Of a DNA stretch of 64,000 nucleotides, positions 1-64,000 are shown in pieces (positions within the stretch are counted from its first letter, which is position 1; each line of letters begins with the position of its first letter). The position numbers and the translations under genes were made by a program. This DNA is from Acidimicrobiia bacterium (GTDB taxonomy: Bacteria > Actinomycetota > Acidimicrobiia > Spongiisociales > ZC4RG35). The notes below the pieces were generated by a model, which ran no database searches, was not told the DNA's origin, and saw nothing but the letters and a program-made list of their open reading frames with translations. The stretch spans positions 608,001 through 672,000 of the forward strand of contig OZ244034.1 in the NCBI GenBank assembly GCA_965215185.1. Direction: 5' to 3'.

Positions 1-78
1 ATCCTTACTATCGGTTCGGGTTGGAATTACCTGGTCGCCTATTGGAGCACCATCAGTTGGAAGGGATCATCCTCCTGA
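1..78 (+). CDS. 3' end of a gene truncated by the window edge, possibly a CDP-alcohol phosphatidyltransferase (PgsA-like) C-terminus
   Basis: Frame 1 reads ILTIGSGWNYLVAYWSTISWKGSSS*, resembling the PgsA 'LTxxSGxxY' C-terminal helix; only 25 codons visible. Confidence 0.35.
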   Translation: MLTIGSGWNYLVAYWSTISWKGSSS

Positions 79-94
79 AAGGCCCATCCGGATC

Positions 95-1075
95 GTGACC
101 ACCCTCATCACCGGCGCCACGGGGGTGGTGGGTGGGGCGGTGCTCCGTCATCTATCACAACAAGATGATGACCTTCGAGCTTTGGTGCGTTCCGAACCGG
201 GAGCGGCTGCGGTGGCGCGGTGGGGGGCCGTGCCTTTCCGAGGGGATGTCACCGATCCCTCCACATTGTCGGGGGCAATGGAGGGGATCGATCTGGTCTA
301 TCACGTGGCCGGACTCAACCTCATGTGTCCCCGTAGACCGGAGAGGCTGATCGAAGTAAACGTGGACGGGGCGGTGAATGTCATGCGGGCCGCCCGACAG
401 GCCGGGGTCCGGCGGGTGGTGTTCACCTCTTCGGCGGCGGTGATCGGTGAACGCCGTGGTGAGGTCGGAGACGAGGCATCTATCCACCGGGGTCACTATC
501 TGTCCCACTACGACCGCTCCAAACATCTCGGAGAGCAGGCCGTACTGGCCGAGGCGGGAGACATGGAAGTGGTAATGGTAAACCCCTCCTCGGTGCAAGG
601 GCCAGGCCGCACCACAGGGACGGGAAAACTGATCCTCGACGTGGTGAACGGAAGGCTTCCGGTGATGGTCGACACCTGGGTGAGCATCGTGGACATCGAC
701 GACTGTGCCCGAGGGCATCTGTTGGCGGCTTCCCAGGGTCGGCCGGGCCGCCGTTATGTGCTCAACTCTTTCAGCTTGCGGATCCGGCGGGCATTGGAAA
801 TCCTGGAGGAACAACTGGACCGTCCGTTGCGGGTGCGTTATCTGCCGCCCTCGGTGGCTTTCACGGCCGCCGCGGTTGTGGAGGGTATATCGAGATTGCG
901 CGGCCGTCGCCCGCCCTTTTGCCGGGAGATAGTGCGCACGATTAGCCACGGCCACCGCTACGACGGGAGCCGCGCCGTCCGAGAACTGGGGATGTCCTAT
1001 ATCGGAGCGGAGAACTTTCTGAAGAAACTGGTGGCCTGGTATCAGGAAGAGGGACTGATCCGGCCCTCTTCCTAG
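95..1075 (+). CDS. NAD-dependent epimerase/dehydratase (HpnA/dihydroflavonol-reductase-like extended SDR)
   Basis: TGATGVVG Rossmann motif, HVAG, TSS, YxxxK (YDRSK), VDIDDCARGH. Confidence 0.85.
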   Translation: MTTLITGATGVVGGAVLRHLSQQDDDLRALVRSEPGAAAVARWGAVPFRGDVTDPSTLSGAMEGIDLVYHVAGLNLMCPRRPERLIEVNVDGAVNVMRAARQAGVRRVVFTSSAAVIGERRGEVGDEASIHRGHYLSHYDRSKHLGEQAVLAEAGDMEVVMVNPSSVQGPGRTTGTGKLILDVVNGRLPVMVDTWVSIVDIDDCARGHLLAASQGRPGRRYVLNSFSLRIRRALEILEEQLDRPLRVRYLPPSVAFTAAAVVEGISRLRGRRPPFCREIVRTISHGHRYDGSRAVRELGMSYIGAENFLKKLVAWYQEEGLIRPSS

Positions 1076-1098
1076 AAGCGGATCTACCCTATAATTCT

Positions 1099-4000
1099 TT
1101 GAGCTTGGCATCGCCGCCGCTTTCAGTTCTGGTAGAAAGATGGCTTCCGGCCCGTTTCCCGTCACCCCCGGGACGCTGGGCGGTGGCCCCAGAAGGACGC
1201 GCCATAGCGCTCTCGGCGTTAGCCCGCCGCTCCCAACCGTTGGTGGTGGTGGTCGCCGAGGAGCGGGAGGCCGAAGAGCTGGCCGACGACATCTCGCTGT
1301 TTTGCAATGGAGTCATGTTGGCGCCAGCCTGGGAAACCCTTCCTTTCGAACGTCTGTCTCCCAACCTGGCGACCATGTCCCGTCGTTGTCGTATCCTCCA
1401 CGCCCTTTCCAACCCGGCGCCGGGCATGGTGGTGGTGGCTTCCGTCCGGGCCGCAACCCAACGGCTTAGCCCCTCCGATCCCTCCCCGCTGGTCATCTCC
1501 CGCGGACAGTCGATCACCCTGCAACAACTGGTCACTACCCTCGCCTCCTTGGGTTTCGAAAGGGTTTCCCAGGTAGAGGCCCCGGGGGAGATGGCCGTAC
1601 GCGGTGGCATCGTGGACGTATACCCCGGGGCAGCAGGACGGCCGACCAGGCTCGACTTCTGGGGAGATGAAGTCGAGGAGATCAGGTTCTTTTCTCCTGC
1701 CACCCAGCGATCGGATGAACACGGCGAGCGGGCGGTTTTCTACCCGGTGCGAGAATTCCGTCCGGATGCGACGGTGGCGTCAGGGGCCGCCGAACTTCTG
1801 TCCACTGATGCCTGGGCGGCGGACCGATGGGAACTCTTGGCGCAGGGCCAGATGTTCGAGGGCATGGAATCGTGGATGCCGTGGATGGCGCCCCCACTGT
1901 GCCTGCTGGATCGAGTGGGCTCGCAAGCGCGGGTGGTGGTGGCGGATCCGGTGCGGGCGATTGGCCAGGCTCGTCACCTGCTAGCCGAAGAAGAAGAGAT
2001 GGCGAAAGCGCTTTCCAATACCCGGAAGGCCACTGCGCAGATAGCCGACCATGCCCGGCTCTATCAGTCGCTCGAAGAAGCGTTGGAGCACCGATCTGTG
2101 CTGGAGATGCCGTCGGTGCCGATCAGTCCAGCTGACGAGGTCCTGGTGGTGCGGGGCATCGGGGTTACCCCCGGGGACGGCTCCTCGATCGCCTCGGCGC
2201 TTTCGGGGCTGCGTTCCAAAGGGGTAAGAGTGGTTGTGGCTGTGGAGGGGGAGGCCGCGGCCGACCGGTGGAGCAGAGTCTTGGCGGAGGAGGGAATAGC
2301 CATTCCTCACCGAGAGAATCTCACCGATGAGGGGGCGGTGATCATCCCTCGTGGCATACGCAAGGGCTTTGTCTTGGAGACGCCTCCGGTGGCGGTGGTG
2401 GGCGAAGGGGAATTGGCTGGGCGACATAGGGCGCATCGCCCGCCCCCCAGGAAGTCGAAGAGCACGGTCGGCACCCGTGACCTGGCGCCGGGTGACTATG
2501 TGGTTCACTACCAACACGGGATTGGGAGGTTCGAGGGGTTGGTCTCCGAAGTGATGGCCGGAGTGGAAAGGGATTATCTGCTGGTGGCCTACGCGGGCCA
2601 TGACCGTCTGTACGTGCCGGTTGACCAACTTGCCCTGATCACTCGTTATACCGGGGGAGAGGCGCCTCGGCTCTCCCGTATGGGAGGCAGGGATTGGGCG
2701 GCCACCCGGGAGCGAGTGAGAAACGAGGTGGCGTTGGTGGCTGAAGAGGTCGTGGCTCTGCACCGCGCCCGGTCGGCCTCGCCCGGATTTTCCTTCTTGC
2801 CGGACACGCCGTGGCAGCAGGAGATGGAAGCCGCTTTTCCCTACGAGGAGACTTCTGACCAGAAAGAGGCGATAGCCGATGTCAAGGCCGACATGGAGTC
2901 GGACCGCCCAATGGACCGGCTGATCTTCGGAGATGTGGGGTTCGGCAAGACCGAGGTGGGGGTGCGGGCGGCGTTCAAAGCGGTGATGGACAAAAAGCAG
3001 GTGGCGGTGCTGTGTCCCACCACCATTCTGGCACAGCAGCATCATCAGACCTTCTTGGACCGACTCGCTCCACACGGTGTTGAAGTTGCTGTCTTGTCCC
3101 GTTTCTTGACCCCCGCTCAGGCGCGCAAGGTCGTGAAGAGGCTGGGGACGGGAGAAGTGGATGTGGTGATCGGAACTCACCGGTTGCTATCCAAGGATGT
3201 GAGGTTTCGTGACCTCGGGTTATTGGTCGTGGACGAGGAGCAGCGTTTCGGGGTGGCCGCCAAGGATGCCCTACGGCGTATGAAGGTGGGGGTGGATGTT
3301 CTCACTCTCACCGCCACTCCCATCCCCCGCACTCTGGAGATGGCCCTCACCGGCATCCGAGACGTTTCCCACATCAGGACTCCTCCCCAGGGACGGCGGC
3401 CCATTCTCACCTATGTGGGTCCCTACGACGAACAGACGGTCTCGATGGCCATCCGGCGCGAGTTGCTGCGCGAGGGTCAAGTGTTCTACGTGCACAACCG
3501 GGTGCTATCCATACACCACGCGGTCGCCAGACTGGCCGATTTGGCGCCAAGGGCCCGATTCGCGGTGGCGCACGGTCAGATGTCGGAGTCACAGTTGGAA
3601 CAGGTGATGATCGACTACTGGAACCGACGTTACGACGTGTTGGTGTCCACCACTATCATCGAATCCGGTCTCGATCTGCCCCGGGTCAACACTTTGATCG
3701 TGGAGCGGGCCGACCGGATCGGACTGGCGCAACTCTATCAACTGCGCGGCCGGGTGGGAAGGTCCCATCAGCGAGCCTACGCCTATCTCCTCCACCCGGT
3801 CGACCAGGTGCTTCCCGAGTCGGCACACCGTCGTCTGCAGGCCATCGGTCGGGCCACCGATTTCGGGGCGGGGTTCGATGTCGCCTTCCGGGATCTGGAG
3901 ATCAGGGGGGCGGGGTCCATACTCAGCAAGGTGCAGTCGGGTCATTTGCAGGCGGTGGGATTGGATCTTTACACCGAACTGGTGGCCGACGCGGTGGGCG

Positions 4001-4515
4001 CCCTGGAGGGAAAGCCGGCCACTCGGACGTCGGATGCTCCATCGGTGAGGATCGACTTGAGGGTGGACGCCCACCTTCCCGACGATTATCTCTCCGACCA
4101 GGCATTGCGGTTGGAGGCATACCGTCGCCTGGCGTCCTCCCACACCCACGCTGATGTGCAGGAGGTGGCGGAAGGATGGGTGGACCGATTCGGTCCCCTC
4201 CCGCCTCAGGCCCAGGCGCTGGTTCAGGTCGCTGACCTGCGAGCTGAGTGTTTTCGGGTGGGTATCGGCGAGGTGATGGCGATCCGCAACGAGGTGCGCG
4301 TTTCCGGCGTAAATTTGCGGGAATCCCAACGGGTGAGAGCGCAGCGACTGGCGCCGGGATCTTTCTATCAGTCGAACACACGCTCTCTTTTCATTCCCGC
4401 CCCACGGCCGGTTTTGGCGGGGCTTTTGGACTTCATTGGCAGGATGTGGCCACCAGAAGCCGAGGGGACGATGCGGCGGAAGGCTTCTGAAGCGGCTATA
4501 CCCTTTAGGGGATGA
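1099..4515 (+). CDS. mfd: Transcription-repair coupling factor
   Basis: UvrB-homology region (GEMAVRGGIVDVY), RID (GDYVVHYQHGIG), GDVGFGKTEV, DEEQRFG, TATPIPRT, QLRGRVGR, TRG motif DLEIRGAG, C-terminal TRCF domain. Confidence 0.97.
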   Translation: MSLASPPLSVLVERWLPARFPSPPGRWAVAPEGRAIALSALARRSQPLVVVVAEEREAEELADDISLFCNGVMLAPAWETLPFERLSPNLATMSRRCRILHALSNPAPGMVVVASVRAATQRLSPSDPSPLVISRGQSITLQQLVTTLASLGFERVSQVEAPGEMAVRGGIVDVYPGAAGRPTRLDFWGDEVEEIRFFSPATQRSDEHGERAVFYPVREFRPDATVASGAAELLSTDAWAADRWELLAQGQMFEGMESWMPWMAPPLCLLDRVGSQARVVVADPVRAIGQARHLLAEEEEMAKALSNTRKATAQIADHARLYQSLEEALEHRSVLEMPSVPISPADEVLVVRGIGVTPGDGSSIASALSGLRSKGVRVVVAVEGEAAADRWSRVLAEEGIAIPHRENLTDEGAVIIPRGIRKGFVLETPPVAVVGEGELAGRHRAHRPPPRKSKSTVGTRDLAPGDYVVHYQHGIGRFEGLVSEVMAGVERDYLLVAYAGHDRLYVPVDQLALITRYTGGEAPRLSRMGGRDWAATRERVRNEVALVAEEVVALHRARSASPGFSFLPDTPWQQEMEAAFPYEETSDQKEAIADVKADMESDRPMDRLIFGDVGFGKTEVGVRAAFKAVMDKKQVAVLCPTTILAQQHHQTFLDRLAPHGVEVAVLSRFLTPAQARKVVKRLGTGEVDVVIGTHRLLSKDVRFRDLGLLVVDEEQRFGVAAKDALRRMKVGVDVLTLTATPIPRTLEMALTGIRDVSHIRTPPQGRRPILTYVGPYDEQTVSMAIRRELLREGQVFYVHNRVLSIHHAVARLADLAPRARFAVAHGQMSESQLEQVMIDYWNRRYDVLVSTTIIESGLDLPRVNTLIVERADRIGLAQLYQLRGRVGRSHQRAYAYLLHPVDQVLPESAHRRLQAIGRATDFGAGFDVAFRDLEIRGAGSILSKVQSGHLQAVGLDLYTELVADAVGALEGKPATRTSDAPSVRIDLRVDAHLPDDYLSDQALRLEAYRRLASSHTHADVQEVAEGWVDRFGPLPPQAQALVQVADLRAECFRVGIGEVMAIRNEVRVSGVNLRESQRVRAQRLAPGSFYQSNTRSLFIPAPRPVLAGLLDFIGRMWPPEAEGTMRRKASEAAIPFRG

Positions 4516-5474
4516 TTCGCATTTGTTCCATGGGATGGAAAGGCCGCTTGGGGCTTTTGTGTCTGACTGTTTTGTTGGCGGCGGGGGCCTGTGCAAGCGA
4601 CGGGGATTTGGTGGCCACCGTCAATGGGGTGGATATCTACATGGCCGAACTCGAAGATGCCGCCTCCGACGAGGGGGAGGTCGTGGAGCGGGTTGCGTTC
4701 GAGGATCGACTGCTGAGCATGGTCATTACCCAGGTGCTGCTAACCAAGGCACTGGAGGAGTTCGGAATCGATACGGAAGAAGACCCCTTCCAAGCAGCCG
4801 TTGAAGAGGAATACCAGGCCCTGAGGGCCCAGGCTACGTCCGTAGACCCGGACTATGAGGCTTTTTTGGCTTCACAGGGTATCACCGACGAGCGGGTGCG
4901 GTTGGTGGCCACCCAGCGGGTGGTTGTCAATGGGGTGCGTGATGAATTGATCAAGGACACGCCGCAGATGACTCCCGAAGAAGTGGAGGCCGTTTTCGAG
5001 TCGAGCCGGGTGCGGCTCACCGAAAATGTGTGCGCCACCCATGTGCTTTTGGAGACCCGAGAGCAAGCCGAGGCGGTTCTGGAAAGGGCCGAGGCCGGAG
5101 AGTCGATCTCAGACCTGGCCAGAGAACTTTCGATCGAGCCCAGCGCCTCGGAGACCGGAGGCGATCTGGGGTGTCTTCCCGCCAGTACCTATGTCGAAGA
5201 ATTTGCAGAGGCGGTGGTGAAGGCCGAGTTGATGGTGCCCTATGGTCCGGTGGAGTCCCAGTTTGGCCACCATGTCATCTTGGTGACAGACAGGACCGAT
5301 CCTCTCTTGGCCGATCACGAGGAGGGGATTCGCGCCGAGAACGCCACCCGCCTGGAGGGTGAGGTTATCGAGGAATGGTTCCTTCGAGTAGCGGCGGAGT
5401 CGGACGTACAGGTCGAGCCTCAGTACGGGACATGGACAACCCAGCCCACCCCTCGGATTATCCCCCCCGTCTGA
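4512..5474 (+). CDS. PrsA/SurA-like parvulin peptidyl-prolyl isomerase (lipoprotein foldase)
   Basis: Lipobox-like AGAC, VATVNG N-domain, HVLL, GGDLG, PVESQFGHHVI; ATGA overlap with mfd. Confidence 0.88.
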   Translation: MIRICSMGWKGRLGLLCLTVLLAAGACASDGDLVATVNGVDIYMAELEDAASDEGEVVERVAFEDRLLSMVITQVLLTKALEEFGIDTEEDPFQAAVEEEYQALRAQATSVDPDYEAFLASQGITDERVRLVATQRVVVNGVRDELIKDTPQMTPEEVEAVFESSRVRLTENVCATHVLLETREQAEAVLERAEAGESISDLARELSIEPSASETGGDLGCLPASTYVEEFAEAVVKAELMVPYGPVESQFGHHVILVTDRTDPLLADHEEGIRAENATRLEGEVIEEWFLRVAAESDVQVEPQYGTWTTQPTPRIIPPV

Positions 5475-6973
5475 ACCTGGCGGTAGTGGGGTTGGGCCCC
5501 GGCGGTCTCGACCGGGTCCCCTCCTCCACCATGGCGATACTCTGCGATCCCCGGCGCCGGGTGATAGTTCGTACCAAAGAGCACCCGGCCGCCCGAGAAT
5601 TGGCCGCCCAACGTCCAGTTAAGGACTGCGACGACCTCTATGCGGCCGGTGAAGACTTCGAGGCGGTATACCGGGCGATCGCCTCTCGGGTGGTGGAGAC
5701 AGCCAGCTCGCACCCTGTGGTGTACGCCACGCCCGGAAGTCCTCTGGTGGGGGAGAGGGCGGCGGGGATGATTCTCTCCCTGGCTAGGAGCAAGGGCATC
5801 GAGACAGCCGTTTACCCCGCCGAATCTTTTCTGGACGTAGCTCTGACCGAACTGAGAATAGACCCTCTCGATCGGAGCCTGACGGTGCTCAACGCCCACC
5901 GGCTCCCTTCCCCGCTTCTACTGCGTGGCCCCACTTTGGTGGGAGCCCTCGACACACCCGCCGGACTTGCCGACTTTTGCGGGTTGCTCACTCGGCTTTA
6001 CCCCAAAGGACCCGAAGTGGTGGTGCTGATCGACCTGGGCGCTCCCCAGGCGAGGGTGGTGCGTTGCGATGCTGAAGAAGTGGATCCGATGCTGGCCGGA
6101 CCCCGCACCTCGGTGTATGTCGACGCCCCCCCGGTTGGCTTGGCCGGGGCGGTGGCGGTGATGGAGCGTCTTCGCTCTGAGTGTCCCTGGGATCGTCGAC
6201 AAACCCATCACAGCCTGGTCAAGAACCTGATTGAGGAGACCTACGAACTGGTGGAAGCCCTGGCTGCCCTGCCACCGGATGCGGGTGTCCAGGGCGGCGG
6301 GCAGCCGGATGAACAGCCGGATTGGATGGCCTTTTCGGGCGTGTCCGAGGAGTTGGGTGATGTGCTCCTCCAAGTGCTCTTCCATGCGGTGATCGCCCAG
6401 GAAACCGGGATTTTTGACATAGAGGACGTCGCCGAGGGGCTTCGGCAGAAACTGATACGCAGACACCCCCATGTTTTCGCCGGTGTGCAGGTGGACAGCG
6501 CCGAGCAGGTGAAGGTTAATTGGGAACGTATCAAACAACAGGAAAAACCTTCCGAGGAGGGCGCCTCCCTGCTCGACGGGGTGCCTCTTGCCATGCCGGC
6601 CCTGGCTCGGGCAGCCAAGATCCAGCGCCGCGCTGCGCAGGTGGGGTTCGATTGGACCGAAGTTGGGCCGGTGGTGGAGAAGATCGCCGAGGAGGTCGAA
6701 GAGTTGCGAGCGGCGCTGTCAGATCGAGAATCCGTGCAGGCAGAGTTGGGGGACCTGCTGTTCGCGGCGGTCAATCTGGCCCGACACGTCGCAGTCGACC
6801 CCGAGACGGCGCTTCGGCGCGCCACCGCCAGATTCACATATCGCTTCCAATGGATGGAAGAGGAAGGGCCACTGGATGGCTTGAGCAACGACCAACTGGA
6901 AGAACGTTGGGAGCGGGCCAAGCGCTACGAAGCGGAGAGCAAAGGTTGGCCGGGAACCGGCCAAATTCATTGA
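5471..6973 (+). CDS. mazG: MazG nucleoside triphosphate pyrophosphohydrolase with N-terminal tetrapyrrole-methylase-like domain (YabN type)
   Basis: VVGLGPG and PGSPLVGE N-domain; CPWDRRQTH, EETYE, EELGDVLLQVLFH, RRHPHVF, ELGDLLFA. Start uncertain: CTG at 5471 overlapping the upstream stop, or ATG at 5432. Confidence 0.92.
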   Translation: MNLAVVGLGPGGLDRVPSSTMAILCDPRRRVIVRTKEHPAARELAAQRPVKDCDDLYAAGEDFEAVYRAIASRVVETASSHPVVYATPGSPLVGERAAGMILSLARSKGIETAVYPAESFLDVALTELRIDPLDRSLTVLNAHRLPSPLLLRGPTLVGALDTPAGLADFCGLLTRLYPKGPEVVVLIDLGAPQARVVRCDAEEVDPMLAGPRTSVYVDAPPVGLAGAVAVMERLRSECPWDRRQTHHSLVKNLIEETYELVEALAALPPDAGVQGGGQPDEQPDWMAFSGVSEELGDVLLQVLFHAVIAQETGIFDIEDVAEGLRQKLIRRHPHVFAGVQVDSAEQVKVNWERIKQQEKPSEEGASLLDGVPLAMPALARAAKIQRRAAQVGFDWTEVGPVVEKIAEEVEELRAALSDRESVQAELGDLLFAAVNLARHVAVDPETALRRATARFTYRFQWMEEEGPLDGLSNDQLEERWERAKRYEAESKGWPGTGQIH

Positions 6974-6989
6974 AGAGGTCGCTGAGGCG

Positions 6990-7979
6990 TCACTCAGGTA
7001 GGTCCAGTTGGCCGAAGCTGTTGCTGCCCCAGCACACGGCGGTACCGTCATTCTTTATTCCACAGGAGTGACGATCCCCGGCGGAGATGGCTTGATAGTG
7101 ACCTTCAGGTACGTCCAATTGGCCTTGTTGATTCGATCCCCAGCAGACGGCGCCGCCATCGGTTCTGATTGCGCATGAATGCGTGTAGCCATCGGAGATC
7201 TGCGTATACGTTCCATCGGGGACATCCAAAAGACCCCAGTAGTTTTTTCCCCAGCACACGGCCCTACCATCGGTTTTGATCCCACAGGAGTGAAAAAACC
7301 CGGCTGAGATGTCTATGAATTCGCCTTCGGGGATATTCAACCTGCCCAGATAATTGGATCCCCAACAGACGGCCGCGCCATCGGTCTTTATCCCACAAGC
7401 CTGACCGGTACCCACCGAGATGGTCTGGTAGTCGCCTTCGGGGACATTCAACCGTCCATAGTATTGATCTCCCCAACACAGAGCGGTGCCATCGGTCTTG
7501 ACCCCGCAAGCATGAAGGGGGCCGACCGAGATGGTCCGGAATGTGCCATCGGGGATATCCAACTCTCCGTTATGGTTATCTCCCCAACAGACGGCCGCGC
7601 CATCGGTCTTTATCCCACAGGAATGTCGACCCTCTGCAAACACGGTTCGGTATTCACCCGCAGGGACTTCCAGTTCTCCGCTGTGGTTCGACCCCCAGCA
7701 CACCGCGGCCCCGTCGGCTCTTGTCCCACAGGAATGCTCACTACCTGCAGAAATCTCCACATAGACGTTGGCTCCCAAGGTGGTGTAAGTTGTGGTTGGA
7801 TTCCTCGTGGTTGTTGAACTGGCGGCGGCGGTGGCGCTTGTTGGCATGGCGGTAGGAGAGGCCATTGCCGTTGTGACGGTTGTGGTGGCTGGCGCCTGCC
7901 CACAAGCAGACCAAAAAACCGCACCGACGATCATCCAACGGCCCACCCTCCAGCGGGGTTTATGTTTCCAAGGGCGCAT
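6990..7979 (-). CDS. RCC1/BLIP-II-type repeat lipoprotein (7 x 37-aa repeats) with Thr/Ala-rich linker
   Basis: Seven repeats of ISxG..HSCGIKTDGxAVCWGxNxxGxLDVPEG; hydrophobic N-terminus ending SACG; start chosen at ATG 7979 (the ORF track extends to 8153). Confidence 0.85.
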   Translation of the reverse strand: MRPWKHKPRWRVGRWMIVGAVFWSACGQAPATTTVTTAMASPTAMPTSATAAASSTTTRNPTTTYTTLGANVYVEISAGSEHSCGTRADGAAVCWGSNHSGELEVPAGEYRTVFAEGRHSCGIKTDGAAVCWGDNHNGELDIPDGTFRTISVGPLHACGVKTDGTALCWGDQYYGRLNVPEGDYQTISVGTGQACGIKTDGAAVCWGSNYLGRLNIPEGEFIDISAGFFHSCGIKTDGRAVCWGKNYWGLLDVPDGTYTQISDGYTHSCAIRTDGGAVCWGSNQQGQLDVPEGHYQAISAGDRHSCGIKNDGTAVCWGSNSFGQLDLPE

Positions 7980-8030
7980 CACGTGTATGAACTTTCGAGC
8001 CAGACGTTGCTGTGCGGTGTTTTCCATTGA

Positions 8031-10017
<1,987 letters not shown>

Positions 10018-10018
<1 letters not shown>

Positions 10019-10557
10019 TGGGCTCCGATCTGAAACGCCAGAATATCCGCCAAGTGGTTGCCTTGCAGATCGGTCGGCCTCCCCGATCCGACTCTAGAGT
10101 GATATCAGTTTGCCATTTGGGTTTGCCGGTGGTGGTGCAGACCCCACCGATTCTGGATGATGGCACTCCATTCCCCACCCGCTACTGGTTGTCCTGTCCC
10201 TTGGCGGTGAAAAGAATCTCTCGAATCGAGGCGGAAGGAGGGGTGAAGAAGATGGACGCCCGGGCGGAGTGGGACGCGGCCTTCTCCGCCCGCCTGAAGA
10301 CCGCCCATCTGCGTTACGCGGATCAGCGGGACTCTGACCTTCCCGCCACCGCTCGATACCGGCCTTCGGGCGGGGTGGCAGGTTCCCACCGGGGCGTTAA
10401 GTGCCTCCATGCCCATTTCGCCGACCATCGGGCCGGAAATGACAATCCAGTGGGGGAGTGGGCGGCGCCGCAGGTCCAACCGTTGGATTGCGTCGAACCT
10501 TGTGTATTGATCCTCCCCGATGGGCCGGTGCCCAACCCGGATTGGAGAGAGCCTTGA
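10018..10557 (+). CDS. DUF501 family protein (Rv1025-like)
   Basis: GTPFPTRYWLSCP, GGVAG..VKCLHAH; conserved eno-ftsB-DUF501-ppx order. Confidence 0.92.
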
Positions 10558-11435
10558 TCAAAGGGGCAGTGGACATCGGGACCAACTCGACGCGCCTGTT
10601 GATGGTTTCCGGGGAGGGGGAGGTGGGACGTTGGCAGACCGTCACCGGGTTGGGAAGGGGCCTCGGCGAGCGGGGTCTTCTTACCGAAGAGTCGATGGCT
10701 CGCACCCTGGCGGCGCTGGAGCAGTATGGGAAATTGATGTCTGACCGGGAGGTGAAAGCCCGGCGAGCGGTAGCTACTTCGGCGGTGCGGGACGCCGCGA
10801 ACCGGGTTGCGTTCCTGGATAGAGCGGAGAAAGCTCTGGGGGTCAGGCCGGAGAACATTTCCGGGGAGGAGGAAGCCCGCCTGTCCTTTACCGGAGCTGT
10901 TTCGGAATTATCTGCTACAGAGAACTGCATGGTGGTGGATATCGGCGGTGGCTCCACCGAGTTCGTCTGGCGCAATCGCCAAGGGGTGACCGAAGGGGTG
11001 AGTCTCGATATTGGTACAGTACGCATGACCGAGACGGTGTTGCCCGACCGTCCGCCCTCGCCCATGCAGATAAGACGGGCCTTTGACCAGGCCGCGAAGA
11101 TGATGGCGGAAGTTAGCCTTCCTCTTCGCTCCAAGGTGGTGGGCGTGGCCGGTACTTGGACAAGCTTGGCGGCGATTGGACTACGCCTGCAGACCTACGA
11201 CCGCCATCGAGTGCACCACTGCACTATGACATCGGCCCAGTTGGCCATACTGTTGTCGGATTTGGCTCGGTTGACCGTCGCCGAGACAGTTGCCTTACCT
11301 TCCTTGGAGCCAGCCCGAGCGCCGATGATCCTGGCTGGGGCGGTGATAGCTCACGAGGCCTTGCGCCGCCTGGCCTGCACCGAGATACTGATCTCCGAAT
11401 CCGATCTGCTGGACGGGATAATCGCATTCCTTTAG
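10554..11435 (+). CDS. ppx: Ppx/GppA exopolyphosphatase (Ppx2-like)
   Basis: DIGTNSTRL, ATSAVRDA, SGEEEA, DIGGGSTE; TTG start overlapping the DUF501 stop (TTGA). Confidence 0.92.
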   Translation: MIKGAVDIGTNSTRLLMVSGEGEVGRWQTVTGLGRGLGERGLLTEESMARTLAALEQYGKLMSDREVKARRAVATSAVRDAANRVAFLDRAEKALGVRPENISGEEEARLSFTGAVSELSATENCMVVDIGGGSTEFVWRNRQGVTEGVSLDIGTVRMTETVLPDRPPSPMQIRRAFDQAAKMMAEVSLPLRSKVVGVAGTWTSLAAIGLRLQTYDRHRVHHCTMTSAQLAILLSDLARLTVAETVALPSLEPARAPMILAGAVIAHEALRRLACTEILISESDLLDGIIAFL

Positions 11436-11463
11436 TGGGGCCAGATGTTTGATGAGTGGTCCT

Positions 11464-11712
11464 TCAGTCGTTGGATTGGATAGCCGACCGATCTGCCAGC
11501 GTCTTGGGAGCAAGGATCGGAATGAAAAGAGCAGAGGCCAGGACAAGTAAGTCTTTGTCACCTGTCACCATTGCATCAGTCGGTCCGGCCAGCGCCAATT
11601 CCAATAGTGGGCGATCAATAGGGATCCCGGCACTCCGGGACAGGTGGCGACGCGGCGACTTCTGGCAGGCAGGGTATCTTCGTTGTTGTCGGAACAGATT
11701 TGAACTTTGGGG
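11464..11712 (-). pseudogene. Relic of a PIN-family putative toxin (C-terminal half, frameshifted)
   Basis: Minus strand reads PKFK...PPVPECRDP, then after a 1-nt shift at about 11620 IDRPLLELALAGPTDAMVTGDKDLLVLASALFIPILAPKTL, matching the PIN_3 pattern CRDPxD..FLELA.AG.AD.LVTGDKDLL; no start codon or N-terminal half. Confidence 0.75.
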
Positions 11713-11716
11713 GCTT

Positions 11717-12685
11717 TTAGTCGCCGAACTCGGGCAGCAGCCAATCGGCTAGCCATTCCAGTTGTTGCATGTATTGGCCGAAGCGCAGCCGCACATCGAG
11801 GATCACCAGTTCCAGACCCAGATTGGCGAAGGTCTCTATGGATCGCAAACAGTCGGAGCGATTTCCCACCACCAACAGGCCCTCCAGATCGTCAACGGTG
11901 TTGAATCCTCCCGAAGCGGGAGTCACCCAATGTCGGGCCCCGGCCGAACTGACTCCCAGGGCGTTGACGTCGATGGAGTCACGGGCCCGTTGGCGATCCG
12001 GGTCGGCTATAACCAGTGGAATGGTGCCTAGGAGGATGTTCTTTCCGTGTTCTTGGGACAGTCGGTTCAGATAGATGAGTCGATCCTTGAGGGTGTCGAT
12101 GGGAATCCGGCCCGGTATCCACCCGTCCATCAGGGTCACCGCTCGCCGCGCCGCTGCCCTGGTGCTTCCCCCATAAAGAAAAGGAATGGGAGCGGCCGGT
12201 TTGGGTCTCAACGTGAAATTCTCCACCTCGAAGACTTCCCCCTGAAACGACACGTTGTCCTCTGTCCACACACGGTGACAGATTGCCACGGTGTCTTGGA
12301 GGATGGGGATGCGGCGGTCTTTGTCGAGTCCCGCTGCCGCAAATTCCGCCTCGTTGCTTCCCAAGCCCATGCCAATCATCACCCGACCCTCTGAGAGGTA
12401 GCTGAGAGTGGCCAGGTTCTGGGCGAGTTTCAAAGGCCAGCGCAGGGGGATCAACACTGCGGTACCCAACATCATCCGGGTGGTGACCGAGGAAAGGGCG
12501 GCCAGGGTCAGAAGCGGCTCCAGGAAGGTGCGGTCGTTTCCTTCCATTCCGTGAGGCTCCCACACCAGGTGGTCTCGCACCCACAAAGAGTCGAAACCCA
12601 TTTCCTCGATGATTGGGGCGTTGTTGACCAGGGTCTCGCGGGACGCCCATTGTCCGAAATGGGGGACGAGCACACCGAACTTCAT
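11717..12685 (-). CDS. LLM-class (luciferase-like) flavin/F420-dependent oxidoreductase
   Basis: MKFGVLVP, GFDSLWVRDH, EPLLTLAAL, LGTAVLIP, GRVMIGMGLG, PKP..PIP..YGG. Confidence 0.9.
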   Translation of the reverse strand: MKFGVLVPHFGQWASRETLVNNAPIIEEMGFDSLWVRDHLVWEPHGMEGNDRTFLEPLLTLAALSSVTTRMMLGTAVLIPLRWPLKLAQNLATLSYLSEGRVMIGMGLGSNEAEFAAAGLDKDRRIPILQDTVAICHRVWTEDNVSFQGEVFEVENFTLRPKPAAPIPFLYGGSTRAAARRAVTLMDGWIPGRIPIDTLKDRLIYLNRLSQEHGKNILLGTIPLVIADPDRQRARDSIDVNALGVSSAGARHWVTPASGGFNTVDDLEGLLVVGNRSDCLRSIETFANLGLELVILDVRLRFGQYMQQLEWLADWLLPEFGD

Positions 12686-12740
12686 CAGCGGTCCTCTCTG
12701 TACGCGGTCTTCGGTATCGACGGCAGGCCGGAGCCTGCGG

Positions 12741-14177
12741 TCAGGAGCGGGGACGCAGGTAGAGGCCGGCGTTCTTGGCGCTGGCCATGTCCGGGTCGGG
12801 CTCCTGGGGCACGCCAGCTATGTAGCGCCCAAAACCGGGTTCTGCTGTGATCTTCCCATCTTTGAAGATGACTTTTCCCCGCAGCATGGTGAGCACCGGC
12901 TTTCCCATCAGATTCCAGCCGTGATAGGGAGTCCAGTTGCTCTTGCATTCCATTTCTCCGTCTTGGGGCACGAAAACCTGATTGGGATCGACGATCACCA
13001 GGTCGGCGGACGATCCCGGCAGGAGAGCGCCTTTCTCCGGATAGAGTCCCAGCACCCTGGCGGGCGCTTCGGTCAGAGTATGCACCAACCGTCCCAGCTG
13101 GAGGTTTCCGTTGTGGACGTCGGTAAGCAACAGAGAGAGCAGGTGCTCGTAGTGAGGCGCCCCGAACGGCCCGATCAGCGGGCTTTCTTCCATTAGCGTC
13201 AACTCTTCCAGAAGGTGAGGAGCGTGGTCGGAGTCGATGATGTCTATCAAGCCGCTGTCGAGGCCCTCCCAGATGGCGGCCATCCGGTCGGGATTGGAGG
13301 TGACCGCTCCGCCCGGGATGGCCCGGGCACCCTGGCTGCGGATGTCCTCGTCCCGTAGGTGGAAGTACTTGGGATCCGACGCCACCGTTACTGGCAGCCC
13401 GTCCGCCTTGGCCTGGGCCAGCAGCCTAAGGCTCCCGGGGGCATGAGTGTGGACCACCTGCATGCGCATGCCGGTCTCTCTTTGTACCTCCAAGAGGATG
13501 GCTACGGCCAGTCGCCACACGATGTCGCGGGTGTAGACATCGCTGAAGGTGAAAATGTCTCCGGGTCGCCCTTTGGCGACTTCCTGGTGGTAGAGACTTT
13601 CGAAAAGGGTCTGGGCGAAGGGGTGCACTACGCAAGGGAGGCCGGTCTCCGCAATGGCGTTGAAGGTGTCCAGCAGCCGGGCGGGGTCGGCGATGGCGAG
13701 CCGGGGATCGTGGGGGTATCCGCCCGTTACCTGGAAAAATTTGTAACCTGTCGCTCCCGCCTTGGCCAGCTTGGGGATTTCATCCAGTTGGGTGGGACCC
13801 ACGAAATGGCCCCAGTCGATTATGCACAACTGGTCGGCGATCGCCTTCTTTTCTTCGAATTGTTCGACGGTCACGGTGGGGGGTTCCACATTGGGCATAT
13901 CCACAAAGGTGGTGTACCCCCCGGCGGCGGCAGCCCGGGAGGCGGTCAAGAAGTCCTCTTTCTGCTCGTATCCGGGTGAACGGGTGTGGGCATGTAGATC
14001 GATAAGACCGGGGAGAACCCAACGACCTTGAGCGTCAATCTCCTGATCGGCGGAGATGGGGCTGGACGGATCCAGCAGGGCCGTGACCTTTTCTCCTGAG
14101 ATCAGCAGATCGCTCTTCAAACCCCCGGTGGGAGTTTGGATGGTCCCCCCCCGAACGCGCGTAGTCCTATCGTTCAT
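12741..14177 (-). CDS. Cyclic amidohydrolase (dihydroorotase/allantoinase family)
   Basis: LPGLIDLHAH, AAAAGGYTTFVDMPN, GYKFF (carboxylatable Lys), SDHAPH, KGALLPGSSADLVI; ATG 14177 with GGAAGGA SD (the ORF-track extension is antisense tRNA). Confidence 0.9.
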   Translation of the reverse strand: MNDRTTRVRGGTIQTPTGGLKSDLLISGEKVTALLDPSSPISADQEIDAQGRWVLPGLIDLHAHTRSPGYEQKEDFLTASRAAAAGGYTTFVDMPNVEPPTVTVEQFEEKKAIADQLCIIDWGHFVGPTQLDEIPKLAKAGATGYKFFQVTGGYPHDPRLAIADPARLLDTFNAIAETGLPCVVHPFAQTLFESLYHQEVAKGRPGDIFTFSDVYTRDIVWRLAVAILLEVQRETGMRMQVVHTHAPGSLRLLAQAKADGLPVTVASDPKYFHLRDEDIRSQGARAIPGGAVTSNPDRMAAIWEGLDSGLIDIIDSDHAPHLLEELTLMEESPLIGPFGAPHYEHLLSLLLTDVHNGNLQLGRLVHTLTEAPARVLGLYPEKGALLPGSSADLVIVDPNQVFVPQDGEMECKSNWTPYHGWNLMGKPVLTMLRGKVIFKDGKITAEPGFGRYIAGVPQEPDPDMASAKNAGLYLRPRS

Positions 14178-14240
14178 CTGGTCTATCCGTCCTTCCGTGT
14201 TTAGATGTCCTGGGTTCAGGATAATCGGCCCAATCGGTCT

Positions 14241-14246
14241 TACAAT
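14241..14246 (+). promoter_or_regulatory. Candidate -10 element (TACAAT) for tRNA-Leu
   Basis: TACAAT ends 14 nt upstream of the tRNA 5' end; no clear -35. Confidence 0.45.
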
Positions 14247-14260
14247 CTTCAAGGTATCAG

Positions 14261-14344
14261 GCCCGGGTGGCGGAATCGGCAGACGCGCTGGACTTAAAAT
14301 CCAGTGTCCTTCGTGACGTGTGGGTTCAAATCCCACCCCGGGCA
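14261..14344 (+). tRNA. tRNA-Leu(TAA)
   Basis: Acceptor GCCCGGG/CCCGGGC-A, D-arm GGCGGAATCGGCAGACGC, anticodon arm CTGGA-CTTAAAA-TCCAG, long variable arm, T-loop GGTTCAAATCC; CCA not encoded. Confidence 0.96.
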
Positions 14345-14543
14345 CCTGAATAAGGCATAATTATGCTAGGTCAGAGCCTAATTGGAAATCGCTAGTACTA
14401 CTTATGGTACGAAAACGGAACGTGAGGGCCTTTGGCGGTGGGCGGTTGGGAGGTTACATCGGTCAAGCCGCCCGGTTCGTTAAACTTTGGTGTTACATAG
14501 TGGATAGCCCGACGGCTGAAGATTCTTGGTCGTTTTGATAAAG

Positions 14544-14647
14544 CCAGAGGGCAGGACACTCTGAAAATATCAGGCCTTGAAGGCCCCCGTGGAGCACCAC
14601 CTCCGGCGGGGGCCTTCAAGTATCCGGGCAGAGTGTTCCCACCCTGG
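14544..14647. other. Long imperfect inverted repeat, possible structured RNA
   Basis: Perfect 14-bp stem CTTGAAGGCCCCCG/CGGGGGCCTTCAAG (14576-14620) nested in GGACACTCTG/CAGAGTGTTC and CCAG/CTGG. Confidence 0.55.
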
Positions 14648-14838
14648 GCACGGACAACCTGATCGAGAATTCGCCCAAACTGGGGTCTTCGCGTGTCCCC
14701 ACCAGTCGGTTCGGGCATGGGCGGGTTACCGCCATTCCGTTCTTTATCAATCTAGCCTTCGCGGTACGGAGGTTCCTCAACCGATATTCCCCACGCTGAC
14801 ACCCCTTGATCCTCCGGATGGCGGCGCAGAACCTGTTT

Positions 14839-16743
14839 ATGCATAGAGATACACATTCGGGGAACCGCTGGACAAGGCGAGTCGTGGCTGTGATTGCGAT
14901 TCTGATCATCGGGTTCCTGTGGTTCGCATTGACCAATGATGGTGGAGATCCACCAGAAGACTCGTTCGTCGAAACTAACGGAACTCTTGATTCTACCCCA
15001 GACCCTTCCTCCGGCGGTCAATCACCTGAATTCCCTGCTGAGTCACCGCCCACATTCACCCCTACCCCATCCGGCGCCACCACAACCACCGCCGCCGCAA
15101 CCACAACCACTCCAACTACAACCACGGCTATTTCCTCGCCTGACACCATCACCACCCATCCGCCCAGGGTGTGCGATGTCAACCCTCCCTCCACCGAAAC
15201 AGAGGGGTCGGCCTCGCCCAGGATCGTGCAGCTGACTGGCGAGCATTCGGCTGCCCTTGCCATAGCCATTTCACGTAATCTCTACACCTGCGCCAACGAC
15301 GTGATAGTCACTCACCCCACTGACTTATATTCTGCAACCATCGCCGCCCAGTTGGCCGTCCTTCATACCTCTCCCATGCTCTATTATCTTCGCGGCGCGT
15401 CTTCGGAGGAGACGTTGGCCGAAGAACTGGAGCGGCTGGCGCCGAGAAGGGTGTGGCTCATGGAAGGAATGCCTGCCTCTTTGGTCCCGCCGGGTGCGCA
15501 GATCATACGAATGCCTTCCCGACCCGAGGATCTGACCGAGTGGATACAGCTGCATGATCCCACGGTGGAACTCGGATATTTCCCTACGCTCGGCCACCGT
15601 TCCCTCCACTCGCTGGTGATGATCGCGGGAGGGTTGAAAATGGTTCTCGCTCCCTTTACCTGGCCTCTGCTAGAGCCTTCCGAGGAGATGGTCATGGGTA
15701 GTGCTGACCGGCCGTTGCGTTCCCCCCGCTTGTGGGTGGTCGACCCCAACCGACCGGCAGCCGGATTGGCCGTGGCTGCAGCCGCCTTTACGCTGGGGGA
15801 AGCCGCCATCTACTGGAATCCGGACCAGCAGGGCGGATGGATCGAGGTGGGCAAAGTCCTTGAAGCGCAGGCGGCGGACGTGGCGGAGATCTGGGTGGCG
15901 GGACCGGTATCGGACTCGGGGCGGTGGCTGCTGGAGTCCACGGTTTCCGGTCCGGAATTGCCCGGTGGAGGCAGAACCATGTTTCCCGATCGACGACTGG
16001 TGGCTTTCTACGGCGCTACCTCCACCAGTCGTCTGGGAGTTTTGGGCGAACAAGGGCCGCAAGAGACCCTGGAACGTCTGCAGCCCTACCTCGGGGAGTA
16101 CACGGCCGATGGGACAATGACCATCCCGACTTTTGAGATAATCGCTACCTTGGCCACCGGTGCCGCTGGAGAGGACGGTAACTACTCAGGAGAATTCTCC
16201 ATCGAGACTTTGATGCCCTGGGTGGATTTCGCTGGGGAAAACGGCGTCTATGTGGTATTGGACTTGCAGCCGGGCCGAACCGATTTCTTGACCCAGGCCA
16301 AGCAGTACGAGGAACTTCTCAAACTTCCCCATGTGGGACTGGCCCTCGATCCGGAGTGGAGGCTGGAAGCCAACGAGGTGCATCTGGTGCAGATAGGGTC
16401 GGTGGACGCCCTGGAGGTCAACGCCGTTATTGAGTGGCTGGCAGCGCTGGTCAGAGAAGAGAGGCTGCCTCAGAAACTGCTGATGGTTCACCAGTTCAGG
16501 TTCTCCATGTTTCCCAACCGAGAGCTTTTAACCACTCCTCCCGAGTTGGCAGTGGTCATCCACATGGATGGTCAGGGTTCTCTGGGATCCAAATACAACA
16601 CCTGGGAAGCATTGGTGGCGGGTACCGAGGATCGAGGGTGGTTTTGGGGATGGAAGAACTTCTTCGATGAGGACTTTCCGCTCGCCACCCCCCAACAAGT
16701 CCTCGATCTGACGCCAGTGCCTTTTTTTGTCAGCTACCAATAG
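14839..16743 (+). CDS. Membrane-anchored cell-surface protein with degenerate cell-wall-binding-2-like region and conserved actinobacterial C-terminal barrel-like domain
   Basis: N-terminal TM, Pro/Thr linker, AALAIAIS..DVIVT..AAQLA...SPML, C-terminal VAFYG..LGVLGE, LDLQPGR, LALDPEW, HQF, HMDGQG, GWKNFFDED. Confidence 0.7.
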   Translation: MHRDTHSGNRWTRRVVAVIAILIIGFLWFALTNDGGDPPEDSFVETNGTLDSTPDPSSGGQSPEFPAESPPTFTPTPSGATTTTAAATTTTPTTTTAISSPDTITTHPPRVCDVNPPSTETEGSASPRIVQLTGEHSAALAIAISRNLYTCANDVIVTHPTDLYSATIAAQLAVLHTSPMLYYLRGASSEETLAEELERLAPRRVWLMEGMPASLVPPGAQIIRMPSRPEDLTEWIQLHDPTVELGYFPTLGHRSLHSLVMIAGGLKMVLAPFTWPLLEPSEEMVMGSADRPLRSPRLWVVDPNRPAAGLAVAAAAFTLGEAAIYWNPDQQGGWIEVGKVLEAQAADVAEIWVAGPVSDSGRWLLESTVSGPELPGGGRTMFPDRRLVAFYGATSTSRLGVLGEQGPQETLERLQPYLGEYTADGTMTIPTFEIIATLATGAAGEDGNYSGEFSIETLMPWVDFAGENGVYVVLDLQPGRTDFLTQAKQYEELLKLPHVGLALDPEWRLEANEVHLVQIGSVDALEVNAVIEWLAALVREERLPQKLLMVHQFRFSMFPNRELLTTPPELAVVIHMDGQGSLGSKYNTWEALVAGTEDRGWFWGWKNFFDEDFPLATPQQVLDLTPVPFFVSYQ

Positions 16744-16762
16744 GTCTCTTTGGTGGCCCTAT

Positions 16763-17335
16763 TCAGCGCTGATGATGCTGCATGGCCAAGGTCCAAGACA
16801 CCAGCGCCTGGAGCAACCTTTCCACCTGCTCGAGAACCCGAGGGTCCAATAGCTGCAGGTTGTCATCGAACTTGTTCCAGATTTGTCGCACTTTCACCGG
16901 GGGCGCCGGCAGTTCGAACACCCCGGTGTTGCGCAGCACATCCCGCACGTGAGACTGGGCCCGATGGCTGCCAAACCCTCCGCCGCCACCCATCAGGGCG
17001 GCAGTCATGCCCCCAAGGGGCGAATCTGGACCCCGCGATGCCCAGTCGATGGCGTTCTTCAGCACCGCCGGCACCGAGGAGTTGTACTCAGGGGTCGAAA
17101 TCAGCATCGCATCGGCCGCGCGCAGTTTGGCCCGGAATTCGGCAACCGAAGTCGGCATCCCCGCGTCTTCCACGTCACCGTTGTAGAAGGGAAGATCGTC
17201 TAAGCGCACCAACTGCAGTTCGGCGCCCTCGGGAATCACTTTCCAGGCCAACCGCAGCAAAGCGCTGTTGTATGAACCTCGGCGAAGACTTCCCGACATT
17301 CCTACGATCTTGATCCGCTCACCCATGGCGCTCAT
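16763..17335 (-). CDS. NADPH-dependent FMN reductase (ChrR/SsuE-like flavodoxin fold)
   Basis: GSLRRGSYN, TPEYNSSVPAVLKNAIDWASR. Confidence 0.92.
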   Translation of the reverse strand: MSAMGERIKIVGMSGSLRRGSYNSALLRLAWKVIPEGAELQLVRLDDLPFYNGDVEDAGMPTSVAEFRAKLRAADAMLISTPEYNSSVPAVLKNAIDWASRGPDSPLGGMTAALMGGGGGFGSHRAQSHVRDVLRNTGVFELPAPPVKVRQIWNKFDDNLQLLDPRVLEQVERLLQALVSWTLAMQHHQR

Positions 17336-17431
17336 GATATCTGTAAGGCGATGTGCCCCAACAACGTTGAATAGGCGGTGTTGCGATCCCCGTAACCTAA
17401 GGCAGATGGCCGGAACCACCGGGAGATACAG

Positions 17432-18403
17432 TTGATCGTTTTGGATGGTCCGCCCCTCCGATGGCGCCTGCCATCCTCATTGAAGGGTCTGGCTGTTTCA
17501 ATCGGGGTATTCGACGGTGTCCATCGTGGGCACCAGAGTCTGCTCTCCAAGCTGGTGCGGGAAGCCGACACCCTAGGACTCACCCCGGCGGTGGCCACCT
17601 TCGATCCGCACCCCTTGGAGGTCATGGCGCCCCGAAAGGCACCCAAAATGCTCACCTCGATCACCCACCGTCTCGAGATTCTGAAGGAGATGGGGATCGA
17701 AGTGGTGGGGGTGATGCCGTTTTGCGACATTCGGGAGATGGAGGCCAACGACTTCATAACCGAAGTGCTTTTAAAAGGACTGCGGGCCAAGCTGGTGTTG
17801 GTAGGAGAGAATTTCCAGTTCGGAAAGGGCAGGAACGGATCGCCCCAGACCCTGCACGGGGCCGGATCGGAACACGGATTCTCGGTGGGAGTAGTGGGGC
17901 TGTTGAGGAAAGGGGCCTCCCCCGATTCCAACCATTTTCCGATCACCTCCTCCCGGATCCGTCGATGCGTGGCCGAGGGGCGCACCGCCGAGGCGGCCGG
18001 GTTGCTCGGCCGGCCGTTTGAGTTGCGAGGAGAGGTGATTGAAGGTGACCGGCGAGGCAGGAAGTTGGGCATCCCCACCGCCAATCTCGACATCCCCGTT
18101 CGCATGTCTGTACCGGTCAACGGAATTTATGCCGCTTGGGCCGCGATCGACGGAGAAGTGCACCCGGCGGCCCTCAACATCGGGGTTCGTCCAACTTTTG
18201 GAGAGGGCAAGCTTATCACCGAGGCCCATCTGCTCGATTTCTCCCGCGATCTCTACGGGATGCAGATGAAACTGCGTTTCGTCGGCGACCGGATCCGACC
18301 CGAGCATTCGTACTCTTCGGTAAGTGAACTGATGGCGCAGGTGGATCTCGATATCACGGAGGTGCGCAGGCGGCTGGAGGCGTCGCCGCACGGGTTGGAA
18401 TAG
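17432..18403 (+). CDS. ribF: Bifunctional riboflavin kinase/FAD synthetase
   Basis: IGVFDGVHRGHQ, TFDPHP, GENFQFG, SSRIR, GIPTAN, NIGVRPTF, EAHLLDF. Confidence 0.96.
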   Translation: MIVLDGPPLRWRLPSSLKGLAVSIGVFDGVHRGHQSLLSKLVREADTLGLTPAVATFDPHPLEVMAPRKAPKMLTSITHRLEILKEMGIEVVGVMPFCDIREMEANDFITEVLLKGLRAKLVLVGENFQFGKGRNGSPQTLHGAGSEHGFSVGVVGLLRKGASPDSNHFPITSSRIRRCVAEGRTAEAAGLLGRPFELRGEVIEGDRRGRKLGIPTANLDIPVRMSVPVNGIYAAWAAIDGEVHPAALNIGVRPTFGEGKLITEAHLLDFSRDLYGMQMKLRFVGDRIRPEHSYSSVSELMAQVDLDITEVRRRLEASPHGLE

Positions 18404-18420
18404 GATTGTCGCCGGTCCAC

Positions 18421-18472
18421 TGTTACAATGTTTCGCGAGGTAATCGGGCCGGTACTAAGTGGTGCCTGGCCC
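18421..18472 (+). promoter_or_regulatory. Extended -10 (TGT-TACAAT) and leader hairpin upstream of rpsO
   Basis: TACAAT at 18424-18429 preceded by TG; hairpin GGGCCGGTAC...GTGCCTGGCCC at 18446-18472. Confidence 0.5.
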
Positions 18473-18497
18473 CTGTATTTCTTACGAAGGGGAATCC

Positions 18498-18755
18498 TTG
18501 AGGACTACATCTGAATTGGTATCTGATCACGGCGCGCACGACACCGACACCGGTTCACCGGAGGTGCAAGTGGCCGTATTAACCGAGCGGATCAAACATC
18601 TGACCGAGCATCTGAAGATTCACAAACACGACAACCACAGTCGTTATGGCTTGTTGAAGATGGTCGGAAAACGTCGTCGTCTGCTCAAGTACCTAAGCAG
18701 CCAGGACGTTGACCGGTATCGCCGGCTTATCGCTTCCCTAGGACTTCGTAGATAA
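18498..18755 (+). CDS. rpsO: 30S ribosomal protein S15
   Basis: [38 protein letters not shown]; TTG start after GAAGGGG SD. Confidence 0.97.
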
Positions 18756-18811
18756 ACGCCCTGCGTACACCGTTACGCACGGGAAACCATTAGACGCATT
18801 GAGGAGCAATC

Positions 18812-21328
18812 TTGTCTGAACAAATCGTGACCGGGATGGTGGGTGGAAAGCAAATCACCCTCAGCACCGGCAAACTGGCCGTTTCGGCCCATGGAGCAGT
18901 AGTGCTCCGCTTAGGAGGGGTGGAATTACTGGTGACAGCCACCGCCAATCAGGATGTAAGGGAGGGAATAGATTTCTTTCCGCTCACCGTCGATTTGGAA
19001 GAACGCATGTATGCGGCCGGCCGGATCCCCGGCTCCTTTTTCCGGCGAGAGGGCAGGCCCAGCGAGGGGGCCACTCTGGGTTGCCGTTTGATCGACCGGG
19101 CGCTCCGCCCGTCCTTCGTCAAAGGCTTCCGGTGTGAAACCCAGGTTGTGGCCATGCCTCTTTCCATCGATGGAGAGAACCCTTTTGACGTCTTGGCGCT
19201 GATCGGCGCCTCCGCAGCTCTATCGGTGAGCCCGATTCCCTTCCGAGGTCCAATCGGCGCCGCCCGTCTGGCCCTTGTCAAGGGCGAATGGGTTCCTTTC
19301 CCGACTCACCAGGAAATCACCGAGGGCGTGTTTGAAATTACGGTGGCCGGTCGGCGTAATGAGACCGGTGAGATCGATGTAATAATGGTCGAGGCTGGCG
19401 CCTCACCTGGTGGTGTTCGGTTGGTGGCCGACGGTGACGCACCTAGCGATGAAGCAGCGGTAATGGAGGGACTGGCGCAAGCTAAGGCCATCATCGCCGA
19501 GAGCATTGATTTGCAGTTGAAGTTGGCCGAACTGGTCAGCATCCCCGCCGGGGACTGGCCGGTGGTCACCGACTACTCGCCCGAGGTTATGGAGAAGGTG
19601 GAACAATCCGCCGGAGCGGGCTTGCAGGAACTTATCAGAATGGCTGATCGGCGGGAGCGCGCTGCTGCCGAGAGGAAGTTGCGGGAAGAAACCGTGACCG
19701 CGGTAACCGGCGACAATCCCGATCTCACTGCGGAAGCGAAGAAGGCCTTCAAGCAGGCCCTCAAGTCCGCCATGCGCCAGCGGGTGGCCAGCGAGAGCGT
19801 GCGTCTGGACGGACGCTCACCATCCGACATCCGTCCTCTCACCATCGAAGTGGGGACGGTGGAACGGACTCACGGATCGGGTCTTTTCCAAAGAGGCGAA
19901 ACGCAGGTGTTGAACATCGCCACTTTGGGCATGTTGAGAATGGAGCAGATGCTCGACGATCTGGGCATTGAGGAAGGCAAGCGGTTTATGCACCACTACA
20001 ACTTCCCACCGTTCTCCACCGGTGAGGCCGGGTTCATGCGCGGTCCCAAGCGCAGGGAGATCGGACACGGCGCTTTGGCGGAAAAGGCGCTTCTGCCCGT
20101 GGTTCCCGGTCCCGAGGATTTCCCCTACGCGCTGCGGTTGGTCTCCGAGGTTCTTTCCTCTAACGGATCCTCTTCCATGGCTTCGGTGTGCTCCTCAAGC
20201 CTGTCCCTGATGGATGCCGGCGTACCCATCATCGCCCCGGTAGCGGGTATCGCCATGGGGCTGATCCATCAGGACGGACAGTACGTGACTCTCACCGACA
20301 TCCTTGGCGACGAGGACTTCATGGGCGACATGGACTTCAAAGTGGCTGGAACTGCGGAAATGATTACTGCCCTCCAGTTAGACACCAAGATCGCCGGGCT
20401 GCCCACCGAGGTGTTGAGCCAAGCGCTCTCTCAGGCCCGGGATGCTCGCTTGTTCATTCTGGAGGAGATGAACAAGGTGATCTCCGAGCCGCGCTCCGAA
20501 CTCAAGGAATGGACACCGCGCATCGAGGCCATCGAAATACCCAAGGACAAGATCGGCGAAGTGATCGGCCCCAAGGGCAAGATGGTCCGGGAACTTGAAG
20601 AGGAAACCGGTGTCTCTATCGAGATCGAAGAGACCGAAGGCAAGGGAATCGTGCGGGTGGCTTCGGCCGACAGCGCCGCTCTCGAAGCAGCCAAAGAGAG
20701 GATCAGAATGATCGCCTTTCCACCTACACCCGTAGAGGGCAAAGAGTACGAAGGGGAGGTGGTCAACATCACCACCTTCGGCGCCTTTATCAACATCCTG
20801 CCCGGACGCGACGGCCTACTCCACATTTCCAAGATCGACCCTGATCGCCGGGTCAACCGGGTCGAGGACTACCTCTCCCAGGGTCAGATGGTGAAAGTGG
20901 TGGTGGAAGGCACGGATCGGGGCAAGGTCAGCCTGATCTTGGCCGAACGGCTGGAGGGTCCTCCTCCCGGTCAGGAAAGCCCGCGACCCGAAATGGGCGA
21001 CCGCGGTCCTCGCCGTGATGGTGGTGGACGTGGCGGTCCTCGCCGTGATGGTGGTGGACGTGGCGGTCCTCGCCGTGATGGTGGTGGACGTGGCGGTCCT
21101 CGCCGTGATGGTGGTGGACGTGGCGGTCCTCGCCGTGATAGTGATTCACGTGGCGGCGGTCCTCGCCGTGACGGTGACGGCCGCGGCGGCGACCAGGGGG
21201 GAAGCCGTCCGGGAGGCAGACGCCAAGGCGGACGCGGTTCCGGTCCGCCTCGCACCGGTGGCGGTGGCGGTGGCGGCGGCGGTCAACGGCGCCGTGCCAG
21301 GTCGTTTGGAGATAACCGCGACAACTAG
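18812..21328 (+). CDS. pnp: Polyribonucleotide nucleotidyltransferase with Gly/Arg-rich C-terminal extension
   Basis: DFFPLTV, FFRREGRP, HGSGLFQRGETQ, HHYNFPPFS, RREIGHG, SNGSSSMAS, GDMDFKVAG, KH and S1 domains. Confidence 0.98.
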   Translation: MSEQIVTGMVGGKQITLSTGKLAVSAHGAVVLRLGGVELLVTATANQDVREGIDFFPLTVDLEERMYAAGRIPGSFFRREGRPSEGATLGCRLIDRALRPSFVKGFRCETQVVAMPLSIDGENPFDVLALIGASAALSVSPIPFRGPIGAARLALVKGEWVPFPTHQEITEGVFEITVAGRRNETGEIDVIMVEAGASPGGVRLVADGDAPSDEAAVMEGLAQAKAIIAESIDLQLKLAELVSIPAGDWPVVTDYSPEVMEKVEQSAGAGLQELIRMADRRERAAAERKLREETVTAVTGDNPDLTAEAKKAFKQALKSAMRQRVASESVRLDGRSPSDIRPLTIEVGTVERTHGSGLFQRGETQVLNIATLGMLRMEQMLDDLGIEEGKRFMHHYNFPPFSTGEAGFMRGPKRREIGHGALAEKALLPVVPGPEDFPYALRLVSEVLSSNGSSSMASVCSSSLSLMDAGVPIIAPVAGIAMGLIHQDGQYVTLTDILGDEDFMGDMDFKVAGTAEMITALQLDTKIAGLPTEVLSQALSQARDARLFILEEMNKVISEPRSELKEWTPRIEAIEIPKDKIGEVIGPKGKMVRELEEETGVSIEIEETEGKGIVRVASADSAALEAAKERIRMIAFPPTPVEGKEYEGEVVNITTFGAFINILPGRDGLLHISKIDPDRRVNRVEDYLSQGQMVKVVVEGTDRGKVSLILAERLEGPPPGQESPRPEMGDRGPRRDGGGRGGPRRDGGGRGGPRRDGGGRGGPRRDGGGRGGPRRDSDSRGGGPRRDGDGRGGDQGGSRPGGRRQGGRGSGPPRTGGGGGGGGGQRRRARSFGDNRDN
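21003..21171 (+). repeat. 30-bp coding tandem repeat in pnp (GPRRDGGGRG units)
   Basis: GCGGTCCTCGCCGTGATGGTGGTGGACGTG perfect at 21003, 21033, 21063 and 21093; partial copies at 21123 and 21156. Confidence 0.95.
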
Positions 21329-21330
21329 GT

Positions 21331-22419
21331 ATGGAGTTCCTTCGTTCAGATTTGGGCGAGATAGCCGTCTACAAACCCGGACGGCCTATCGAGGAAGTGG
21401 CGCGGGAACTGGGGTTCGAACCGGACTCTTTGGTGAAGGTGGCCTCCAACGAAAACCCCTACCAGCCGATGGACGAGGTATCGGAGGTGATGGCGCAGGC
21501 GGTGTCGGGGATCAATCGATACCCCGACAACCACGCCTACGATCTTCGGACCGCTCTCGCGCGCAGCCTTGGAGTGGGTTTTGACAACCTTTGGTGCGGG
21601 GCCGGATCGAGCGAATTAATTCGTCTAACCGCCTTGGCAGTGGGAGGCCCGGGACGGGAGGTGGTGTTTCCCTGGCCATCTTTCGCCATGTACCCGTTGT
21701 GCGCCCGGTATGCAATGATGACCCCGGTCACGGTTCCACTCACCGCCCAACACGGTTTGGACTCCGATCGTATCCTGGCGGCAATCGGCCCAAACACCGT
21801 TTTGGCATACCTGTGCAATCCCAACAACCCCTCGGGCTCATATCTGGCTGCCGACGAGGTCTCCCGGCTGATTGAGGAGATTCCCAACCGGGTGTTGGTG
21901 GTATTGGATGAGGCGTATTACGAGTATGTAACCGCCCCCGACTACCGGGGCACTGCTGCGGAGGCCCTGGAGCGTCCTAATGTGATCACGCTCCGGACTT
22001 TCTCCAAGATCTATGGAATGGCGGCGCTCCGGGTCGGCTATGCGGTTGGCCAGCCCGAGACCCTCCAACAATTGAGCAGGGTACAATCACCTTTCACAGT
22101 CACCTCGGTGGGTCAGGTAGGAGCGGTGGAGGCGCTGCGCCATCAGGATCAGATTGCGGTGCGGGTTACCGAAAACGCCCGGGAACGGGACCGGATTGAG
22201 CGGAGTTTGGCTGATCTGGGTATCAGTTATGTACCCAGTCAAACCAACTTCATATATTTCACGATCGGATTGGGCGCCGAAGAGAATGCGGCGCAGTTCT
22301 TGTCCCATGGCGTGATCCTTCGCACCTTTCCGGGAGAATGGGCCAGGGTTTCGGTGGGCACGCCCGAAGAAAACGACCGGTTCCTGGCCGCGGCCGCCGA
22401 GGTAGCCGGACGAGGCTAA
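21331..22419 (+). CDS. hisC: Histidinol-phosphate aminotransferase
   Basis: YKPG, ASNENP, NRYPD, CNPNNPSG, DEAYYEY, RTFSKIYGMAALRVGY. Confidence 0.92.
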   Translation: MEFLRSDLGEIAVYKPGRPIEEVARELGFEPDSLVKVASNENPYQPMDEVSEVMAQAVSGINRYPDNHAYDLRTALARSLGVGFDNLWCGAGSSELIRLTALAVGGPGREVVFPWPSFAMYPLCARYAMMTPVTVPLTAQHGLDSDRILAAIGPNTVLAYLCNPNNPSGSYLAADEVSRLIEEIPNRVLVVLDEAYYEYVTAPDYRGTAAEALERPNVITLRTFSKIYGMAALRVGYAVGQPETLQQLSRVQSPFTVTSVGQVGAVEALRHQDQIAVRVTENARERDRIERSLADLGISYVPSQTNFIYFTIGLGAEENAAQFLSHGVILRTFPGEWARVSVGTPEENDRFLAAAAEVAGRG

Positions 22420-22428
22420 TCGCCTGCT

Positions 22429-23643
22429 CTATTCAATAACGATTCGCAACCGATGAAAGGCTTGTTGCAGGGCTGACTCCACCTCGGAGGGCCGGGGGGC
22501 GGCGGCGAACAAAAACCCCAGGTATCGGTCTCCTTCGGGAAGGGCTTCCACCTTTCCTCCCAGGGGAACAGTGATCTGTAGGTCCACAATCCCGGGGGTT
22601 GCCCGCGCCTGATCTGAGCCTTCCACCCCTACCAGCCTCCCCGACCTGGGAATGGGGAGCATCATCACTCCCGTAGCGGCGGGCTGGCGGGTGGTGGAGG
22701 GTATCGTCATTCCAAGTGCTTGGCGGAGTATCAATGACTCCCAGGAGTCGCCCATCAGCCCGAAGCGGAGAGATCGGGCGCAAAGACCTCCAATGGAACG
22801 GGCTGCCACCTCCAAGACGTGCACCCGGTCGGGTCCGATCCGCAGTTCGGCGTGGATGGGTCCTTCCTTAAGGCCCAACGAGGACACCGCCCGCCGGGTG
22901 AGATGATCCACTTCAGCCAAGACCGCAGGCGGAAGGCGGGAGGGGGCAATCAACACCGTCTCCTCGAAATAGGGTCCTTGAGGCGCCGAGGGTTTGTCGA
23001 ACACGGCGAGAATGGTGAGGCGGCCTCCAATAAGCAGCCCCTCCACCGCCACCTCCCCTCCGGGGACAAATTTCTCGGCCAAGATGGGTTGGTTGGGGTT
23101 TTCTCCCGCCTTCGCCAGGATCCTTCGAATACGTAGTGCTGCGTCTTCGGCGTCGGACGCACGGTTGACGCGGATTACCCCCTGTCCGCCCGACCGGGAT
23201 ACGGGCTTGAAGACCACCGGGTAGCCCAATCCAGAGGCCACCCCAGCGGGAGAGGCTCCATGCTCGATGACCGCAAATCGGGGCTGGGAGACTTCATCCT
23301 GAGATAGCCGTCGACGCATCATGGCTTTGTTGCGAGTCGCCGCGGCGCTCGGAGGGGGATTGTGGGGGAGTCCTATCAACTCGGCGGCGCGGGCGGCTAC
23401 CACCACGCCTTGATCGTCGAGGGGGACTATGGCATCCACGGGGAGATGGGCCGCATGGTCGGCAAGGATCTGCGCGGACCACTCCGGGCGGGAGCAGTCG
23501 ATCCACACCCGTCGGTCGGGGGCTATCAAGGGCAGATCTTCCTCCGAGGCCACTGTAAGTTCGACTTCCAATTCAGCCGCCGCCGAAAGGAAATCGGAGG
23601 CCCGATAGGTTTGGGTGGGGATGATGAGCAAAACGTGAGCCAT
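22429..23643 (-). CDS. ATP-grasp domain protein (amino-acid ligase-like, substrate unknown)
   Basis: RNKAMMR, YPVVFKP..SGGQGV, EKFVPGGEVAVEG, FDKP..GPYFEET, HAELR, EVAARSIGG. Confidence 0.85.
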   Translation of the reverse strand: MAHVLLIIPTQTYRASDFLSAAAELEVELTVASEEDLPLIAPDRRVWIDCSRPEWSAQILADHAAHLPVDAIVPLDDQGVVVAARAAELIGLPHNPPPSAAATRNKAMMRRRLSQDEVSQPRFAVIEHGASPAGVASGLGYPVVFKPVSRSGGQGVIRVNRASDAEDAALRIRRILAKAGENPNQPILAEKFVPGGEVAVEGLLIGGRLTILAVFDKPSAPQGPYFEETVLIAPSRLPPAVLAEVDHLTRRAVSSLGLKEGPIHAELRIGPDRVHVLEVAARSIGGLCARSLRFGLMGDSWESLILRQALGMTIPSTTRQPAATGVMMLPIPRSGRLVGVEGSDQARATPGIVDLQITVPLGGKVEALPEGDRYLGFLFAAAPRPSEVESALQQAFHRLRIVIE

Positions 23644-23704
23644 TGAGAGTCCCAATGTAGACGACCCAAGGGCCATATGGACGGATGTTGGGCGAAAAGG
23701 GGGG

Positions 23705-23710
23705 TACCAT
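23705..23710 (+). promoter_or_regulatory. -10 element TACCAT 7 nt before ATG (probable leaderless nfuA mRNA)
   Basis: TACCAT-tagccac-ATG(23718), no SD. Confidence 0.5.
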
Positions 23711-23717
23711 TAGCCAC

Positions 23718-24335
23718 ATGTCGCGAAAAGTTCTCACCGTTGCCCCGGACGCAGTGGATATGATCGTCTCGCTGCGCGACCAGGAGCCGGGCGATCAGGA
23801 ATATGGACTGTCGATCGAGGTGAGTGGCATTCGGGGGGCGCAGTTCCAGTATGAGTTGAGCTTTGTGCCGGTTGAGGATCAGACCGACCATCAGATCCGA
23901 GAGGACTACGGGAGTCTGGCCATATTGATTCCTCACCATGATGTGGAAAAACTGTCGGGTGCGTCCTTGGAGTTGACCGCCGAGGGATTGGCGATGAACA
24001 ACCCCAATCTTCCACAGAGCCCCACCATGGCCGGCGCCAAACCGAGGGGAGATCTGTCCGGACCCTTGGCGGAGAAGATCTCCGTGGTCCTCACTGAGAA
24101 CGTCAACCCGGCCATCGCCATGCACGGCGGGATGGCGGAATTGGTGTCGCTCGACGGCACGGTGGCTTTTTTGCGTTTGTCGGGTGGATGCCAAGGATGC
24201 GGGATGGCTCAGGTCACTCTTAGCCAGGGCATAGAACGCATTCTCAGGGAATCCCTTCCTGAAATCACCGAGATAGTGGATGTAACCGACCACGCTTCTG
24301 GCGCCGACCCCTACTACGAATCCTCTAAGAAGTAA
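23718..24335 (+). CDS. nfuA: NfuA-like Fe-S carrier (degenerate ATC domain plus NifU-C domain)
   Basis: VNPAIAMHGG, LSGGCQGCG, IVDVTDHASGADPYY. Confidence 0.9.
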   Translation: MSRKVLTVAPDAVDMIVSLRDQEPGDQEYGLSIEVSGIRGAQFQYELSFVPVEDQTDHQIREDYGSLAILIPHHDVEKLSGASLELTAEGLAMNNPNLPQSPTMAGAKPRGDLSGPLAEKISVVLTENVNPAIAMHGGMAELVSLDGTVAFLRLSGGCQGCGMAQVTLSQGIERILRESLPEITEIVDVTDHASGADPYYESSKK

Positions 24336-24381
24336 CCTGACTCACTGTCTTTGGAGGCGGTGGCTTTGGATACCGCCTCGT

Positions 24382-27300
24382 TTACGGGATGTACTGCACA
24401 CCGGGAGGTAAAGGTGCCTGTGGCAAGCGCCCCCAGCAGGAGATGGTGCCGTCCGGGTCGATTCCACACGAGTAGCCGACGCCGACCGTTATGGAGAGGA
24501 ACTGGTCACCGAGTGCGTCAACCGCACTGTCTTCTGCCCTACCCCAGCAGACGATGGTGTCATCGGTGTGAATCCCGCACGAGAAGTGTTCGTTGACTGA
24601 GATATGGGTGAATGATCCCTCCGGGGCATCGGTCTGGCCGTGTTCGTTGTAGCCCCAGCAGGTGATTGCGTTATCGGTACCCAATGCACATGAATGTGAA
24701 GAACCGGCAGCCAGGGCGTCGAATACTCCCTCCGGCGGGTTGGTCTTATCTCCCCGACTGTCGCCCCAGCAGGTTATGGTGCTATCGGTGCGGATTCCAC
24801 AGGAGAAGCCGTTTCCGGCGGCGATGGTGTTGAACTCTTCTACCGGAGGGTCGGTTTGGCCGTGTTCGTTGTTGCCCCAGCAGGTGACTGCATTGTCGGT
24901 TCCGATTGCACAGGAGTGGTCGGTGCCAGCCGCCACCGTGGTGTAATCACCTTCAGGCGCCTGAGTCTGGCCGGTGAGATTGATCCCCCAGCAGAAGATG
25001 GACTGGTCGGTGCCGATAGCACACGAATGCAGCCAGCCGCTGTCAAGGTAGGTAAACCTCATCTGCGGAGGACTTGCCTGACCGTATTCGTTGTCTCCCC
25101 AACACGAGACAGAGCCGTCGGTGCCCAGTCCGCAGGAATACCCGCTACCGCTGGTGAGGGAGGTGAAGGGTCCTGGCGGTACTTCGGCCTGGCTGGCCGC
25201 ATTGATTCCCCAGCAAGTGATGGTCTGATCGGCCCCAATTCCACAGGTGTGGTCGAAACCGGGTGCGACGGCGATGAACTCCCCTCCGGGCGGATTCGCC
25301 TGACCGACTGTATTGCGGCCCCAGCAAGCCACGGTTTGGTCGGTCCGAATGGCACAGGAATGCAGAGAACCGGATGCGATAGAGGTGAAAGTCCCTGGCG
25401 GTGGTGTGGCTTGACCATGATCGGTGGCGCCCCAGCAGTGGATGGTCCGGTCAATGCCCAGGGCGCATGAGTGGTTGGCGCCCACCGTGATGGCGGTGTA
25501 TTCACCTTCGACAAGATCTGCCTGACCCTGGCTGTTGTCTCCCCAGCAGGTGACAGTTCGGTCGTCCCTTATGGCGCATGAGTGGTCTATTCCGGCTCCA
25601 ACGGTGGTGAACCGACCTTCCGGCGGGTCCCCCTGATTCTGGGTGCTGAGTCCCCAGCAGGCAATGCTTCCGTCAGGTCGTATTCCACAAGTGTGGCCTC
25701 CACCCCCGGTGCTGATGGACGTGAACTGACCTTCCGGTGGGCCGAGGCTCGCTCCCCAACAGGCGACGGTTTGATCGGTGCGAATCGCACAGGAATTGGC
25801 AGACTTGGCAGTGATAGCTGTAAAAGTCCCTGGCGGTGGTGTGGCTTGCCCGTAACTGTTGTCGCCCCAGCAGGCGACGGTTTGATCGATGCGGATGCCA
25901 CACGAATGATCGGCGCCCGTTGCGACCGCGATGAATGCCGATGGCGGTTCTTCCTGGCTTACCGGGGAAGGTTCCTCGTAATGTACGGCGGCGGGTAGTG
26001 GAATTACCGACGGGAGACCCCAGCAGGTGACCGTTTCGTCGCTGCGGACTCCGCAGGAAAGATTTCCGGTGGCGCCGATGGCTGTGAAGGTTCCAGACGG
26101 AGGGGTGGCTTGCCCGTAAGTGTCGTCGCCCCAGCAGGCGACGACACCATCGGTGAGTATGCCACAGGAGTGTTGGTCGCCGATCGCGATGTCGATGGTG
26201 AAGGTTCCAGGTGGGGGGGTGGCTTGTCTGTGGGTATCGTTCCCCCAGCAGGCGAGGGTGTTATCGGTTCTCACTGCACACGAATGGTCGGTCACCGCGG
26301 TCAAAGACTTGAACCTGCCCGTGGGTGGGGTGGCTTGTCCGTGGCTGTCGTTCCCCCAGCAGGCGAGGGTCAGATTGGTGCGGAGTCCGCAGGAGACGTT
26401 GTCACTGGCGGCTACGGCTGTGAACCGGCCCTCCGGTGGTATAACTTGCCCGGAGGTGTTGTAACCCCAGCAAGCGACGGTGTTGTCGGTTCGGATGGCG
26501 CAGGAATGACGGGCGGCGCTGGTGAGGGAGGTGAACTCCCCTGATGGGTAAAGGGTCTGGGCGTAGTCCCTATTGCCCCAGCAAGTGATGGTCCGGTCCG
26601 CTGCCAGCCCGCAGGAGTACCCGTCGCCGGTGGTAACGGCTGTGTATTCGCCGGTGGGCGCATCGGTCTGGCCTGACGTGTTGTCTCCCCAGCAACTGAT
26701 CGTGAGGTCCGCGCGGATCCCGCAAGAGTGATCATTGCCGAGACTGATGGTGGTGGTAAATGCGCCTTCCGGTGGTGTGGCCTGGCCGTTTTTGTTGGAG
26801 CCCCAGCAGGCGAGGGTGTTATCCGTCCGAACGGCGCACGAATGTCCGGGTCCATTCTTGATGGCGAAGAAGGGTCCCGTTGGTGGCTCAGCTTGGGTGG
26901 ACGGGTTGTAACCCCAGCAGGTGACGGTCTGGTCCGCCCCCACTCCACATGCATGGTCCAGTCCGGCTGAGATGGAGGTAAAGGGTCCGGACACCCGGTC
27001 GGGCAGTTCTTCAAACTCGTCACCCCAGCACACCGGGGTCTGGTGGCTGCGGATCGCGCACGAGTAATCAGCGATACCGGCGGAGATGGTTGTGAAGCTT
27101 CCCGAGGGTGGATCGGCCAGACCGCTGGCGTTGCCCCAGCAGGTGATGGTCCCATCCGTGCGTAGACCACAAGAGTGAATAATCGCAGCGCTGATGGCTG
27201 TGAAGGTTCCCGGCGGCGGGGTGGCCTGACCTACGGAGTCAAATCCCCAGCAGACCGCGGTCTGGTCGGGGCGAATGCCACACGAATGGGCGAAACCGGC

Positions 27301-28398
27301 GGCAATGGAGATGAACTCTCCTTCTGGCGCCTCGGCTTGGCCGCTCCAGTTGCTGCCCCAGCAGGTTACGGTTCCATCGGCGCCAATGGCGCAAGAGTGG
27401 CCGGTGCCGGCGGCGATGCCGGTGAACTCTCCTCCCGGTGGGTCGGATTGGCTGTCGCTATTGTCTCCCCAGCAGGTGACATTGCCGTCAGCGCCTAACG
27501 CGCAGGAGTGGCTGGTTCCGGTGGCGATGGCGGTGTAAGTCCCGAGCGGTGGGGTGGCCTGTCCGGAAGCGTTGTTTCCCCAGCAGTTGATCGTCTTGTC
27601 GTTCTGCAATGCACACGTAAAGTTCCACCCGGCGGCAATGGCGATGAAACCAGGCGGCGGTTCCACCTGCTGGGAGTGGTCGATAACCAGGTTGTAGGCG
27701 CGGTGCAGGAAGGTGGCTATCTGGGCGCGGGTAAGGGCGCCATGTGGGTCAAAGAAGTCATCACCCACTCCGGCAGTGATGCTGTAGAACAGCGCCCACC
27801 CCACCGACCCATCCGCCCAGAAACCGCGGGGTACGTCGTTGAAAAGATCTGATCCTCGGACCTCTTCACCGGTGATGGGACCCCCCACGAGGCGATTCAA
27901 GCGGTGCAGGAAGGTCACCATTTGCGCACGGGTGATAAGCCCGAGCGGGTCAAAAACTCCTTCTGTCACCCCGACAGTCACCCCGTGGTTTACCGCCCAG
28001 CCGATGTGTGCGTTGGCTTCGTGCCAGGCAGGTACATCTTTGAACCGGTCCGAACCGAGGACGCCGCCCAGGTTTGCGGGGCCTTCCAGAAGGGTATTGA
28101 TCCGGCTGAGGAATGTCACCATCTCCGCCCGGGTGGCCAGACCATCGAGATGGAACACCCCTTCCCCGGTCCCGTTCATGACCCCGTTTTCCACTGCCCA
28201 CCCCACCGCTTGGTCAGCCCAGTGTCCGACCGGCACATCCTCGAATCGGTCGGAACCCCTGGGATCGTCTGCACCAGTCGGCACAGGGCTGTCTTGGCCG
28301 ACTGGAGGTGGAGGCTCCTGTGCGCTTACGACAGTCGTCACCATCAGGGCGAGCGCCAACAGCGGAACAATGCGCGGTCGGAAGCTCTTTATTAACAT
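24382..28398 (-). CDS. Secreted S-layer-homology (3 x SLH) protein with 29 RCC1/BLIP-II-type repeats
   Basis: Signal peptide; three FxDVP..W..A.GW...G.T.G...F.P.G..TRA(E/Q) SLH motifs; 29 HSCxxxxDxTxxCWG repeats of about 37 aa. Confidence 0.9.
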   Translation of the reverse strand: MLIKSFRPRIVPLLALALMVTTVVSAQEPPPPVGQDSPVPTGADDPRGSDRFEDVPVGHWADQAVGWAVENGVMNGTGEGVFHLDGLATRAEMVTFLSRINTLLEGPANLGGVLGSDRFKDVPAWHEANAHIGWAVNHGVTVGVTEGVFDPLGLITRAQMVTFLHRLNRLVGGPITGEEVRGSDLFNDVPRGFWADGSVGWALFYSITAGVGDDFFDPHGALTRAQIATFLHRAYNLVIDHSQQVEPPPGFIAIAAGWNFTCALQNDKTINCWGNNASGQATPPLGTYTAIATGTSHSCALGADGNVTCWGDNSDSQSDPPGGEFTGIAAGTGHSCAIGADGTVTCWGSNWSGQAEAPEGEFISIAAGFAHSCGIRPDQTAVCWGFDSVGQATPPPGTFTAISAAIIHSCGLRTDGTITCWGNASGLADPPSGSFTTISAGIADYSCAIRSHQTPVCWGDEFEELPDRVSGPFTSISAGLDHACGVGADQTVTCWGYNPSTQAEPPTGPFFAIKNGPGHSCAVRTDNTLACWGSNKNGQATPPEGAFTTTISLGNDHSCGIRADLTISCWGDNTSGQTDAPTGEYTAVTTGDGYSCGLAADRTITCWGNRDYAQTLYPSGEFTSLTSAARHSCAIRTDNTVACWGYNTSGQVIPPEGRFTAVAASDNVSCGLRTNLTLACWGNDSHGQATPPTGRFKSLTAVTDHSCAVRTDNTLACWGNDTHRQATPPPGTFTIDIAIGDQHSCGILTDGVVACWGDDTYGQATPPSGTFTAIGATGNLSCGVRSDETVTCWGLPSVIPLPAAVHYEEPSPVSQEEPPSAFIAVATGADHSCGIRIDQTVACWGDNSYGQATPPPGTFTAITAKSANSCAIRTDQTVACWGASLGPPEGQFTSISTGGGGHTCGIRPDGSIACWGLSTQNQGDPPEGRFTTVGAGIDHSCAIRDDRTVTCWGDNSQGQADLVEGEYTAITVGANHSCALGIDRTIHCWGATDHGQATPPPGTFTSIASGSLHSCAIRTDQTVACWGRNTVGQANPPGGEFIAVAPGFDHTCGIGADQTITCWGINAASQAEVPPGPFTSLTSGSGYSCGLGTDGSVSCWGDNEYGQASPPQMRFTYLDSGWLHSCAIGTDQSIFCWGINLTGQTQAPEGDYTTVAAGTDHSCAIGTDNAVTCWGNNEHGQTDPPVEEFNTIAAGNGFSCGIRTDSTITCWGDSRGDKTNPPEGVFDALAAGSSHSCALGTDNAITCWGYNEHGQTDAPEGSFTHISVNEHFSCGIHTDDTIVCWGRAEDSAVDALGDQFLSITVGVGYSCGIDPDGTISCWGRLPQAPLPPGVQYIP

Positions 28399-28542
28399 GG
28401 GGTCCTTTAGTTTCACATGGTGGGGCCAATTTGAGCGAGGCGCCCTGCTCCTGGACCTGGTCCGTAGCCCACCGCAGAGTGAATCGGGTTGGGCCAATCT
28501 AACAAGGGAAGGGATAAGAGAGTCGGCAGAGGTGCATACGGG

Positions 28543-29244
28543 TCAGGAGAGGGTGGGATAAGCGTCGTACCCGTCTATCCCGATGGTCACCGAGGTGACG
28601 GGTTGAGCCTTTTTCTCCATGATTGCGGCCAGTCGTTTTTCCAGATGCCCGTAGCCGACCACCCGGGTCACCAGAGGCAGGTCCAGCCAATCTGCTATCT
28701 CTTGGGCCCTAGCCATTGTTCCTGCCTCTTCGACTTGGATCAGGTAGATAACTCGGCGGTAGTTTCCGAACATCATCTCCTTTAATTCCGGGTGCTGTTC
28801 GAGCCTCAGTCCCTCCATGACCAGGTTCTTCCAGGACTTGACCAGGAAATCGGTTAGAAAAAAGGTACCGGGTTCTTCCTCCATCAGCCTGACGAACTCT
28901 TCACCGCCGAACATCTCGTAGCAATGAGGTCCGAGGGTCCGCGCCACGCCGGCTTTCTTGAGCATGGGATCCAGATCCGGGGCCCCGCAATGTCCATATA
29001 CCACCACTTGGCGGTCGAAATCCTCTCGGGTTTCGGCCAGCTTCTCGGCGACCGCTCCCGTGATCAACTGGGGCCGATTGTGGAGTCGGGCGTTAATAAC
29101 CCGCAGTTCCACATCCCATCCGTAGCGGTCGATGATCTCGCGCAGTTCCTTGCCCAGGGCGGCGCACGCCACCATCACTGTCCGTTCTTGTTTGTTCTTC
29201 GAATGGGCCCCAGGTGAAAGTTGTTGGGAGGAGGGCGGATTCAT
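28543..29244 (-). CDS. DUF1638 family protein (corrinoid-methyltransferase accessory)
   Basis: VACAALGKE, LHNRPQLI, YGHCG, GPHCY, EEPGTFFLTDFL, MFGNYRRVIY; ATGA overlap with the upstream gene. Confidence 0.85.
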   Translation of the reverse strand: MNPPSSQQLSPGAHSKNKQERTVMVACAALGKELREIIDRYGWDVELRVINARLHNRPQLITGAVAEKLAETREDFDRQVVVYGHCGAPDLDPMLKKAGVARTLGPHCYEMFGGEEFVRLMEEEPGTFFLTDFLVKSWKNLVMEGLRLEQHPELKEMMFGNYRRVIYLIQVEEAGTMARAQEIADWLDLPLVTRVVGYGHLEKRLAAIMEKKAQPVTSVTIGIDGYDAYPTLS

Positions 29245-29567
29245 GTCCCGCTTTGTCCTGCCTGGTGGGCGGCGATGAGCGATCGACGCAGTTCCGAAAG
29301 ACGGGTGGAGGGATACTGGGCTTCGAGCCTCTCGACAATCCGGTCCGCCACTTCGTCCGGTCTTCCAGGCTCGGTAACCGGATCTGCCCATGACCAGCCG
29401 GCCATGTATGAGTCCTCGTCGGTGCGCCCGGTCATGGTGGCCACCGAATCCACCGCCACCTGAAAACGTTTGCTCAGATGCTTCCTCACCCGGCCCCGGC
29501 GACCATCCCTGGTTGCCTTCACACCAACGGGGATTTCATCCCAATAAAGAATCTGATAGGTGGCCAT
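29241..29567 (-). CDS. 'Virulence factor' (PF13769-like) small protein
   Basis: ILYWDEIP..V, LSKRFQVAVDSVA, TDEDSYMAGW, LEAQY; GGAGG SD. Confidence 0.82.
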   Translation of the reverse strand: MATYQILYWDEIPVGVKATRDGRRGRVRKHLSKRFQVAVDSVATMTGRTDEDSYMAGWSWADPVTEPGRPDEVADRIVERLEAQYPSTRLSELRRSLIAAHQAGQSGT

Positions 29568-29606
29568 CCCCGGCCTCCACGGTGGAGAATGTGTCCTGCA
29601 GGAATG

Positions 29607-30818
29607 TTAGCGAGGTTGCAATTCGGCGACCATACCTGCCACAAGAGCCGCCCGGGGCGCCAGGCTGTCGAGTTCGATGTATTCGTTGCGGGTCATCAGG
29701 CCACCCCCTACCGGTCCCAGTCCATCCAAAACGGCGGTGGTAGGGCTGCGAAAGGACACGCTTCCGGCGGCCGGCGACCGGAAGGCTTCGATATCGATGG
29801 AGAGATGTCCTCCCACCCGTTTGGCAATGGAGAGCAAATGGGAGGCGCCCTTATCCCAATGGACACCGGGCCGGTGATTGTGGGTGAGAAGCTTGATCTT
29901 TGCGCCGGAGTCGTTTTCCACCGAGCGAGCCAAGGCGGTCATGCGCTCCACGACCGCCTCCCAGAACTGGGCACCCCTGGTCCGGATGTCCACAATCGCG
30001 GTGGCTTGACCGGGAGTGACACTGCGGCGCCGTCCGGCCTGGGCCATAGTCACCGTTATGTAGGTGCCCTGGGCTTCATTGGTGAGACCGTTGAAAGCCA
30101 CGACCAGCCAGGCAAGAGCCTCCAAAGCGTTCACCCCCTCCGCATGGGCAGACCCGGTGTGGGATTCTTCCCCGGTGACCTCTATCTTCCCTACGCCGAT
30201 ATGCCCGCGGCTGGCCATCAGCTTCCCACCGCGGCGGGCACATTCCATGCCGAAACACCAATCGGCCCCGTTCCCCGCCTGCTCGATAACCGGGCGGGAG
30301 CCAAGGCTGCCGGCCTGTTCGTCTCCGGAGAGCACCAGGGCGATGTCAGGGAGGTCCACGCTGAGGTGACGCAGCGCCTCCAGAGCGGCGACCGTCACCA
30401 CCAGCCCTCCTTTCATATCTGCCACTCCCGGCCCATAGGCTCTTCCTCCCTTGATCCGGAAACCGAATCCGGCCAGACTCCCGCGTGGGAAGGCGGTGTC
30501 GAGATCTCCCACAAGTAGCAGGCGACCGGGCTTTTCTCCGGCCCGAAACCCCGAATACGCGGAGCCCAGGCCGCTATAGGGGATACCCGGGGACATCAGT
30601 TCCTCCAGCCAGCGCAGCGAATCGGGAATCGGCTGCTGTTTCACCTCCGTGAAGGCAAACCCCAACGGCTCCAATTTCCCGATGACGAGCGAAGCCACCT
30701 CTGCCACTCCGACTGGATCGGAGGCATGGCTCTCGATGTTTACCAACTGCTCCAGCAGCTCGTTCAGAAGCGGCTGCCGGGATTCAAGCCACTGTCTGGC
30801 CAAGTGTCCGATTCCCAT
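29607..30818 (-). CDS. M20 family metallo-amidohydrolase (carboxypeptidase G2-like)
   Basis: LVNIES, GDLDTAF, YGPGVADMKGG, DEQAGS, HTG..GVNA, LDGLGPVGG; some metal-ligand positions are atypical (GDLD for GHxD, DEQ for DEE). Confidence 0.82.
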   Translation of the reverse strand: MGIGHLARQWLESRQPLLNELLEQLVNIESHASDPVGVAEVASLVIGKLEPLGFAFTEVKQQPIPDSLRWLEELMSPGIPYSGLGSAYSGFRAGEKPGRLLLVGDLDTAFPRGSLAGFGFRIKGGRAYGPGVADMKGGLVVTVAALEALRHLSVDLPDIALVLSGDEQAGSLGSRPVIEQAGNGADWCFGMECARRGGKLMASRGHIGVGKIEVTGEESHTGSAHAEGVNALEALAWLVVAFNGLTNEAQGTYITVTMAQAGRRRSVTPGQATAIVDIRTRGAQFWEAVVERMTALARSVENDSGAKIKLLTHNHRPGVHWDKGASHLLSIAKRVGGHLSIDIEAFRSPAAGSVSFRSPTTAVLDGLGPVGGGLMTRNEYIELDSLAPRAALVAGMVAELQPR

Positions 30819-30885
30819 AGCCGTCAAGGATATTGGGAACTCGCGGATGTAAGATATTCTCCGGACAAACAAGGAGTTAAAACCT

Positions 30886-31910
30886 ATGGCAAAAAAGACA
30901 GAGTTCGGAGTGCGGCTCCCGGTGGCCGGGCCTTTGGCTAACACGAAGGACATCCGACGTTCGGCGGTGCGCTCCGAGGAACTGGGATTCGATGCCCTGT
31001 GGGTCCACGACTTCCTGGCCTGGACTACCTTCCAGGATCGCCACCACGTTTCGTGCGGGTCCCGCGAGGCGGTGGAAGCCTCCGACTCGCCTCCTGTCTT
31101 CTTTGAGTCCTTGACCAACATGGCGTTCTTGGCGGGAATTACCAACCGGATCCGCATCGGGGTGGCGGTGCTCTGCCTTCCTTACCGCAATCCGCTGGTG
31201 GCCGCCAAACAGGTGGCCAACATCGATGTGCTCAGCAACGGTCGGGTGATTTTCGGGATCGGAACCGGCGCTCCCAAAAGTACCCACAATGTCGACTTCG
31301 AGGTGCTGGGCGTTCCCCGGAAGACCAAATATCACGTGACGCGGGACTATCTGCGGGCCATGCGAACCATCTGGACCGAGGACTATCCCTCCTATCAAGG
31401 CGAGTATTTCAGCTTTCCCGAGACGGAGATCTGGCCCAAGCCGGTGCAAAAGCCCTACCCGCCGATCTGGACCGGCGGTCACGGCCCCACAGCAATGGAC
31501 ATCACCGCCGAGTTTTCGACCGGGTGGATCCCGCCCTGGATCCCACCGGACATTTACCCCGAACGCATCAGCAACCTCGAGCGACTGGCGGCCGAGAAAG
31601 GACGAGCCGGGACCGAGTTCGACATTGCCACCGAGGTGTATGTGTCGTTGGCCGAAACTCGGGAAGAGGCCATCTCCTCGGCGCAGAAGACCTTGGGAGT
31701 GTTGACCGAAGGCTTCGACCACACCGCCACCCAGGAGGCGATCAGCGCCGCGGGTTTGGTGGGAAGCGCCGACGACATCGGAGAAAAGATTGTCAGGTAT
31801 GTGGAGGCGGGCGTCAACCATTACGAGATGAATTCATATACCACACTGTCGATCATCTGCTGGAACAACTCGAGCACTTCGCTTCGGCGGTTGCCCCGGC
31901 GTTCCGTTAG
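30886..31910 (+). CDS. LLM-class oxidoreductase (TIGR03619-like), interrupted by a 1-nt frameshift at about 31831
   Basis: FGVRLP, GFDALWVHD, IRIGVAVL, PKPVQKPYPPIWTGG; the natural C-terminus (FIYHTVDHLLEQLEHFASAVAP*) lies in a different frame ending at 31910. Confidence 0.85.
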
Positions 31911-31953
31911 AGACCTCGGTGAGGCAAAGCATCGGCGAGAAGGAGTCCTCTCC

Positions 31954-32847
31954 TTGAAGACAATCAGATTCCGTGCACCATCGGGGGTTGAGTTGGCGGC
32001 GGATGCCTATCTCCCCGCGGGGAAACGTCCGGCCTCCGGTTATCCGGTGGTGGTGGTTTGCCTGGGATGGGGAAGCGTGAAGGAATTGATGCCCCAATGG
32101 GGCAATGCCCTGGCCACTTGGGGATACGCGGTCCTGATTCCTGACTACCGGGGATTCGGCGCCAGCGGCGGTGAGCGTGGGCGCTGTTTTCCCGACGAAC
32201 ACATCGAGGACATTCGAGCGGTGATGGCCCACGCTGCCGAACTTTCCGAGGTCGACGCGCAGCGGATTGCCTTGCTCGGGGTGAGTTATGGTGGGGCGGT
32301 GGCGGTGGCGGCCGGGGTGGATGACCGCTGCCGGACGGTCATCTCGGTGGTCGGATACGGAAGCGGCGCACGTCACCTGGCCGCGGTGCGCACCCCCGAC
32401 CAGTGGACAGCCTTCCGCTCCCGCCTGACCGAGGACCGGCGGCGGCGGCTCGATGGAACCCCCAGCGAGTCGGTTGATCCCGATGAGATTCTGCTCCGCG
32501 ACGAAGAAGCGCGGGATTGGAGGCGCAGAGTTGAGGCCCAACACCCTCATATGGCGTTTCGGACCACACTGGAGTCGGCCGAAAAGATCGTCTCCTTCCA
32601 TCCGGAGCAGTGCCTTCCCTACACGCCGGGCAAACCGGCCATGTTCATCCACGCCCAGGGGGATACCATGATCCCTGTGGAGGAATCAGAACGTATGTGG
32701 CGCCGCTCGTCGGAGCCGAAGCGCCTAGTGGTGGTTCCCGGTATCGGTCACCATGAAGTGCATCATGGGGAGGGATTTGGTCAGGTCATCTCGGCGGTGC
32801 GGGACTGGTTGGGTGAGCACTTGTCCGAAAGAACGAATGCCCTCTGA
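31954..32847 (+). CDS. Alpha/beta hydrolase (S15/CocE-like)
   Basis: LAADAYLP, DYRGFGASGG, nucleophile GVSYGG, HAQGD, terminal His (GHH); own AGGAG SD before TTG 31954. Confidence 0.85.
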   Translation: MKTIRFRAPSGVELAADAYLPAGKRPASGYPVVVVCLGWGSVKELMPQWGNALATWGYAVLIPDYRGFGASGGERGRCFPDEHIEDIRAVMAHAAELSEVDAQRIALLGVSYGGAVAVAAGVDDRCRTVISVVGYGSGARHLAAVRTPDQWTAFRSRLTEDRRRRLDGTPSESVDPDEILLRDEEARDWRRRVEAQHPHMAFRTTLESAEKIVSFHPEQCLPYTPGKPAMFIHAQGDTMIPVEESERMWRRSSEPKRLVVVPGIGHHEVHHGEGFGQVISAVRDWLGEHLSERTNAL

Positions 32848-33802
32848 CATTGCGCTCCGTTTTGGGCTGGTGCTGCCGCACTTCGGCGCCGACCCGCAAG
32901 TCTCGGGGGTGCTCGAGGCGGCGCAGCAGGCCGAGAGATACGGGTTCCACTCGCTTTGGGTGCGGGATCGGCTAGCTGCCGGGGCTCCCCACGGACTTCT
33001 CTTGGAAGCGGGGGGGATCACCTTCTTCGAGCCGCTCCTCACCTTGGCTGCGGTGGCGGCGGTCACCGAACGCATCACCTTGGGGACGGCCGTGCTGCTG
33101 CCCAACCGCCATCCCTTGCGCCTGATGCAAGAGGTGGGTACGCTCTGGCGGCTCTCGGGAGGCCGGCTGGCTCTCGGGTTGGGTCTGGGGGTCGGACCAA
33201 AGAACTTTGAACCGCTCGGCTTGGATTATTCCAAACGGGTGAAGTTGTTCGAGAACACGGTCGACGCGCTGCGTGGGGTCACTTCCGGTTTTGATGAGGT
33301 GGAGATCGACCCGTCGCCTGGTGGAGGACTGTCGCTTTACTACGGAGGCGTCAGTCGGGCAGCGGTGCGTCGCGCCTTCCAGTGCACCGACGGTTGGATT
33401 GCCGGGCGACTTCCCCGGGACACCTTCCGGGCCCGTATGGAATTGGCGCGCCGGTATGAAGAGCAGATGGGACGCCAGTTGGACATTGCCAGCATGCCCA
33501 TCACGCTGGTCGACTCCGGCGATGGCCGTCATCTCGAAGTCGCCCGCCAGGCGGTGGGGATGCTGGCCCGAAGCGCCGAGGGGGCCGGCGACTGGATAAA
33601 ACCGCCCTCGGGCAAATTCGAGACCGTCGAAGACCTTTCCGGGCTGCTCATCACCGGTTCGCCGGAGCAATGCGCGCAGCAGGCCGCTTCCATGATCGAG
33701 TCCGGTGTGACGCATCTCATCTTCGACCTGCGACTGGTCTTCGATGATTTCCAACGGCAGATCAGGATGCTGGCGGAAGAGGTCATTCCGGTTATTGGAT
33801 GA
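32837..33802 (+). CDS. LLM-class oxidoreductase, paralog of 11717-12685
   Basis: FGLVLPHFG, GFHSLWVRD, EPLLTLAAV, LGTAVLLP, YYGG, IFDLRL. Confidence 0.88.
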   Translation: MPSDIALRFGLVLPHFGADPQVSGVLEAAQQAERYGFHSLWVRDRLAAGAPHGLLLEAGGITFFEPLLTLAAVAAVTERITLGTAVLLPNRHPLRLMQEVGTLWRLSGGRLALGLGLGVGPKNFEPLGLDYSKRVKLFENTVDALRGVTSGFDEVEIDPSPGGGLSLYYGGVSRAAVRRAFQCTDGWIAGRLPRDTFRARMELARRYEEQMGRQLDIASMPITLVDSGDGRHLEVARQAVGMLARSAEGAGDWIKPPSGKFETVEDLSGLLITGSPEQCAQQAASMIESGVTHLIFDLRLVFDDFQRQIRMLAEEVIPVIG

Positions 33803-33958
33803 AACCAACCGGTCGGATTTGTTCCAGGATTGCTCGCCCTGTTAGCTTTTCTGGCCAGATCAGGTGCTAAAGTTGAGGTCTGCGAACCGTGGTGGCCGAG
33901 GCATTCACCTTGAAACACCTAGTTCGCCTGTCGTTTCCGACTTACAGAAAGGTACGAA

Positions 33959-35086
33959 ATGAGACGAATAGCGAAGTTCCTCGCGGCATTGCTCACTCTG
34001 GCCCTTATCGCCGCCGCTTGTGGCGATTCGTCCAGTGACGAAGCCGCCGACGATGGGGGCGTAGACCAGATATTCTTTATTCTGGACTGGGTGCCCAAGG
34101 GGCAGACGTCCCCATTTTATCTCGCTCTTGACAAGGGATTCTGGGCCGAGCGCGGCCTAGCTGTCCAGATCACCCGTGGTTACGGTTCTGGTGACACCTC
34201 CGCCCGTATCGGACTGGGCGAAGGCGACTTCGGCTTTGCCGGAGTAGGCGCTGTGATGCGCACCATCAGTGAGGGGCTGCCGCTTGTTGAAATCGCGGCC
34301 ATCGCCTCCACCGCCCCGACCGCGGTATACGCCGCTGCCGGCGCGGGTGTCAACGGCGACGATCCCACCAGCCTGGTGGGTCTGCGCGGCGCGGTTGACG
34401 CAGGTGATGAGAATGACCAGCTCTTCAAGGCTTTCGCAGGTTCTGCGGGTATCAGCTATGACTCCATCGACTGGCAATACGTGGACGGGGCCGGCATCGG
34501 CTCCATCGCCACAGGCCAGGCTGACTTTGTGATGGACTGGATCACCAACCTCCCCGAGTGGTGGCTGGCCGATCCGCCGATCGAGCCGGAGACCTACTGG
34601 GTGGGCCGCGCGGTCGATATTTACGGCAACGGTCTAATCACCCGTCCCGAGATGTTGGAGAACAATCGTGACATCGCCGAGCGGTTCGTACAGGGCGCCC
34701 TTGCCGGGTACGAGTACGTGATCGAAGGCGGCGTGAGCGCTCATAACGAGTCCATCGACGCCCTCTTCAAGTACAACCCGGAACTGAAGGAACAGCCCAA
34801 CGCCCGGGAGTTCCATCTCGGCAACCTGCAACTCTTCTTGACGCTGATGCTCACCGAAGACGTGCGGGAAGACGGTATTGGCTATTTCGACCCGGACAAG
34901 AAGCAGCGGAGTCTTGACTTCATCAACGACTACCTGCTCTCCTCGCCGTTGACGCTCGACCAGGCGTTCATCTCGGATCCGATCATCGATAGCGGTGATG
35001 TGGAGATCGACGACTTCGACGCCGCCCGCGATGCCCTTGCCACGGTCTTGGGCAGAGCCAACCCACTATCTCCCTTCCTCGGCTGA
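33959..35086 (+). CDS. ABC transporter substrate-binding lipoprotein, NMT1/THI5/SsuA-like
   Basis: Lipobox IAAAC, LDWVP...PFYLALDKGFW..GL.V...GYGS, YGNGLI. Confidence 0.88.
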   Translation: MRRIAKFLAALLTLALIAAACGDSSSDEAADDGGVDQIFFILDWVPKGQTSPFYLALDKGFWAERGLAVQITRGYGSGDTSARIGLGEGDFGFAGVGAVMRTISEGLPLVEIAAIASTAPTAVYAAAGAGVNGDDPTSLVGLRGAVDAGDENDQLFKAFAGSAGISYDSIDWQYVDGAGIGSIATGQADFVMDWITNLPEWWLADPPIEPETYWVGRAVDIYGNGLITRPEMLENNRDIAERFVQGALAGYEYVIEGGVSAHNESIDALFKYNPELKEQPNAREFHLGNLQLFLTLMLTEDVREDGIGYFDPDKKQRSLDFINDYLLSSPLTLDQAFISDPIIDSGDVEIDDFDAARDALATVLGRANPLSPFLG

Positions 35087-35107
35087 GTTTGGGATTCAGT
35101 AATCAAC

Positions 35108-35144
35108 TATCCGGAACCCGCGCCCATGTCGCGGGTTCCGGATA
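35108..35144 (+). terminator. Intercistronic stem-loop after the substrate-binding protein gene
   Basis: Perfect 15-bp stem TATCCGGAACCCGCG/CGCGGGTTCCGGATA, 7-nt loop, no U-tract. Confidence 0.65.
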
Positions 35145-35166
35145 ACCCCTCATAGAAACTCCACGG

Positions 35167-35967
35167 ATGGGTATCGAACTCCAAGGTCTGGGCAAGATCT
35201 TCCAGACCAGCGATCTCACTGTCGAGGCCCTGCGCGACATCTCGGTAAAGGTCTCTGACACCGAATTCGTCAGCATCATCGGACCCAGCGGATGCGGGAA
35301 AAGCACCCTGCTCCGACTGGTTTCCGGTCTGATCCCCCCTACCTCGGGGAGCGTCTCAATTGATGGTGTCCCGGTGACGGGGCCGGCGGGGAATATCGGT
35401 TTCGTGTTTCAGGCGCCGACCTTGCTCAAGTGGCGTACCGTCTTCAAAAACGTGATGTTTCCCTACGAAGTACTTGCCTCCCAAAAGCGAGCGGTCATGT
35501 CCCGGCAGGAATATGAGGACCGGGCGCAGCTTTTGCTGGAGATGGCGGGGATCGAGGAGTTCCGGGACGCCTATCCCAAGCAGCTCTCGGGTGGAATGCA
35601 GCAGCGGGTCTCGATCTGTCGTGCGCTTCTCCACGACCCGACGCTCCTGCTGATGGACGAACCGTTCGGGGCTCTGGACGAATTCACCAGGGAGCGCATG
35701 AACGAAGAACTGATCCGGATCTGGCGGGAGACCCAAAAGACCGTGTTCTTTGTCACTCACCACATACCTGAGGCGGTGTTCCTATCAGACCGGATTCTGG
35801 TGATGTCATCTCGCCCGGGGACCATCCTCGGGGAGATAAAGGTGGATCTGCCCCGGCCCCGCAAGGCCGAGATGCGTGACAGCGTGGCATTCCTCGAGCA
35901 GGTGGTGATCACACGTCGCATGATCGGCTCCGGCGACGGACATGGGAATTCCAAAGGAACCGTGTGA
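35167..35967 (+). CDS. ABC transporter ATP-binding protein (NitT/TauT family)
   Basis: GPSGCGKST, LSGGMQQR, LLMDEPFGALD, VTH. Confidence 0.95.
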   Translation: MGIELQGLGKIFQTSDLTVEALRDISVKVSDTEFVSIIGPSGCGKSTLLRLVSGLIPPTSGSVSIDGVPVTGPAGNIGFVFQAPTLLKWRTVFKNVMFPYEVLASQKRAVMSRQEYEDRAQLLLEMAGIEEFRDAYPKQLSGGMQQRVSICRALLHDPTLLLMDEPFGALDEFTRERMNEELIRIWRETQKTVFFVTHHIPEAVFLSDRILVMSSRPGTILGEIKVDLPRPRKAEMRDSVAFLEQVVITRRMIGSGDGHGNSKGTV

Positions 35968-36773
35968 GCTCGCGTCTGCGTGACGCGGAGGCGGTCGAAG
36001 CCGTCGCGCCGAGGTTGGGAGAGCGAGCGGTCCGCATTCGCCGCGTGGTCGACCCGCTGGTGTTCGCCCTGCTCTTTGTGGTCGCATGGCAGGTTTTCAT
36101 ATGGATCACCGGGTTTCACTCGGTGGTGCTGCCCCCGCCCGCCAAAGTCCTCAATGTGCTGGTGCATCAAGGTGACTTCCTGGTCCGAAACATGCTCACC
36201 ACCATGATCACCATCGGTTGGGGTTTTTTCCTGGGAGGGGTCTTCGGGTTTGTGGCGGGTGTGTTGAGCCACCACTTCGAACGGGTGAAAAGGGCTATAC
36301 ATCCGATTCTGGTGGCGCTGTATGTCATCCCCAAGGCGGTGTTTATTCCCCTGTTCATTCTGTGGTGGGGGGTCGGCTTCCAGTACAAGCTGGTGGTGAC
36401 CCTGCTTTTAGCGTTCTTTCCAGTCACTGAGAACACCATCACCGGGCTGACAGGGGTGGAGCGGGAGATGGTCGAACTCACCCAATCCCTTCGGGGAAGC
36501 AGATGGTTCGGTTTTCGCAAGGTGTCCTTGCCCTTCGCCCTGCCCTTTGTGCTGGCCGGGTTGCGCATCGCCCTTACCGAGTCGTTCATCGGAGGGGTGC
36601 TCAGTGAGATACTGGTGCCCGGCAGCGTCGGGATCGGCTCGCGAATCGTGGAAGCGGCTGCGTTCTCAAACACCGAGTTCATCATTGCCTCCATCATGGT
36701 GGTGGCCGCATTCGGCATTGTCGCCTACTTCCTATTCCTGTGGGTGGAGCGCAGGCTGACGTTTTGGGTATGA
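35964..36773 (+). CDS. ABC transporter permease (NitT/TauT family)
   Basis: LPPP, IPKAVFIPLFILWWG, multiple TM helices; GTGA overlap. Confidence 0.9.
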   Translation: MSSRLRDAEAVEAVAPRLGERAVRIRRVVDPLVFALLFVVAWQVFIWITGFHSVVLPPPAKVLNVLVHQGDFLVRNMLTTMITIGWGFFLGGVFGFVAGVLSHHFERVKRAIHPILVALYVIPKAVFIPLFILWWGVGFQYKLVVTLLLAFFPVTENTITGLTGVEREMVELTQSLRGSRWFGFRKVSLPFALPFVLAGLRIALTESFIGGVLSEILVPGSVGIGSRIVEAAAFSNTEFIIASIMVVAAFGIVAYFLFLWVERRLTFWV

Positions 36774-37579
36774 GAGACACCTCCGTTTCCGATCAGCCCG
36801 CTGGGCTATTGGTCAGGGGAGCGCGGCGGCTTTGGAGCTACCGAGAACTGCTCCTGGTGCTGGTGGGCATCGTCCTGTTCTGGATGTTCATGATCGAGTG
36901 GCGCGACTTTCATCCCATTGTGCTGCCCACTCCCGGAGCGGTGATCAAAGCGCTGTTCGAAAACATCAATACTTATGTGGAGGCGGGTTTCGTCACTTTC
37001 TACGAGATGATTCTCGGTTTCATCGCGGGGGGCGCCCTCGGGTTCTCCTCGGCGATCGGAATCTTCTACTCACCATTCCTGAGGCGTTCCCTTTATCCGC
37101 TTCTGCTGGGCTTTCGGATCGTTCCCAAGGTGGCGTTCGTCCCGCTTTTCTTGGTTTGGTTCGGGATCGGGGTGGGCGTGAAGGTGGCTCTGGCCAGCTT
37201 CGCGATCTTCTTTTTGATCCTCATCCAAACCGGGCTGGGTCTGACCGGTGTCGATCCGGCGCTGATTGAATTGGGCCGGTCGCTTCGGATGAGCGAAGTG
37301 GCGCTGCTGCGAAGGATCCGCCTGCCGGCGGCGTTGCCGGCCATCATGGTGGGGGTCAAGCTGGGAATCACCTACGCTCTCACCAATGTGGTGGTGGCCG
37401 AGATGGTGGTGGCCACCAATGGGCTCGGTTTCCTGGTGGTTGAGGCCCGCTCGTTCATCAAGACCAACGAGATGATCGCGGCCATATTCGTGGTGGCGTT
37501 TATCGGGCTGGCGGTCTTCGCCGTGGGGCTGTGGGTTGAACGCAAAACCGTGTTCTGGTATCTGGAGGCCGATCACTGA
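36770..37579 (+). CDS. ABC transporter permease (NitT/TauT family)
   Basis: LPTP, VPKVAFVPLFLVWFG, RLPAALP, VVAEM..GLG; ATGA overlap. Confidence 0.9.
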   Translation: MRDTSVSDQPAGLLVRGARRLWSYRELLLVLVGIVLFWMFMIEWRDFHPIVLPTPGAVIKALFENINTYVEAGFVTFYEMILGFIAGGALGFSSAIGIFYSPFLRRSLYPLLLGFRIVPKVAFVPLFLVWFGIGVGVKVALASFAIFFLILIQTGLGLTGVDPALIELGRSLRMSEVALLRRIRLPAALPAIMVGVKLGITYALTNVVVAEMVVATNGLGFLVVEARSFIKTNEMIAAIFVVAFIGLAVFAVGLWVERKTVFWYLEADH

Positions 37580-38584
37580 GCCGGGAGGTCGAAATGGGCG
37601 ATTCCAGTCGGCGGTCGACGGCGCGGTTGTTTCGATATCGGTAGGTCTGGCACCAGCGGCGGCAGAGGTCTTGGGCTGCCCCGGGCCAGGAGGGGAATTT
37701 GAAGTCGAAACCTTGTTCTTGAAGGATGCCGGGGAGTACCCGTCGGCTTTGTAGGACCAGTTCGGACTCGGACCGAAGGAGAAAGTGCCTACTTCGAGCA
37801 TCCATTTGGCCGATGGCAATCCGAAGGGCATACCCCAGGCAGTGGGCAGGTCGCGCATGAAGTCCGCGTTCGGCAACGGGTTGGGCGCCGAGATGTTGAT
37901 TGGGCGGCTGATATCTTCGTGATCGATCATCCACCGCACGGCTCGATAAAAGTCCCGGTCGTGCACCCACGACACGTATTGACGGCCGTCGCCCGCTTTT
38001 CCTCCCAACCCATAGCGAACCAGGGTGAGTAACGCACCGAACGCCCCGCCACGGTCGGGACTCAGGGTAATGGCAGAGCGCATTTTGACCTTGCGGGTAC
38101 CGGGGACTTCGACTTGGTCGAGCGCCTGCTCCCATGAGTGGGCAACGTCGTAACTAAAGTGCCAGGTGTCGGGGTCATCGGGGTGGTTTCCCAAGATGCC
38201 CGTGGCTTCATCGTGGGGGGCGTCGTAGCGGTGGATATAGACGGTGGCGGTGCTGGCCTGTAACCAGACTCGGGGCGGCCGGTTGGCGGCGGCGATAACC
38301 TCACCTACGAGATGAGTGGTCCCGACCCGGGATTGCTTGAATTCTTGGCGATGCCGGGTGTGGTATCGGCAGTTGACGCTCCGTCCGGCCAGGTTGATAA
38401 CCACATCGGCGCCGTTGATCTCATTGTCCCACTCGCCGTGGTTTGTCCCATTCCACTGGACAGTCCGCCAGGGTCCCGTGGCCGCTTGTCGGCTGATCAG
38501 GACCACTTCATGTCCCTCGGCATGAAACTTCCGAGACAACACGGTTCCGATCTGTCCGGTACCGCCCGGGATAACAACCTTCAC
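37500..38584 (-). pseudogene. TIGR01777/YfcH-like NAD-dependent epimerase, frameshifted near the 3' end
   Basis: PGGTGQIG, INLAGRSVNCRY, WLQASTAT, GDGRQYVSWVH; the conserved tail ESELVLQSRRVLPGILQEQGFDF is in another frame after about 37783. Could be a sequencing error in an intact gene. Confidence 0.7.
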
Positions 38585-38743
38585 AACTCTCTATGCAACC
38601 TTTCCAGAATTCCAGCTGACCGGAAAGCCCCAAATCCTCGAACGCCCTGCCGATGGACAGTGGGGGCAATCCGGAGAAAACGCGTGGTCTCGCCAAGGAG
38701 TTTCAAAGTGGGATTAGGCTCTCCCGAGTGTTGTCTCAACGGG

Positions 38744-39133
38744 CTATTGCCACCCGGGGGGTTGATCGGAAACAATGTGAAAATCTCGTCCGGCGGGAGC
38801 GTAGATCTCCAGCAGCACTGCTTTGCTTTCCCCGGAACTCCCCGCTGCATGAGGAACGCCGGGTGGGATGAAAACCACATCGTCGGTTCGGAACTCATGG
38901 AAACGACCGTCGATCACCACCTGGACCACCCCTTCCAAAACCAGATATACGTTCTCGGCGTGTTGGTGATAGTGATAAGGGCCCATCCCCGAGTCCTGGT
39001 TGAGGACATTGATGTGCATGTCCACTTTCTGGGCGCCGTGGGCGGGTCCCACCAGATGTTTGGTGATGCCCCTATCGAGGCGCATGATGGTCTGCTCGGC
39101 TTTTGCGATGCTGGTCAGCCGCACTTTTGTCAT
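38744..39133 (-). CDS. Cupin-2 domain protein
   Basis: PYHYHQHAENVYLVLEG and DDVVFIPPGVPH motifs; AAAGGAG SD before ATG 39133. Confidence 0.9.
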   Translation of the reverse strand: MTKVRLTSIAKAEQTIMRLDRGITKHLVGPAHGAQKVDMHINVLNQDSGMGPYHYHQHAENVYLVLEGVVQVVIDGRFHEFRTDDVVFIPPGVPHAAGSSGESKAVLLEIYAPAGRDFHIVSDQPPGWQ

Positions 39134-39316
39134 ATCTGCTCCTTTGCCGAGGTGGAGACTACCCGTACAGGAATCCGCTGCAGTACCGGCCCTTGCACCC
39201 CTCCCCCGGAGCAGGCCCTCCCATCTGGAGCCCGGGACCGTGGTGAGGATCGGCTTTTTGCCGGTTTGGCTATTTAGGTACCCAACTTTGTTACCCGTCG
39301 TCCCTACATTTAGCGT

Positions 39317-41521
39317 GTGATGATGTCGAAGATTGTGCAAGGCCGGTTGGCCCCGACGATCTTCTCATGTGCTGTGATGGGGATGGTTGTGGTGGGGGGA
39401 GGATCCGCACTTGCCCAGGATCAGAGGCCGGAAGTGAGGCTTTCGGTGGAGGGTGGGATAGATGGCTGGGTTGATCCCTCCTGGCCGATGACGCTCCACG
39501 CCCGGATTGAGAGCGACATCCTCTTGGTGGGAGAGCTTTTGGTAGTGCAAGGACAAGGGGTGATCAGGGTGGAGGTGGAAGTGCCCGCCAACGGGGTGAG
39601 AAGCTTTGAAGTGGTGATGAGTCCTCCCAGGGCGGGTGGGGGAGCGGTAATCGTGCGGGTCATTCCCGAGGGCTCCCCGGATGACCAACCGGCAGCCTCG
39701 GCGCTCTTCCGGCCCCGGGTGGCTGAAGAAGAATTGCTGGTTGGATTGGTGGATCTCCCGCGCTTGGGACAGGTCCTGGGAGAAGTGCGGTCGGCGGTGA
39801 GCGGAGTGCCGATCACGCCCGTGGCGGTGGAGCATGAATCGCCGCAACTGGAGGAGGGGTATTTGTATCAGCTTTCCTATCTGGTAATGGACCAGCCGCG
39901 CCCACTGACCCCGGCCAGCGCATCCTGGCTGGAGGGAGGGGGACGGCTCATCACCACTTTTGCGGCACTGGAGTCGATGGGGCTCGATGTGACCTTCTGG
40001 GGTCTGTTCCCGGGGGTCGACGAGCAGATCGCCTGGTATGGAGTGGGGGATGGCGAGGTGCTGGCGCTCGACAGTCTGTCGGGCCGGGAGAACCGCCTGT
40101 GGGCCTTGCTGCTTCGGCCCCCGCCGCTGGCGCTGGGTGAATACGGCAATCTCGACTTTCGGGGACGGGCCTCCTTGACCCAGGCTGCCCTTTCTTCCGA
40201 CCCTCAGATACCTAGTTATCCCTGGCTGCCAGTTGTGGTGGTGCTCTACGCGCTGGTGGTCGGTCCGCTCAACCTGGGGATCCTGCGCCGTCGTGGCCGT
40301 TCGGAGTGGGCGTGGGTAACCATTCCCGTCCTCGGCTTGGCCGGGGTGGTGGCTTTCTGGATAGTTGGTGCGGGCGGGGTGAACGAAACGTTTCTGTCCC
40401 ACGGCACGGTCAAGGTGGCGGGGCCTGTTCCGGTGACGCGCAGCGGGTTGGTGGCGGCTACCAGTCGCGCCGCCAGCTTCGAGTTGATGTTCGACTCCGA
40501 CTGGGAGGTCTTTCCCTACACCATCGACGAGTTACCCGAAGACGCTGCTCAGCCGAGAATAAGCGGCGCCGGTGTCTACCGATACGATCTGCCTTCGCTG
40601 GGTTGGTTGTCTGTCAATGCCTTCCGCCGGGGAGAGCCCGTCGAAGCCGATCTGGTGGTTTCCGAACACGGCGTGGAGTTGGTGAACAACAGCTCAGCGG
40701 ACATTGCGGCGTGGGGAGTCCATTCTTTTCCGAAGGTCTTGATAGGCGAAGGGGTGCCGGCGGGTCAGAGCGGTTCTCTCAGTTGGGAGAGTGTCTTCAG
40801 TGCGGGGTCGTATCATGTTTTTGGAGATGCCTTCTGGGAACAGGGTATGTTGGGGGACAACTCTTGGGAAGGGAACGGTAGATGGCCGGAGGTGATCGGC
40901 GCACTGGAAAACACTGCGCGTTGGTCGGGAATGGTGGATGCCCCGTTCTACGTCTTTGCGGTTGCGGAGGAGACCTTCACCTACATTTCGGTGAATGGGC
41001 GATACCCGTCGGTGGAGGGGCTCACTCTCACGCTGTTTCCGATCTCCGCCGAGCAGATGGCCGAGGCGGGATGGGCGTATCCCCGTCCGGTCTGGTTGGA
41101 TAACCCTCCTGGCCAGCAGAATTTTGACCCAAATTTTGTCTTTGCCGAGCAGTGGATCGTCAGCTACCGGTTGCCGAGGGGACTTTCCAGGCCGCTTCGT
41201 TTGGAATTGGGTGGCTTTATTGGATTCGAGGGTGGCTTTGATCGCTTCGTCGCCGATACCGACTCCGAGCGGACATGGGAGGCATGGGACTGGGACGCCA
41301 CGCAGTTCTTTCCTATCGATGTCGGCGTGGACCTCGATCCCGAGCGGTTTGTGGCGCCCAGTGGTGAAGTGCTGGTAAGGGCGTTTACTAGCGATGCGGG
41401 GGTGCCGCTGCCCGTGGACGCCATTGTGGAGTGGGGGGACCTTGAGGCAGTGGTTGACTTCCCGGTCCGACTGCCGCCTGTCCCAACGGACCCCCCGAGA
41501 CCATCAGGTGGCCGCCAATGA
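39317..41521 (+). CDS. Large secreted/membrane protein of ABC-2/MoxR/vWA operons (function unknown)
   Basis: Signal peptide (ALA-Q), VEVPANG, WLEGGGRL, central TM hairpin LYALVVGPLNLGILRRRGRSEWAWVTIP. Confidence 0.7.
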   Translation: MMMSKIVQGRLAPTIFSCAVMGMVVVGGGSALAQDQRPEVRLSVEGGIDGWVDPSWPMTLHARIESDILLVGELLVVQGQGVIRVEVEVPANGVRSFEVVMSPPRAGGGAVIVRVIPEGSPDDQPAASALFRPRVAEEELLVGLVDLPRLGQVLGEVRSAVSGVPITPVAVEHESPQLEEGYLYQLSYLVMDQPRPLTPASASWLEGGGRLITTFAALESMGLDVTFWGLFPGVDEQIAWYGVGDGEVLALDSLSGRENRLWALLLRPPPLALGEYGNLDFRGRASLTQAALSSDPQIPSYPWLPVVVVLYALVVGPLNLGILRRRGRSEWAWVTIPVLGLAGVVAFWIVGAGGVNETFLSHGTVKVAGPVPVTRSGLVAATSRAASFELMFDSDWEVFPYTIDELPEDAAQPRISGAGVYRYDLPSLGWLSVNAFRRGEPVEADLVVSEHGVELVNNSSADIAAWGVHSFPKVLIGEGVPAGQSGSLSWESVFSAGSYHVFGDAFWEQGMLGDNSWEGNGRWPEVIGALENTARWSGMVDAPFYVFAVAEETFTYISVNGRYPSVEGLTLTLFPISAEQMAEAGWAYPRPVWLDNPPGQQNFDPNFVFAEQWIVSYRLPRGLSRPLRLELGGFIGFEGGFDRFVADTDSERTWEAWDWDATQFFPIDVGVDLDPERFVAPSGEVLVRAFTSDAGVPLPVDAIVEWGDLEAVVDFPVRLPPVPTDPPRPSGGRQ

Positions 41522-42450
41522 TGGTCTCCTTTTCCGGGGTGAGGAAGAGTTACCGTTCGACGGTGGCGCTTGAAGAGGTGGATATGAGCATCCCTGAGGG
41601 GACGGTGACCGGGCTGGTCGGCCCCAACGGGGCGGGGAAGACCACCTCCATACTGTTGATGAGCACCCTGTTGTCCCGCGACGCGGGGAAGGTGGAAGTG
41701 GGAGGTCTGGATCCCGAACAGGATGCCCGTGGGGTGCGCAAGTTGATCGGATACATGCCGGATTTCTTCGGGGTCTATGAGTCCCTCACCGCGGTGGAGT
41801 ATCTGCACTTCTTCGCGGCTGGCCACGGCATCGCGGCCGCTCGTCGCAACAGCCTGGCCTCCGACCTCTTGGACTTGGTGGGACTGTCCGATAAGGCGAA
41901 GGAGGATGTCAACACCCTGAGCCGGGGAATGAAACAGCGGCTCTCCCTGGCGCGGGCGCTGGTTCACGATCCCGATCTTCTGGTGCTGGACGAACCGGCC
42001 GCCGGGCTTGATCCCCGCGCCCGGGTCCATTTGCGGGAACTCATCGCCGAGTTGGGGAGGATGGGGAAGACGGTGGTGATCTCCTCTCATGTGCTTACGG
42101 AATTGGAGGGGATATGTTCGGAGATAGTTGTTATGGACGAGGGGAGGGTGGCCGCCCAGGGCAGGATGGATTCCATCCGGGCGTCGCTGACGCCCGACCG
42201 GGTAGTGCGGATGCGCCTGGTGGATGAGGATATTGACCGGGCGGTCGGGTTGTTGGAGACCGATGCGCGAGTGTCGGAACTGGCCGTGGAAAGGGGTCGA
42301 ATGAGGTTTCATCTGACAGAGGGAGACGATGTCTCTGCACAGCTTTTGGCGCACCTGGTCACCGCTGGTGTGCGGGTGGCGGAATGGCGTATCGAGGAAC
42401 TCGGTCTGGAGGAATTGTTCCTGCGTATAACCCACGGAGCGGAGCAATGA
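41518..42450 (+). CDS. ABC-2 type transporter ATP-binding protein
   Basis: GPNGAGKTT, GYMPDFFGVY, LSRGMKQR, LDEPAAGLDP, ISSH. Confidence 0.93.
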   Translation: MMVSFSGVRKSYRSTVALEEVDMSIPEGTVTGLVGPNGAGKTTSILLMSTLLSRDAGKVEVGGLDPEQDARGVRKLIGYMPDFFGVYESLTAVEYLHFFAAGHGIAAARRNSLASDLLDLVGLSDKAKEDVNTLSRGMKQRLSLARALVHDPDLLVLDEPAAGLDPRARVHLRELIAELGRMGKTVVISSHVLTELEGICSEIVVMDEGRVAAQGRMDSIRASLTPDRVVRMRLVDEDIDRAVGLLETDARVSELAVERGRMRFHLTEGDDVSAQLLAHLVTAGVRVAEWRIEELGLEELFLRITHGAEQ

Positions 42451-43412
42451 ACCCGGTTCTGGCCCGTGAGGCCCGGCAGCGGTTCCGGGGACGAAAGGTC
42501 TGGCTGGTGATCGCCGGTTGGGTGATAGTGGTTGGGTTGTTGAGTTATCTGTTTTTCTTTATGGGGCGGACGTTCCAACTTGATTTCTTCTCCCCCAGGG
42601 GCCCGCTGTCGGGTCTCAACCAGGCCGGGCAGTGGGTTTTTGAGGGCATGAGCCTGGTCTTGCTCACCGCCGTTATGTTCATGGTTCCCGGCCTCACCGC
42701 CCTGTCGATAGTCGGTGAGCGAGAACGCCAGACCCTCCACCTCATCCAGGTCACCCAGTTGTCTCCGTTGGGGATTGTGGTGGGCAAGCTGTTTTCCTCG
42801 GTGGGTTACTTCGTTGTGCTGATAGTGGCGGTGATTCCCCTTTTGGGCATTCCCCTGGCTTTCGGAGCGGTGGGTCTGGTGGATGTGCTGGCGGTGCTGG
42901 GGATGTTGATTCTGACCGTTGCGATGCTGGCCTCGGTTTCGATCTGGGTTTCATCGTGGGCCCGATCCAACCGGGGGGCGGTGGCCCTCTCCTATCTTCT
43001 GGCGGTGGCGATCTTTTTGGGCTCCTTCGTGATGATGGGCGTGGAGGCATTGGCCATCCGGGACGACATCGATGACGACGGCCGGGAACTGGTCAGCACC
43101 TGGTTCAACCCCTACGTGGCGTTGGCGGATGCGGTCACATTCCCATATGATGATTCTGCGGGTTTCTTCGAGGGCGCGAACTTGCCGACTCCTCTCGAAC
43201 CCTTCGAGCTCTTGGTGATGCTGCGCCAGGGTGACAACCTGGCCGAGGAGGGGTTCCTGGGGTTTCGTCGGATACCGGGATGGATCCTCACCACCTTGGT
43301 CTATGGGCTGATCACCGCCCTCTGTCTGTGGAGTGCCGCTCGTCGAGTCACCGCTCCGCGGCCGGCGCCGCTCCGGCGAAAACGCGCCCGCGCGCCTGAT
43401 GTATCCACTTGA
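42447..43412 (+). CDS. ABC-2 type permease
   Basis: MNPVLARE, PGLTALSIVGERERQTL, IVVGKL, about 6 TM helices. Confidence 0.88.
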   Translation: MNPVLAREARQRFRGRKVWLVIAGWVIVVGLLSYLFFFMGRTFQLDFFSPRGPLSGLNQAGQWVFEGMSLVLLTAVMFMVPGLTALSIVGERERQTLHLIQVTQLSPLGIVVGKLFSSVGYFVVLIVAVIPLLGIPLAFGAVGLVDVLAVLGMLILTVAMLASVSIWVSSWARSNRGAVALSYLLAVAIFLGSFVMMGVEALAIRDDIDDDGRELVSTWFNPYVALADAVTFPYDDSAGFFEGANLPTPLEPFELLVMLRQGDNLAEEGFLGFRRIPGWILTTLVYGLITALCLWSAARRVTAPRPAPLRRKRARAPDVST

Positions 43413-44937
43413 GCCCCTCGTCGGGCTGGTGGCTTCGGCCCGCCGCCGCCTCTGGTTCACGCGGCTGATTGGGGATTTGGCGCTGGGAGTGGGAGTAGGC
43501 GCGTCGGGCGCGGCGGCGGTGTGGGGGGTCTCCCGGGTGGTGGTGTTTCCCTGGGCTGACCTGGTGGCGACCGGGTTGCTTTTCGGGGCATTGGTTGCGG
43601 TCCTTTCATGGTGGGTTTTCCATCGTCCCACTTCCGCCCAGGCTGCCCTGTGGGCTGACCATCGGCTAAGGGGAGAAGACCGGCTCTCCACTGCCTGGGA
43701 GCTATCTCGAACCGACCACCCGGGAACCGTGGAGCTTCGGCAGATGGCCGAGGCGGGTAGGTGGGCTGCCGAGGCGGATTCCCGTAGCTTGGGTGGGGAT
43801 TTGCCTCCGAAGAGGATGTTGGTCTTGGTGGGGTTGGCGGTGGCGGCCGCCCTGGTGTTGGCGGTGGCGCCCTCGGTTACCGATAAGGCCCTGGCAGACT
43901 CAAGAGAGGTGAAGGAGGCCGTGGAGCGGGAGAAGGCGCTGGTGGAGAATCTTGCCTCCCAGGCACCTGAAGAGTTGGCCGAGGAACTGCGGGAATTGAG
44001 GGACCGGCTGGATGAGGCCGATACTTTGGAGGAAGCCCTATCGGAACTCTCCTCCTCCCGTCTGGCCCTGGAGGAACGTCTCGGCCCTAACCGGTTGGCC
44101 GAAAGTACCGCCTTGGCAGGGTTGGCCTCCCGCCTGTCCCAGAACCCGGTGGGCAGGGGTGACGACCCCGCCTCGCAGCTATCGGATTTGGCCTCCTCTC
44201 TTGAGGGGATGTCGGCGGCCCAAAGACAGGCCGTAGCAGACGAACTGGCCGAACGGTCGGCCGATTTTGCGGGAACCAACGACGAGCTTTCCGCAGCACT
44301 GTCGGAGGCGGCCTCTGCCCTGGCCGGGGACGGGTCTTTCGACATCGGACAGGCCTCCGCCGCTCTGCAGCAGGCCGCCGGGCAAATCTCTTCGGCTCAG
44401 CAGCAGGCGTCGCGAGCTGCTGCTGCGGCGGCAACTGCGGCTCAGTTGGCCGAGGCGGGAGCACGCTTGAGGAACGCCCAACAGGGGGGAGAGGGCAGTG
44501 GGCAGTCCGGTTCCGGGGACGGCCAAGGTTCGGGTCAGGGATCGGGGTCTGGTCAAGGTGAGGGCCAGGGTCAGGGATCAGGTGGTGGGGCTGGAGGTCA
44601 AGGTGGAGGGCAAACGAATCGTTCGGGAATGGGCCAAGGCTCGGTTACCGGGGTCGGAGACAACGATCCCGCCACTGCGCCCCGGTACTCCTCTTCTGTT
44701 TTCGAGCCCCCCGCCGGCGGCTTGGGAGAAGAAGTTCGGGTCCCTATCGGCGCTACCGGTTCCGGTGAAGTGGTGGGTTCTGCAACCGCCCCATCGGTTG
44801 CCAATGCGCCACTGATTTCCTACACCGAGCGCTTGGCGGAGTACCGGTCCGAGGCCTTGGCCTCGCTGGAACGCCGCTCGCTCCCCTCTCATTTGACCGA
44901 AGTCGTCCACAGCTATTTCACGGAGTTGGAACCATGA
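43399..44937 (+). CDS. Membrane-anchored coiled-coil protein with Gly/Gln/Ser-rich tail (DUF4175-like architecture)
   Basis: Three TM helices, DRLSTAWE, long helical Ala/Glu/Leu region, GQGSG-rich tract, C-terminal LP....VV.SYF..L. Confidence 0.7.
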   Translation: MYPLEPLVGLVASARRRLWFTRLIGDLALGVGVGASGAAAVWGVSRVVVFPWADLVATGLLFGALVAVLSWWVFHRPTSAQAALWADHRLRGEDRLSTAWELSRTDHPGTVELRQMAEAGRWAAEADSRSLGGDLPPKRMLVLVGLAVAAALVLAVAPSVTDKALADSREVKEAVEREKALVENLASQAPEELAEELRELRDRLDEADTLEEALSELSSSRLALEERLGPNRLAESTALAGLASRLSQNPVGRGDDPASQLSDLASSLEGMSAAQRQAVADELAERSADFAGTNDELSAALSEAASALAGDGSFDIGQASAALQQAAGQISSAQQQASRAAAAAATAAQLAEAGARLRNAQQGGEGSGQSGSGDGQGSGQGSGSGQGEGQGQGSGGGAGGQGGGQTNRSGMGQGSVTGVGDNDPATAPRYSSSVFEPPAGGLGEEVRVPIGATGSGEVVGSATAPSVANAPLISYTERLAEYRSEALASLERRSLPSHLTEVVHSYFTELEP

Positions 44938-45920
44938 GCAACACCCCATCTGTAGAACCGGCCGAGTTCTCCGCCCGCCTCGATCAGGCCCGAGCCGAAA
45001 TCGCCAAGGTGATTGTCGGCCAGACGGCTCTGGTCGAAAAGGTCCTGGTAGCGGTGCTGTGCGAAGGACATCTCCTCTTGGAGGGAGTTCCCGGGCTCGG
45101 CAAGACCCGCCTGCTCACCACCTTGGGTCAGGTGCTGCAGATCGGGTTCGGGCGCATCTCTTTTACTCCCGACCTGATGCCGGCCGACATCGTGGGCACC
45201 AATGTTCTGCAGTCTGGTGAATTCCGTTTCCATGCCGGGCCGGTGTTTACCAATCTGGTTCTGGCCGACGAGATCAATCGGGCCACCCCCAAGACTCAGT
45301 CGGCCCTCTTGGAGGCAATGGCAGAGCGGCGGGTGACAGTGGCGGGTGCAACCCGCCCGCTACCTCGGCCTTTTATGGTGATGGCCACCCAGAACCCTTT
45401 GGAGATGGAAGGGACCTACCCACTTCCCGAGGCGCAATTGGACCGGTTCATGCTCAAGGAATTGGTGCCCTTTCCTCCTTCCGATGATCTGGTGGAGATA
45501 CTCCGTCGCACCACCGGTGGGCCTGAGGCCCGGCCCGAGGGTGTCTTGGAGGGAAGCCATCTCACCGCGATGGCCGCGATGGTCCGGCAACTTCCCGCCG
45601 GCAAGCACCTGCTTCGATACGCCTCCACCCTGGTGGGCGCCACCCATCCCGACTCCCCGGGCGCCACCGAAGGTATTCGCCGCTATGTGCGGGCAGGGGC
45701 CAGTCCCAGGGGAGCGCAAGCCCTCATCCTGGGAGGAAAGGCCCTGGCAGTGATGGACGGGCGCCCCAATCTGTCGGCGGGCGACATCCGCCTACTGGCT
45801 CATCCGGCTCTTCGGCACCGATTGGTTCTGGGATACGAGGCGGTGGTGGACGGCGTCACCTCCGATCGGTTGATAGACGAAGTGCTGGAGGCTCATCCCG
45901 AGCCGGTGGCTGAGGGCTGA
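44934..45920 (+). CDS. moxR: MoxR family AAA+ ATPase
   Basis: GHLLLEGVPGLGKT, FTPDLMPAD, LADEINRATPKTQSALLEAM, ATQNPLE.EGTYPLPEAQLDRF. Confidence 0.95.
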   Translation: MSNTPSVEPAEFSARLDQARAEIAKVIVGQTALVEKVLVAVLCEGHLLLEGVPGLGKTRLLTTLGQVLQIGFGRISFTPDLMPADIVGTNVLQSGEFRFHAGPVFTNLVLADEINRATPKTQSALLEAMAERRVTVAGATRPLPRPFMVMATQNPLEMEGTYPLPEAQLDRFMLKELVPFPPSDDLVEILRRTTGGPEARPEGVLEGSHLTAMAAMVRQLPAGKHLLRYASTLVGATHPDSPGATEGIRRYVRAGASPRGAQALILGGKALAVMDGRPNLSAGDIRLLAHPALRHRLVLGYEAVVDGVTSDRLIDEVLEAHPEPVAEG

Positions 45921-46792
45921 TGCTGATCTCCGCCGACCTGCGTGAGAAACTTGGACGTTTTTCCCTGACGGCCCGGGGAAGAGTGCGGTCTGCCCACGGT
46001 GGGCGGCATTCTTCCTTCTACAAGGGCGAGAGCATCGACTTTGTTGATTTTCGCGAGTACACCCCGGGAGATGATTACCGGCGCATAGATCACTTGCTGT
46101 GGGCTCGGTTGGGGGTCCCTCTCATCAGGGAATTTGAAGCGGAGCGGGAGCTTTCGGTCCGGGTGGTGGTGGATCGGTCCCCCTCCATGGGTTTCCACGA
46201 CAAACTCCCTGCGGCCCTGCAACTGGCTGGAATGATCACCTACCTGGCTTTGGCCGGAGGGGATCGGGTGGAGCTGTGGGGTATACCCGGCATTAGGGGC
46301 GAATCAGTGGTGACGCGGGGCCCGATGGGAAGACATCTTTCTTCCTGGCCGCGGCTGGAAGCCTGGTTGGAGGGAACAAGGATTGAGCCGGATGTAGGTA
46401 GGGTGGCTCCGGCGCTGGCGGCCATCACCGCGGGAGGCGGACGTCGGTACACCGTGTTGGTGAGCGACCTGCTGGTTTCGGACTGGAGCGCGGGTCTCGA
46501 CCGGCTGGCCGTTTCGGTGGGGGGGATGGTGCTACATGTGCTGGGTACCCCTGAACTGGATCCGGAGGTGGTGGGAGATGTTCGGCTGCGTGATGCCGAA
46601 ACCGGCGAGGAGTCGGATTTCTCCGGCACGGCCGATGCCTATCAGCGTTATCGTTCCCGTCTCGACGAGTTGTGTTCGCAGATGGCGATCCGCTCGGCGC
46701 GGTCGGGTCTCCACTATCTGCTGGTGGAGGCCGGTTCCGATGTCGCGGAACGAACCATGTCCGAGTTGGCAGGGGCAAGAGTGGTCTCCTAG
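45920..46792 (+). CDS. DUF58 (vWA-like) protein
   Basis: DFVDFREYTPGDDYRRID, DRSPSM, VSDL. Confidence 0.9.
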   Translation: MLISADLREKLGRFSLTARGRVRSAHGGRHSSFYKGESIDFVDFREYTPGDDYRRIDHLLWARLGVPLIREFEAERELSVRVVVDRSPSMGFHDKLPAALQLAGMITYLALAGGDRVELWGIPGIRGESVVTRGPMGRHLSSWPRLEAWLEGTRIEPDVGRVAPALAAITAGGGRRYTVLVSDLLVSDWSAGLDRLAVSVGGMVLHVLGTPELDPEVVGDVRLRDAETGEESDFSGTADAYQRYRSRLDELCSQMAIRSARSGLHYLLVEAGSDVAERTMSELAGARVVS

Positions 46793-47151
46793 CTCATGAT
46801 GATCAGATCCCTGGGCTTCGACCTCACCTGTGCGAGTTCGGGAACGATCTGCGTGGTTTGGGATAATTACCGGCTGTTGGCGGTTGAATCTGTCCCATCC
46901 CCGTTTCATAGTGTGAACAGCCTCAAAACACCGGTAGGGACCGAACCGACGCGTAGTGCGGTCTGGGCCAGGGATCATCTTCTTTCAAGACGCCCCTCGC
47001 CGGGGACGGGCGGAGCGCGTCTTGACCAACGGCACGGTGGCGGCGGGGGAGGGCCCTTGCGGGGTGGTGGAGGCTGGAGGATTTCGCGGATTAGTGGGGC
47101 TTTTCGCGGGTTGTGCCATTTGTCTCAGAGAGAGCGGATCGGGGTGGGATT

Positions 47152-48996
47152 TTGAGTTTTCTGGTGCCGGCCGCTCTGGGGCTCTCTTCCCTGGCTCTGC
47201 CTCTGATCGCCCTCTACATGCTGCGAAGCCGTCGCGAGAGGGTCGAAATTTCGAGCCTTCTGTTGTGGGAGACGGCAGCCGACCCCCTTTCTTCTTCCCG
47301 GCCCTGGCGGCGGCTGAAAATCACCCCCTTACTCTTGATCCAACTGGCGGTTCTGGCCGCTTTTGTCTTTTCTCTGGCCCGTCCATTCGGCGCCGAAGAG
47401 GCGCGGCTGGGGGCCCATACGGTCCTGGTGTTGGACGTGTCCGGTTCCATGGGGATGGCCGGTCGCTTCGAGCGAGCGAAGGAGGAGGCCCTGGGTTGGG
47501 TTGATGAGATGTCGGGCGAGCAGTTGGTGTCGGTGATAGAGGCCGGCGCCCTACCGCGGGTGGTGGTGGCTTTCTCCCGACAACCTGACGAAGTGGCCGA
47601 AGCGGTATCCGGTGTGAAGCTAACCGGCGGGGAAGCCGACTTGGCCGAGGCCGTCCGTCTGGGAAGAGGTTTGGCCACTCCTGAACATCCTTCCGATCTG
47701 GTGTTATTCACGGATGGAGGTAATGCGGCGTTGGCCTTGGAACCGGTGGCTGCCGCCCGTCACCTTCCTTTTGACGAGACCGGCGACAACTGGGCGATCG
47801 AAGCTTTCTCACTGGAGAGAGATTCGGCGGGCGTGATCAGAGGACTGGTCTCCGTGGCCAATCACAGTGCACCCGCTGAGCCGGTGACTGTGGAAATTGA
47901 GGTTGATGGACAAGTTGCCTCCCGGATGGAACTGACCCCTCCTCCCAATGGGACGGACGAGGCGTTCATTTCTGTCCCGGCCGGTCCGGGAGCGGTGGTC
48001 CGCGCCCGATTGGTCGATGTGAGAGACTCCCTTCCCATGGACGACCAGTCTTGGGCGGCTTTGGTGGTTCCGTCTGTTACCCGGGTGGAGTTAACGGGCG
48101 TGGAATCTCCCTACCTGGGGGCCTTGTTGGCCGCCATCCCCGACCTGGAGGAGACTGACGACCCTGAAACAGCCGCGGACGTGTCGGTTGTCAACCGGGG
48201 GAGCGTTCCCGAGATCAGCGGGCCCACTTGGCTGATCCGCACCGACCCTCCGCCACCGGGATTGCGATTGACCGCATTGGCCACCAATCTGGGGGTGACA
48301 TGGCAACGACCGGGTGAACCGGTGTTGGACGATGTGAGTCTGGCCGGGACGGCCGTCGCCGAAGCGCAAGTGGTGGAGACTGATCTGTGGCTGCCGGTGG
48401 TCAAATCCGGGGATGTTCCCTTGGTGCTCCTGGGCAGGGTGGACGGGCACCGGGTGGTCTACTTCACCTTCGATCTAACCCATTCCAACCTGGTTGTGCA
48501 ACTGGCCTTTCCCTTGTTGGGGGTCAGGCTCCTGGAATGGTTGGGAGGGGAGGCGAGCGGGGGGATCCACCCCGCCCCTGCCGGAGAACCTATCCCGCTT
48601 ATAGTCACCGGCGGCGGTGTCCAGGTGGGGACTCCTGATGGAGGCTCCGTGACCCTTGGTTCGGGCGCCGCATCTTTTGTCCACACTGGTGATCCGGGGG
48701 TATACCGGATCGAGTATCTCGACGAGAACGGGCAAGTCGAACGCTCTGAACTGTCCGTAAGGCACTTCGCGGCGGTCGAGTCGCCTGCCGCATCCCGCGC
48801 AGTGGAAGTCGAGCCCGGCTCTTTTCTCTCCGATGAGAGAACCATCACCATCCGGGAATGGGGACCGTGGGTGGCGGCTCTGGCGGCTCTGCTCATGCTG
48901 GTGGAATGGTGGATGGCGCTTCGCCAACCGATGCGTCCCCGCTCCTCTCCTTCGAGAGTGGTAGGGCCCTTCCGGACTGCCAGGAGGCGGGTATGA
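47152..48996 (+). CDS. BatA-N plus vWA domain membrane protein
   Basis: N-terminal PLIALYML..SSLLLW..LARP double-TM (BatA) motif, MIDAS DVSGSM, FTDG, C-terminal TM ending EWW; TTG start. Confidence 0.85.
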   Translation: MSFLVPAALGLSSLALPLIALYMLRSRRERVEISSLLLWETAADPLSSSRPWRRLKITPLLLIQLAVLAAFVFSLARPFGAEEARLGAHTVLVLDVSGSMGMAGRFERAKEEALGWVDEMSGEQLVSVIEAGALPRVVVAFSRQPDEVAEAVSGVKLTGGEADLAEAVRLGRGLATPEHPSDLVLFTDGGNAALALEPVAAARHLPFDETGDNWAIEAFSLERDSAGVIRGLVSVANHSAPAEPVTVEIEVDGQVASRMELTPPPNGTDEAFISVPAGPGAVVRARLVDVRDSLPMDDQSWAALVVPSVTRVELTGVESPYLGALLAAIPDLEETDDPETAADVSVVNRGSVPEISGPTWLIRTDPPPPGLRLTALATNLGVTWQRPGEPVLDDVSLAGTAVAEAQVVETDLWLPVVKSGDVPLVLLGRVDGHRVVYFTFDLTHSNLVVQLAFPLLGVRLLEWLGGEASGGIHPAPAGEPIPLIVTGGGVQVGTPDGGSVTLGSGAASFVHTGDPGVYRIEYLDENGQVERSELSVRHFAAVESPAASRAVEVEPGSFLSDERTITIREWGPWVAALAALLMLVEWWMALRQPMRPRSSPSRVVGPFRTARRRV

Positions 48997-51701
48997 AATT
49001 CGAGACGCCGTGGTTTCTGGGCGTGGCTGTGTTGGGTGTGGCGGCGGTCTGGTACCTGGCTCGGCGGGGGAGATGGGCGCTGGGGAAGCGGCGTCGGCGG
49101 TGGGTGGCGGCGCTGCGCATTCTGGGAGTGGCCCTGGCACTGTTGGCCGCGGCGCAGCCCTTGGTGACCTTCCCTCAACAGCAAAAAGCGGTGCTGTTCG
49201 TCCTGGACCGGTCCCTTTCGGTGGGGCCCGAAGCGCGCGCCGAACAGGAACGGCTGGTAGCGGAGGCGTTGGAATCTGCTGGGGAGGGTGATTTGGCTGG
49301 GTTGATGGTATTCGGGGCAGAGGCGAGAATGGACACGTCGTTGACCACTGATCGAGATCTGCTGCCGGTTCGGTCGGTGGTCGACTCGTCTGCCACCGGG
49401 TTGGGAAGAGCTCTGCGCGGGGCCGCGGCGCTGCTCCCGACCGCCGGGTCCCGTCGGGTGGTGGTGCTGAGCGACATGGCCGACACCGCAGGAGAAGTCA
49501 GGGAAGCGGCCGCGGCACTCGCTGAGGCTGGAGTGGCGGTGGATGTGGTTGTGTTGGAAAGCGCATTGGGCGCCGATGTTCTGGTTGACGCGGTGCAGGT
49601 GCCCGGCCTGGTGAGGGAAGGAGAGATACTTTCTGCCACTGTGAGAATCCGCTCCGACCGTCCCGGCCCGGCACGCCTGCGGATCATCGCCGGGGACCAT
49701 GTCGAACAACGGGACATCCAGCTGCTGGCGGGCGCCAACCAGGTCGAGATCCGGATACCAATCGATCGCACTGCCGTGGAGCAGGGGGGCCCATTGGCGG
49801 TGGAGGTTCAGCTCTTTGCGGCTTGGGACGAGCATTCACAAAACAACCGGGCGGTGGGGATAACCCGAGTGGAAGGCGCCGCTCGGATAGTAGTCGTGGA
49901 GGATCCTGCCCGTCGGGGTGAGGGCGCCTTTTTGCAGGCCGCCCTGGAGGCCTCCTCGATGACCGTCGAGCGGGCGGTGGGCATCCCATCGGGGGAGACT
50001 TTGGCGGAATACGATGGGGTGGTGCTGGTTAACGTGGGGCTGCGGGAATCCGAGGGGGTGGAGAATCTGGTTTCCTATGTGGAGGACTTCGGTCGGGGTC
50101 TGGTGGTGGTGGGAGGGGATAGAAGCTTCGGGATGGGTGATTATCACCGTACGCCTCTGGAATCGGTTCTGCCGGTCTCCTCGGATCCCGATGACCTGCT
50201 ACGTCGCCAGCCGGTGGCCGAGGTGCTGGCGCTCGACACTTCCGGTTCGATGGGATCTTGCCACTGCGGAGGCAACGCGGTGCGTATCGAGGGGGGGACC
50301 CCCAAGACCGCCATCGCCCAGGCGGGCGCTGCCCAGGCGATCGCAGCTTTGACCAGTTCCGACCAGGTGGGGGTCTTGGCCTTTTCCTCGGGTTTTGACT
50401 GGACCATTCCCTTCGGTTCCCGGCCCGACCCCGAACACGCCACCGCCGCTCTGGCTTCTCTCACCCCCGATGGGGACACCGAGATACGCCCTGCCTTGGC
50501 CGAGGCGCTCCGGGTCTTGGAGGGTGTGGAGGGCTCTTTGCGTCATATCGTGCTGTTCACCGACGGGTGGGATCCCAACGAGGCGGGGCTGTTGCCGATG
50601 GCTCGCCGGATCGCTGATCAGGGAGTGACTCTCTCGGTGTTGGGGACCGGGGAAGGACCCGGTCCCACCCTGCAGCGCATGGCGGAGTTGGGTGGTGGGC
50701 GATACTATCCCGGGGTTGATCTTGATCGGGTGCCGGAGATTTTCGTGGAGGAGACCTTGCTGGTGGCCGAAAACCTGGTGCGTGAAGGGGTTTTCCACCC
50801 TGTGCGGGGATTGCCCACTCCGGTCATCGAGGGATTGGTGGAGTCTCCGCCGCTGCTGGGTTATGTGGCCACCAAAGCCAAGGGAACCGCCACGGTCTCT
50901 TTGGAGGTGGGCGCGGAGCATCCCCTCCTGGCCTCCTGGCAGCGGGGACTGGGACGGGTGGCTGTCTGGACCTCGGACGCCACCTCCCGGTGGAGTTCGG
51001 AGTGGGTGGACTGGTCAGGGTTCGCTCCGTTCTGGGGGAAAGTGGTGCGAGATACCCTTTCCCCGCAGAGCGATTCGGAACTCGCAGTGACAGTGGAGGG
51101 GGGAGAACTTGCCATTACGGTAGAACAACCGGGCCTGCCCGAGGGAGCGTCGAGCATTGCCAGAGTGCGGGCTCCCGACGGCGAGGTCTCAGTGGTCTCA
51201 CTTCGAAGGGTCGCCTCCCAGACATTCGAGGGCAGGGCGCCGGCATCCGCGGCCGGGGCCTATTGGGTCACAGCGGTGATCACCACTGCGGAGGGCGCGA
51301 TGACCACCCAGAGCGCGGGCGCGGTCTCCACCTATCGAGAGGAGTATTCGTTCTTGCCCCCCGATCCGACTTTGGCTTTGGAGGTGGCGGAAGCCACCGG
51401 CGGAAGGGTCAATCCGTCCCCCAGCGAGCTGTTTGACGCGGCACCCACGCGAGGGGTCACCGAGTTGGCGATCTGGCCGTGGCTGGCCGGGGTGGCTCTG
51501 GCGCTGTTTTTGATCGATGCCGCGGCGCGGCGTCTGCGTTTCTCGGTGGGAAGGGCCACCTCGGTCCAGACGGTTGGAAAGCGGATCGAGGGCGAAACGG
51601 CGGTTGTGGAAGAACCCCCAGCGGTCTCACCGGCTTCCGACCGTCCGGCGCCAGAGCGTTCCGAAACCCTGGAGCGGCTGATGCGCCGCGCCGGCCGATG
51701 A
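48993..51701 (+). CDS. Double-vWA plus class-I glutamine-amidotransferase-like membrane protein
   Basis: N-terminal TM pair, MIDAS DRSLS and DTSGSM, GRGLVVVGGDRSFGMGDY..TPLE..LPV, PLLASWQRGLGR...WTSD, C-terminal TM. Confidence 0.85.
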   Translation: MKFETPWFLGVAVLGVAAVWYLARRGRWALGKRRRRWVAALRILGVALALLAAAQPLVTFPQQQKAVLFVLDRSLSVGPEARAEQERLVAEALESAGEGDLAGLMVFGAEARMDTSLTTDRDLLPVRSVVDSSATGLGRALRGAAALLPTAGSRRVVVLSDMADTAGEVREAAAALAEAGVAVDVVVLESALGADVLVDAVQVPGLVREGEILSATVRIRSDRPGPARLRIIAGDHVEQRDIQLLAGANQVEIRIPIDRTAVEQGGPLAVEVQLFAAWDEHSQNNRAVGITRVEGAARIVVVEDPARRGEGAFLQAALEASSMTVERAVGIPSGETLAEYDGVVLVNVGLRESEGVENLVSYVEDFGRGLVVVGGDRSFGMGDYHRTPLESVLPVSSDPDDLLRRQPVAEVLALDTSGSMGSCHCGGNAVRIEGGTPKTAIAQAGAAQAIAALTSSDQVGVLAFSSGFDWTIPFGSRPDPEHATAALASLTPDGDTEIRPALAEALRVLEGVEGSLRHIVLFTDGWDPNEAGLLPMARRIADQGVTLSVLGTGEGPGPTLQRMAELGGGRYYPGVDLDRVPEIFVEETLLVAENLVREGVFHPVRGLPTPVIEGLVESPPLLGYVATKAKGTATVSLEVGAEHPLLASWQRGLGRVAVWTSDATSRWSSEWVDWSGFAPFWGKVVRDTLSPQSDSELAVTVEGGELAITVEQPGLPEGASSIARVRAPDGEVSVVSLRRVASQTFEGRAPASAAGAYWVTAVITTAEGAMTTQSAGAVSTYREEYSFLPPDPTLALEVAEATGGRVNPSPSELFDAAPTRGVTELAIWPWLAGVALALFLIDAAARRLRFSVGRATSVQTVGKRIEGETAVVEEPPAVSPASDRPAPERSETLERLMRRAGR

Positions 51702-52291
51702 GCGCCGCCCCGCCCAGAAGGACGTTTAGCCGCCCCGAATTGGAAAGCTTCCGGAACAAGACCGTCCCGGATCTGGTTGGTCCGGGGCTTCGACTCTTGT
51801 TTGTGGGGATCAACCCCGGCCTGTGGACCGCCGCCACCCAGACTCATTTCGCCCACCCCACCAACCGTTTCTACCCGGCTCTCTATCGGGCGGGGGTGAC
51901 GAGTTATGAGATCTCCCGAGAGCGTGGCTTCACCTGCGAGGATCGCCGTTATTTGGTGGAACGGGGAGTGGGGATCACCAACCTGGCGGAGAGGGCTACC
52001 GCCCGCGCCTCGGAGCTTTCGGCGCAAGAACTGCGGTCGGGCGCGATCGTTCTATCGGAGAAAGTGAAGAAGTGGCGTCCCAGGGTGGTGGCGGTGGTGG
52101 GGATTACCGCTTATCGGACGGCTTTTCGCAGACCGCGGGCCCGATCCGGTTTGCAGCCCGACCGTCTTGAAGACACCGAACTGTGGGTGGTTCCCAATCC
52201 CAGCGGTCTCAACGCCCATGAGACAATCGCCACGCTGACCGACTGGTACGGAAGGGTCGCTCAAGCGGCCAGCCTAGCGCCGACTATGTAG
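51698..52291 (+). CDS. mug: G/U mismatch-specific DNA glycosylase
   Basis: FVGINPG, HFAHPTNRFY, GITNL, VPNPSGLNAH; ATGA overlap. Confidence 0.92.
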   Translation: MSAAPPRRTFSRPELESFRNKTVPDLVGPGLRLLFVGINPGLWTAATQTHFAHPTNRFYPALYRAGVTSYEISRERGFTCEDRRYLVERGVGITNLAERATARASELSAQELRSGAIVLSEKVKKWRPRVVAVVGITAYRTAFRRPRARSGLQPDRLEDTELWVVPNPSGLNAHETIATLTDWYGRVAQAASLAPTM

Positions 52292-52361
52292 CTTATACTG
52301 CGGCGTAGTAAATGCCCGGGTGGTCTTGATCGCTCGGGGTGCAGTGACCAAAGGAGGACTT

Positions 52362-52853
52362 ATGACCGGACAGGTCACTTTGGGGAATGGAGAGGCAAGA
52401 GACCTCGCGACGCCTGGAAGGCGATTGGTGGCGAGGCTCATCGACGTCGCCATCGTGTTAATGGTGACGATCTTCCTCGCAGTGGTGGGAATCGTCAGCT
52501 TCCTGGCAACCGCCGAGTCAAGCGATGAGGCGGCGGGAGCACTGGCCCTTGTTGGTTTTGGCGGCATCGCGGTGTTCGTGGTGATTCTGCTGCTGTACGA
52601 ACCGACCATGATTGCCCTCCGGGGCCAGACTTTGGGAAAGATGGCCGCCAATATCAGGGTGGTGGGGATCGCAGACGGTGAGGTTCCCGGTTGGGGTAAA
52701 GCACTGGGTCGCTGGGTTCTTCCCAGCTTGGTGGTATTTATTCCCGTGATTGGAGGGCTGCTGTCCTTACTCGTCTACATCTCTTTGCTGTGGGACAGCC
52801 GTCGGCAGGGCTGGCACGACAAGTTGGGGACCACGGTGGTGGTCAACGTCTAA
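52362..52853 (+). CDS. RDD family membrane protein
   Basis: LATPGRRLVARLID, GQTLGK...IRVV, RQGWHDKLGTTVVV; AAGGAGG SD. Confidence 0.92.
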   Translation: MTGQVTLGNGEARDLATPGRRLVARLIDVAIVLMVTIFLAVVGIVSFLATAESSDEAAGALALVGFGGIAVFVVILLLYEPTMIALRGQTLGKMAANIRVVGIADGEVPGWGKALGRWVLPSLVVFIPVIGGLLSLLVYISLLWDSRRQGWHDKLGTTVVVNV

Positions 52854-53168
52854 AGACTCCACCACCACTATCTGGTGGTACCCCGGGGAGTGTGACCAAA
52901 AAGAGTAAACCGGGAAGGGCAACTGAGCGGGCACGTCATAACATAACCCCGCCGATCAAACGGTGCTCGTGTATGGCGATGAGGCACGGGGGTTGCTTCG
53001 GGGCTCAAAACCTCCGCAAACCGACGGTGATCGAGAGCCTTAGCCGATGGCTGGGTGGGTCCCGATAATTCCTTGTTCATCGCTGCCATTCGCTTATAAC
53101 ATCAGCAGGAATGCCTCATAGCCGACCGGACAAAACTGTCCGAAGGCGTTCCTGTCGGACTCGTTTCT

Positions 53169-53699
53169 GTGTCCGAGGTGGTGTTGGGCGCCATTGTGCT
53201 GGTTTTGGGGTTGGTGTTGACCGCCTGTGGTGGAAGCGATGATCCCGTTTCGCGTCTGGGAGAAGGAGAGACGCAACGGATCATGATGGAATTGGAAGAC
53301 CGCTCTTTTCGTCAATTCGATCCTTCCAGGGACGCAAGTCCCAGAAGAGGGGTCATTCTCGACTTCTTTGGAGGGAATCGTGTTTCTTTGTGGGCGCAGT
53401 TCGCCGCAGATGACCGGGCCATCCACGAGTGGGAGATTGTCTCCCAGGACTTTTACATAGAAGGCGATGCCGATGGTTCCCAGGTGACGATTCGATTCAA
53501 CCAAGCGACGACGGAACAGTCCTTTCCGACCCGGTGTCAAGACTGCGTGGAGACAACGGGCCTCTCGATCGGAATCAGAAATGTCTTCGATCCCGACCGT
53601 ATTTCCTTCAAATTGAACGATCCCGAGAGTGTTCTGCCTCTCCCGTTTCCCGTCTTCGAGTCTTGGACGAACTTCCGGGAAGACGAATACTTCGAATAG
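53169..53699 (+). CDS. Hypothetical lipoprotein
   Basis: Hydrophobic N-terminus with LTAC lipobox; CQDC motif; no recognised domain. Confidence 0.6.
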   Translation: MSEVVLGAIVLVLGLVLTACGGSDDPVSRLGEGETQRIMMELEDRSFRQFDPSRDASPRRGVILDFFGGNRVSLWAQFAADDRAIHEWEIVSQDFYIEGDADGSQVTIRFNQATTEQSFPTRCQDCVETTGLSIGIRNVFDPDRISFKLNDPESVLPLPFPVFESWTNFREDEYFE

Positions 53700-53819
53700 C
53701 CGAGGCTGCACTGCCGGACCATCACCGGTGGGCAGAGCTTGAAGGCGGCCCGGGTTCGATGGTGCCCTGCCGACGGGACCTCTAGGATTATTAAGCAAGT
53801 CGGTTTCTGGAGACGCAGG

Positions 53820-54359
53820 ATGGCCACCACGGTAGTTGCCCGAACGGCCGACACTTTGACGTTGGCGCGGGTCCCCTTGGCGGTGCTGCTCGCCCTTGCG
53901 ACCTCCACCGGTCGCTGGGTGCCCGCCGCCGTGATCCTGGTGTGTGGCTGGATCACCGATACCCTGGATGGCATCCTGGCCCGCCGCGTGCCGGGAACGA
54001 CCAGGCTGGGCCCGTGGGACGCCATCGTCGACGGCATATTGGGGTTGGGTCTGATCGTGGGGTTGGGGGTGGGCGGGTACGTGCCCGTCACCTGGCTGAT
54101 CCTGGCGTTGGTCCTTGGAGGGCTCCTTCTGACTGTTCGTAGCCTCGCCTCCGGGATGCTGCTGCAGGCAATGGCGTACGGGTGGTTCCTTTGGATCCTG
54201 GCCATCGAGGAGAAAGACGCCTTGGTCTTGGTCCTGGCGGCAATAGGGTTAGCGGCTGTAACCTACGGTCACCGGATTCCCCGAGTGCTACTGCCCAGGT
54301 TCTTCGCTGATGTTGCCCGGTTGAAGGGCGCGGGTCAACCACCCGACCCGGAGTCATAG
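53820..54359 (+). CDS. CDP-alcohol phosphatidyltransferase family protein
   Basis: ADTLTLAR, DTLDGILARR-x7-GPWDAIVDG, multiple TM helices. Confidence 0.82.
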   Translation: MATTVVARTADTLTLARVPLAVLLALATSTGRWVPAAVILVCGWITDTLDGILARRVPGTTRLGPWDAIVDGILGLGLIVGLGVGGYVPVTWLILALVLGGLLLTVRSLASGMLLQAMAYGWFLWILAIEEKDALVLVLAAIGLAAVTYGHRIPRVLLPRFFADVARLKGAGQPPDPES

Positions 54360-54405
54360 GTCCCGCCATAGGGAGGGGTATGGTGCCGGGGTGAACGCGG
54401 ATGGG

Positions 54406-55320
54406 TTATCCGGTTGGGCGTGACCGCAGGTGTAGACCCCGCATGGCAAGGATGTGGGGGACGGCAGCCACCAAACAGTCGTGGTATTCCAGCTTCTGTC
54501 GCCACCGGGAGGGTATGGCCTCAGCCCCATGAAGGACCCCGACCAGTCCTCCTGCTATCGCTCCCGTCGTATCGGTATCTTGGCCACGGTTGACCAAATC
54601 CACGATCACCTCTTCGAAGGTTGCATCCTGCTGGATGGCCCAGACCGCGCAACGAAGCGAATCGATCACGTAGCCGGACGTGCGCAGACGGCCCACCGGC
54701 AACCGTGGATCGATGTCCAGCGCCCCCTGGACGTTGGCGTGCAGTTTCAACCCCCGCGCTGCGGCCAAGGCATCCGGTACCTCGGCCCCTTCTAGCAATG
54801 CGTTGACAATCTCTCCGTATGCGACGCAACTGTCCGTGCACTGGACATGGGCATGGGTGATGGCGGATATCTCAGCCAGTTCCCGGCGGCGAACGGCGGC
54901 GTCGGAACGGGCCAGAGCGGTGGGGATACACCTCATCAGCGATCCGTTCCCACAGGAGGACTCTCTGGTTGCGCCGCTCGTTCGAGGATCCCGGTACCGG
55001 TCCAAGCGTCGCAGAGCCTCGGATGTCGCGCCACCGATATCGGGGGGTCCAGAGTGGGACCATTCGAGCATTTTGTCAGCAGCCTTTTCCAGCGTGTAGG
55101 GCCCATCGAGATAGGCAGCCAGCACCGCCCAGGTGAGGTCGCTGTCATCGGTCCCTTGCCCGGGCCGCCATCCGAAAGGCCCACCCCCGATTATCTCGCG
55201 GTGAACCCCGAATTCTCGTCTGATCTCGGCATGTGTCATAAATTCCAGCGTCGCCCCGAGGGCATCGCCTGCCGCGACTCCCAGCAGCCCTCCACTGATG
55301 CGATCTTGCAGGTCCGACAT
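54406..55320 (-). CDS. ADP-ribosylglycohydrolase (DraG/ARH family)
   Basis: GDALGATLEF, GQGTDDS, DIG, GNGSLMR, ITH, DTDTTGAIAG. Confidence 0.93.
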   Translation of the reverse strand: MSDLQDRISGGLLGVAAGDALGATLEFMTHAEIRREFGVHREIIGGGPFGWRPGQGTDDSDLTWAVLAAYLDGPYTLEKAADKMLEWSHSGPPDIGGATSEALRRLDRYRDPRTSGATRESSCGNGSLMRCIPTALARSDAAVRRRELAEISAITHAHVQCTDSCVAYGEIVNALLEGAEVPDALAAARGLKLHANVQGALDIDPRLPVGRLRTSGYVIDSLRCAVWAIQQDATFEEVIVDLVNRGQDTDTTGAIAGGLVGVLHGAEAIPSRWRQKLEYHDCLVAAVPHILAMRGLHLRSRPTG

Positions 55321-55528
55321 GACTGCTCCCACTGGCTCGTTTGTGCAGCCTACCGCATAGGACAGGTTCCGCACTATAAGACTACGAGTCGATGACAGGG
55401 TGGGTCATATCGGTCTTCGTGCTCGTATCCGTTTGAGGTCTTCGGCTGTGGAAGGATATCTGATGCGGGCAACGGACGTCAGCGGATCGAACGCGTTTGG
55501 CTCGGGGTAGCGTCGGCTGTCGGTGTGG

Positions 55529-56959
55529 TCAGGAGGCTTCCCACAATTCACCGGTGGCGCCGAAGAAGGCGTGCCAGGCGAACCAGAATTCGTTGCGGTG
55601 GGGAGCAAACTCCAGTTGAGTCCCGGCCAGGGGACCGTCGATGGCCTGGCCCAGCAGATTCCAAGTGCTGCCGGTCTCATTGTCGGTGAACAGATCGCCA
55701 TCGGTGCTTGCGAAAGTCAGCGGACCTTGAGAAGTAACGGCAACGAAAGCCACCCCTGTCCCGATCTGTCGGCCGTCTGGGATTACGGAGCTGTCCAAGG
55801 CGTCGGCGGTGTGAGCGGCGCCCCACATCACCACGATCGGCACCTCGTCCACCATATCGTTGATCACCCGGGCCGCCGCCAGTTCTTCGAAGGGATAGGC
55901 CTTGGCTTCGTTGTTGATCGTCACGCCCACCACCCGAGAGAGGGCGGGAAACCGGTCATCCAACTCGCCGCTGAACAAAAAAGGACGGGTCGAAGAGGAA
56001 TACCCGGAGTACGGATTGATCCCATAGGAGATACCGAACTCCTGGTCGGGCCCCAGCACGCATCCGCTTGGATAAGAAGCGGCGAACTCGGAGAAGGCCA
56101 CGATCGCCGAGGGCAGATATGCCAAGCCTGACTCGCCGGCATATGTCCCGACCAGCGGTTGTCCGGTGATCTGCTGCCAGAGGGAGGTGGTTTCCAGATC
56201 CCACATCACCAGGTCGGAGTTGCGCAAGAGCCCCGAGACGCCAAAGCGCAAATAGGTCCCGTTCACCACCGGATCGAAGGCCACCGCGGTATTGCACAGC
56301 GGACAGTAGGTGACGGTAACCGGACGGTCGCCGAAACGGTCGTTGACGATCTCATGGCGGGTCAGCACCCGCAGCGGGTAGAAGCGGGCCTGGTTTCCGA
56401 TGCGAACCAGCATCCCCGGGTCCTGGTCGGAGAGCCACTGTCCTCCCGCTGCAACATCGACAAAAACGGGCCGATCAAGGGGCGGGATCAGATCGCGTGG
56501 ATCCCGGGTGTGGATCCCCAGCCCCAGTTCGCCCAGGTCGATGGTGGTCTTTGACCAGTCGGTGGGCCACGGCTCCACGGCGTTTTGCAAATGGGAGGGA
56601 GGCGAATGGGGATTGTCGTCCACCACGGGACGAGTGATTGCTGGCGTTTCGAGGGGCGCCGGACACCCTTCGGTTACGTCCACTGTGGGTTCCGATGTGA
56701 CGACGGCGGTAATGGGCGAGGTCGGCGCCGGGGAATCCTCGGTGAAAGTCCCCGTGGTGGGAGCGGAGGTGGAACCGGTTGCGGCGGATGCCGCCCCGGT
56801 CTCCGATGTGCCATCTCCAGTTGGCGCCGGCGAAGTAGTGACCGGCGCGGCCGAGGTGGTTGAGCCGGCCGCTGGATCCCCTTCTCCACAGGCCGTGGCC
56901 ACCAAGGCGAACGCAAAGCCTATCGCTCCAGCCCTCAGCCATGAGGGACTGCTGAACAT
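55529..56959 (-). CDS. DUF3179 family lipoprotein
   Basis: VATAC lipobox, Thr/Pro linker, HEIVND, TYCPLCNTA, FGVSGLLRNSDLVMWD, SLWQQITG, FWFAW. Confidence 0.9.
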   Translation of the reverse strand: MFSSPSWLRAGAIGFAFALVATACGEGDPAAGSTTSAAPVTTSPAPTGDGTSETGAASAATGSTSAPTTGTFTEDSPAPTSPITAVVTSEPTVDVTEGCPAPLETPAITRPVVDDNPHSPPSHLQNAVEPWPTDWSKTTIDLGELGLGIHTRDPRDLIPPLDRPVFVDVAAGGQWLSDQDPGMLVRIGNQARFYPLRVLTRHEIVNDRFGDRPVTVTYCPLCNTAVAFDPVVNGTYLRFGVSGLLRNSDLVMWDLETTSLWQQITGQPLVGTYAGESGLAYLPSAIVAFSEFAASYPSGCVLGPDQEFGISYGINPYSGYSSSTRPFLFSGELDDRFPALSRVVGVTINNEAKAYPFEELAAARVINDMVDEVPIVVMWGAAHTADALDSSVIPDGRQIGTGVAFVAVTSQGPLTFASTDGDLFTDNETGSTWNLLGQAIDGPLAGTQLEFAPHRNEFWFAWHAFFGATGELWEAS

Positions 56960-56966
56960 CCTGATG

Positions 56967-56972
56967 AGTTTA
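56967..56972 (-). promoter_or_regulatory. -10 element TAAACT 7 nt before the DUF3179 ATG (probable leaderless mRNA)
   Basis: Minus strand TAAACT-catcagg-ATG(56959). Confidence 0.5.
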
Positions 56973-57046
56973 CCTATTGGGCGGTTTATGCAGATTTATA
57001 GTTATCAGTTACGGGGAAACCTAATATTCCCGCTATCAACTGCTCC

Positions 57047-58417
57047 ATGAACAGCCACTCTCTTTTGCCTTTACCCGGTGACTCCGCCGAAAAGACCGCC
57101 TACACGGTCTCGGAGCTGGCCGCCACGATCGAACAGGTATTGTCGCAGGCCTTTCCGAGCATGGTGTGGGTGGAGGGAGAAGTGGCCAACCTCCAAAGGT
57201 CCAATACGGGACATGTCTATTTGGATCTGGTGGAGCGGTTGCCCCAAGGAGAGCAGGCCCTCTTGCATTCGGTGATCTGGAATAGCCGCAAATTCGCCAT
57301 CAACCAGGCCCTTCGGAGGGCCAAGTGGGGCCAAGTGTCCGAAGGCGACGAGATACGCGCCCGGGTGGGAGTCGACTTCTACTCACGGCAGGGGAGGATC
57401 AATCTCCGCATAGAGGAAGTCGACCCCAGCTACACCCTGAGCAGGTGGAAGGCGCAGCGGGAGCGGGTGGTGGCCTTACTGCGCAAAGAGGGCGTTTTCG
57501 ATAGCAACCGGAGACTTAACATGTCCGCGGCTCCCTATCGGCTGGGGCTGATTACCAGTGCCGGGAGCAACGCCTATGCCGATTTCACCACCACCCTCGC
57601 CGAAGGCGGGTTGGGCTGGGATGTACAGTTCCACCACTCCGGAGTGCAAGGCGAGGCTGCCCGGCCTGCTCTGATCGAAGCCCTTCGGCGGTTGGCAGAG
57701 TTGAGGCCGGACGCCATCTGTTTGGTCCGAGGCGGGGGATCTACCACCGATCTGGCGGTGTTCGACCACGAAGATGTGGCGCGGGCCATCGCCCGATGTC
57801 CGGTGCCGGTGATCACCGGGATCGGACATGAATTGGACCGGACTGTCTCCGATCTGGTGGCTCATCACTCGGAAAAAACCCCCACGGCCTGCGCTTCTTG
57901 GTTTGTGGAACGCAGTACCCGCTTTGTGCGGCAGGTTCACGAGTTGGGTAGATGGGTGGCGGAGGCCGCCGGAGGGCTGGTAATGGGCCATCGACGCCGT
58001 CTGGATGGGTCCCCGGGCGAGGTACGAGGGGCGGTGGACGGCGCCTTCATCCGTCGCCGGCAGCACTTGGAAAGATCGAGTCGAATGCTGCCGGCCGTGG
58101 TTAATCCCCAATTGCGCGGCGCCGAAAAAACGATAGCCGCCCGCGCCGCCTCACTGATGCGGGAGAGCAAACAAAACCTGCAACGGGAAAAGGCCGGGTT
58201 GGATACGGCCCGCCGTGTCGCCGAGGCCTATGATCCGCAACGCAACCTGGCTCGGGGCTGGTCGATCACCCGTCACCGGGGTGGGGGAATGATCGGCTCG
58301 ATCTCCCAGATCAGAGTGGGTCAGACGGTGGAGACGTGGCTTTCCGATGGGACGGTAACCAGCAGGGTGTCGGAGGCCCGCCCCGCCCGTGAACCGGCGA
58401 TTGACAAGGAGATATGA
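57047..58417 (+). CDS. xseA: Exodeoxyribonuclease VII large subunit
   Basis: WVEGEV..GHVY, GLITS, VQG, RGGGS, TGIGHE.D, TPTA, LARGWS. Confidence 0.93.
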   Translation: MNSHSLLPLPGDSAEKTAYTVSELAATIEQVLSQAFPSMVWVEGEVANLQRSNTGHVYLDLVERLPQGEQALLHSVIWNSRKFAINQALRRAKWGQVSEGDEIRARVGVDFYSRQGRINLRIEEVDPSYTLSRWKAQRERVVALLRKEGVFDSNRRLNMSAAPYRLGLITSAGSNAYADFTTTLAEGGLGWDVQFHHSGVQGEAARPALIEALRRLAELRPDAICLVRGGGSTTDLAVFDHEDVARAIARCPVPVITGIGHELDRTVSDLVAHHSEKTPTACASWFVERSTRFVRQVHELGRWVAEAAGGLVMGHRRRLDGSPGEVRGAVDGAFIRRRQHLERSSRMLPAVVNPQLRGAEKTIAARAASLMRESKQNLQREKAGLDTARRVAEAYDPQRNLARGWSITRHRGGGMIGSISQIRVGQTVETWLSDGTVTSRVSEARPAREPAIDKEI

Positions 58418-58421
58418 CCCC

Positions 58422-58652
58422 ATGAGTGACGCCCCACCCACCGAAAATCTGCCGGAAAGCTATGCCGCGGGCCTGGCTGAACTGGAGGAGATCCTGCAAT
58501 ATCTGCGGGGAAGCGAGGTGGACTTGGAAGCCATGGCTGAAAGGGTGGAGCGCGCCGGACAGTTGATCCGGTTCTGCCGGCAGCGGCTGGACGACGTCTC
58601 GTGCAAGGTCAACGACGTCTTGGAGTCGGTGAAGGCCGCTTTGGACGAGTAG
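58422..58652 (+). CDS. xseB: Exodeoxyribonuclease VII small subunit
   Basis: SYAAGLAELEEIL...VDLE...VERAGQLIRFCRQRL; directly after xseA. Confidence 0.9.
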   Translation: MSDAPPTENLPESYAAGLAELEEILQYLRGSEVDLEAMAERVERAGQLIRFCRQRLDDVSCKVNDVLESVKAALDE

Positions 58653-58700
58653 CTGGCTTGCTTGGCGGAGCGAACCCCCCGACTCTTGAGCCGGGGCCGG

Positions 58701-59573
58701 TTAAATCCGGATATCTCTGCCACCTTGAGAAAAGTCGGGGGGCGACATGGTGCCTGGCAGAGCAGTCCGGTAATCGGCGAAAAGGGTCTGCACCGATCTT
58801 CCGATTCCCCCGGTGGCGTCGAATAGTTGAGAGTGGGCCATCCCTCTTCCCAGGGAAGAGAACCACGACTGCGAGCGCAGGCCAACCCATTCGCCAACCG
58901 GCATTCTCAGCAAATGGATATTCAGATCTGCGTTCATGAACACCCACGAGGTGGGAAGCACCGAACTCACCCCGTTGCCATGGTCGGCGCTGATCACCGC
59001 CCGCAGCAGGGGGGTGAGTTCCTCACCGGCTACCAGGGGAGTGATGATCCGCAGCCACACCGCCCCGGGGCCCGGTTGGTCGAAGGCTCCCTCCGCCTGG
59101 CGCATCTCAACTCCGTGACGATGAAAATACAGGCGTCCGCCTACTCCCACCCCAACGCGGTCCTTATCCACGAGCGGGGCGTCAGCCACAGGTATGGGAA
59201 GCAGTGACGGGTCAGGAATGGCGGCCTCTGGGGGAGGTCGGTCTGCCACTCTCAACCTCATGGCGGTGGCCTGGGCGACCTCGGTGTCCCCGGCGTGCAT
59301 GTGGGCTCTTACCAACTGGATTCGCTTGCCCTCCCGCAGAATGAAGGCCGTGACTCGAAGGGGTACGGTGGGCACCACCCGGAAAATGTCAACGGTCAGG
59401 CGCGCTACTTCCATGGGAGTGAGGGTGGGGACCGAATCCACCGCTCTGGCCAGGAGCCCTGCCACCAGTCCGCCGTGTTGTCCGTCCTCATACCACCCGG
59501 ACTGGGAGAGGGGGGTGGACTCCACAACCTGTGGGTCGGCGGTGGGTAGGTACGGGGCTGGGGGTATCTCCAT
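58701..59573 (-). CDS. Acyl-CoA thioesterase (TesB-like double hotdog)
   Basis: GW...QHGG, ARLTVDIFRVVP, GKRIQLV, ADHGNG, FMNADLNIHL; the N-terminal part of the ORF-track call is antisense to mog. Confidence 0.85.
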   Translation of the reverse strand: MEIPPAPYLPTADPQVVESTPLSQSGWYEDGQHGGLVAGLLARAVDSVPTLTPMEVARLTVDIFRVVPTVPLRVTAFILREGKRIQLVRAHMHAGDTEVAQATAMRLRVADRPPPEAAIPDPSLLPIPVADAPLVDKDRVGVGVGGRLYFHRHGVEMRQAEGAFDQPGPGAVWLRIITPLVAGEELTPLLRAVISADHGNGVSSVLPTSWVFMNADLNIHLLRMPVGEWVGLRSQSWFSSLGRGMAHSQLFDATGGIGRSVQTLFADYRTALPGTMSPPDFSQGGRDIRI

Positions 59574-59618
59574 CAAGTAAGCGCGGAGAATATCACCTTC
59601 CGGTAGTGTTAAATCCGA

Positions 59619-60107
59619 ATGGCCAAAAACAAGATGTGGAAAGCCGCGGTGATCACCATGAGCGACGGGGTGATCGCCGGAACCCGCCAAGACCGCTCCG
59701 GAGAGGTTCTTTCGGGGTTGTTGACCGAGGCGGGCTATGACCTGAAAGTGCGCACCGCGGTGGAAGATACCGAGGAGCAGATCGTGAAGATCCTGGTGGA
59801 TGTGTGCGTGAAGGTGGATCTGGTGGTCACCACCGGGGGTACCGGATTGGGCCCTCGAGATGTGACTCCCGAAGCCACGCGTCGGGTGATCGACCGGGAG
59901 GTTCCCGGATTGGCTCAAATGATGATGGCCGCTGGGTTGGCTGTCACTCCGATGGCGGCGCTCTCCCGGGCGGTGGTGGGTGCTCGGGGGTCCACATTGA
60001 TTGTCAACCTCCCCGGCAGCCCCAAAGGAGCGGTGGAAAACCTGGAGCCTGTGCTGGGAGTGTTGCCCCATGCCCTTGACCTGCTGGCGGGGAACACGGC
60101 CCATTAG
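59619..60107 (+). CDS. mog: Molybdopterin adenylyltransferase MogA/MoaB
   Basis: ITMSD...R.DRSG, TTGGTGLGPRDVTPEAT, LSR, NLPGSPKG. Confidence 0.93.
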   Translation: MAKNKMWKAAVITMSDGVIAGTRQDRSGEVLSGLLTEAGYDLKVRTAVEDTEEQIVKILVDVCVKVDLVVTTGGTGLGPRDVTPEATRRVIDREVPGLAQMMMAAGLAVTPMAALSRAVVGARGSTLIVNLPGSPKGAVENLEPVLGVLPHALDLLAGNTAH

Positions 60108-60173
60108 GCGGGAGGGCGCATCCCGCTCTGCTAATACCAAGGGTTGTCACACCCATGCTCCATACTTGTGACT

Positions 60174-61346
60174 ATGAATATTTACATTGTTGTCGCCCTG
60201 GTGGTGGTGGTCTCTTTATTGGCTTGGGATATCGCCCAGCGGCGCAGAGCACTACGTGAATCGCGGATACGACAAGGGTCTGAAGACACCTTGCAGGCCG
60301 TACTCGAAGTCCTGGGCCAAGATCGACAGGAGAGGCAGGTGGAAGCCCAGGCGCTCACCGAAAGGGCCGCTACGGCGGCGGCCGTGGAGGCGGCCCGGAT
60401 GGCTAAAGCCGAATTGGAGACCCAGTCCCGCTCCAGCGCTGATCTGATTGCCCAGCAACAGCGGACCTTCAGCCATACCGCCAAGCAGATCGGAAGCCAG
60501 ATCGAGCGTATTCAGAGCGACCTCGCCTCGCGGCAAGGCAGTTGGTCACAGCAATTCGGGCAGGTAAGTGAAACATTGGCAAAACTGGGCGGCGCCACCG
60601 AATCGCTCACCAACATGCTGAACTCCTCCGGGCAGAAGGGGAGTTGGGGTGAAAAGGTGGCTGAGGACATTCTCCGGGCAGTGGGATTGAAAGAAGGGGT
60701 TTCCTATGACGTGCGAAAGAGGTTGCCGGGAGGCCAGGTCCCCGATTTTGCCTTCCATCTCCCCAGGGGCCAGTTGCTGTGCATGGATTCCAAGCTTCCG
60801 TTCGATTCTTACCGCGGCTATCAGGAAGCTGCCGAATCGGAGAAGGAGAAGTACCGCAAGGATTTCTTGAGGACGGTGCGAGGGCATGTGAGGTCCCTTT
60901 CCGCCAAGTCATACGGGGATGCTGGTTTGGTGCTCATGTTTATTCCGCTCGAATCCATCTACGCCTTTATTTGGGAAAACGACCAGGGCCTGTTGGACTT
61001 CGCCTTCAAGAAGGGTGTAATGCTGTGCGGCCCCTCCAATCTCTTTGCAATCCTCACCCTGGTGAGAGAAGCCAATGTGGCATTTGCTATGGAGAAGACC
61101 GGCGATCAGGTGTTGGACATCCTCAACCAGATGAAGAGGGAATGGCTGGAAACCCAGAAAGCCATCAACGTGTTGCAGAGCCACGTCATCAAGGCCAACA
61201 ACAAAGCGGGAGAGATCACCGGTAAGCATTATCAAGCTATGGGCGAGGTTTTCGGTCGAGTAGATGGAGTTCGCAGTGAACGGGGAATGAGTCCCACCGA
61301 CCAGGCGCTGCCTGGTGAGTCGCCACCTTTGTTGAGGGTGTCCTAA
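60174..61346 (+). CDS. rmuC: DNA recombination protein RmuC
   Basis: N-terminal TM, coiled coil, KGSWGE, PD...LP.G...MDSKLP, MFIPLES, GPSNL. Confidence 0.9.
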   Translation: MNIYIVVALVVVVSLLAWDIAQRRRALRESRIRQGSEDTLQAVLEVLGQDRQERQVEAQALTERAATAAAVEAARMAKAELETQSRSSADLIAQQQRTFSHTAKQIGSQIERIQSDLASRQGSWSQQFGQVSETLAKLGGATESLTNMLNSSGQKGSWGEKVAEDILRAVGLKEGVSYDVRKRLPGGQVPDFAFHLPRGQLLCMDSKLPFDSYRGYQEAAESEKEKYRKDFLRTVRGHVRSLSAKSYGDAGLVLMFIPLESIYAFIWENDQGLLDFAFKKGVMLCGPSNLFAILTLVREANVAFAMEKTGDQVLDILNQMKREWLETQKAINVLQSHVIKANNKAGEITGKHYQAMGEVFGRVDGVRSERGMSPTDQALPGESPPLLRVS

Positions 61347-61538
61347 CCCGAGAGAACCCAAGTGGCGGGGGTTCGCTAAGTCTTGCGTCGCGATCATCTC
61401 ATTGGCTCCTGATCCCCTTCAAGCACCCTCAGGCAAACCCAATCTCCGGGCTGGTGCTCCCTCGGACCTTGATTCTCCGCTGGATCGAAAGGCCGTTGAT
61501 AGTACAAGACGACTACCTCTATACGCCACTAGGGGCGT

Positions 61539-62672
61539 ATGCTCAGAAACGCAGTGTCTGATTTGGAAACTATCCTGCAAACCACCCTGGATTGGGGTCG
61601 GACGGGGAAGCAATTCGCCCTGGCCACAGTGGTGGGAGTGAGGGGCTCGACCTACCGTCAGTTGGGTGCCCGTCAGTTGGTGGCGGAGGACTGTTATTCG
61701 GTGGGGACGGTTTCGGGAGGGTGCCTTGACCAGGATCTGAACCGGGTAGTGGGAGAGGTGTTGTCCGCCCAGCGTCCCCGGTTGGTGGAGTTCGATCTGA
61801 CCGGTGACGAGGAGGCGATATGGGGATGGGGGATTGGATGCAACGGAGCCACGGAACTATTGGTAGTCCCAACTGACGATGCCCGAGACTGGGCGGAGCA
61901 GGTTGCTTTATCCCGTTCTTCGCGGCGTCCTTTGGCCGTGGTCCACGAACTGTTCGGGCCCCGCTTCGCCAAGCTCTATGTGGCAGACGACGGTAGCTAC
62001 TCGGGTTCCCTATCCGACGCTTCCTTGGGGCGGGAGGCGATCTCGGTGGCACGGGAGGCGATTGCTGAAAGCGAGCCTCGGGTCGTCACATTGAAGGGGC
62101 GACGGATGATGGTGGAAACACTGGATGCGCCCTGGAGACTCCTGATCTGCGGGGCGGGCCATGATGCTGATCCGCTGGCCCACTACGCGGCCGAATTGGG
62201 ATTCGAGGTGGTGGTCAGCGACGAACGCCCGGCTCTTCTCACCCCCGAGCGGTTCCCTTCGGCCCATCTGGTACCTTCCGGTCCTGCTGAGTTGAGTTCC
62301 AAGGTCGAACTCGAACGACGGACATATGTGGTGATCATGAGCCACAACTATCTGCGAGACCTCAACTATGTGCGATCCTTGCTTGGAAGCGACGTTTCCT
62401 ACATAGGGACGTTGGGTCCCGGCGCCCGACTGGAGCGGCTCATCTCCGACTTGGAAGAGTCTGGAAGCTCGCCTTCTCCCGAAGACTTAGACAAAATGTA
62501 CGGGCCAGCCGGCCTGGACATCGGAGCAGAGGGACCCAAGGAGATCGCCTGGGCGATAATGGCGGAGATCTTGGCGGTGCGTCGCCGCCAAGCCGCCGGC
62601 TTCCTGCGGGATCGCAAAGGGCCTGATCATCTACGTAAACTCGGGTTTTTACGATCCAAACCGATTTTTTAG
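61539..62672 (+). CDS. XdhC/CoxI family molybdoenzyme maturation protein
   Basis: LATVV..GSTYR..GA, GTVSGGCL, GIGCNG, GAGHD, SHN, YIG.LG, PAGLDIGAEGPKEIA. Confidence 0.93.
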   Translation: MLRNAVSDLETILQTTLDWGRTGKQFALATVVGVRGSTYRQLGARQLVAEDCYSVGTVSGGCLDQDLNRVVGEVLSAQRPRLVEFDLTGDEEAIWGWGIGCNGATELLVVPTDDARDWAEQVALSRSSRRPLAVVHELFGPRFAKLYVADDGSYSGSLSDASLGREAISVAREAIAESEPRVVTLKGRRMMVETLDAPWRLLICGAGHDADPLAHYAAELGFEVVVSDERPALLTPERFPSAHLVPSGPAELSSKVELERRTYVVIMSHNYLRDLNYVRSLLGSDVSYIGTLGPGARLERLISDLEESGSSPSPEDLDKMYGPAGLDIGAEGPKEIAWAIMAEILAVRRRQAAGFLRDRKGPDHLRKLGFLRSKPIF

Positions 62673-62688
62673 AGATAGGAACGTTCTT

Positions 62689-63243
62689 ATGAAAATTGCA
62701 AACGATTTTGAAGTCTCCCAGCCCCTTGCGGTGGTGTGGGATTTCTTTCAGGATGTACGCACTGTCGCGGAGTGCATGCCCGGAGCCGAACTCACCGAAG
62801 ACAAGGGTGACGGCATGTATGCCGGCAAGGTTTCGGCCAAACTCGGGCCACTGAGCGCCAGCTTTGAGGGTGAAGCCACGATTGTGGCCGATGCGGCTAC
62901 CCATTCAGCCACCATCAAGGGCAAAGGCGTTGACAAAAGGGGCGGCAGCCGCGGTCGGATGTCGGTGTTGTACCAACTCCGGGAGACGGAGGCGGGCACC
63001 GGAGTCAATATCGATGCGGATGTAACCCTGGCCGGGGCTGCGGCCCAATTCGGGCGCAGCGGACTGATCCGCGAAATTTCCAATCGGTTGATCAGCGAAT
63101 TTGCCCGATGCCTGGAAGGCAAGTTGAGCGCGGTAACCGTGGAAGAAGCCGCTCAAGTGCAAGCGGGTGAGGTCAAAGGACTCCAGTTGTTCCTTTCAAC
63201 CCTGGGCGCCCGCATCAAAGGTGTCTTTTCCCGCTCGGAGTAA
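62689..63243 (+). CDS. coxG: CoxG-like SRPBCC protein
   Basis: VWDFFQD...VAECMPGA, KLGP...FEG, GAAAQFGR..I. Confidence 0.88.
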   Translation: MKIANDFEVSQPLAVVWDFFQDVRTVAECMPGAELTEDKGDGMYAGKVSAKLGPLSASFEGEATIVADAATHSATIKGKGVDKRGGSRGRMSVLYQLRETEAGTGVNIDADVTLAGAAAQFGRSGLIREISNRLISEFARCLEGKLSAVTVEEAAQVQAGEVKGLQLFLSTLGARIKGVFSRSE

Positions 63244-63388
63244 AACCGGTTGCCAACCTAGTCGGCGTGTCCTGCTCGTTGGCGCGGTCTGGTTTGCTTG
63301 CTTCCCGAAAAAGACTGAAAGATATGGGGGTTTTTCTCTCCCTCCACATAGAAAAGGCTGAAAGACCCGGTAGCTGCCCTAGCCGACC

Positions 63389-64000
63389 TCAACGTTTCCA
63401 GGAGGGCCCCGACTCGGGATCTATCCAGTAGCGCTTCATGGCGTCGTTGACTGTCGACGGCGCCAAGCTTCCCTGGGCGGAGAGGGCAGACAGGACGTTC
63501 ACCACCAGATAACCGGTGTCTATCTCGAAGAACCGACGGAGCCTCCTACGGGTGTCCGAGCGACCGAATCCATCTGTACCCAGGGTCACGTAGCGGGCAG
63601 GCACCCATCTGGCGATCTGGTCAGGGACGGCCCTCATAAAATCTGTCACTGCGGTGATGACCCCACCGGCTGTGTCCAGCTTTTGGGTCACATAGGGTCT
63701 GCGGGGGCGTTGGTCGGGATGAAGCAGGTTCCAACGTTCGACTTCCAGCGCTTCGCTTCGGAGAGCCTGATAGGAGGGGGCCGACCACAACTCCACTCCG
63801 ACTCCGTAGTGTTCCGCCAGATCTGTCCGGGCTTGCTGGGCCGCTTTCACGGTCGCGCCCGAGAACAGGATTGATCCTTGCTTTTCTAAGCCCTCGGGGG
63901 AGTGTGCCCAGCGGTACAGTCCGGCCAGGATACCCCCGTCCACCCCAGCAGGTTTGACCGGGTGGTGATAGTTCTCGTTGTAAACGGTGATGTAGTAGGA
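63389..64000 (-). CDS. aceE: Pyruvate dehydrogenase E1 (AceE, homodimeric), C-terminal part, truncated by the window edge
   Basis: YYITVYNENY, LWSAPSY, VTDFMRAVPDQI, LGTDGFGRSDTR..LRRFFE. Confidence 0.93.
   Translation of the reverse strand, partial: SYYITVYNENYHHPVKPAGVDGGILAGLYRWAHSPEGLEKQGSILFSGATVKAAQQARTDLAEHYGVGVELWSAPSYQALRSEALEVERWNLLHPDQRPRRPYVTQKLDTAGGVITAVTDFMRAVPDQIARWVPARYVTLGTDGFGRSDTRRRLRRFFEIDTGYLVVNVLSALSAQGSLAPSTVNDAMKRYWIDPESGPSWKR

Follow-up and report, generated by a model that had tools for sequence, protein, structure and literature searches.

A chromosomal gene set of uncultured Acidimicrobiia with a possible role in uptake and catabolism of a small nitrogen-containing ring compound

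A set of genes in the 64,000-nt stretch of DNA analysed here (the window) may constitute a chromosomal uptake-and-catabolism system of uncultured Acidimicrobiia, whose substrate would most likely be a small nitrogen-containing ring, i.e. a cyclic amide or ureide of the pyrimidine- or hydantoin-like kind. We place about half of our confidence on this reading, which is the best supported of those weighed. Genes were called from open reading frames (ORFs) and Pfam/NCBIfam scans (Table 1). The gene run of the preliminary description, consisting of two luciferase-like oxidoreductases (LLMs) with a hydrolase between them, an NMT1/THI5-type binding protein, an ATPase and two permeases, together with a divergent M20 gene and a cupin gene, was present in full, and its end coordinates 29607 and 39133 were exact. 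The two permeases are indeed different, with a cross-match of ~30-35% identity.

Table 1. Positions of the genes and other features in the window
Feature	Position	Strand	Evidence
M20/M20_dimer hydrolase	29607..30818	-	Pfam Peptidase_M20 and M20_dimer
Divergent M20/LLM1 intergenic region, 67 bp	30819..30885	.	Alignment of 9 sequences
LLM1, luciferase-like oxidoreductase, frameshifted	30886..31910	+	Bac_luciferase, E 3.6e-57; TIGR03619
Alpha/beta hydrolase	31954..32847	+	Pfam Hydrolase_4 and Abhydrolase_1
LLM2, luciferase-like oxidoreductase	32837..33802	+	Bac_luciferase, E 2.4e-41
NMT1/THI5-type lipoprotein substrate-binding protein	33959..35086	+	Pfam NMT1, E 1.6e-27
ABC ATPase, NitT/TauT type	35167..35967	+	ABC_tran
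ABC permease 1	35964..36773	+	BPD_transp_1
ABC permease 2	36740..37579	+	BPD_transp_1
YfcH-type SDR/DUF1731 gene, frameshifted	~37637..38584	-	TIGR01777 in N-terminal part; DUF1731 in other frame
Cupin, 129 aa, single domain	38744..39133	-	Cupin_2
LLM3, outside the preliminary coordinates	11717..12685	-	TIGR03619
Cyclic amidohydrolase, L-hydantoinase/allantoinase/dihydroorotase-like (start approximate)	12741..14207	-	Amidohydro_1
tRNA-Leu(taa)	14261..14346	+	ARAGORN; Rfam tRNA, 63.3 bits
NADPH-dependent FMN reductase	16763..17419	-	FMN_red, E 1.3e-37

Both LLM genes were found as described, but LLM1 is frameshifted, and the listed 653-aa ORF (30886-32847) is a read-through of LLM1 into the hydrolase frame. 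The deletion of 1 nt lies between positions 31832 and 31833, where the window reads GAGATGAA-TTC and all five aligned relatives have AAG, so that the normal C-terminus and the stop codon TAG at 31908-31910 fall in another frame. Blastn alignments showed a single gap in nine of ten cases and three gaps in L007. The set is also split in the window, with LLM3 and the cyclic amidohydrolase at 11.7-14.2 kb, 15 kb from the M20 gene. The point where the gene order of the window leaves the L001-type order is the tRNA-Leu(taa) gene. Frameshift and split reflect either indel errors in the sequence or a partly decayed copy.

Thirteen related loci (L001-L013) from Acidimicrobiia MAGs were used for comparison. 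LLM1, the hydrolase, LLM2, the binding protein, the ATPase and both permeases were all kept in nine of them (L001-L009), and the divergent M20 gene was full-length in eight of these nine, the contig of L007 ending within the gene. Across the 13 loci, the hydrolase was found in 11, LLM1, LLM2 and M20 in 10 each, LLM3 in 9, and the cupin and the cyclic amidohydrolase in 8 each. Identity in L001-L009 was 69-83% for LLM2 (50% in L012) and 74-88% for permease 1. Co-location of the homologues, one of two checks by which the preliminary description could have failed, was thus seen in L001-L009 and, for subsets, in L008, L011 and L012. All nine well-conserved loci are rather closely related to one another.

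Such kinship might by itself account for the conservation, if a generic importer merely stands beside unrelated oxidoreductase and hydrolase genes that share no pathway. The nine fully syntenic loci with 85-92% identical binding proteins would fit this explanation, as would the split set, the frameshifts in two genes and two further loci: no enzymes of the set were found directly upstream of the binding protein in L010, nor any of them in the 6.2 kb upstream of it in L013 (binding protein 52% identical). We nevertheless regard chance neighbourhood as improbable. The same families are kept as subsets near the transporter in L008, L011 and L012, in other orders and orientations, which argues for selection over inherited synteny; the binding proteins of L011 and L012 are 63% and 55% identical to that of the window. 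Furthermore, reading frames overlap by 11 nt (hydrolase/LLM2) and 4 nt (ATPase/permease 1), and the binding-protein and hydrolase families match in their narrow, metagenome-only distribution (57 clusters at at least 48% identity and 50 clusters at at least 59% identity, respectively).

A substrate of the heterocycle or cyclic-amide type gains extra support from the position of LLM3 and the cyclic amidohydrolase in relatives. The two genes form a pair directly beside M20 in L001, L002, L005, L006 and L009, and in L004 the amidohydrolase alone is found there. LLM3 is 81-84% identical to its counterparts in the five loci with the pair and 50-61% identical to those in L008, L010, L011 and L012; its orthologs in relatives adjoin M20 or the cupin. 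The best solved structure for the cyclic amidohydrolase was 1gkr, an Arthrobacter non-ATP L-hydantoinase (218.5 bits), followed by allantoinase (165.4) and D-hydantoinase (153); the scores against the allantoinase and D-hydantoinase models (239.7 and 214.4 bits) stayed below their cut-offs of 357.85 and 393.25. An isochorismatase-type amidase gene with weak similarity to RutB and biuret hydrolase (55-58 bits) follows the cupin and LLM3 genes in L008, L010 and L011 and is also present in L012. L010 additionally carries two multi-domain RidA proteins, an Amidohydro_2 protein and an AraC-type regulator. Neither an isochorismatase nor a RidA gene was found in the window.

The binding protein carries a lipobox cysteine (Cys21) that is invariant in 26 sequences. 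In its AlphaFold model (pLDDT 91) the predicted fold was closest to 4nmy, which is thiamin-bound (TM 0.82), and to the formylaminopyrimidine-binding 3ix1 (TM 0.85), while TauA and SsuA trailed at TM 0.65-0.74; this predicted kinship lends further support to a heterocyclic substrate. It could also indicate salvage of a vitamin-derived pyrimidine, such as a thiamin breakdown product, by a system of the ThiXYZ, YlmB and TenA kind, in place of nutrient catabolism. The deformylase of that salvage route, YlmB, is likewise an M20 enzyme. The binding protein is, however, only 18-22% identical in sequence to 4nmy and 3ix1, the M20 enzyme of the set is carboxypeptidase-G2-like with an altered site, and none of the 13 ORFs scanned between 28.5 and 42.5 kb carried a TenA domain. 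Rfam gave no match with E up to 1 in 29000-39500, and thus neither a TPP nor any other riboswitch; the whole window yielded only the tRNA. As three LLMs, the hydantoinase-like enzyme, the esterase-like hydrolase and the cupin would be superfluous for salvage, we consider it very improbable.

The importer subunits scored best against models of organosulfur systems, i.e. SaoA/SaoP, TauB/TauC and SsuB/SsuC, but the ATPase reached none of the cut-offs (SaoA 230.5 bits against 360, TauB 214.9 against 357, SsuB 170 against 395). Acquisition of a sulfonate, sulfone or taurine-like compound of the ssu/tau/sfn kind would combine a NitT/TauT-type importer with FMNH2-dependent desulfonating LLM monooxygenases and an FMN reductase. 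The best solved structure for LLM1 was that of SsuD, an FMN enzyme, which scored only 76 bits, and FMN reductases occur in the window and in L008. We give this explanation a low probability, since SsuA_fam (18.3 bits against 163.5), SsuD (83.8 against 518.2), SfnG (77.1 against 383) and TauB all remained far under their cut-offs and the predicted binding-protein fold is nearer to the thiamin and formylaminopyrimidine binders. The TPP enzymes of L011 and L012 are not Xsc (67-145 bits against 620-676), and desulfonation offers no role for the hydantoinase-like enzyme, M20, the amidase or the cupin. RutA likewise scored 41.6 bits against 498.3, and on the second of the two checks the binding protein and LLMs do not fall inside ssu/tau or rut clades. 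No protein of the set reached the equivalog cut-offs for rut, ssu/tau, all, pyd/hyu or ert. As judged from these comparisons the gene set matches no described pathway, in agreement with the preliminary description, which had set the route apart from rut, pyd and all/puc.

The remaining enzymes were compared with characterised families. The M20 enzyme lacks three of the five canonical metal ligands, D105, Q168 and M375 replacing His, Glu and His. The GDLD and DEQ motifs noted earlier are real; the atypical site is invariant in 8/8 orthologs and marked a small clade in a deep search. From its sequence, the enzyme is a carboxypeptidase-G2-like protein with a predicted unusual metal-site variant (best solved structure CPG2 1cg2, E 2.3e-37; NCBIfam PRK06133 206 bits against 349). 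The cupin has a 3-His-1-Glu metal motif (H54, H56, E60, H95) that is invariant in 9/9 sequences. The preliminary description had pointed to M20 and cupin enzymes as finishers of ureide breakdown in allantoin pathways; M20 here is not of the allantoate/carbamoyl amidohydrolase type, and the cupin matched ureidoglycine aminohydrolase only at E ~1e-3. The alpha/beta hydrolase, which starts with TTG 9 nt downstream of GGAG, has the triad Ser111-Asp237-His266, with H266 invariant and S111 and D237 kept in at least 90% of 19 sequences; its structure match was PDB 7qjm (E 2.4e-48). LLM1 (179 bits) and LLM3 (177.3 bits) exceeded the TIGR03619 (F420_Rv2161c) cut-off of 166.9, and LLM2 (131.7 bits) fell below it. 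An LLM of the F420_G6P family was found in L008 and L011 (232 bits against 210).

These enzymes could also serve a non-heterocyclic substrate, for instance an ester, a lactone or a compound of the N-acyl or N-carbamoyl amino acid type. The LLMs would then be Baeyer-Villiger-type oxygenases or alcohol/carbonyl oxidoreductases, the hydrolase an esterase or lactonase, and M20 an aminoacylase or carboxypeptidase. Among family models the hydrolase fitted that of the N-acyl-homoserine lactonase UilS best, its nearest relatives of solved structure resemble esterases, and carboxypeptidase G2, the nearest characterised relative of M20, removes C-terminal glutamate; the best solved match of LLM3 was an F420-dependent hydroxymycolic acid dehydrogenase, and L012 encodes an aldehyde dehydrogenase and a TPP enzyme. 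The UilS score (146.6 bits) is, however, far under the cut-off of 400, the recurrence of the cyclic amidohydrolase and of the isochorismatase-type amidase indicates chemistry on amide or ureide rings, and the modelled binding protein is nearest to binders of pyrimidine moieties. Uptake and degradation of a non-heterocyclic compound thus appears possible but unlikely.

From the observed family assignments and gene linkage we infer a substrate, cofactors and an order of steps for breakdown of a nitrogen-containing ring. The lipoprotein, akin to thiamin and formylaminopyrimidine binders, would hand the compound to the NitT/TauT-type ABC importer. Up to three short LLMs of the uncharacterised TIGR03619 family would then act on the ring or a side chain by redox chemistry, either reduction with F420H2, to which the name of the family points, or oxygenation with FMNH2. 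The L-hydantoinase-like cyclic amidohydrolase would open the ring, and the Ser-Asp-His alpha/beta hydrolase and the atypical M20 enzyme would hydrolyse linear amide, ureido or ester products, a task that the isochorismatase-type amidase may share in distant relatives. The cupin may carry out one further metal-dependent step. As no enzyme reached the curated cut-off of a characterised heterocycle pathway, this chemistry is proposed by analogy at the superfamily level. All four enzyme groups (alpha/beta hydrolases, M20 enzymes, cupins and LLMs) also accept substrates other than heterocycles. The distance of the amidohydrolase, the lack of isochorismatase and RidA genes in the window, the LLM1 frameshift, the gaps in L010 and L013 and the kinship of the nine loci likewise count against the heterocycle reading.

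The preliminary description of an N-heterocycle uptake and catabolism island is thus partly supported by linkage, the amidohydrolase and the binding-protein fold, whereas the term island does not hold. GC content over 28-40 kb (0.595-0.629) lies within the range of the whole window (0.58-0.651), no mobile-element genes were seen, and the window carries mfd, mazG, eno, ftsB, ppx, ribF and pnp. The region is core actinobacterial chromosome, and a compositional island is unsupported.

The FMN reductase of the window is a possible flavin supplier with a weak tie to the system; L008 has a homolog of it at 49% identity, 1.3 kb beyond the permeases. The name of TIGR03619 denotes F420 dependence, yet genes for FMN reductases stand close by, both in the window and in L008. 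The YfcH-type gene, which separates permease 2 from the cupin, has lost 1 nt near 37787 when compared with L003, the only one of the loci to have such a gene; its N-terminal part scored 195 bits against the TIGR01777 cut-off of 207, and it probably lies outside the uptake-breakdown system. As described earlier, no regulator was visible, i.e. no HTH or regulator domain occurred in the 13 ORFs scanned between 28.5 and 42.5 kb. For the M20/LLM1 intergenic region, a generic promoter scan stayed at chance level and no conserved palindrome was seen in the alignment of nine sequences; LLM1 is preceded there by a TAGAAT-like -10 element and by AGGAG as ribosome site.

All genes named in the preliminary description of the set (29607-39133) were recovered with the same ends by ORF listing and by Pfam/NCBIfam scans. 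The feature table also includes two partners that lie outside these coordinates, a cyclic amidohydrolase and a third luciferase-like oxidoreductase (LLM).

Genes of the set and outlying partners in the window
Gene	Position	Strand	Assignment and remarks
LLM3	11717-12685	-	window ortholog, 81-84% identity; TIGR03619 177.3 bits
cyclic amidohydrolase	12741 to ~14207	-	window ortholog, 81-84% identity
M20 hydrolase	29607-30818	-	Peptidase_M20 and M20_dimer
LLM1	from 30886	+	Bac_luciferase, E 3.6e-57; TIGR03619 179.0 bits (cut-off 166.9)
alpha/beta hydrolase	31954-32847	+	TTG start, GGAG upstream
LLM2	32837-33802	+	TIGR03619 131.7 bits, below the cut-off of 166.9
binding protein	33959-35086	+	NMT1/THI5; lipobox Cys21 invariant
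ABC ATPase	35167-35967	+	ABC_tran
permease 1	35964-36773	+	BPD_transp_1
permease 2	36740-37579	+	BPD_transp_1; ~30-35% identity to permease 1
cupin	38744-39133	-	Cupin_2, 129 aa

The C-terminus of LLM1 was found in a different frame, which stops at a TAG codon at 31908-31910. Between 31832 and 31833 the window is one base short of the AAG present in each of the five relatives aligned; of the blastn alignments to related loci, nine of ten contained exactly one gap, and that to locus L007 contained three. A natural fusion of LLM1 and the hydrolase in the 653-aa ORF 30886-32847 was ruled out, because in the relatives LLM1 ends at a stop codon and the hydrolase is a gene of its own. A YfcH-type SDR gene located between permease 2 and the cupin gene likewise showed a 1-nt deletion, near 37787, relative to the related locus L003. 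The two single-base deletions lie within 6 kb and each is absent from the relatives; they may be assembly indel errors or real gene decay.

A DNA-binding domain was absent from all 13 ORFs scanned in the stretch from 28.5 to 42.5 kb, in agreement with the earlier remark that no regulator is visible. Promoter and terminator scans gave results at chance level (3 found, 2.7 expected, and 7 found, 8.5 expected), a conserved palindrome was not seen in the alignment of the intergenic region between the M20 gene and LLM1, and a search of 29000-39500 against Rfam at E values up to 1 returned no match of any kind, riboswitches included. The term 'island', under which the set had first been described, was not borne out. 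The GC content between 28 and 40 kb was 0.595-0.629, as compared with 0.58-0.651 for the whole window, and the surroundings consist of core actinobacterial genes (mfd, mazG, eno, ftsB, ppx, ribF and pnp); composition and genomic context thus rule out an island acquired by horizontal transfer.

The family of the binding protein is narrow. Among 78 proteins found at E <=1e-10, 57 showed 48-90% identity over at least 89% of the query, while two of the others were partial and the rest had at most 31% identity; 'Acidimicrobiia bacterium' was the only organism name given among these relatives. A profile built from 26 members and searched against species-representative genomes yielded 13 loci (L001-L013), eleven of them labelled Acidimicrobiia, Acidimicrobiaceae or bacterium, with L008 labelled Gammaproteobacteria and L012 Nakamurella. 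When these loci were searched by tblastn with the window proteins, the hydrolase was detected in 11 of the 13 (L001-L009, L011 and L012), LLM1 in 10 (L001-L009 and L011), LLM2 in 10 (L001-L009 and L012), the M20 hydrolase in 10 (L001-L009, the L007 copy being cut by the contig end, and L011) and the cupin in 8 (L001, L002 and L007-L012). The ATPase and both permeases followed the binding protein in all 12 loci having downstream sequence. The gene order of the window was kept in L001-L009, and the families occurred in other orders and orientations in L008 (counted under both), L011 and L012. In L012 a single strand carries LLM3, hydrolase, LLM2, binding protein, ATPase, two permeases, an isochorismatase, a TPP enzyme, an aldehyde dehydrogenase and the cupin. 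In L010 an AraC-type regulator takes the place of the enzymes upstream of the binding protein, and the cupin, LLM3 and an isochorismatase follow about 6 kb beyond the permeases. In L013, whose downstream side is cut off, the 6.2 kb that precede the binding protein contained none of the enzymes.

The hydrolase family proved equally narrow (92 proteins at E <=1e-20, 50 of them at 59% identity or more). About 12 of these relatives share the size of the longest contig with matches of the binding protein, an indirect sign that both lie on the same contig. In a plasmid collection, all matches of the binding protein (8 records) were at or below 30% identity, two neighbourhoods of such matches on Deinococcus plasmids were unrelated, and neither the hydrolase nor LLM3 had any match. 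Co-location of the homologues in other genomes, which had been proposed as a check on the reading, was observed in the related loci, where the families are kept together. Literature searches returned no paper describing the gene set. We regard the catabolic gene set of the window as real, as conserved and as not described before.

The related loci also revealed partners that in the window lie apart from the set. Directly past the M20 gene, L001, L002, L005, L006 and L009 carry the cyclic amidohydrolase and LLM3, and L004 the amidohydrolase only; L008 and L011 contain both at 58-72% identity. Overall, the amidohydrolase was present in 8 of the 13 loci and LLM3 in 9. The window order diverges from the L001-type order, with the amidohydrolase beside M20, exactly at the tRNA-Leu(taa) gene (14261-14346), the sole RNA gene found in the window. 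This gene abuts the amidohydrolase start and is overlapped by the long ORF 12741-14345, indicating that the true start of the amidohydrolase lies downstream. The amidohydrolase matched models of allantoinase, dihydroorotase and hydantoinase without reaching any of the equivalog cut-offs, and its best solved relative was the non-ATP L-hydantoinase 1gkr (218.5 bits), followed by allantoinase (165.4) and D-hydantoinase (153). The distant loci carry further genes. L008, L010, L011 and L012 encode an isochorismatase-type amidase, which scored 55-58 bits for RutB and 42-46 bits for biuret hydrolase; L010 also has multi-domain RidA proteins together with an Amidohydro_2 protein, and the FMN reductase of L008 shows 49% identity to the window gene 16763-17419. 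No isochorismatase or RidA match was found in the window. A few kb off the main cluster, and beside a TPP enzyme, L011 (1239-4601) carries another NMT1-type binding protein, distinct from the first, and another M20 hydrolase, this one of the ArgE/DapE type.

The binding protein belongs to the NMT1/THI5-like family PF09084 (97.3 bits, cut-off 20.5), and its lipobox Cys21 is invariant throughout the 26-member profile. The predicted structure (pLDDT 91) showed a type II periplasmic binding fold. The closest folds, which were also the closest sequences among solved structures, were the thiamin-bound protein 4nmy and the formylaminopyrimidine-binding protein 3ix1 (target-normalised TM 0.82-0.85), followed by Thi5 enzymes and then by TauA, PqqT, SsuA and CmpA/NrtA. 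Identity to 3ix1 and 4nmy was only 18-22%, however, and the binding protein of the set is about 75 residues longer. A TenA thiaminase II partner and control by a TPP riboswitch are marks of thiamin pyrimidine salvage. Such salvage by a ThiXYZ/YlmB/TenA-type system is unlikely here, because TenA was absent from the ORFs scanned, the Rfam search revealed no TPP riboswitch, and the set contains too many extra enzymes. The hydrolase retains the triad of Ser111 (in GVSYGG), Asp237 and His266, and its best matches were the uncharacterised alpha/beta hydrolase 7qjm and a model of the lactonase UilS; the score for UilS N-acyl-homoserine lactonase was 146.6 bits against a cut-off of 400. In the cupin, H54, H56, E60 and H95 were kept in all nine sequences, and its matches were limited to weak ones with cupins in general.

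No curated equivalog cut-off was reached for Rut, Ssu/Tau, All, Hyu/Pyd, ErtD, UilS or CPG-type proteins. The earlier claim that the set matches neither rut, pyd nor all/puc was thus upheld for the Rut, Hyu/Pyd and All equivalogs, and no cut-off placed the binding protein or the LLMs inside the ssu/tau or rut clades. The superfamilies of the Rut pathway are nevertheless all represented once the related loci are included, namely LLMs (as RutA) and an alpha/beta hydrolase (as RutD) in the window operon, an isochorismatase-type amidase (as RutB) in L008, L010, L011 and L012, RidA-domain proteins (as RutC) in L010 and an FMN reductase (as RutF) in the window and L008. Unlike Rut, the set has an ABC importer in place of RutG and adds the cyclic amidohydrolase, M20 and cupin, and the window is without a RutB- or RutC-like gene. 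LLM1 scored 41.6 bits against the RutA cut-off of 498.3, the isochorismatases of L008 and L012 58.2 and 55.2 bits against 377.95 for RutB, and the L010 protein 43.9 bits against 169.1 for RutC; the hydrolase gave no match to RutD at E <=1e-5.

Hydantoin utilisation and the reductive pyrimidine pathway are resembled in six relatives, in which an amidohydrolase nearest to Arthrobacter 1gkr is located beside M20 and a transporter operon. The amidohydrolase, however, reached 214.4 bits where D-hydantoinase/dihydropyrimidinase requires 393.25, the M20 hydrolase is CPG2-like with three ligand replacements and not of the carbamoylase type, and the set has three additional LLMs; hydantoin racemase and dihydropyrimidine dehydrogenase were not seen. 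The score for ErtD of ergothioneine breakdown was 209 bits (cut-off 600). With the allantoin pathway the set shares a trio of superfamilies, cyclic amidohydrolase, M20 and cupin, corresponding to AllB, AllC and ureidoglycine aminohydrolase. All three scored below the respective cut-offs (239.7 against 357.85 bits for allantoinase, 29 against 452 for allantoate amidohydrolase and 18.2 against 200 for ureidoglycine aminohydrolase), and the cupin differs in having a single domain. Sulfonate uptake and desulfonation were likewise not matched, the scores being 18.3 bits for the SsuA_fam binding-protein model (cut-off 163.5), 83.8 for the SsuD monooxygenase (518.2) and, for the transporter components, 170.2 for SsuB (395), 214.9 for TauB (357), 105.3 for SsuC (347) and 91.5 for TauC (342). 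A sulfonate reading by way of the TPP enzymes of L011 and L012 was ruled out, as these are not Xsc. A literature search on ring cleavage by LLMs returned, among the matches listed, only a paper on 4-hydroxypyridine and one on reductive uric acid degradation. The latter describes how, in anaerobes, a flavin-dependent reductase dearomatises the ring before hydrolases open it, with stepwise cleavage of the ureido groups (PMC12507026). The logic is the same, but enzyme families and hosts are others; this route offers an analogy only.

The M20 clade and the LLM family, which is uncharacterised, are the most distinctive parts of the set. The nearest solved relative of the M20 hydrolase was carboxypeptidase G2 (CPG2, 1cg2), aligned over the full length at E 2.3e-37; PRK06133 was matched at 206 bits, its cut-off being 349. 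The dimerisation domain, the bridging Asp134, the general base Glu167 and one Glu ligand, Glu192, are retained as in CPG2. In contrast, Asp105 (GDLD) stands at the position of the first ligand His, Gln168 (DEQ) at that of the ligand Glu following the general base, and Met375 at that of the C-terminal ligand His, with the ligands as given in the literature on CPG2 and DapE. Three of the five ligands that, together with the general-base Glu, define a canonical di-zinc M20 site of the CPG2/DapE/ArgE type are therefore replaced. These residues were invariant in all eight orthologs, the most distant of which has 47% identity. Among 1.84 billion representatives searched, 224 proteins matched at E <=1e-30, of which 150 were listed; 19 of these were shorter than 340 aa and were dropped, leaving 131 for alignment. 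The canonical pattern His/Glu/His (first ligand, second-site Glu, C-terminal ligand) was present in 96 of the 131 listed matches aligned, His/Glu/Cys in 16, and His/Glu followed by Val or Leu in 3. The exact Asp/Gln/Met pattern was found in 10, an initial Asp with a near-variant or gapped second site in 4, and His/Gln/Met in 2. All 14 Asp-first proteins and the His/Gln/Met proteins were within the 16 best full-length matches. The atypical metal ligands noticed in the preliminary description (GDLD, DEQ) were thus confirmed and extended. By analogy with DapE, the second metal site may have been lost, leaving a first site made up of carboxylates only. With Asp/Gln/Met in place of His/Glu/His, this clade offers a clean case in which to study the remodelling of a di-metal hydrolase site.

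The LLMs are short proteins of the TIGR03619 (F420_Rv2161c) type; LLM1 and LLM3 exceeded the cut-off of this family and LLM2 did not. The family name denotes dependence on F420. Indirect support for F420 comes from an LLM of L008 (4779-5762) that scored 232.3 bits for the F420_G6P family TIGR03557 (cut-off 210.4) and from a copy of it with 78% identity in L011 (19551-20531); these enzymes, embedded in the related clusters, could regenerate F420H2. FMN is favoured by the FMN reductases nearby in the window and in L008 and by SsuD as the best solved match of LLM1, at 76 bits only. The 46 ORFs scanned within the 64-kb window included none with an F420 biosynthesis domain. According to Mascotti et al. 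2018 (PMC6279831), F420-dependent LLMs constitute a single clade with reductases on one side and dehydrogenases on the other; a sequence motif that separates F420 from FMN users was looked for in that text and not found. Titles and abstract openings of the Rv2161c matches listed revealed no functional study. The gene set would give the TIGR03619 (Rv2161c-type) family a first function.

Uptake and catabolism of an N-heterocycle, as first proposed, is the best available reading of the set, although it is unproven. Precedents for each family in heterocycle routes exist in Rut, Hyu/Pyd and All. From the observed family assignments, gene linkage, conserved catalytic residues and importer architecture, we infer a small nitrogen-containing ring as substrate, and likewise the sequence of steps. 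The compound would be imported and then undergo redox chemistry by the LLMs, after which the hydantoinase-like enzyme would open the ring. Hydrolysis of the linear products would fall to the alpha/beta hydrolase and M20, joined in distant relatives by the isochorismatase-type amidase, and the cupin may carry out one further step. A narrower version, an undescribed route in which a pyrimidine- or hydantoin-like compound is reduced and then hydrolysed, seems to us improbable. The TIGR03619 LLMs would reduce the ring with F420H2, replacing dihydropyrimidine dehydrogenase; an L-hydantoinase-like enzyme would open it, and the M20 clade, lacking the second metal site, would release carbamoyl or acyl groups through a single all-carboxylate site. 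Such a route would give Rv2161c-type LLMs their first substrate and the M20 variant its first function. Uncharacterised clusters of transporters and enzymes are common in bacterial genomes; the present one would establish how a ring compound rich in nitrogen is catabolised in an actinobacterial class that is widespread but uncultured.

Several further genes were observed in the window. A DUF1638 gene (28543-29178, minus strand) lies directly downstream of M20 and is 84% identical in L003; it was not found in the other loci. L003 has the same arrangement of ATP-grasp, NifU, DUF1638 and M20 as the window, except that it is without the 1371-aa protein encoded between NifU and DUF1638 (24382-28497, minus strand), which contains 12 RCC1 repeats and an S-layer homology domain. 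Two proteins of 645 and 734 aa (14806-16743 and 39317-41521, both plus strand) had no Pfam/NCBIfam match; the latter precedes the ATPase and permease of an ABC-2 exporter, and in L007 a homologue with 53% identity follows the cupin. A run of genes for a MoxR AAA ATPase, a DUF58 protein and a VWA/GATase1-like protein (44934-51701) resembles Bat-type aerotolerance operons. At the window edge (61539-63243), XdhC/CoxI and CoxG accessory genes raise the possibility that just outside there is a molybdenum hydroxylase related to xanthine or CO dehydrogenase, which could matter for heterocycle hydroxylation.
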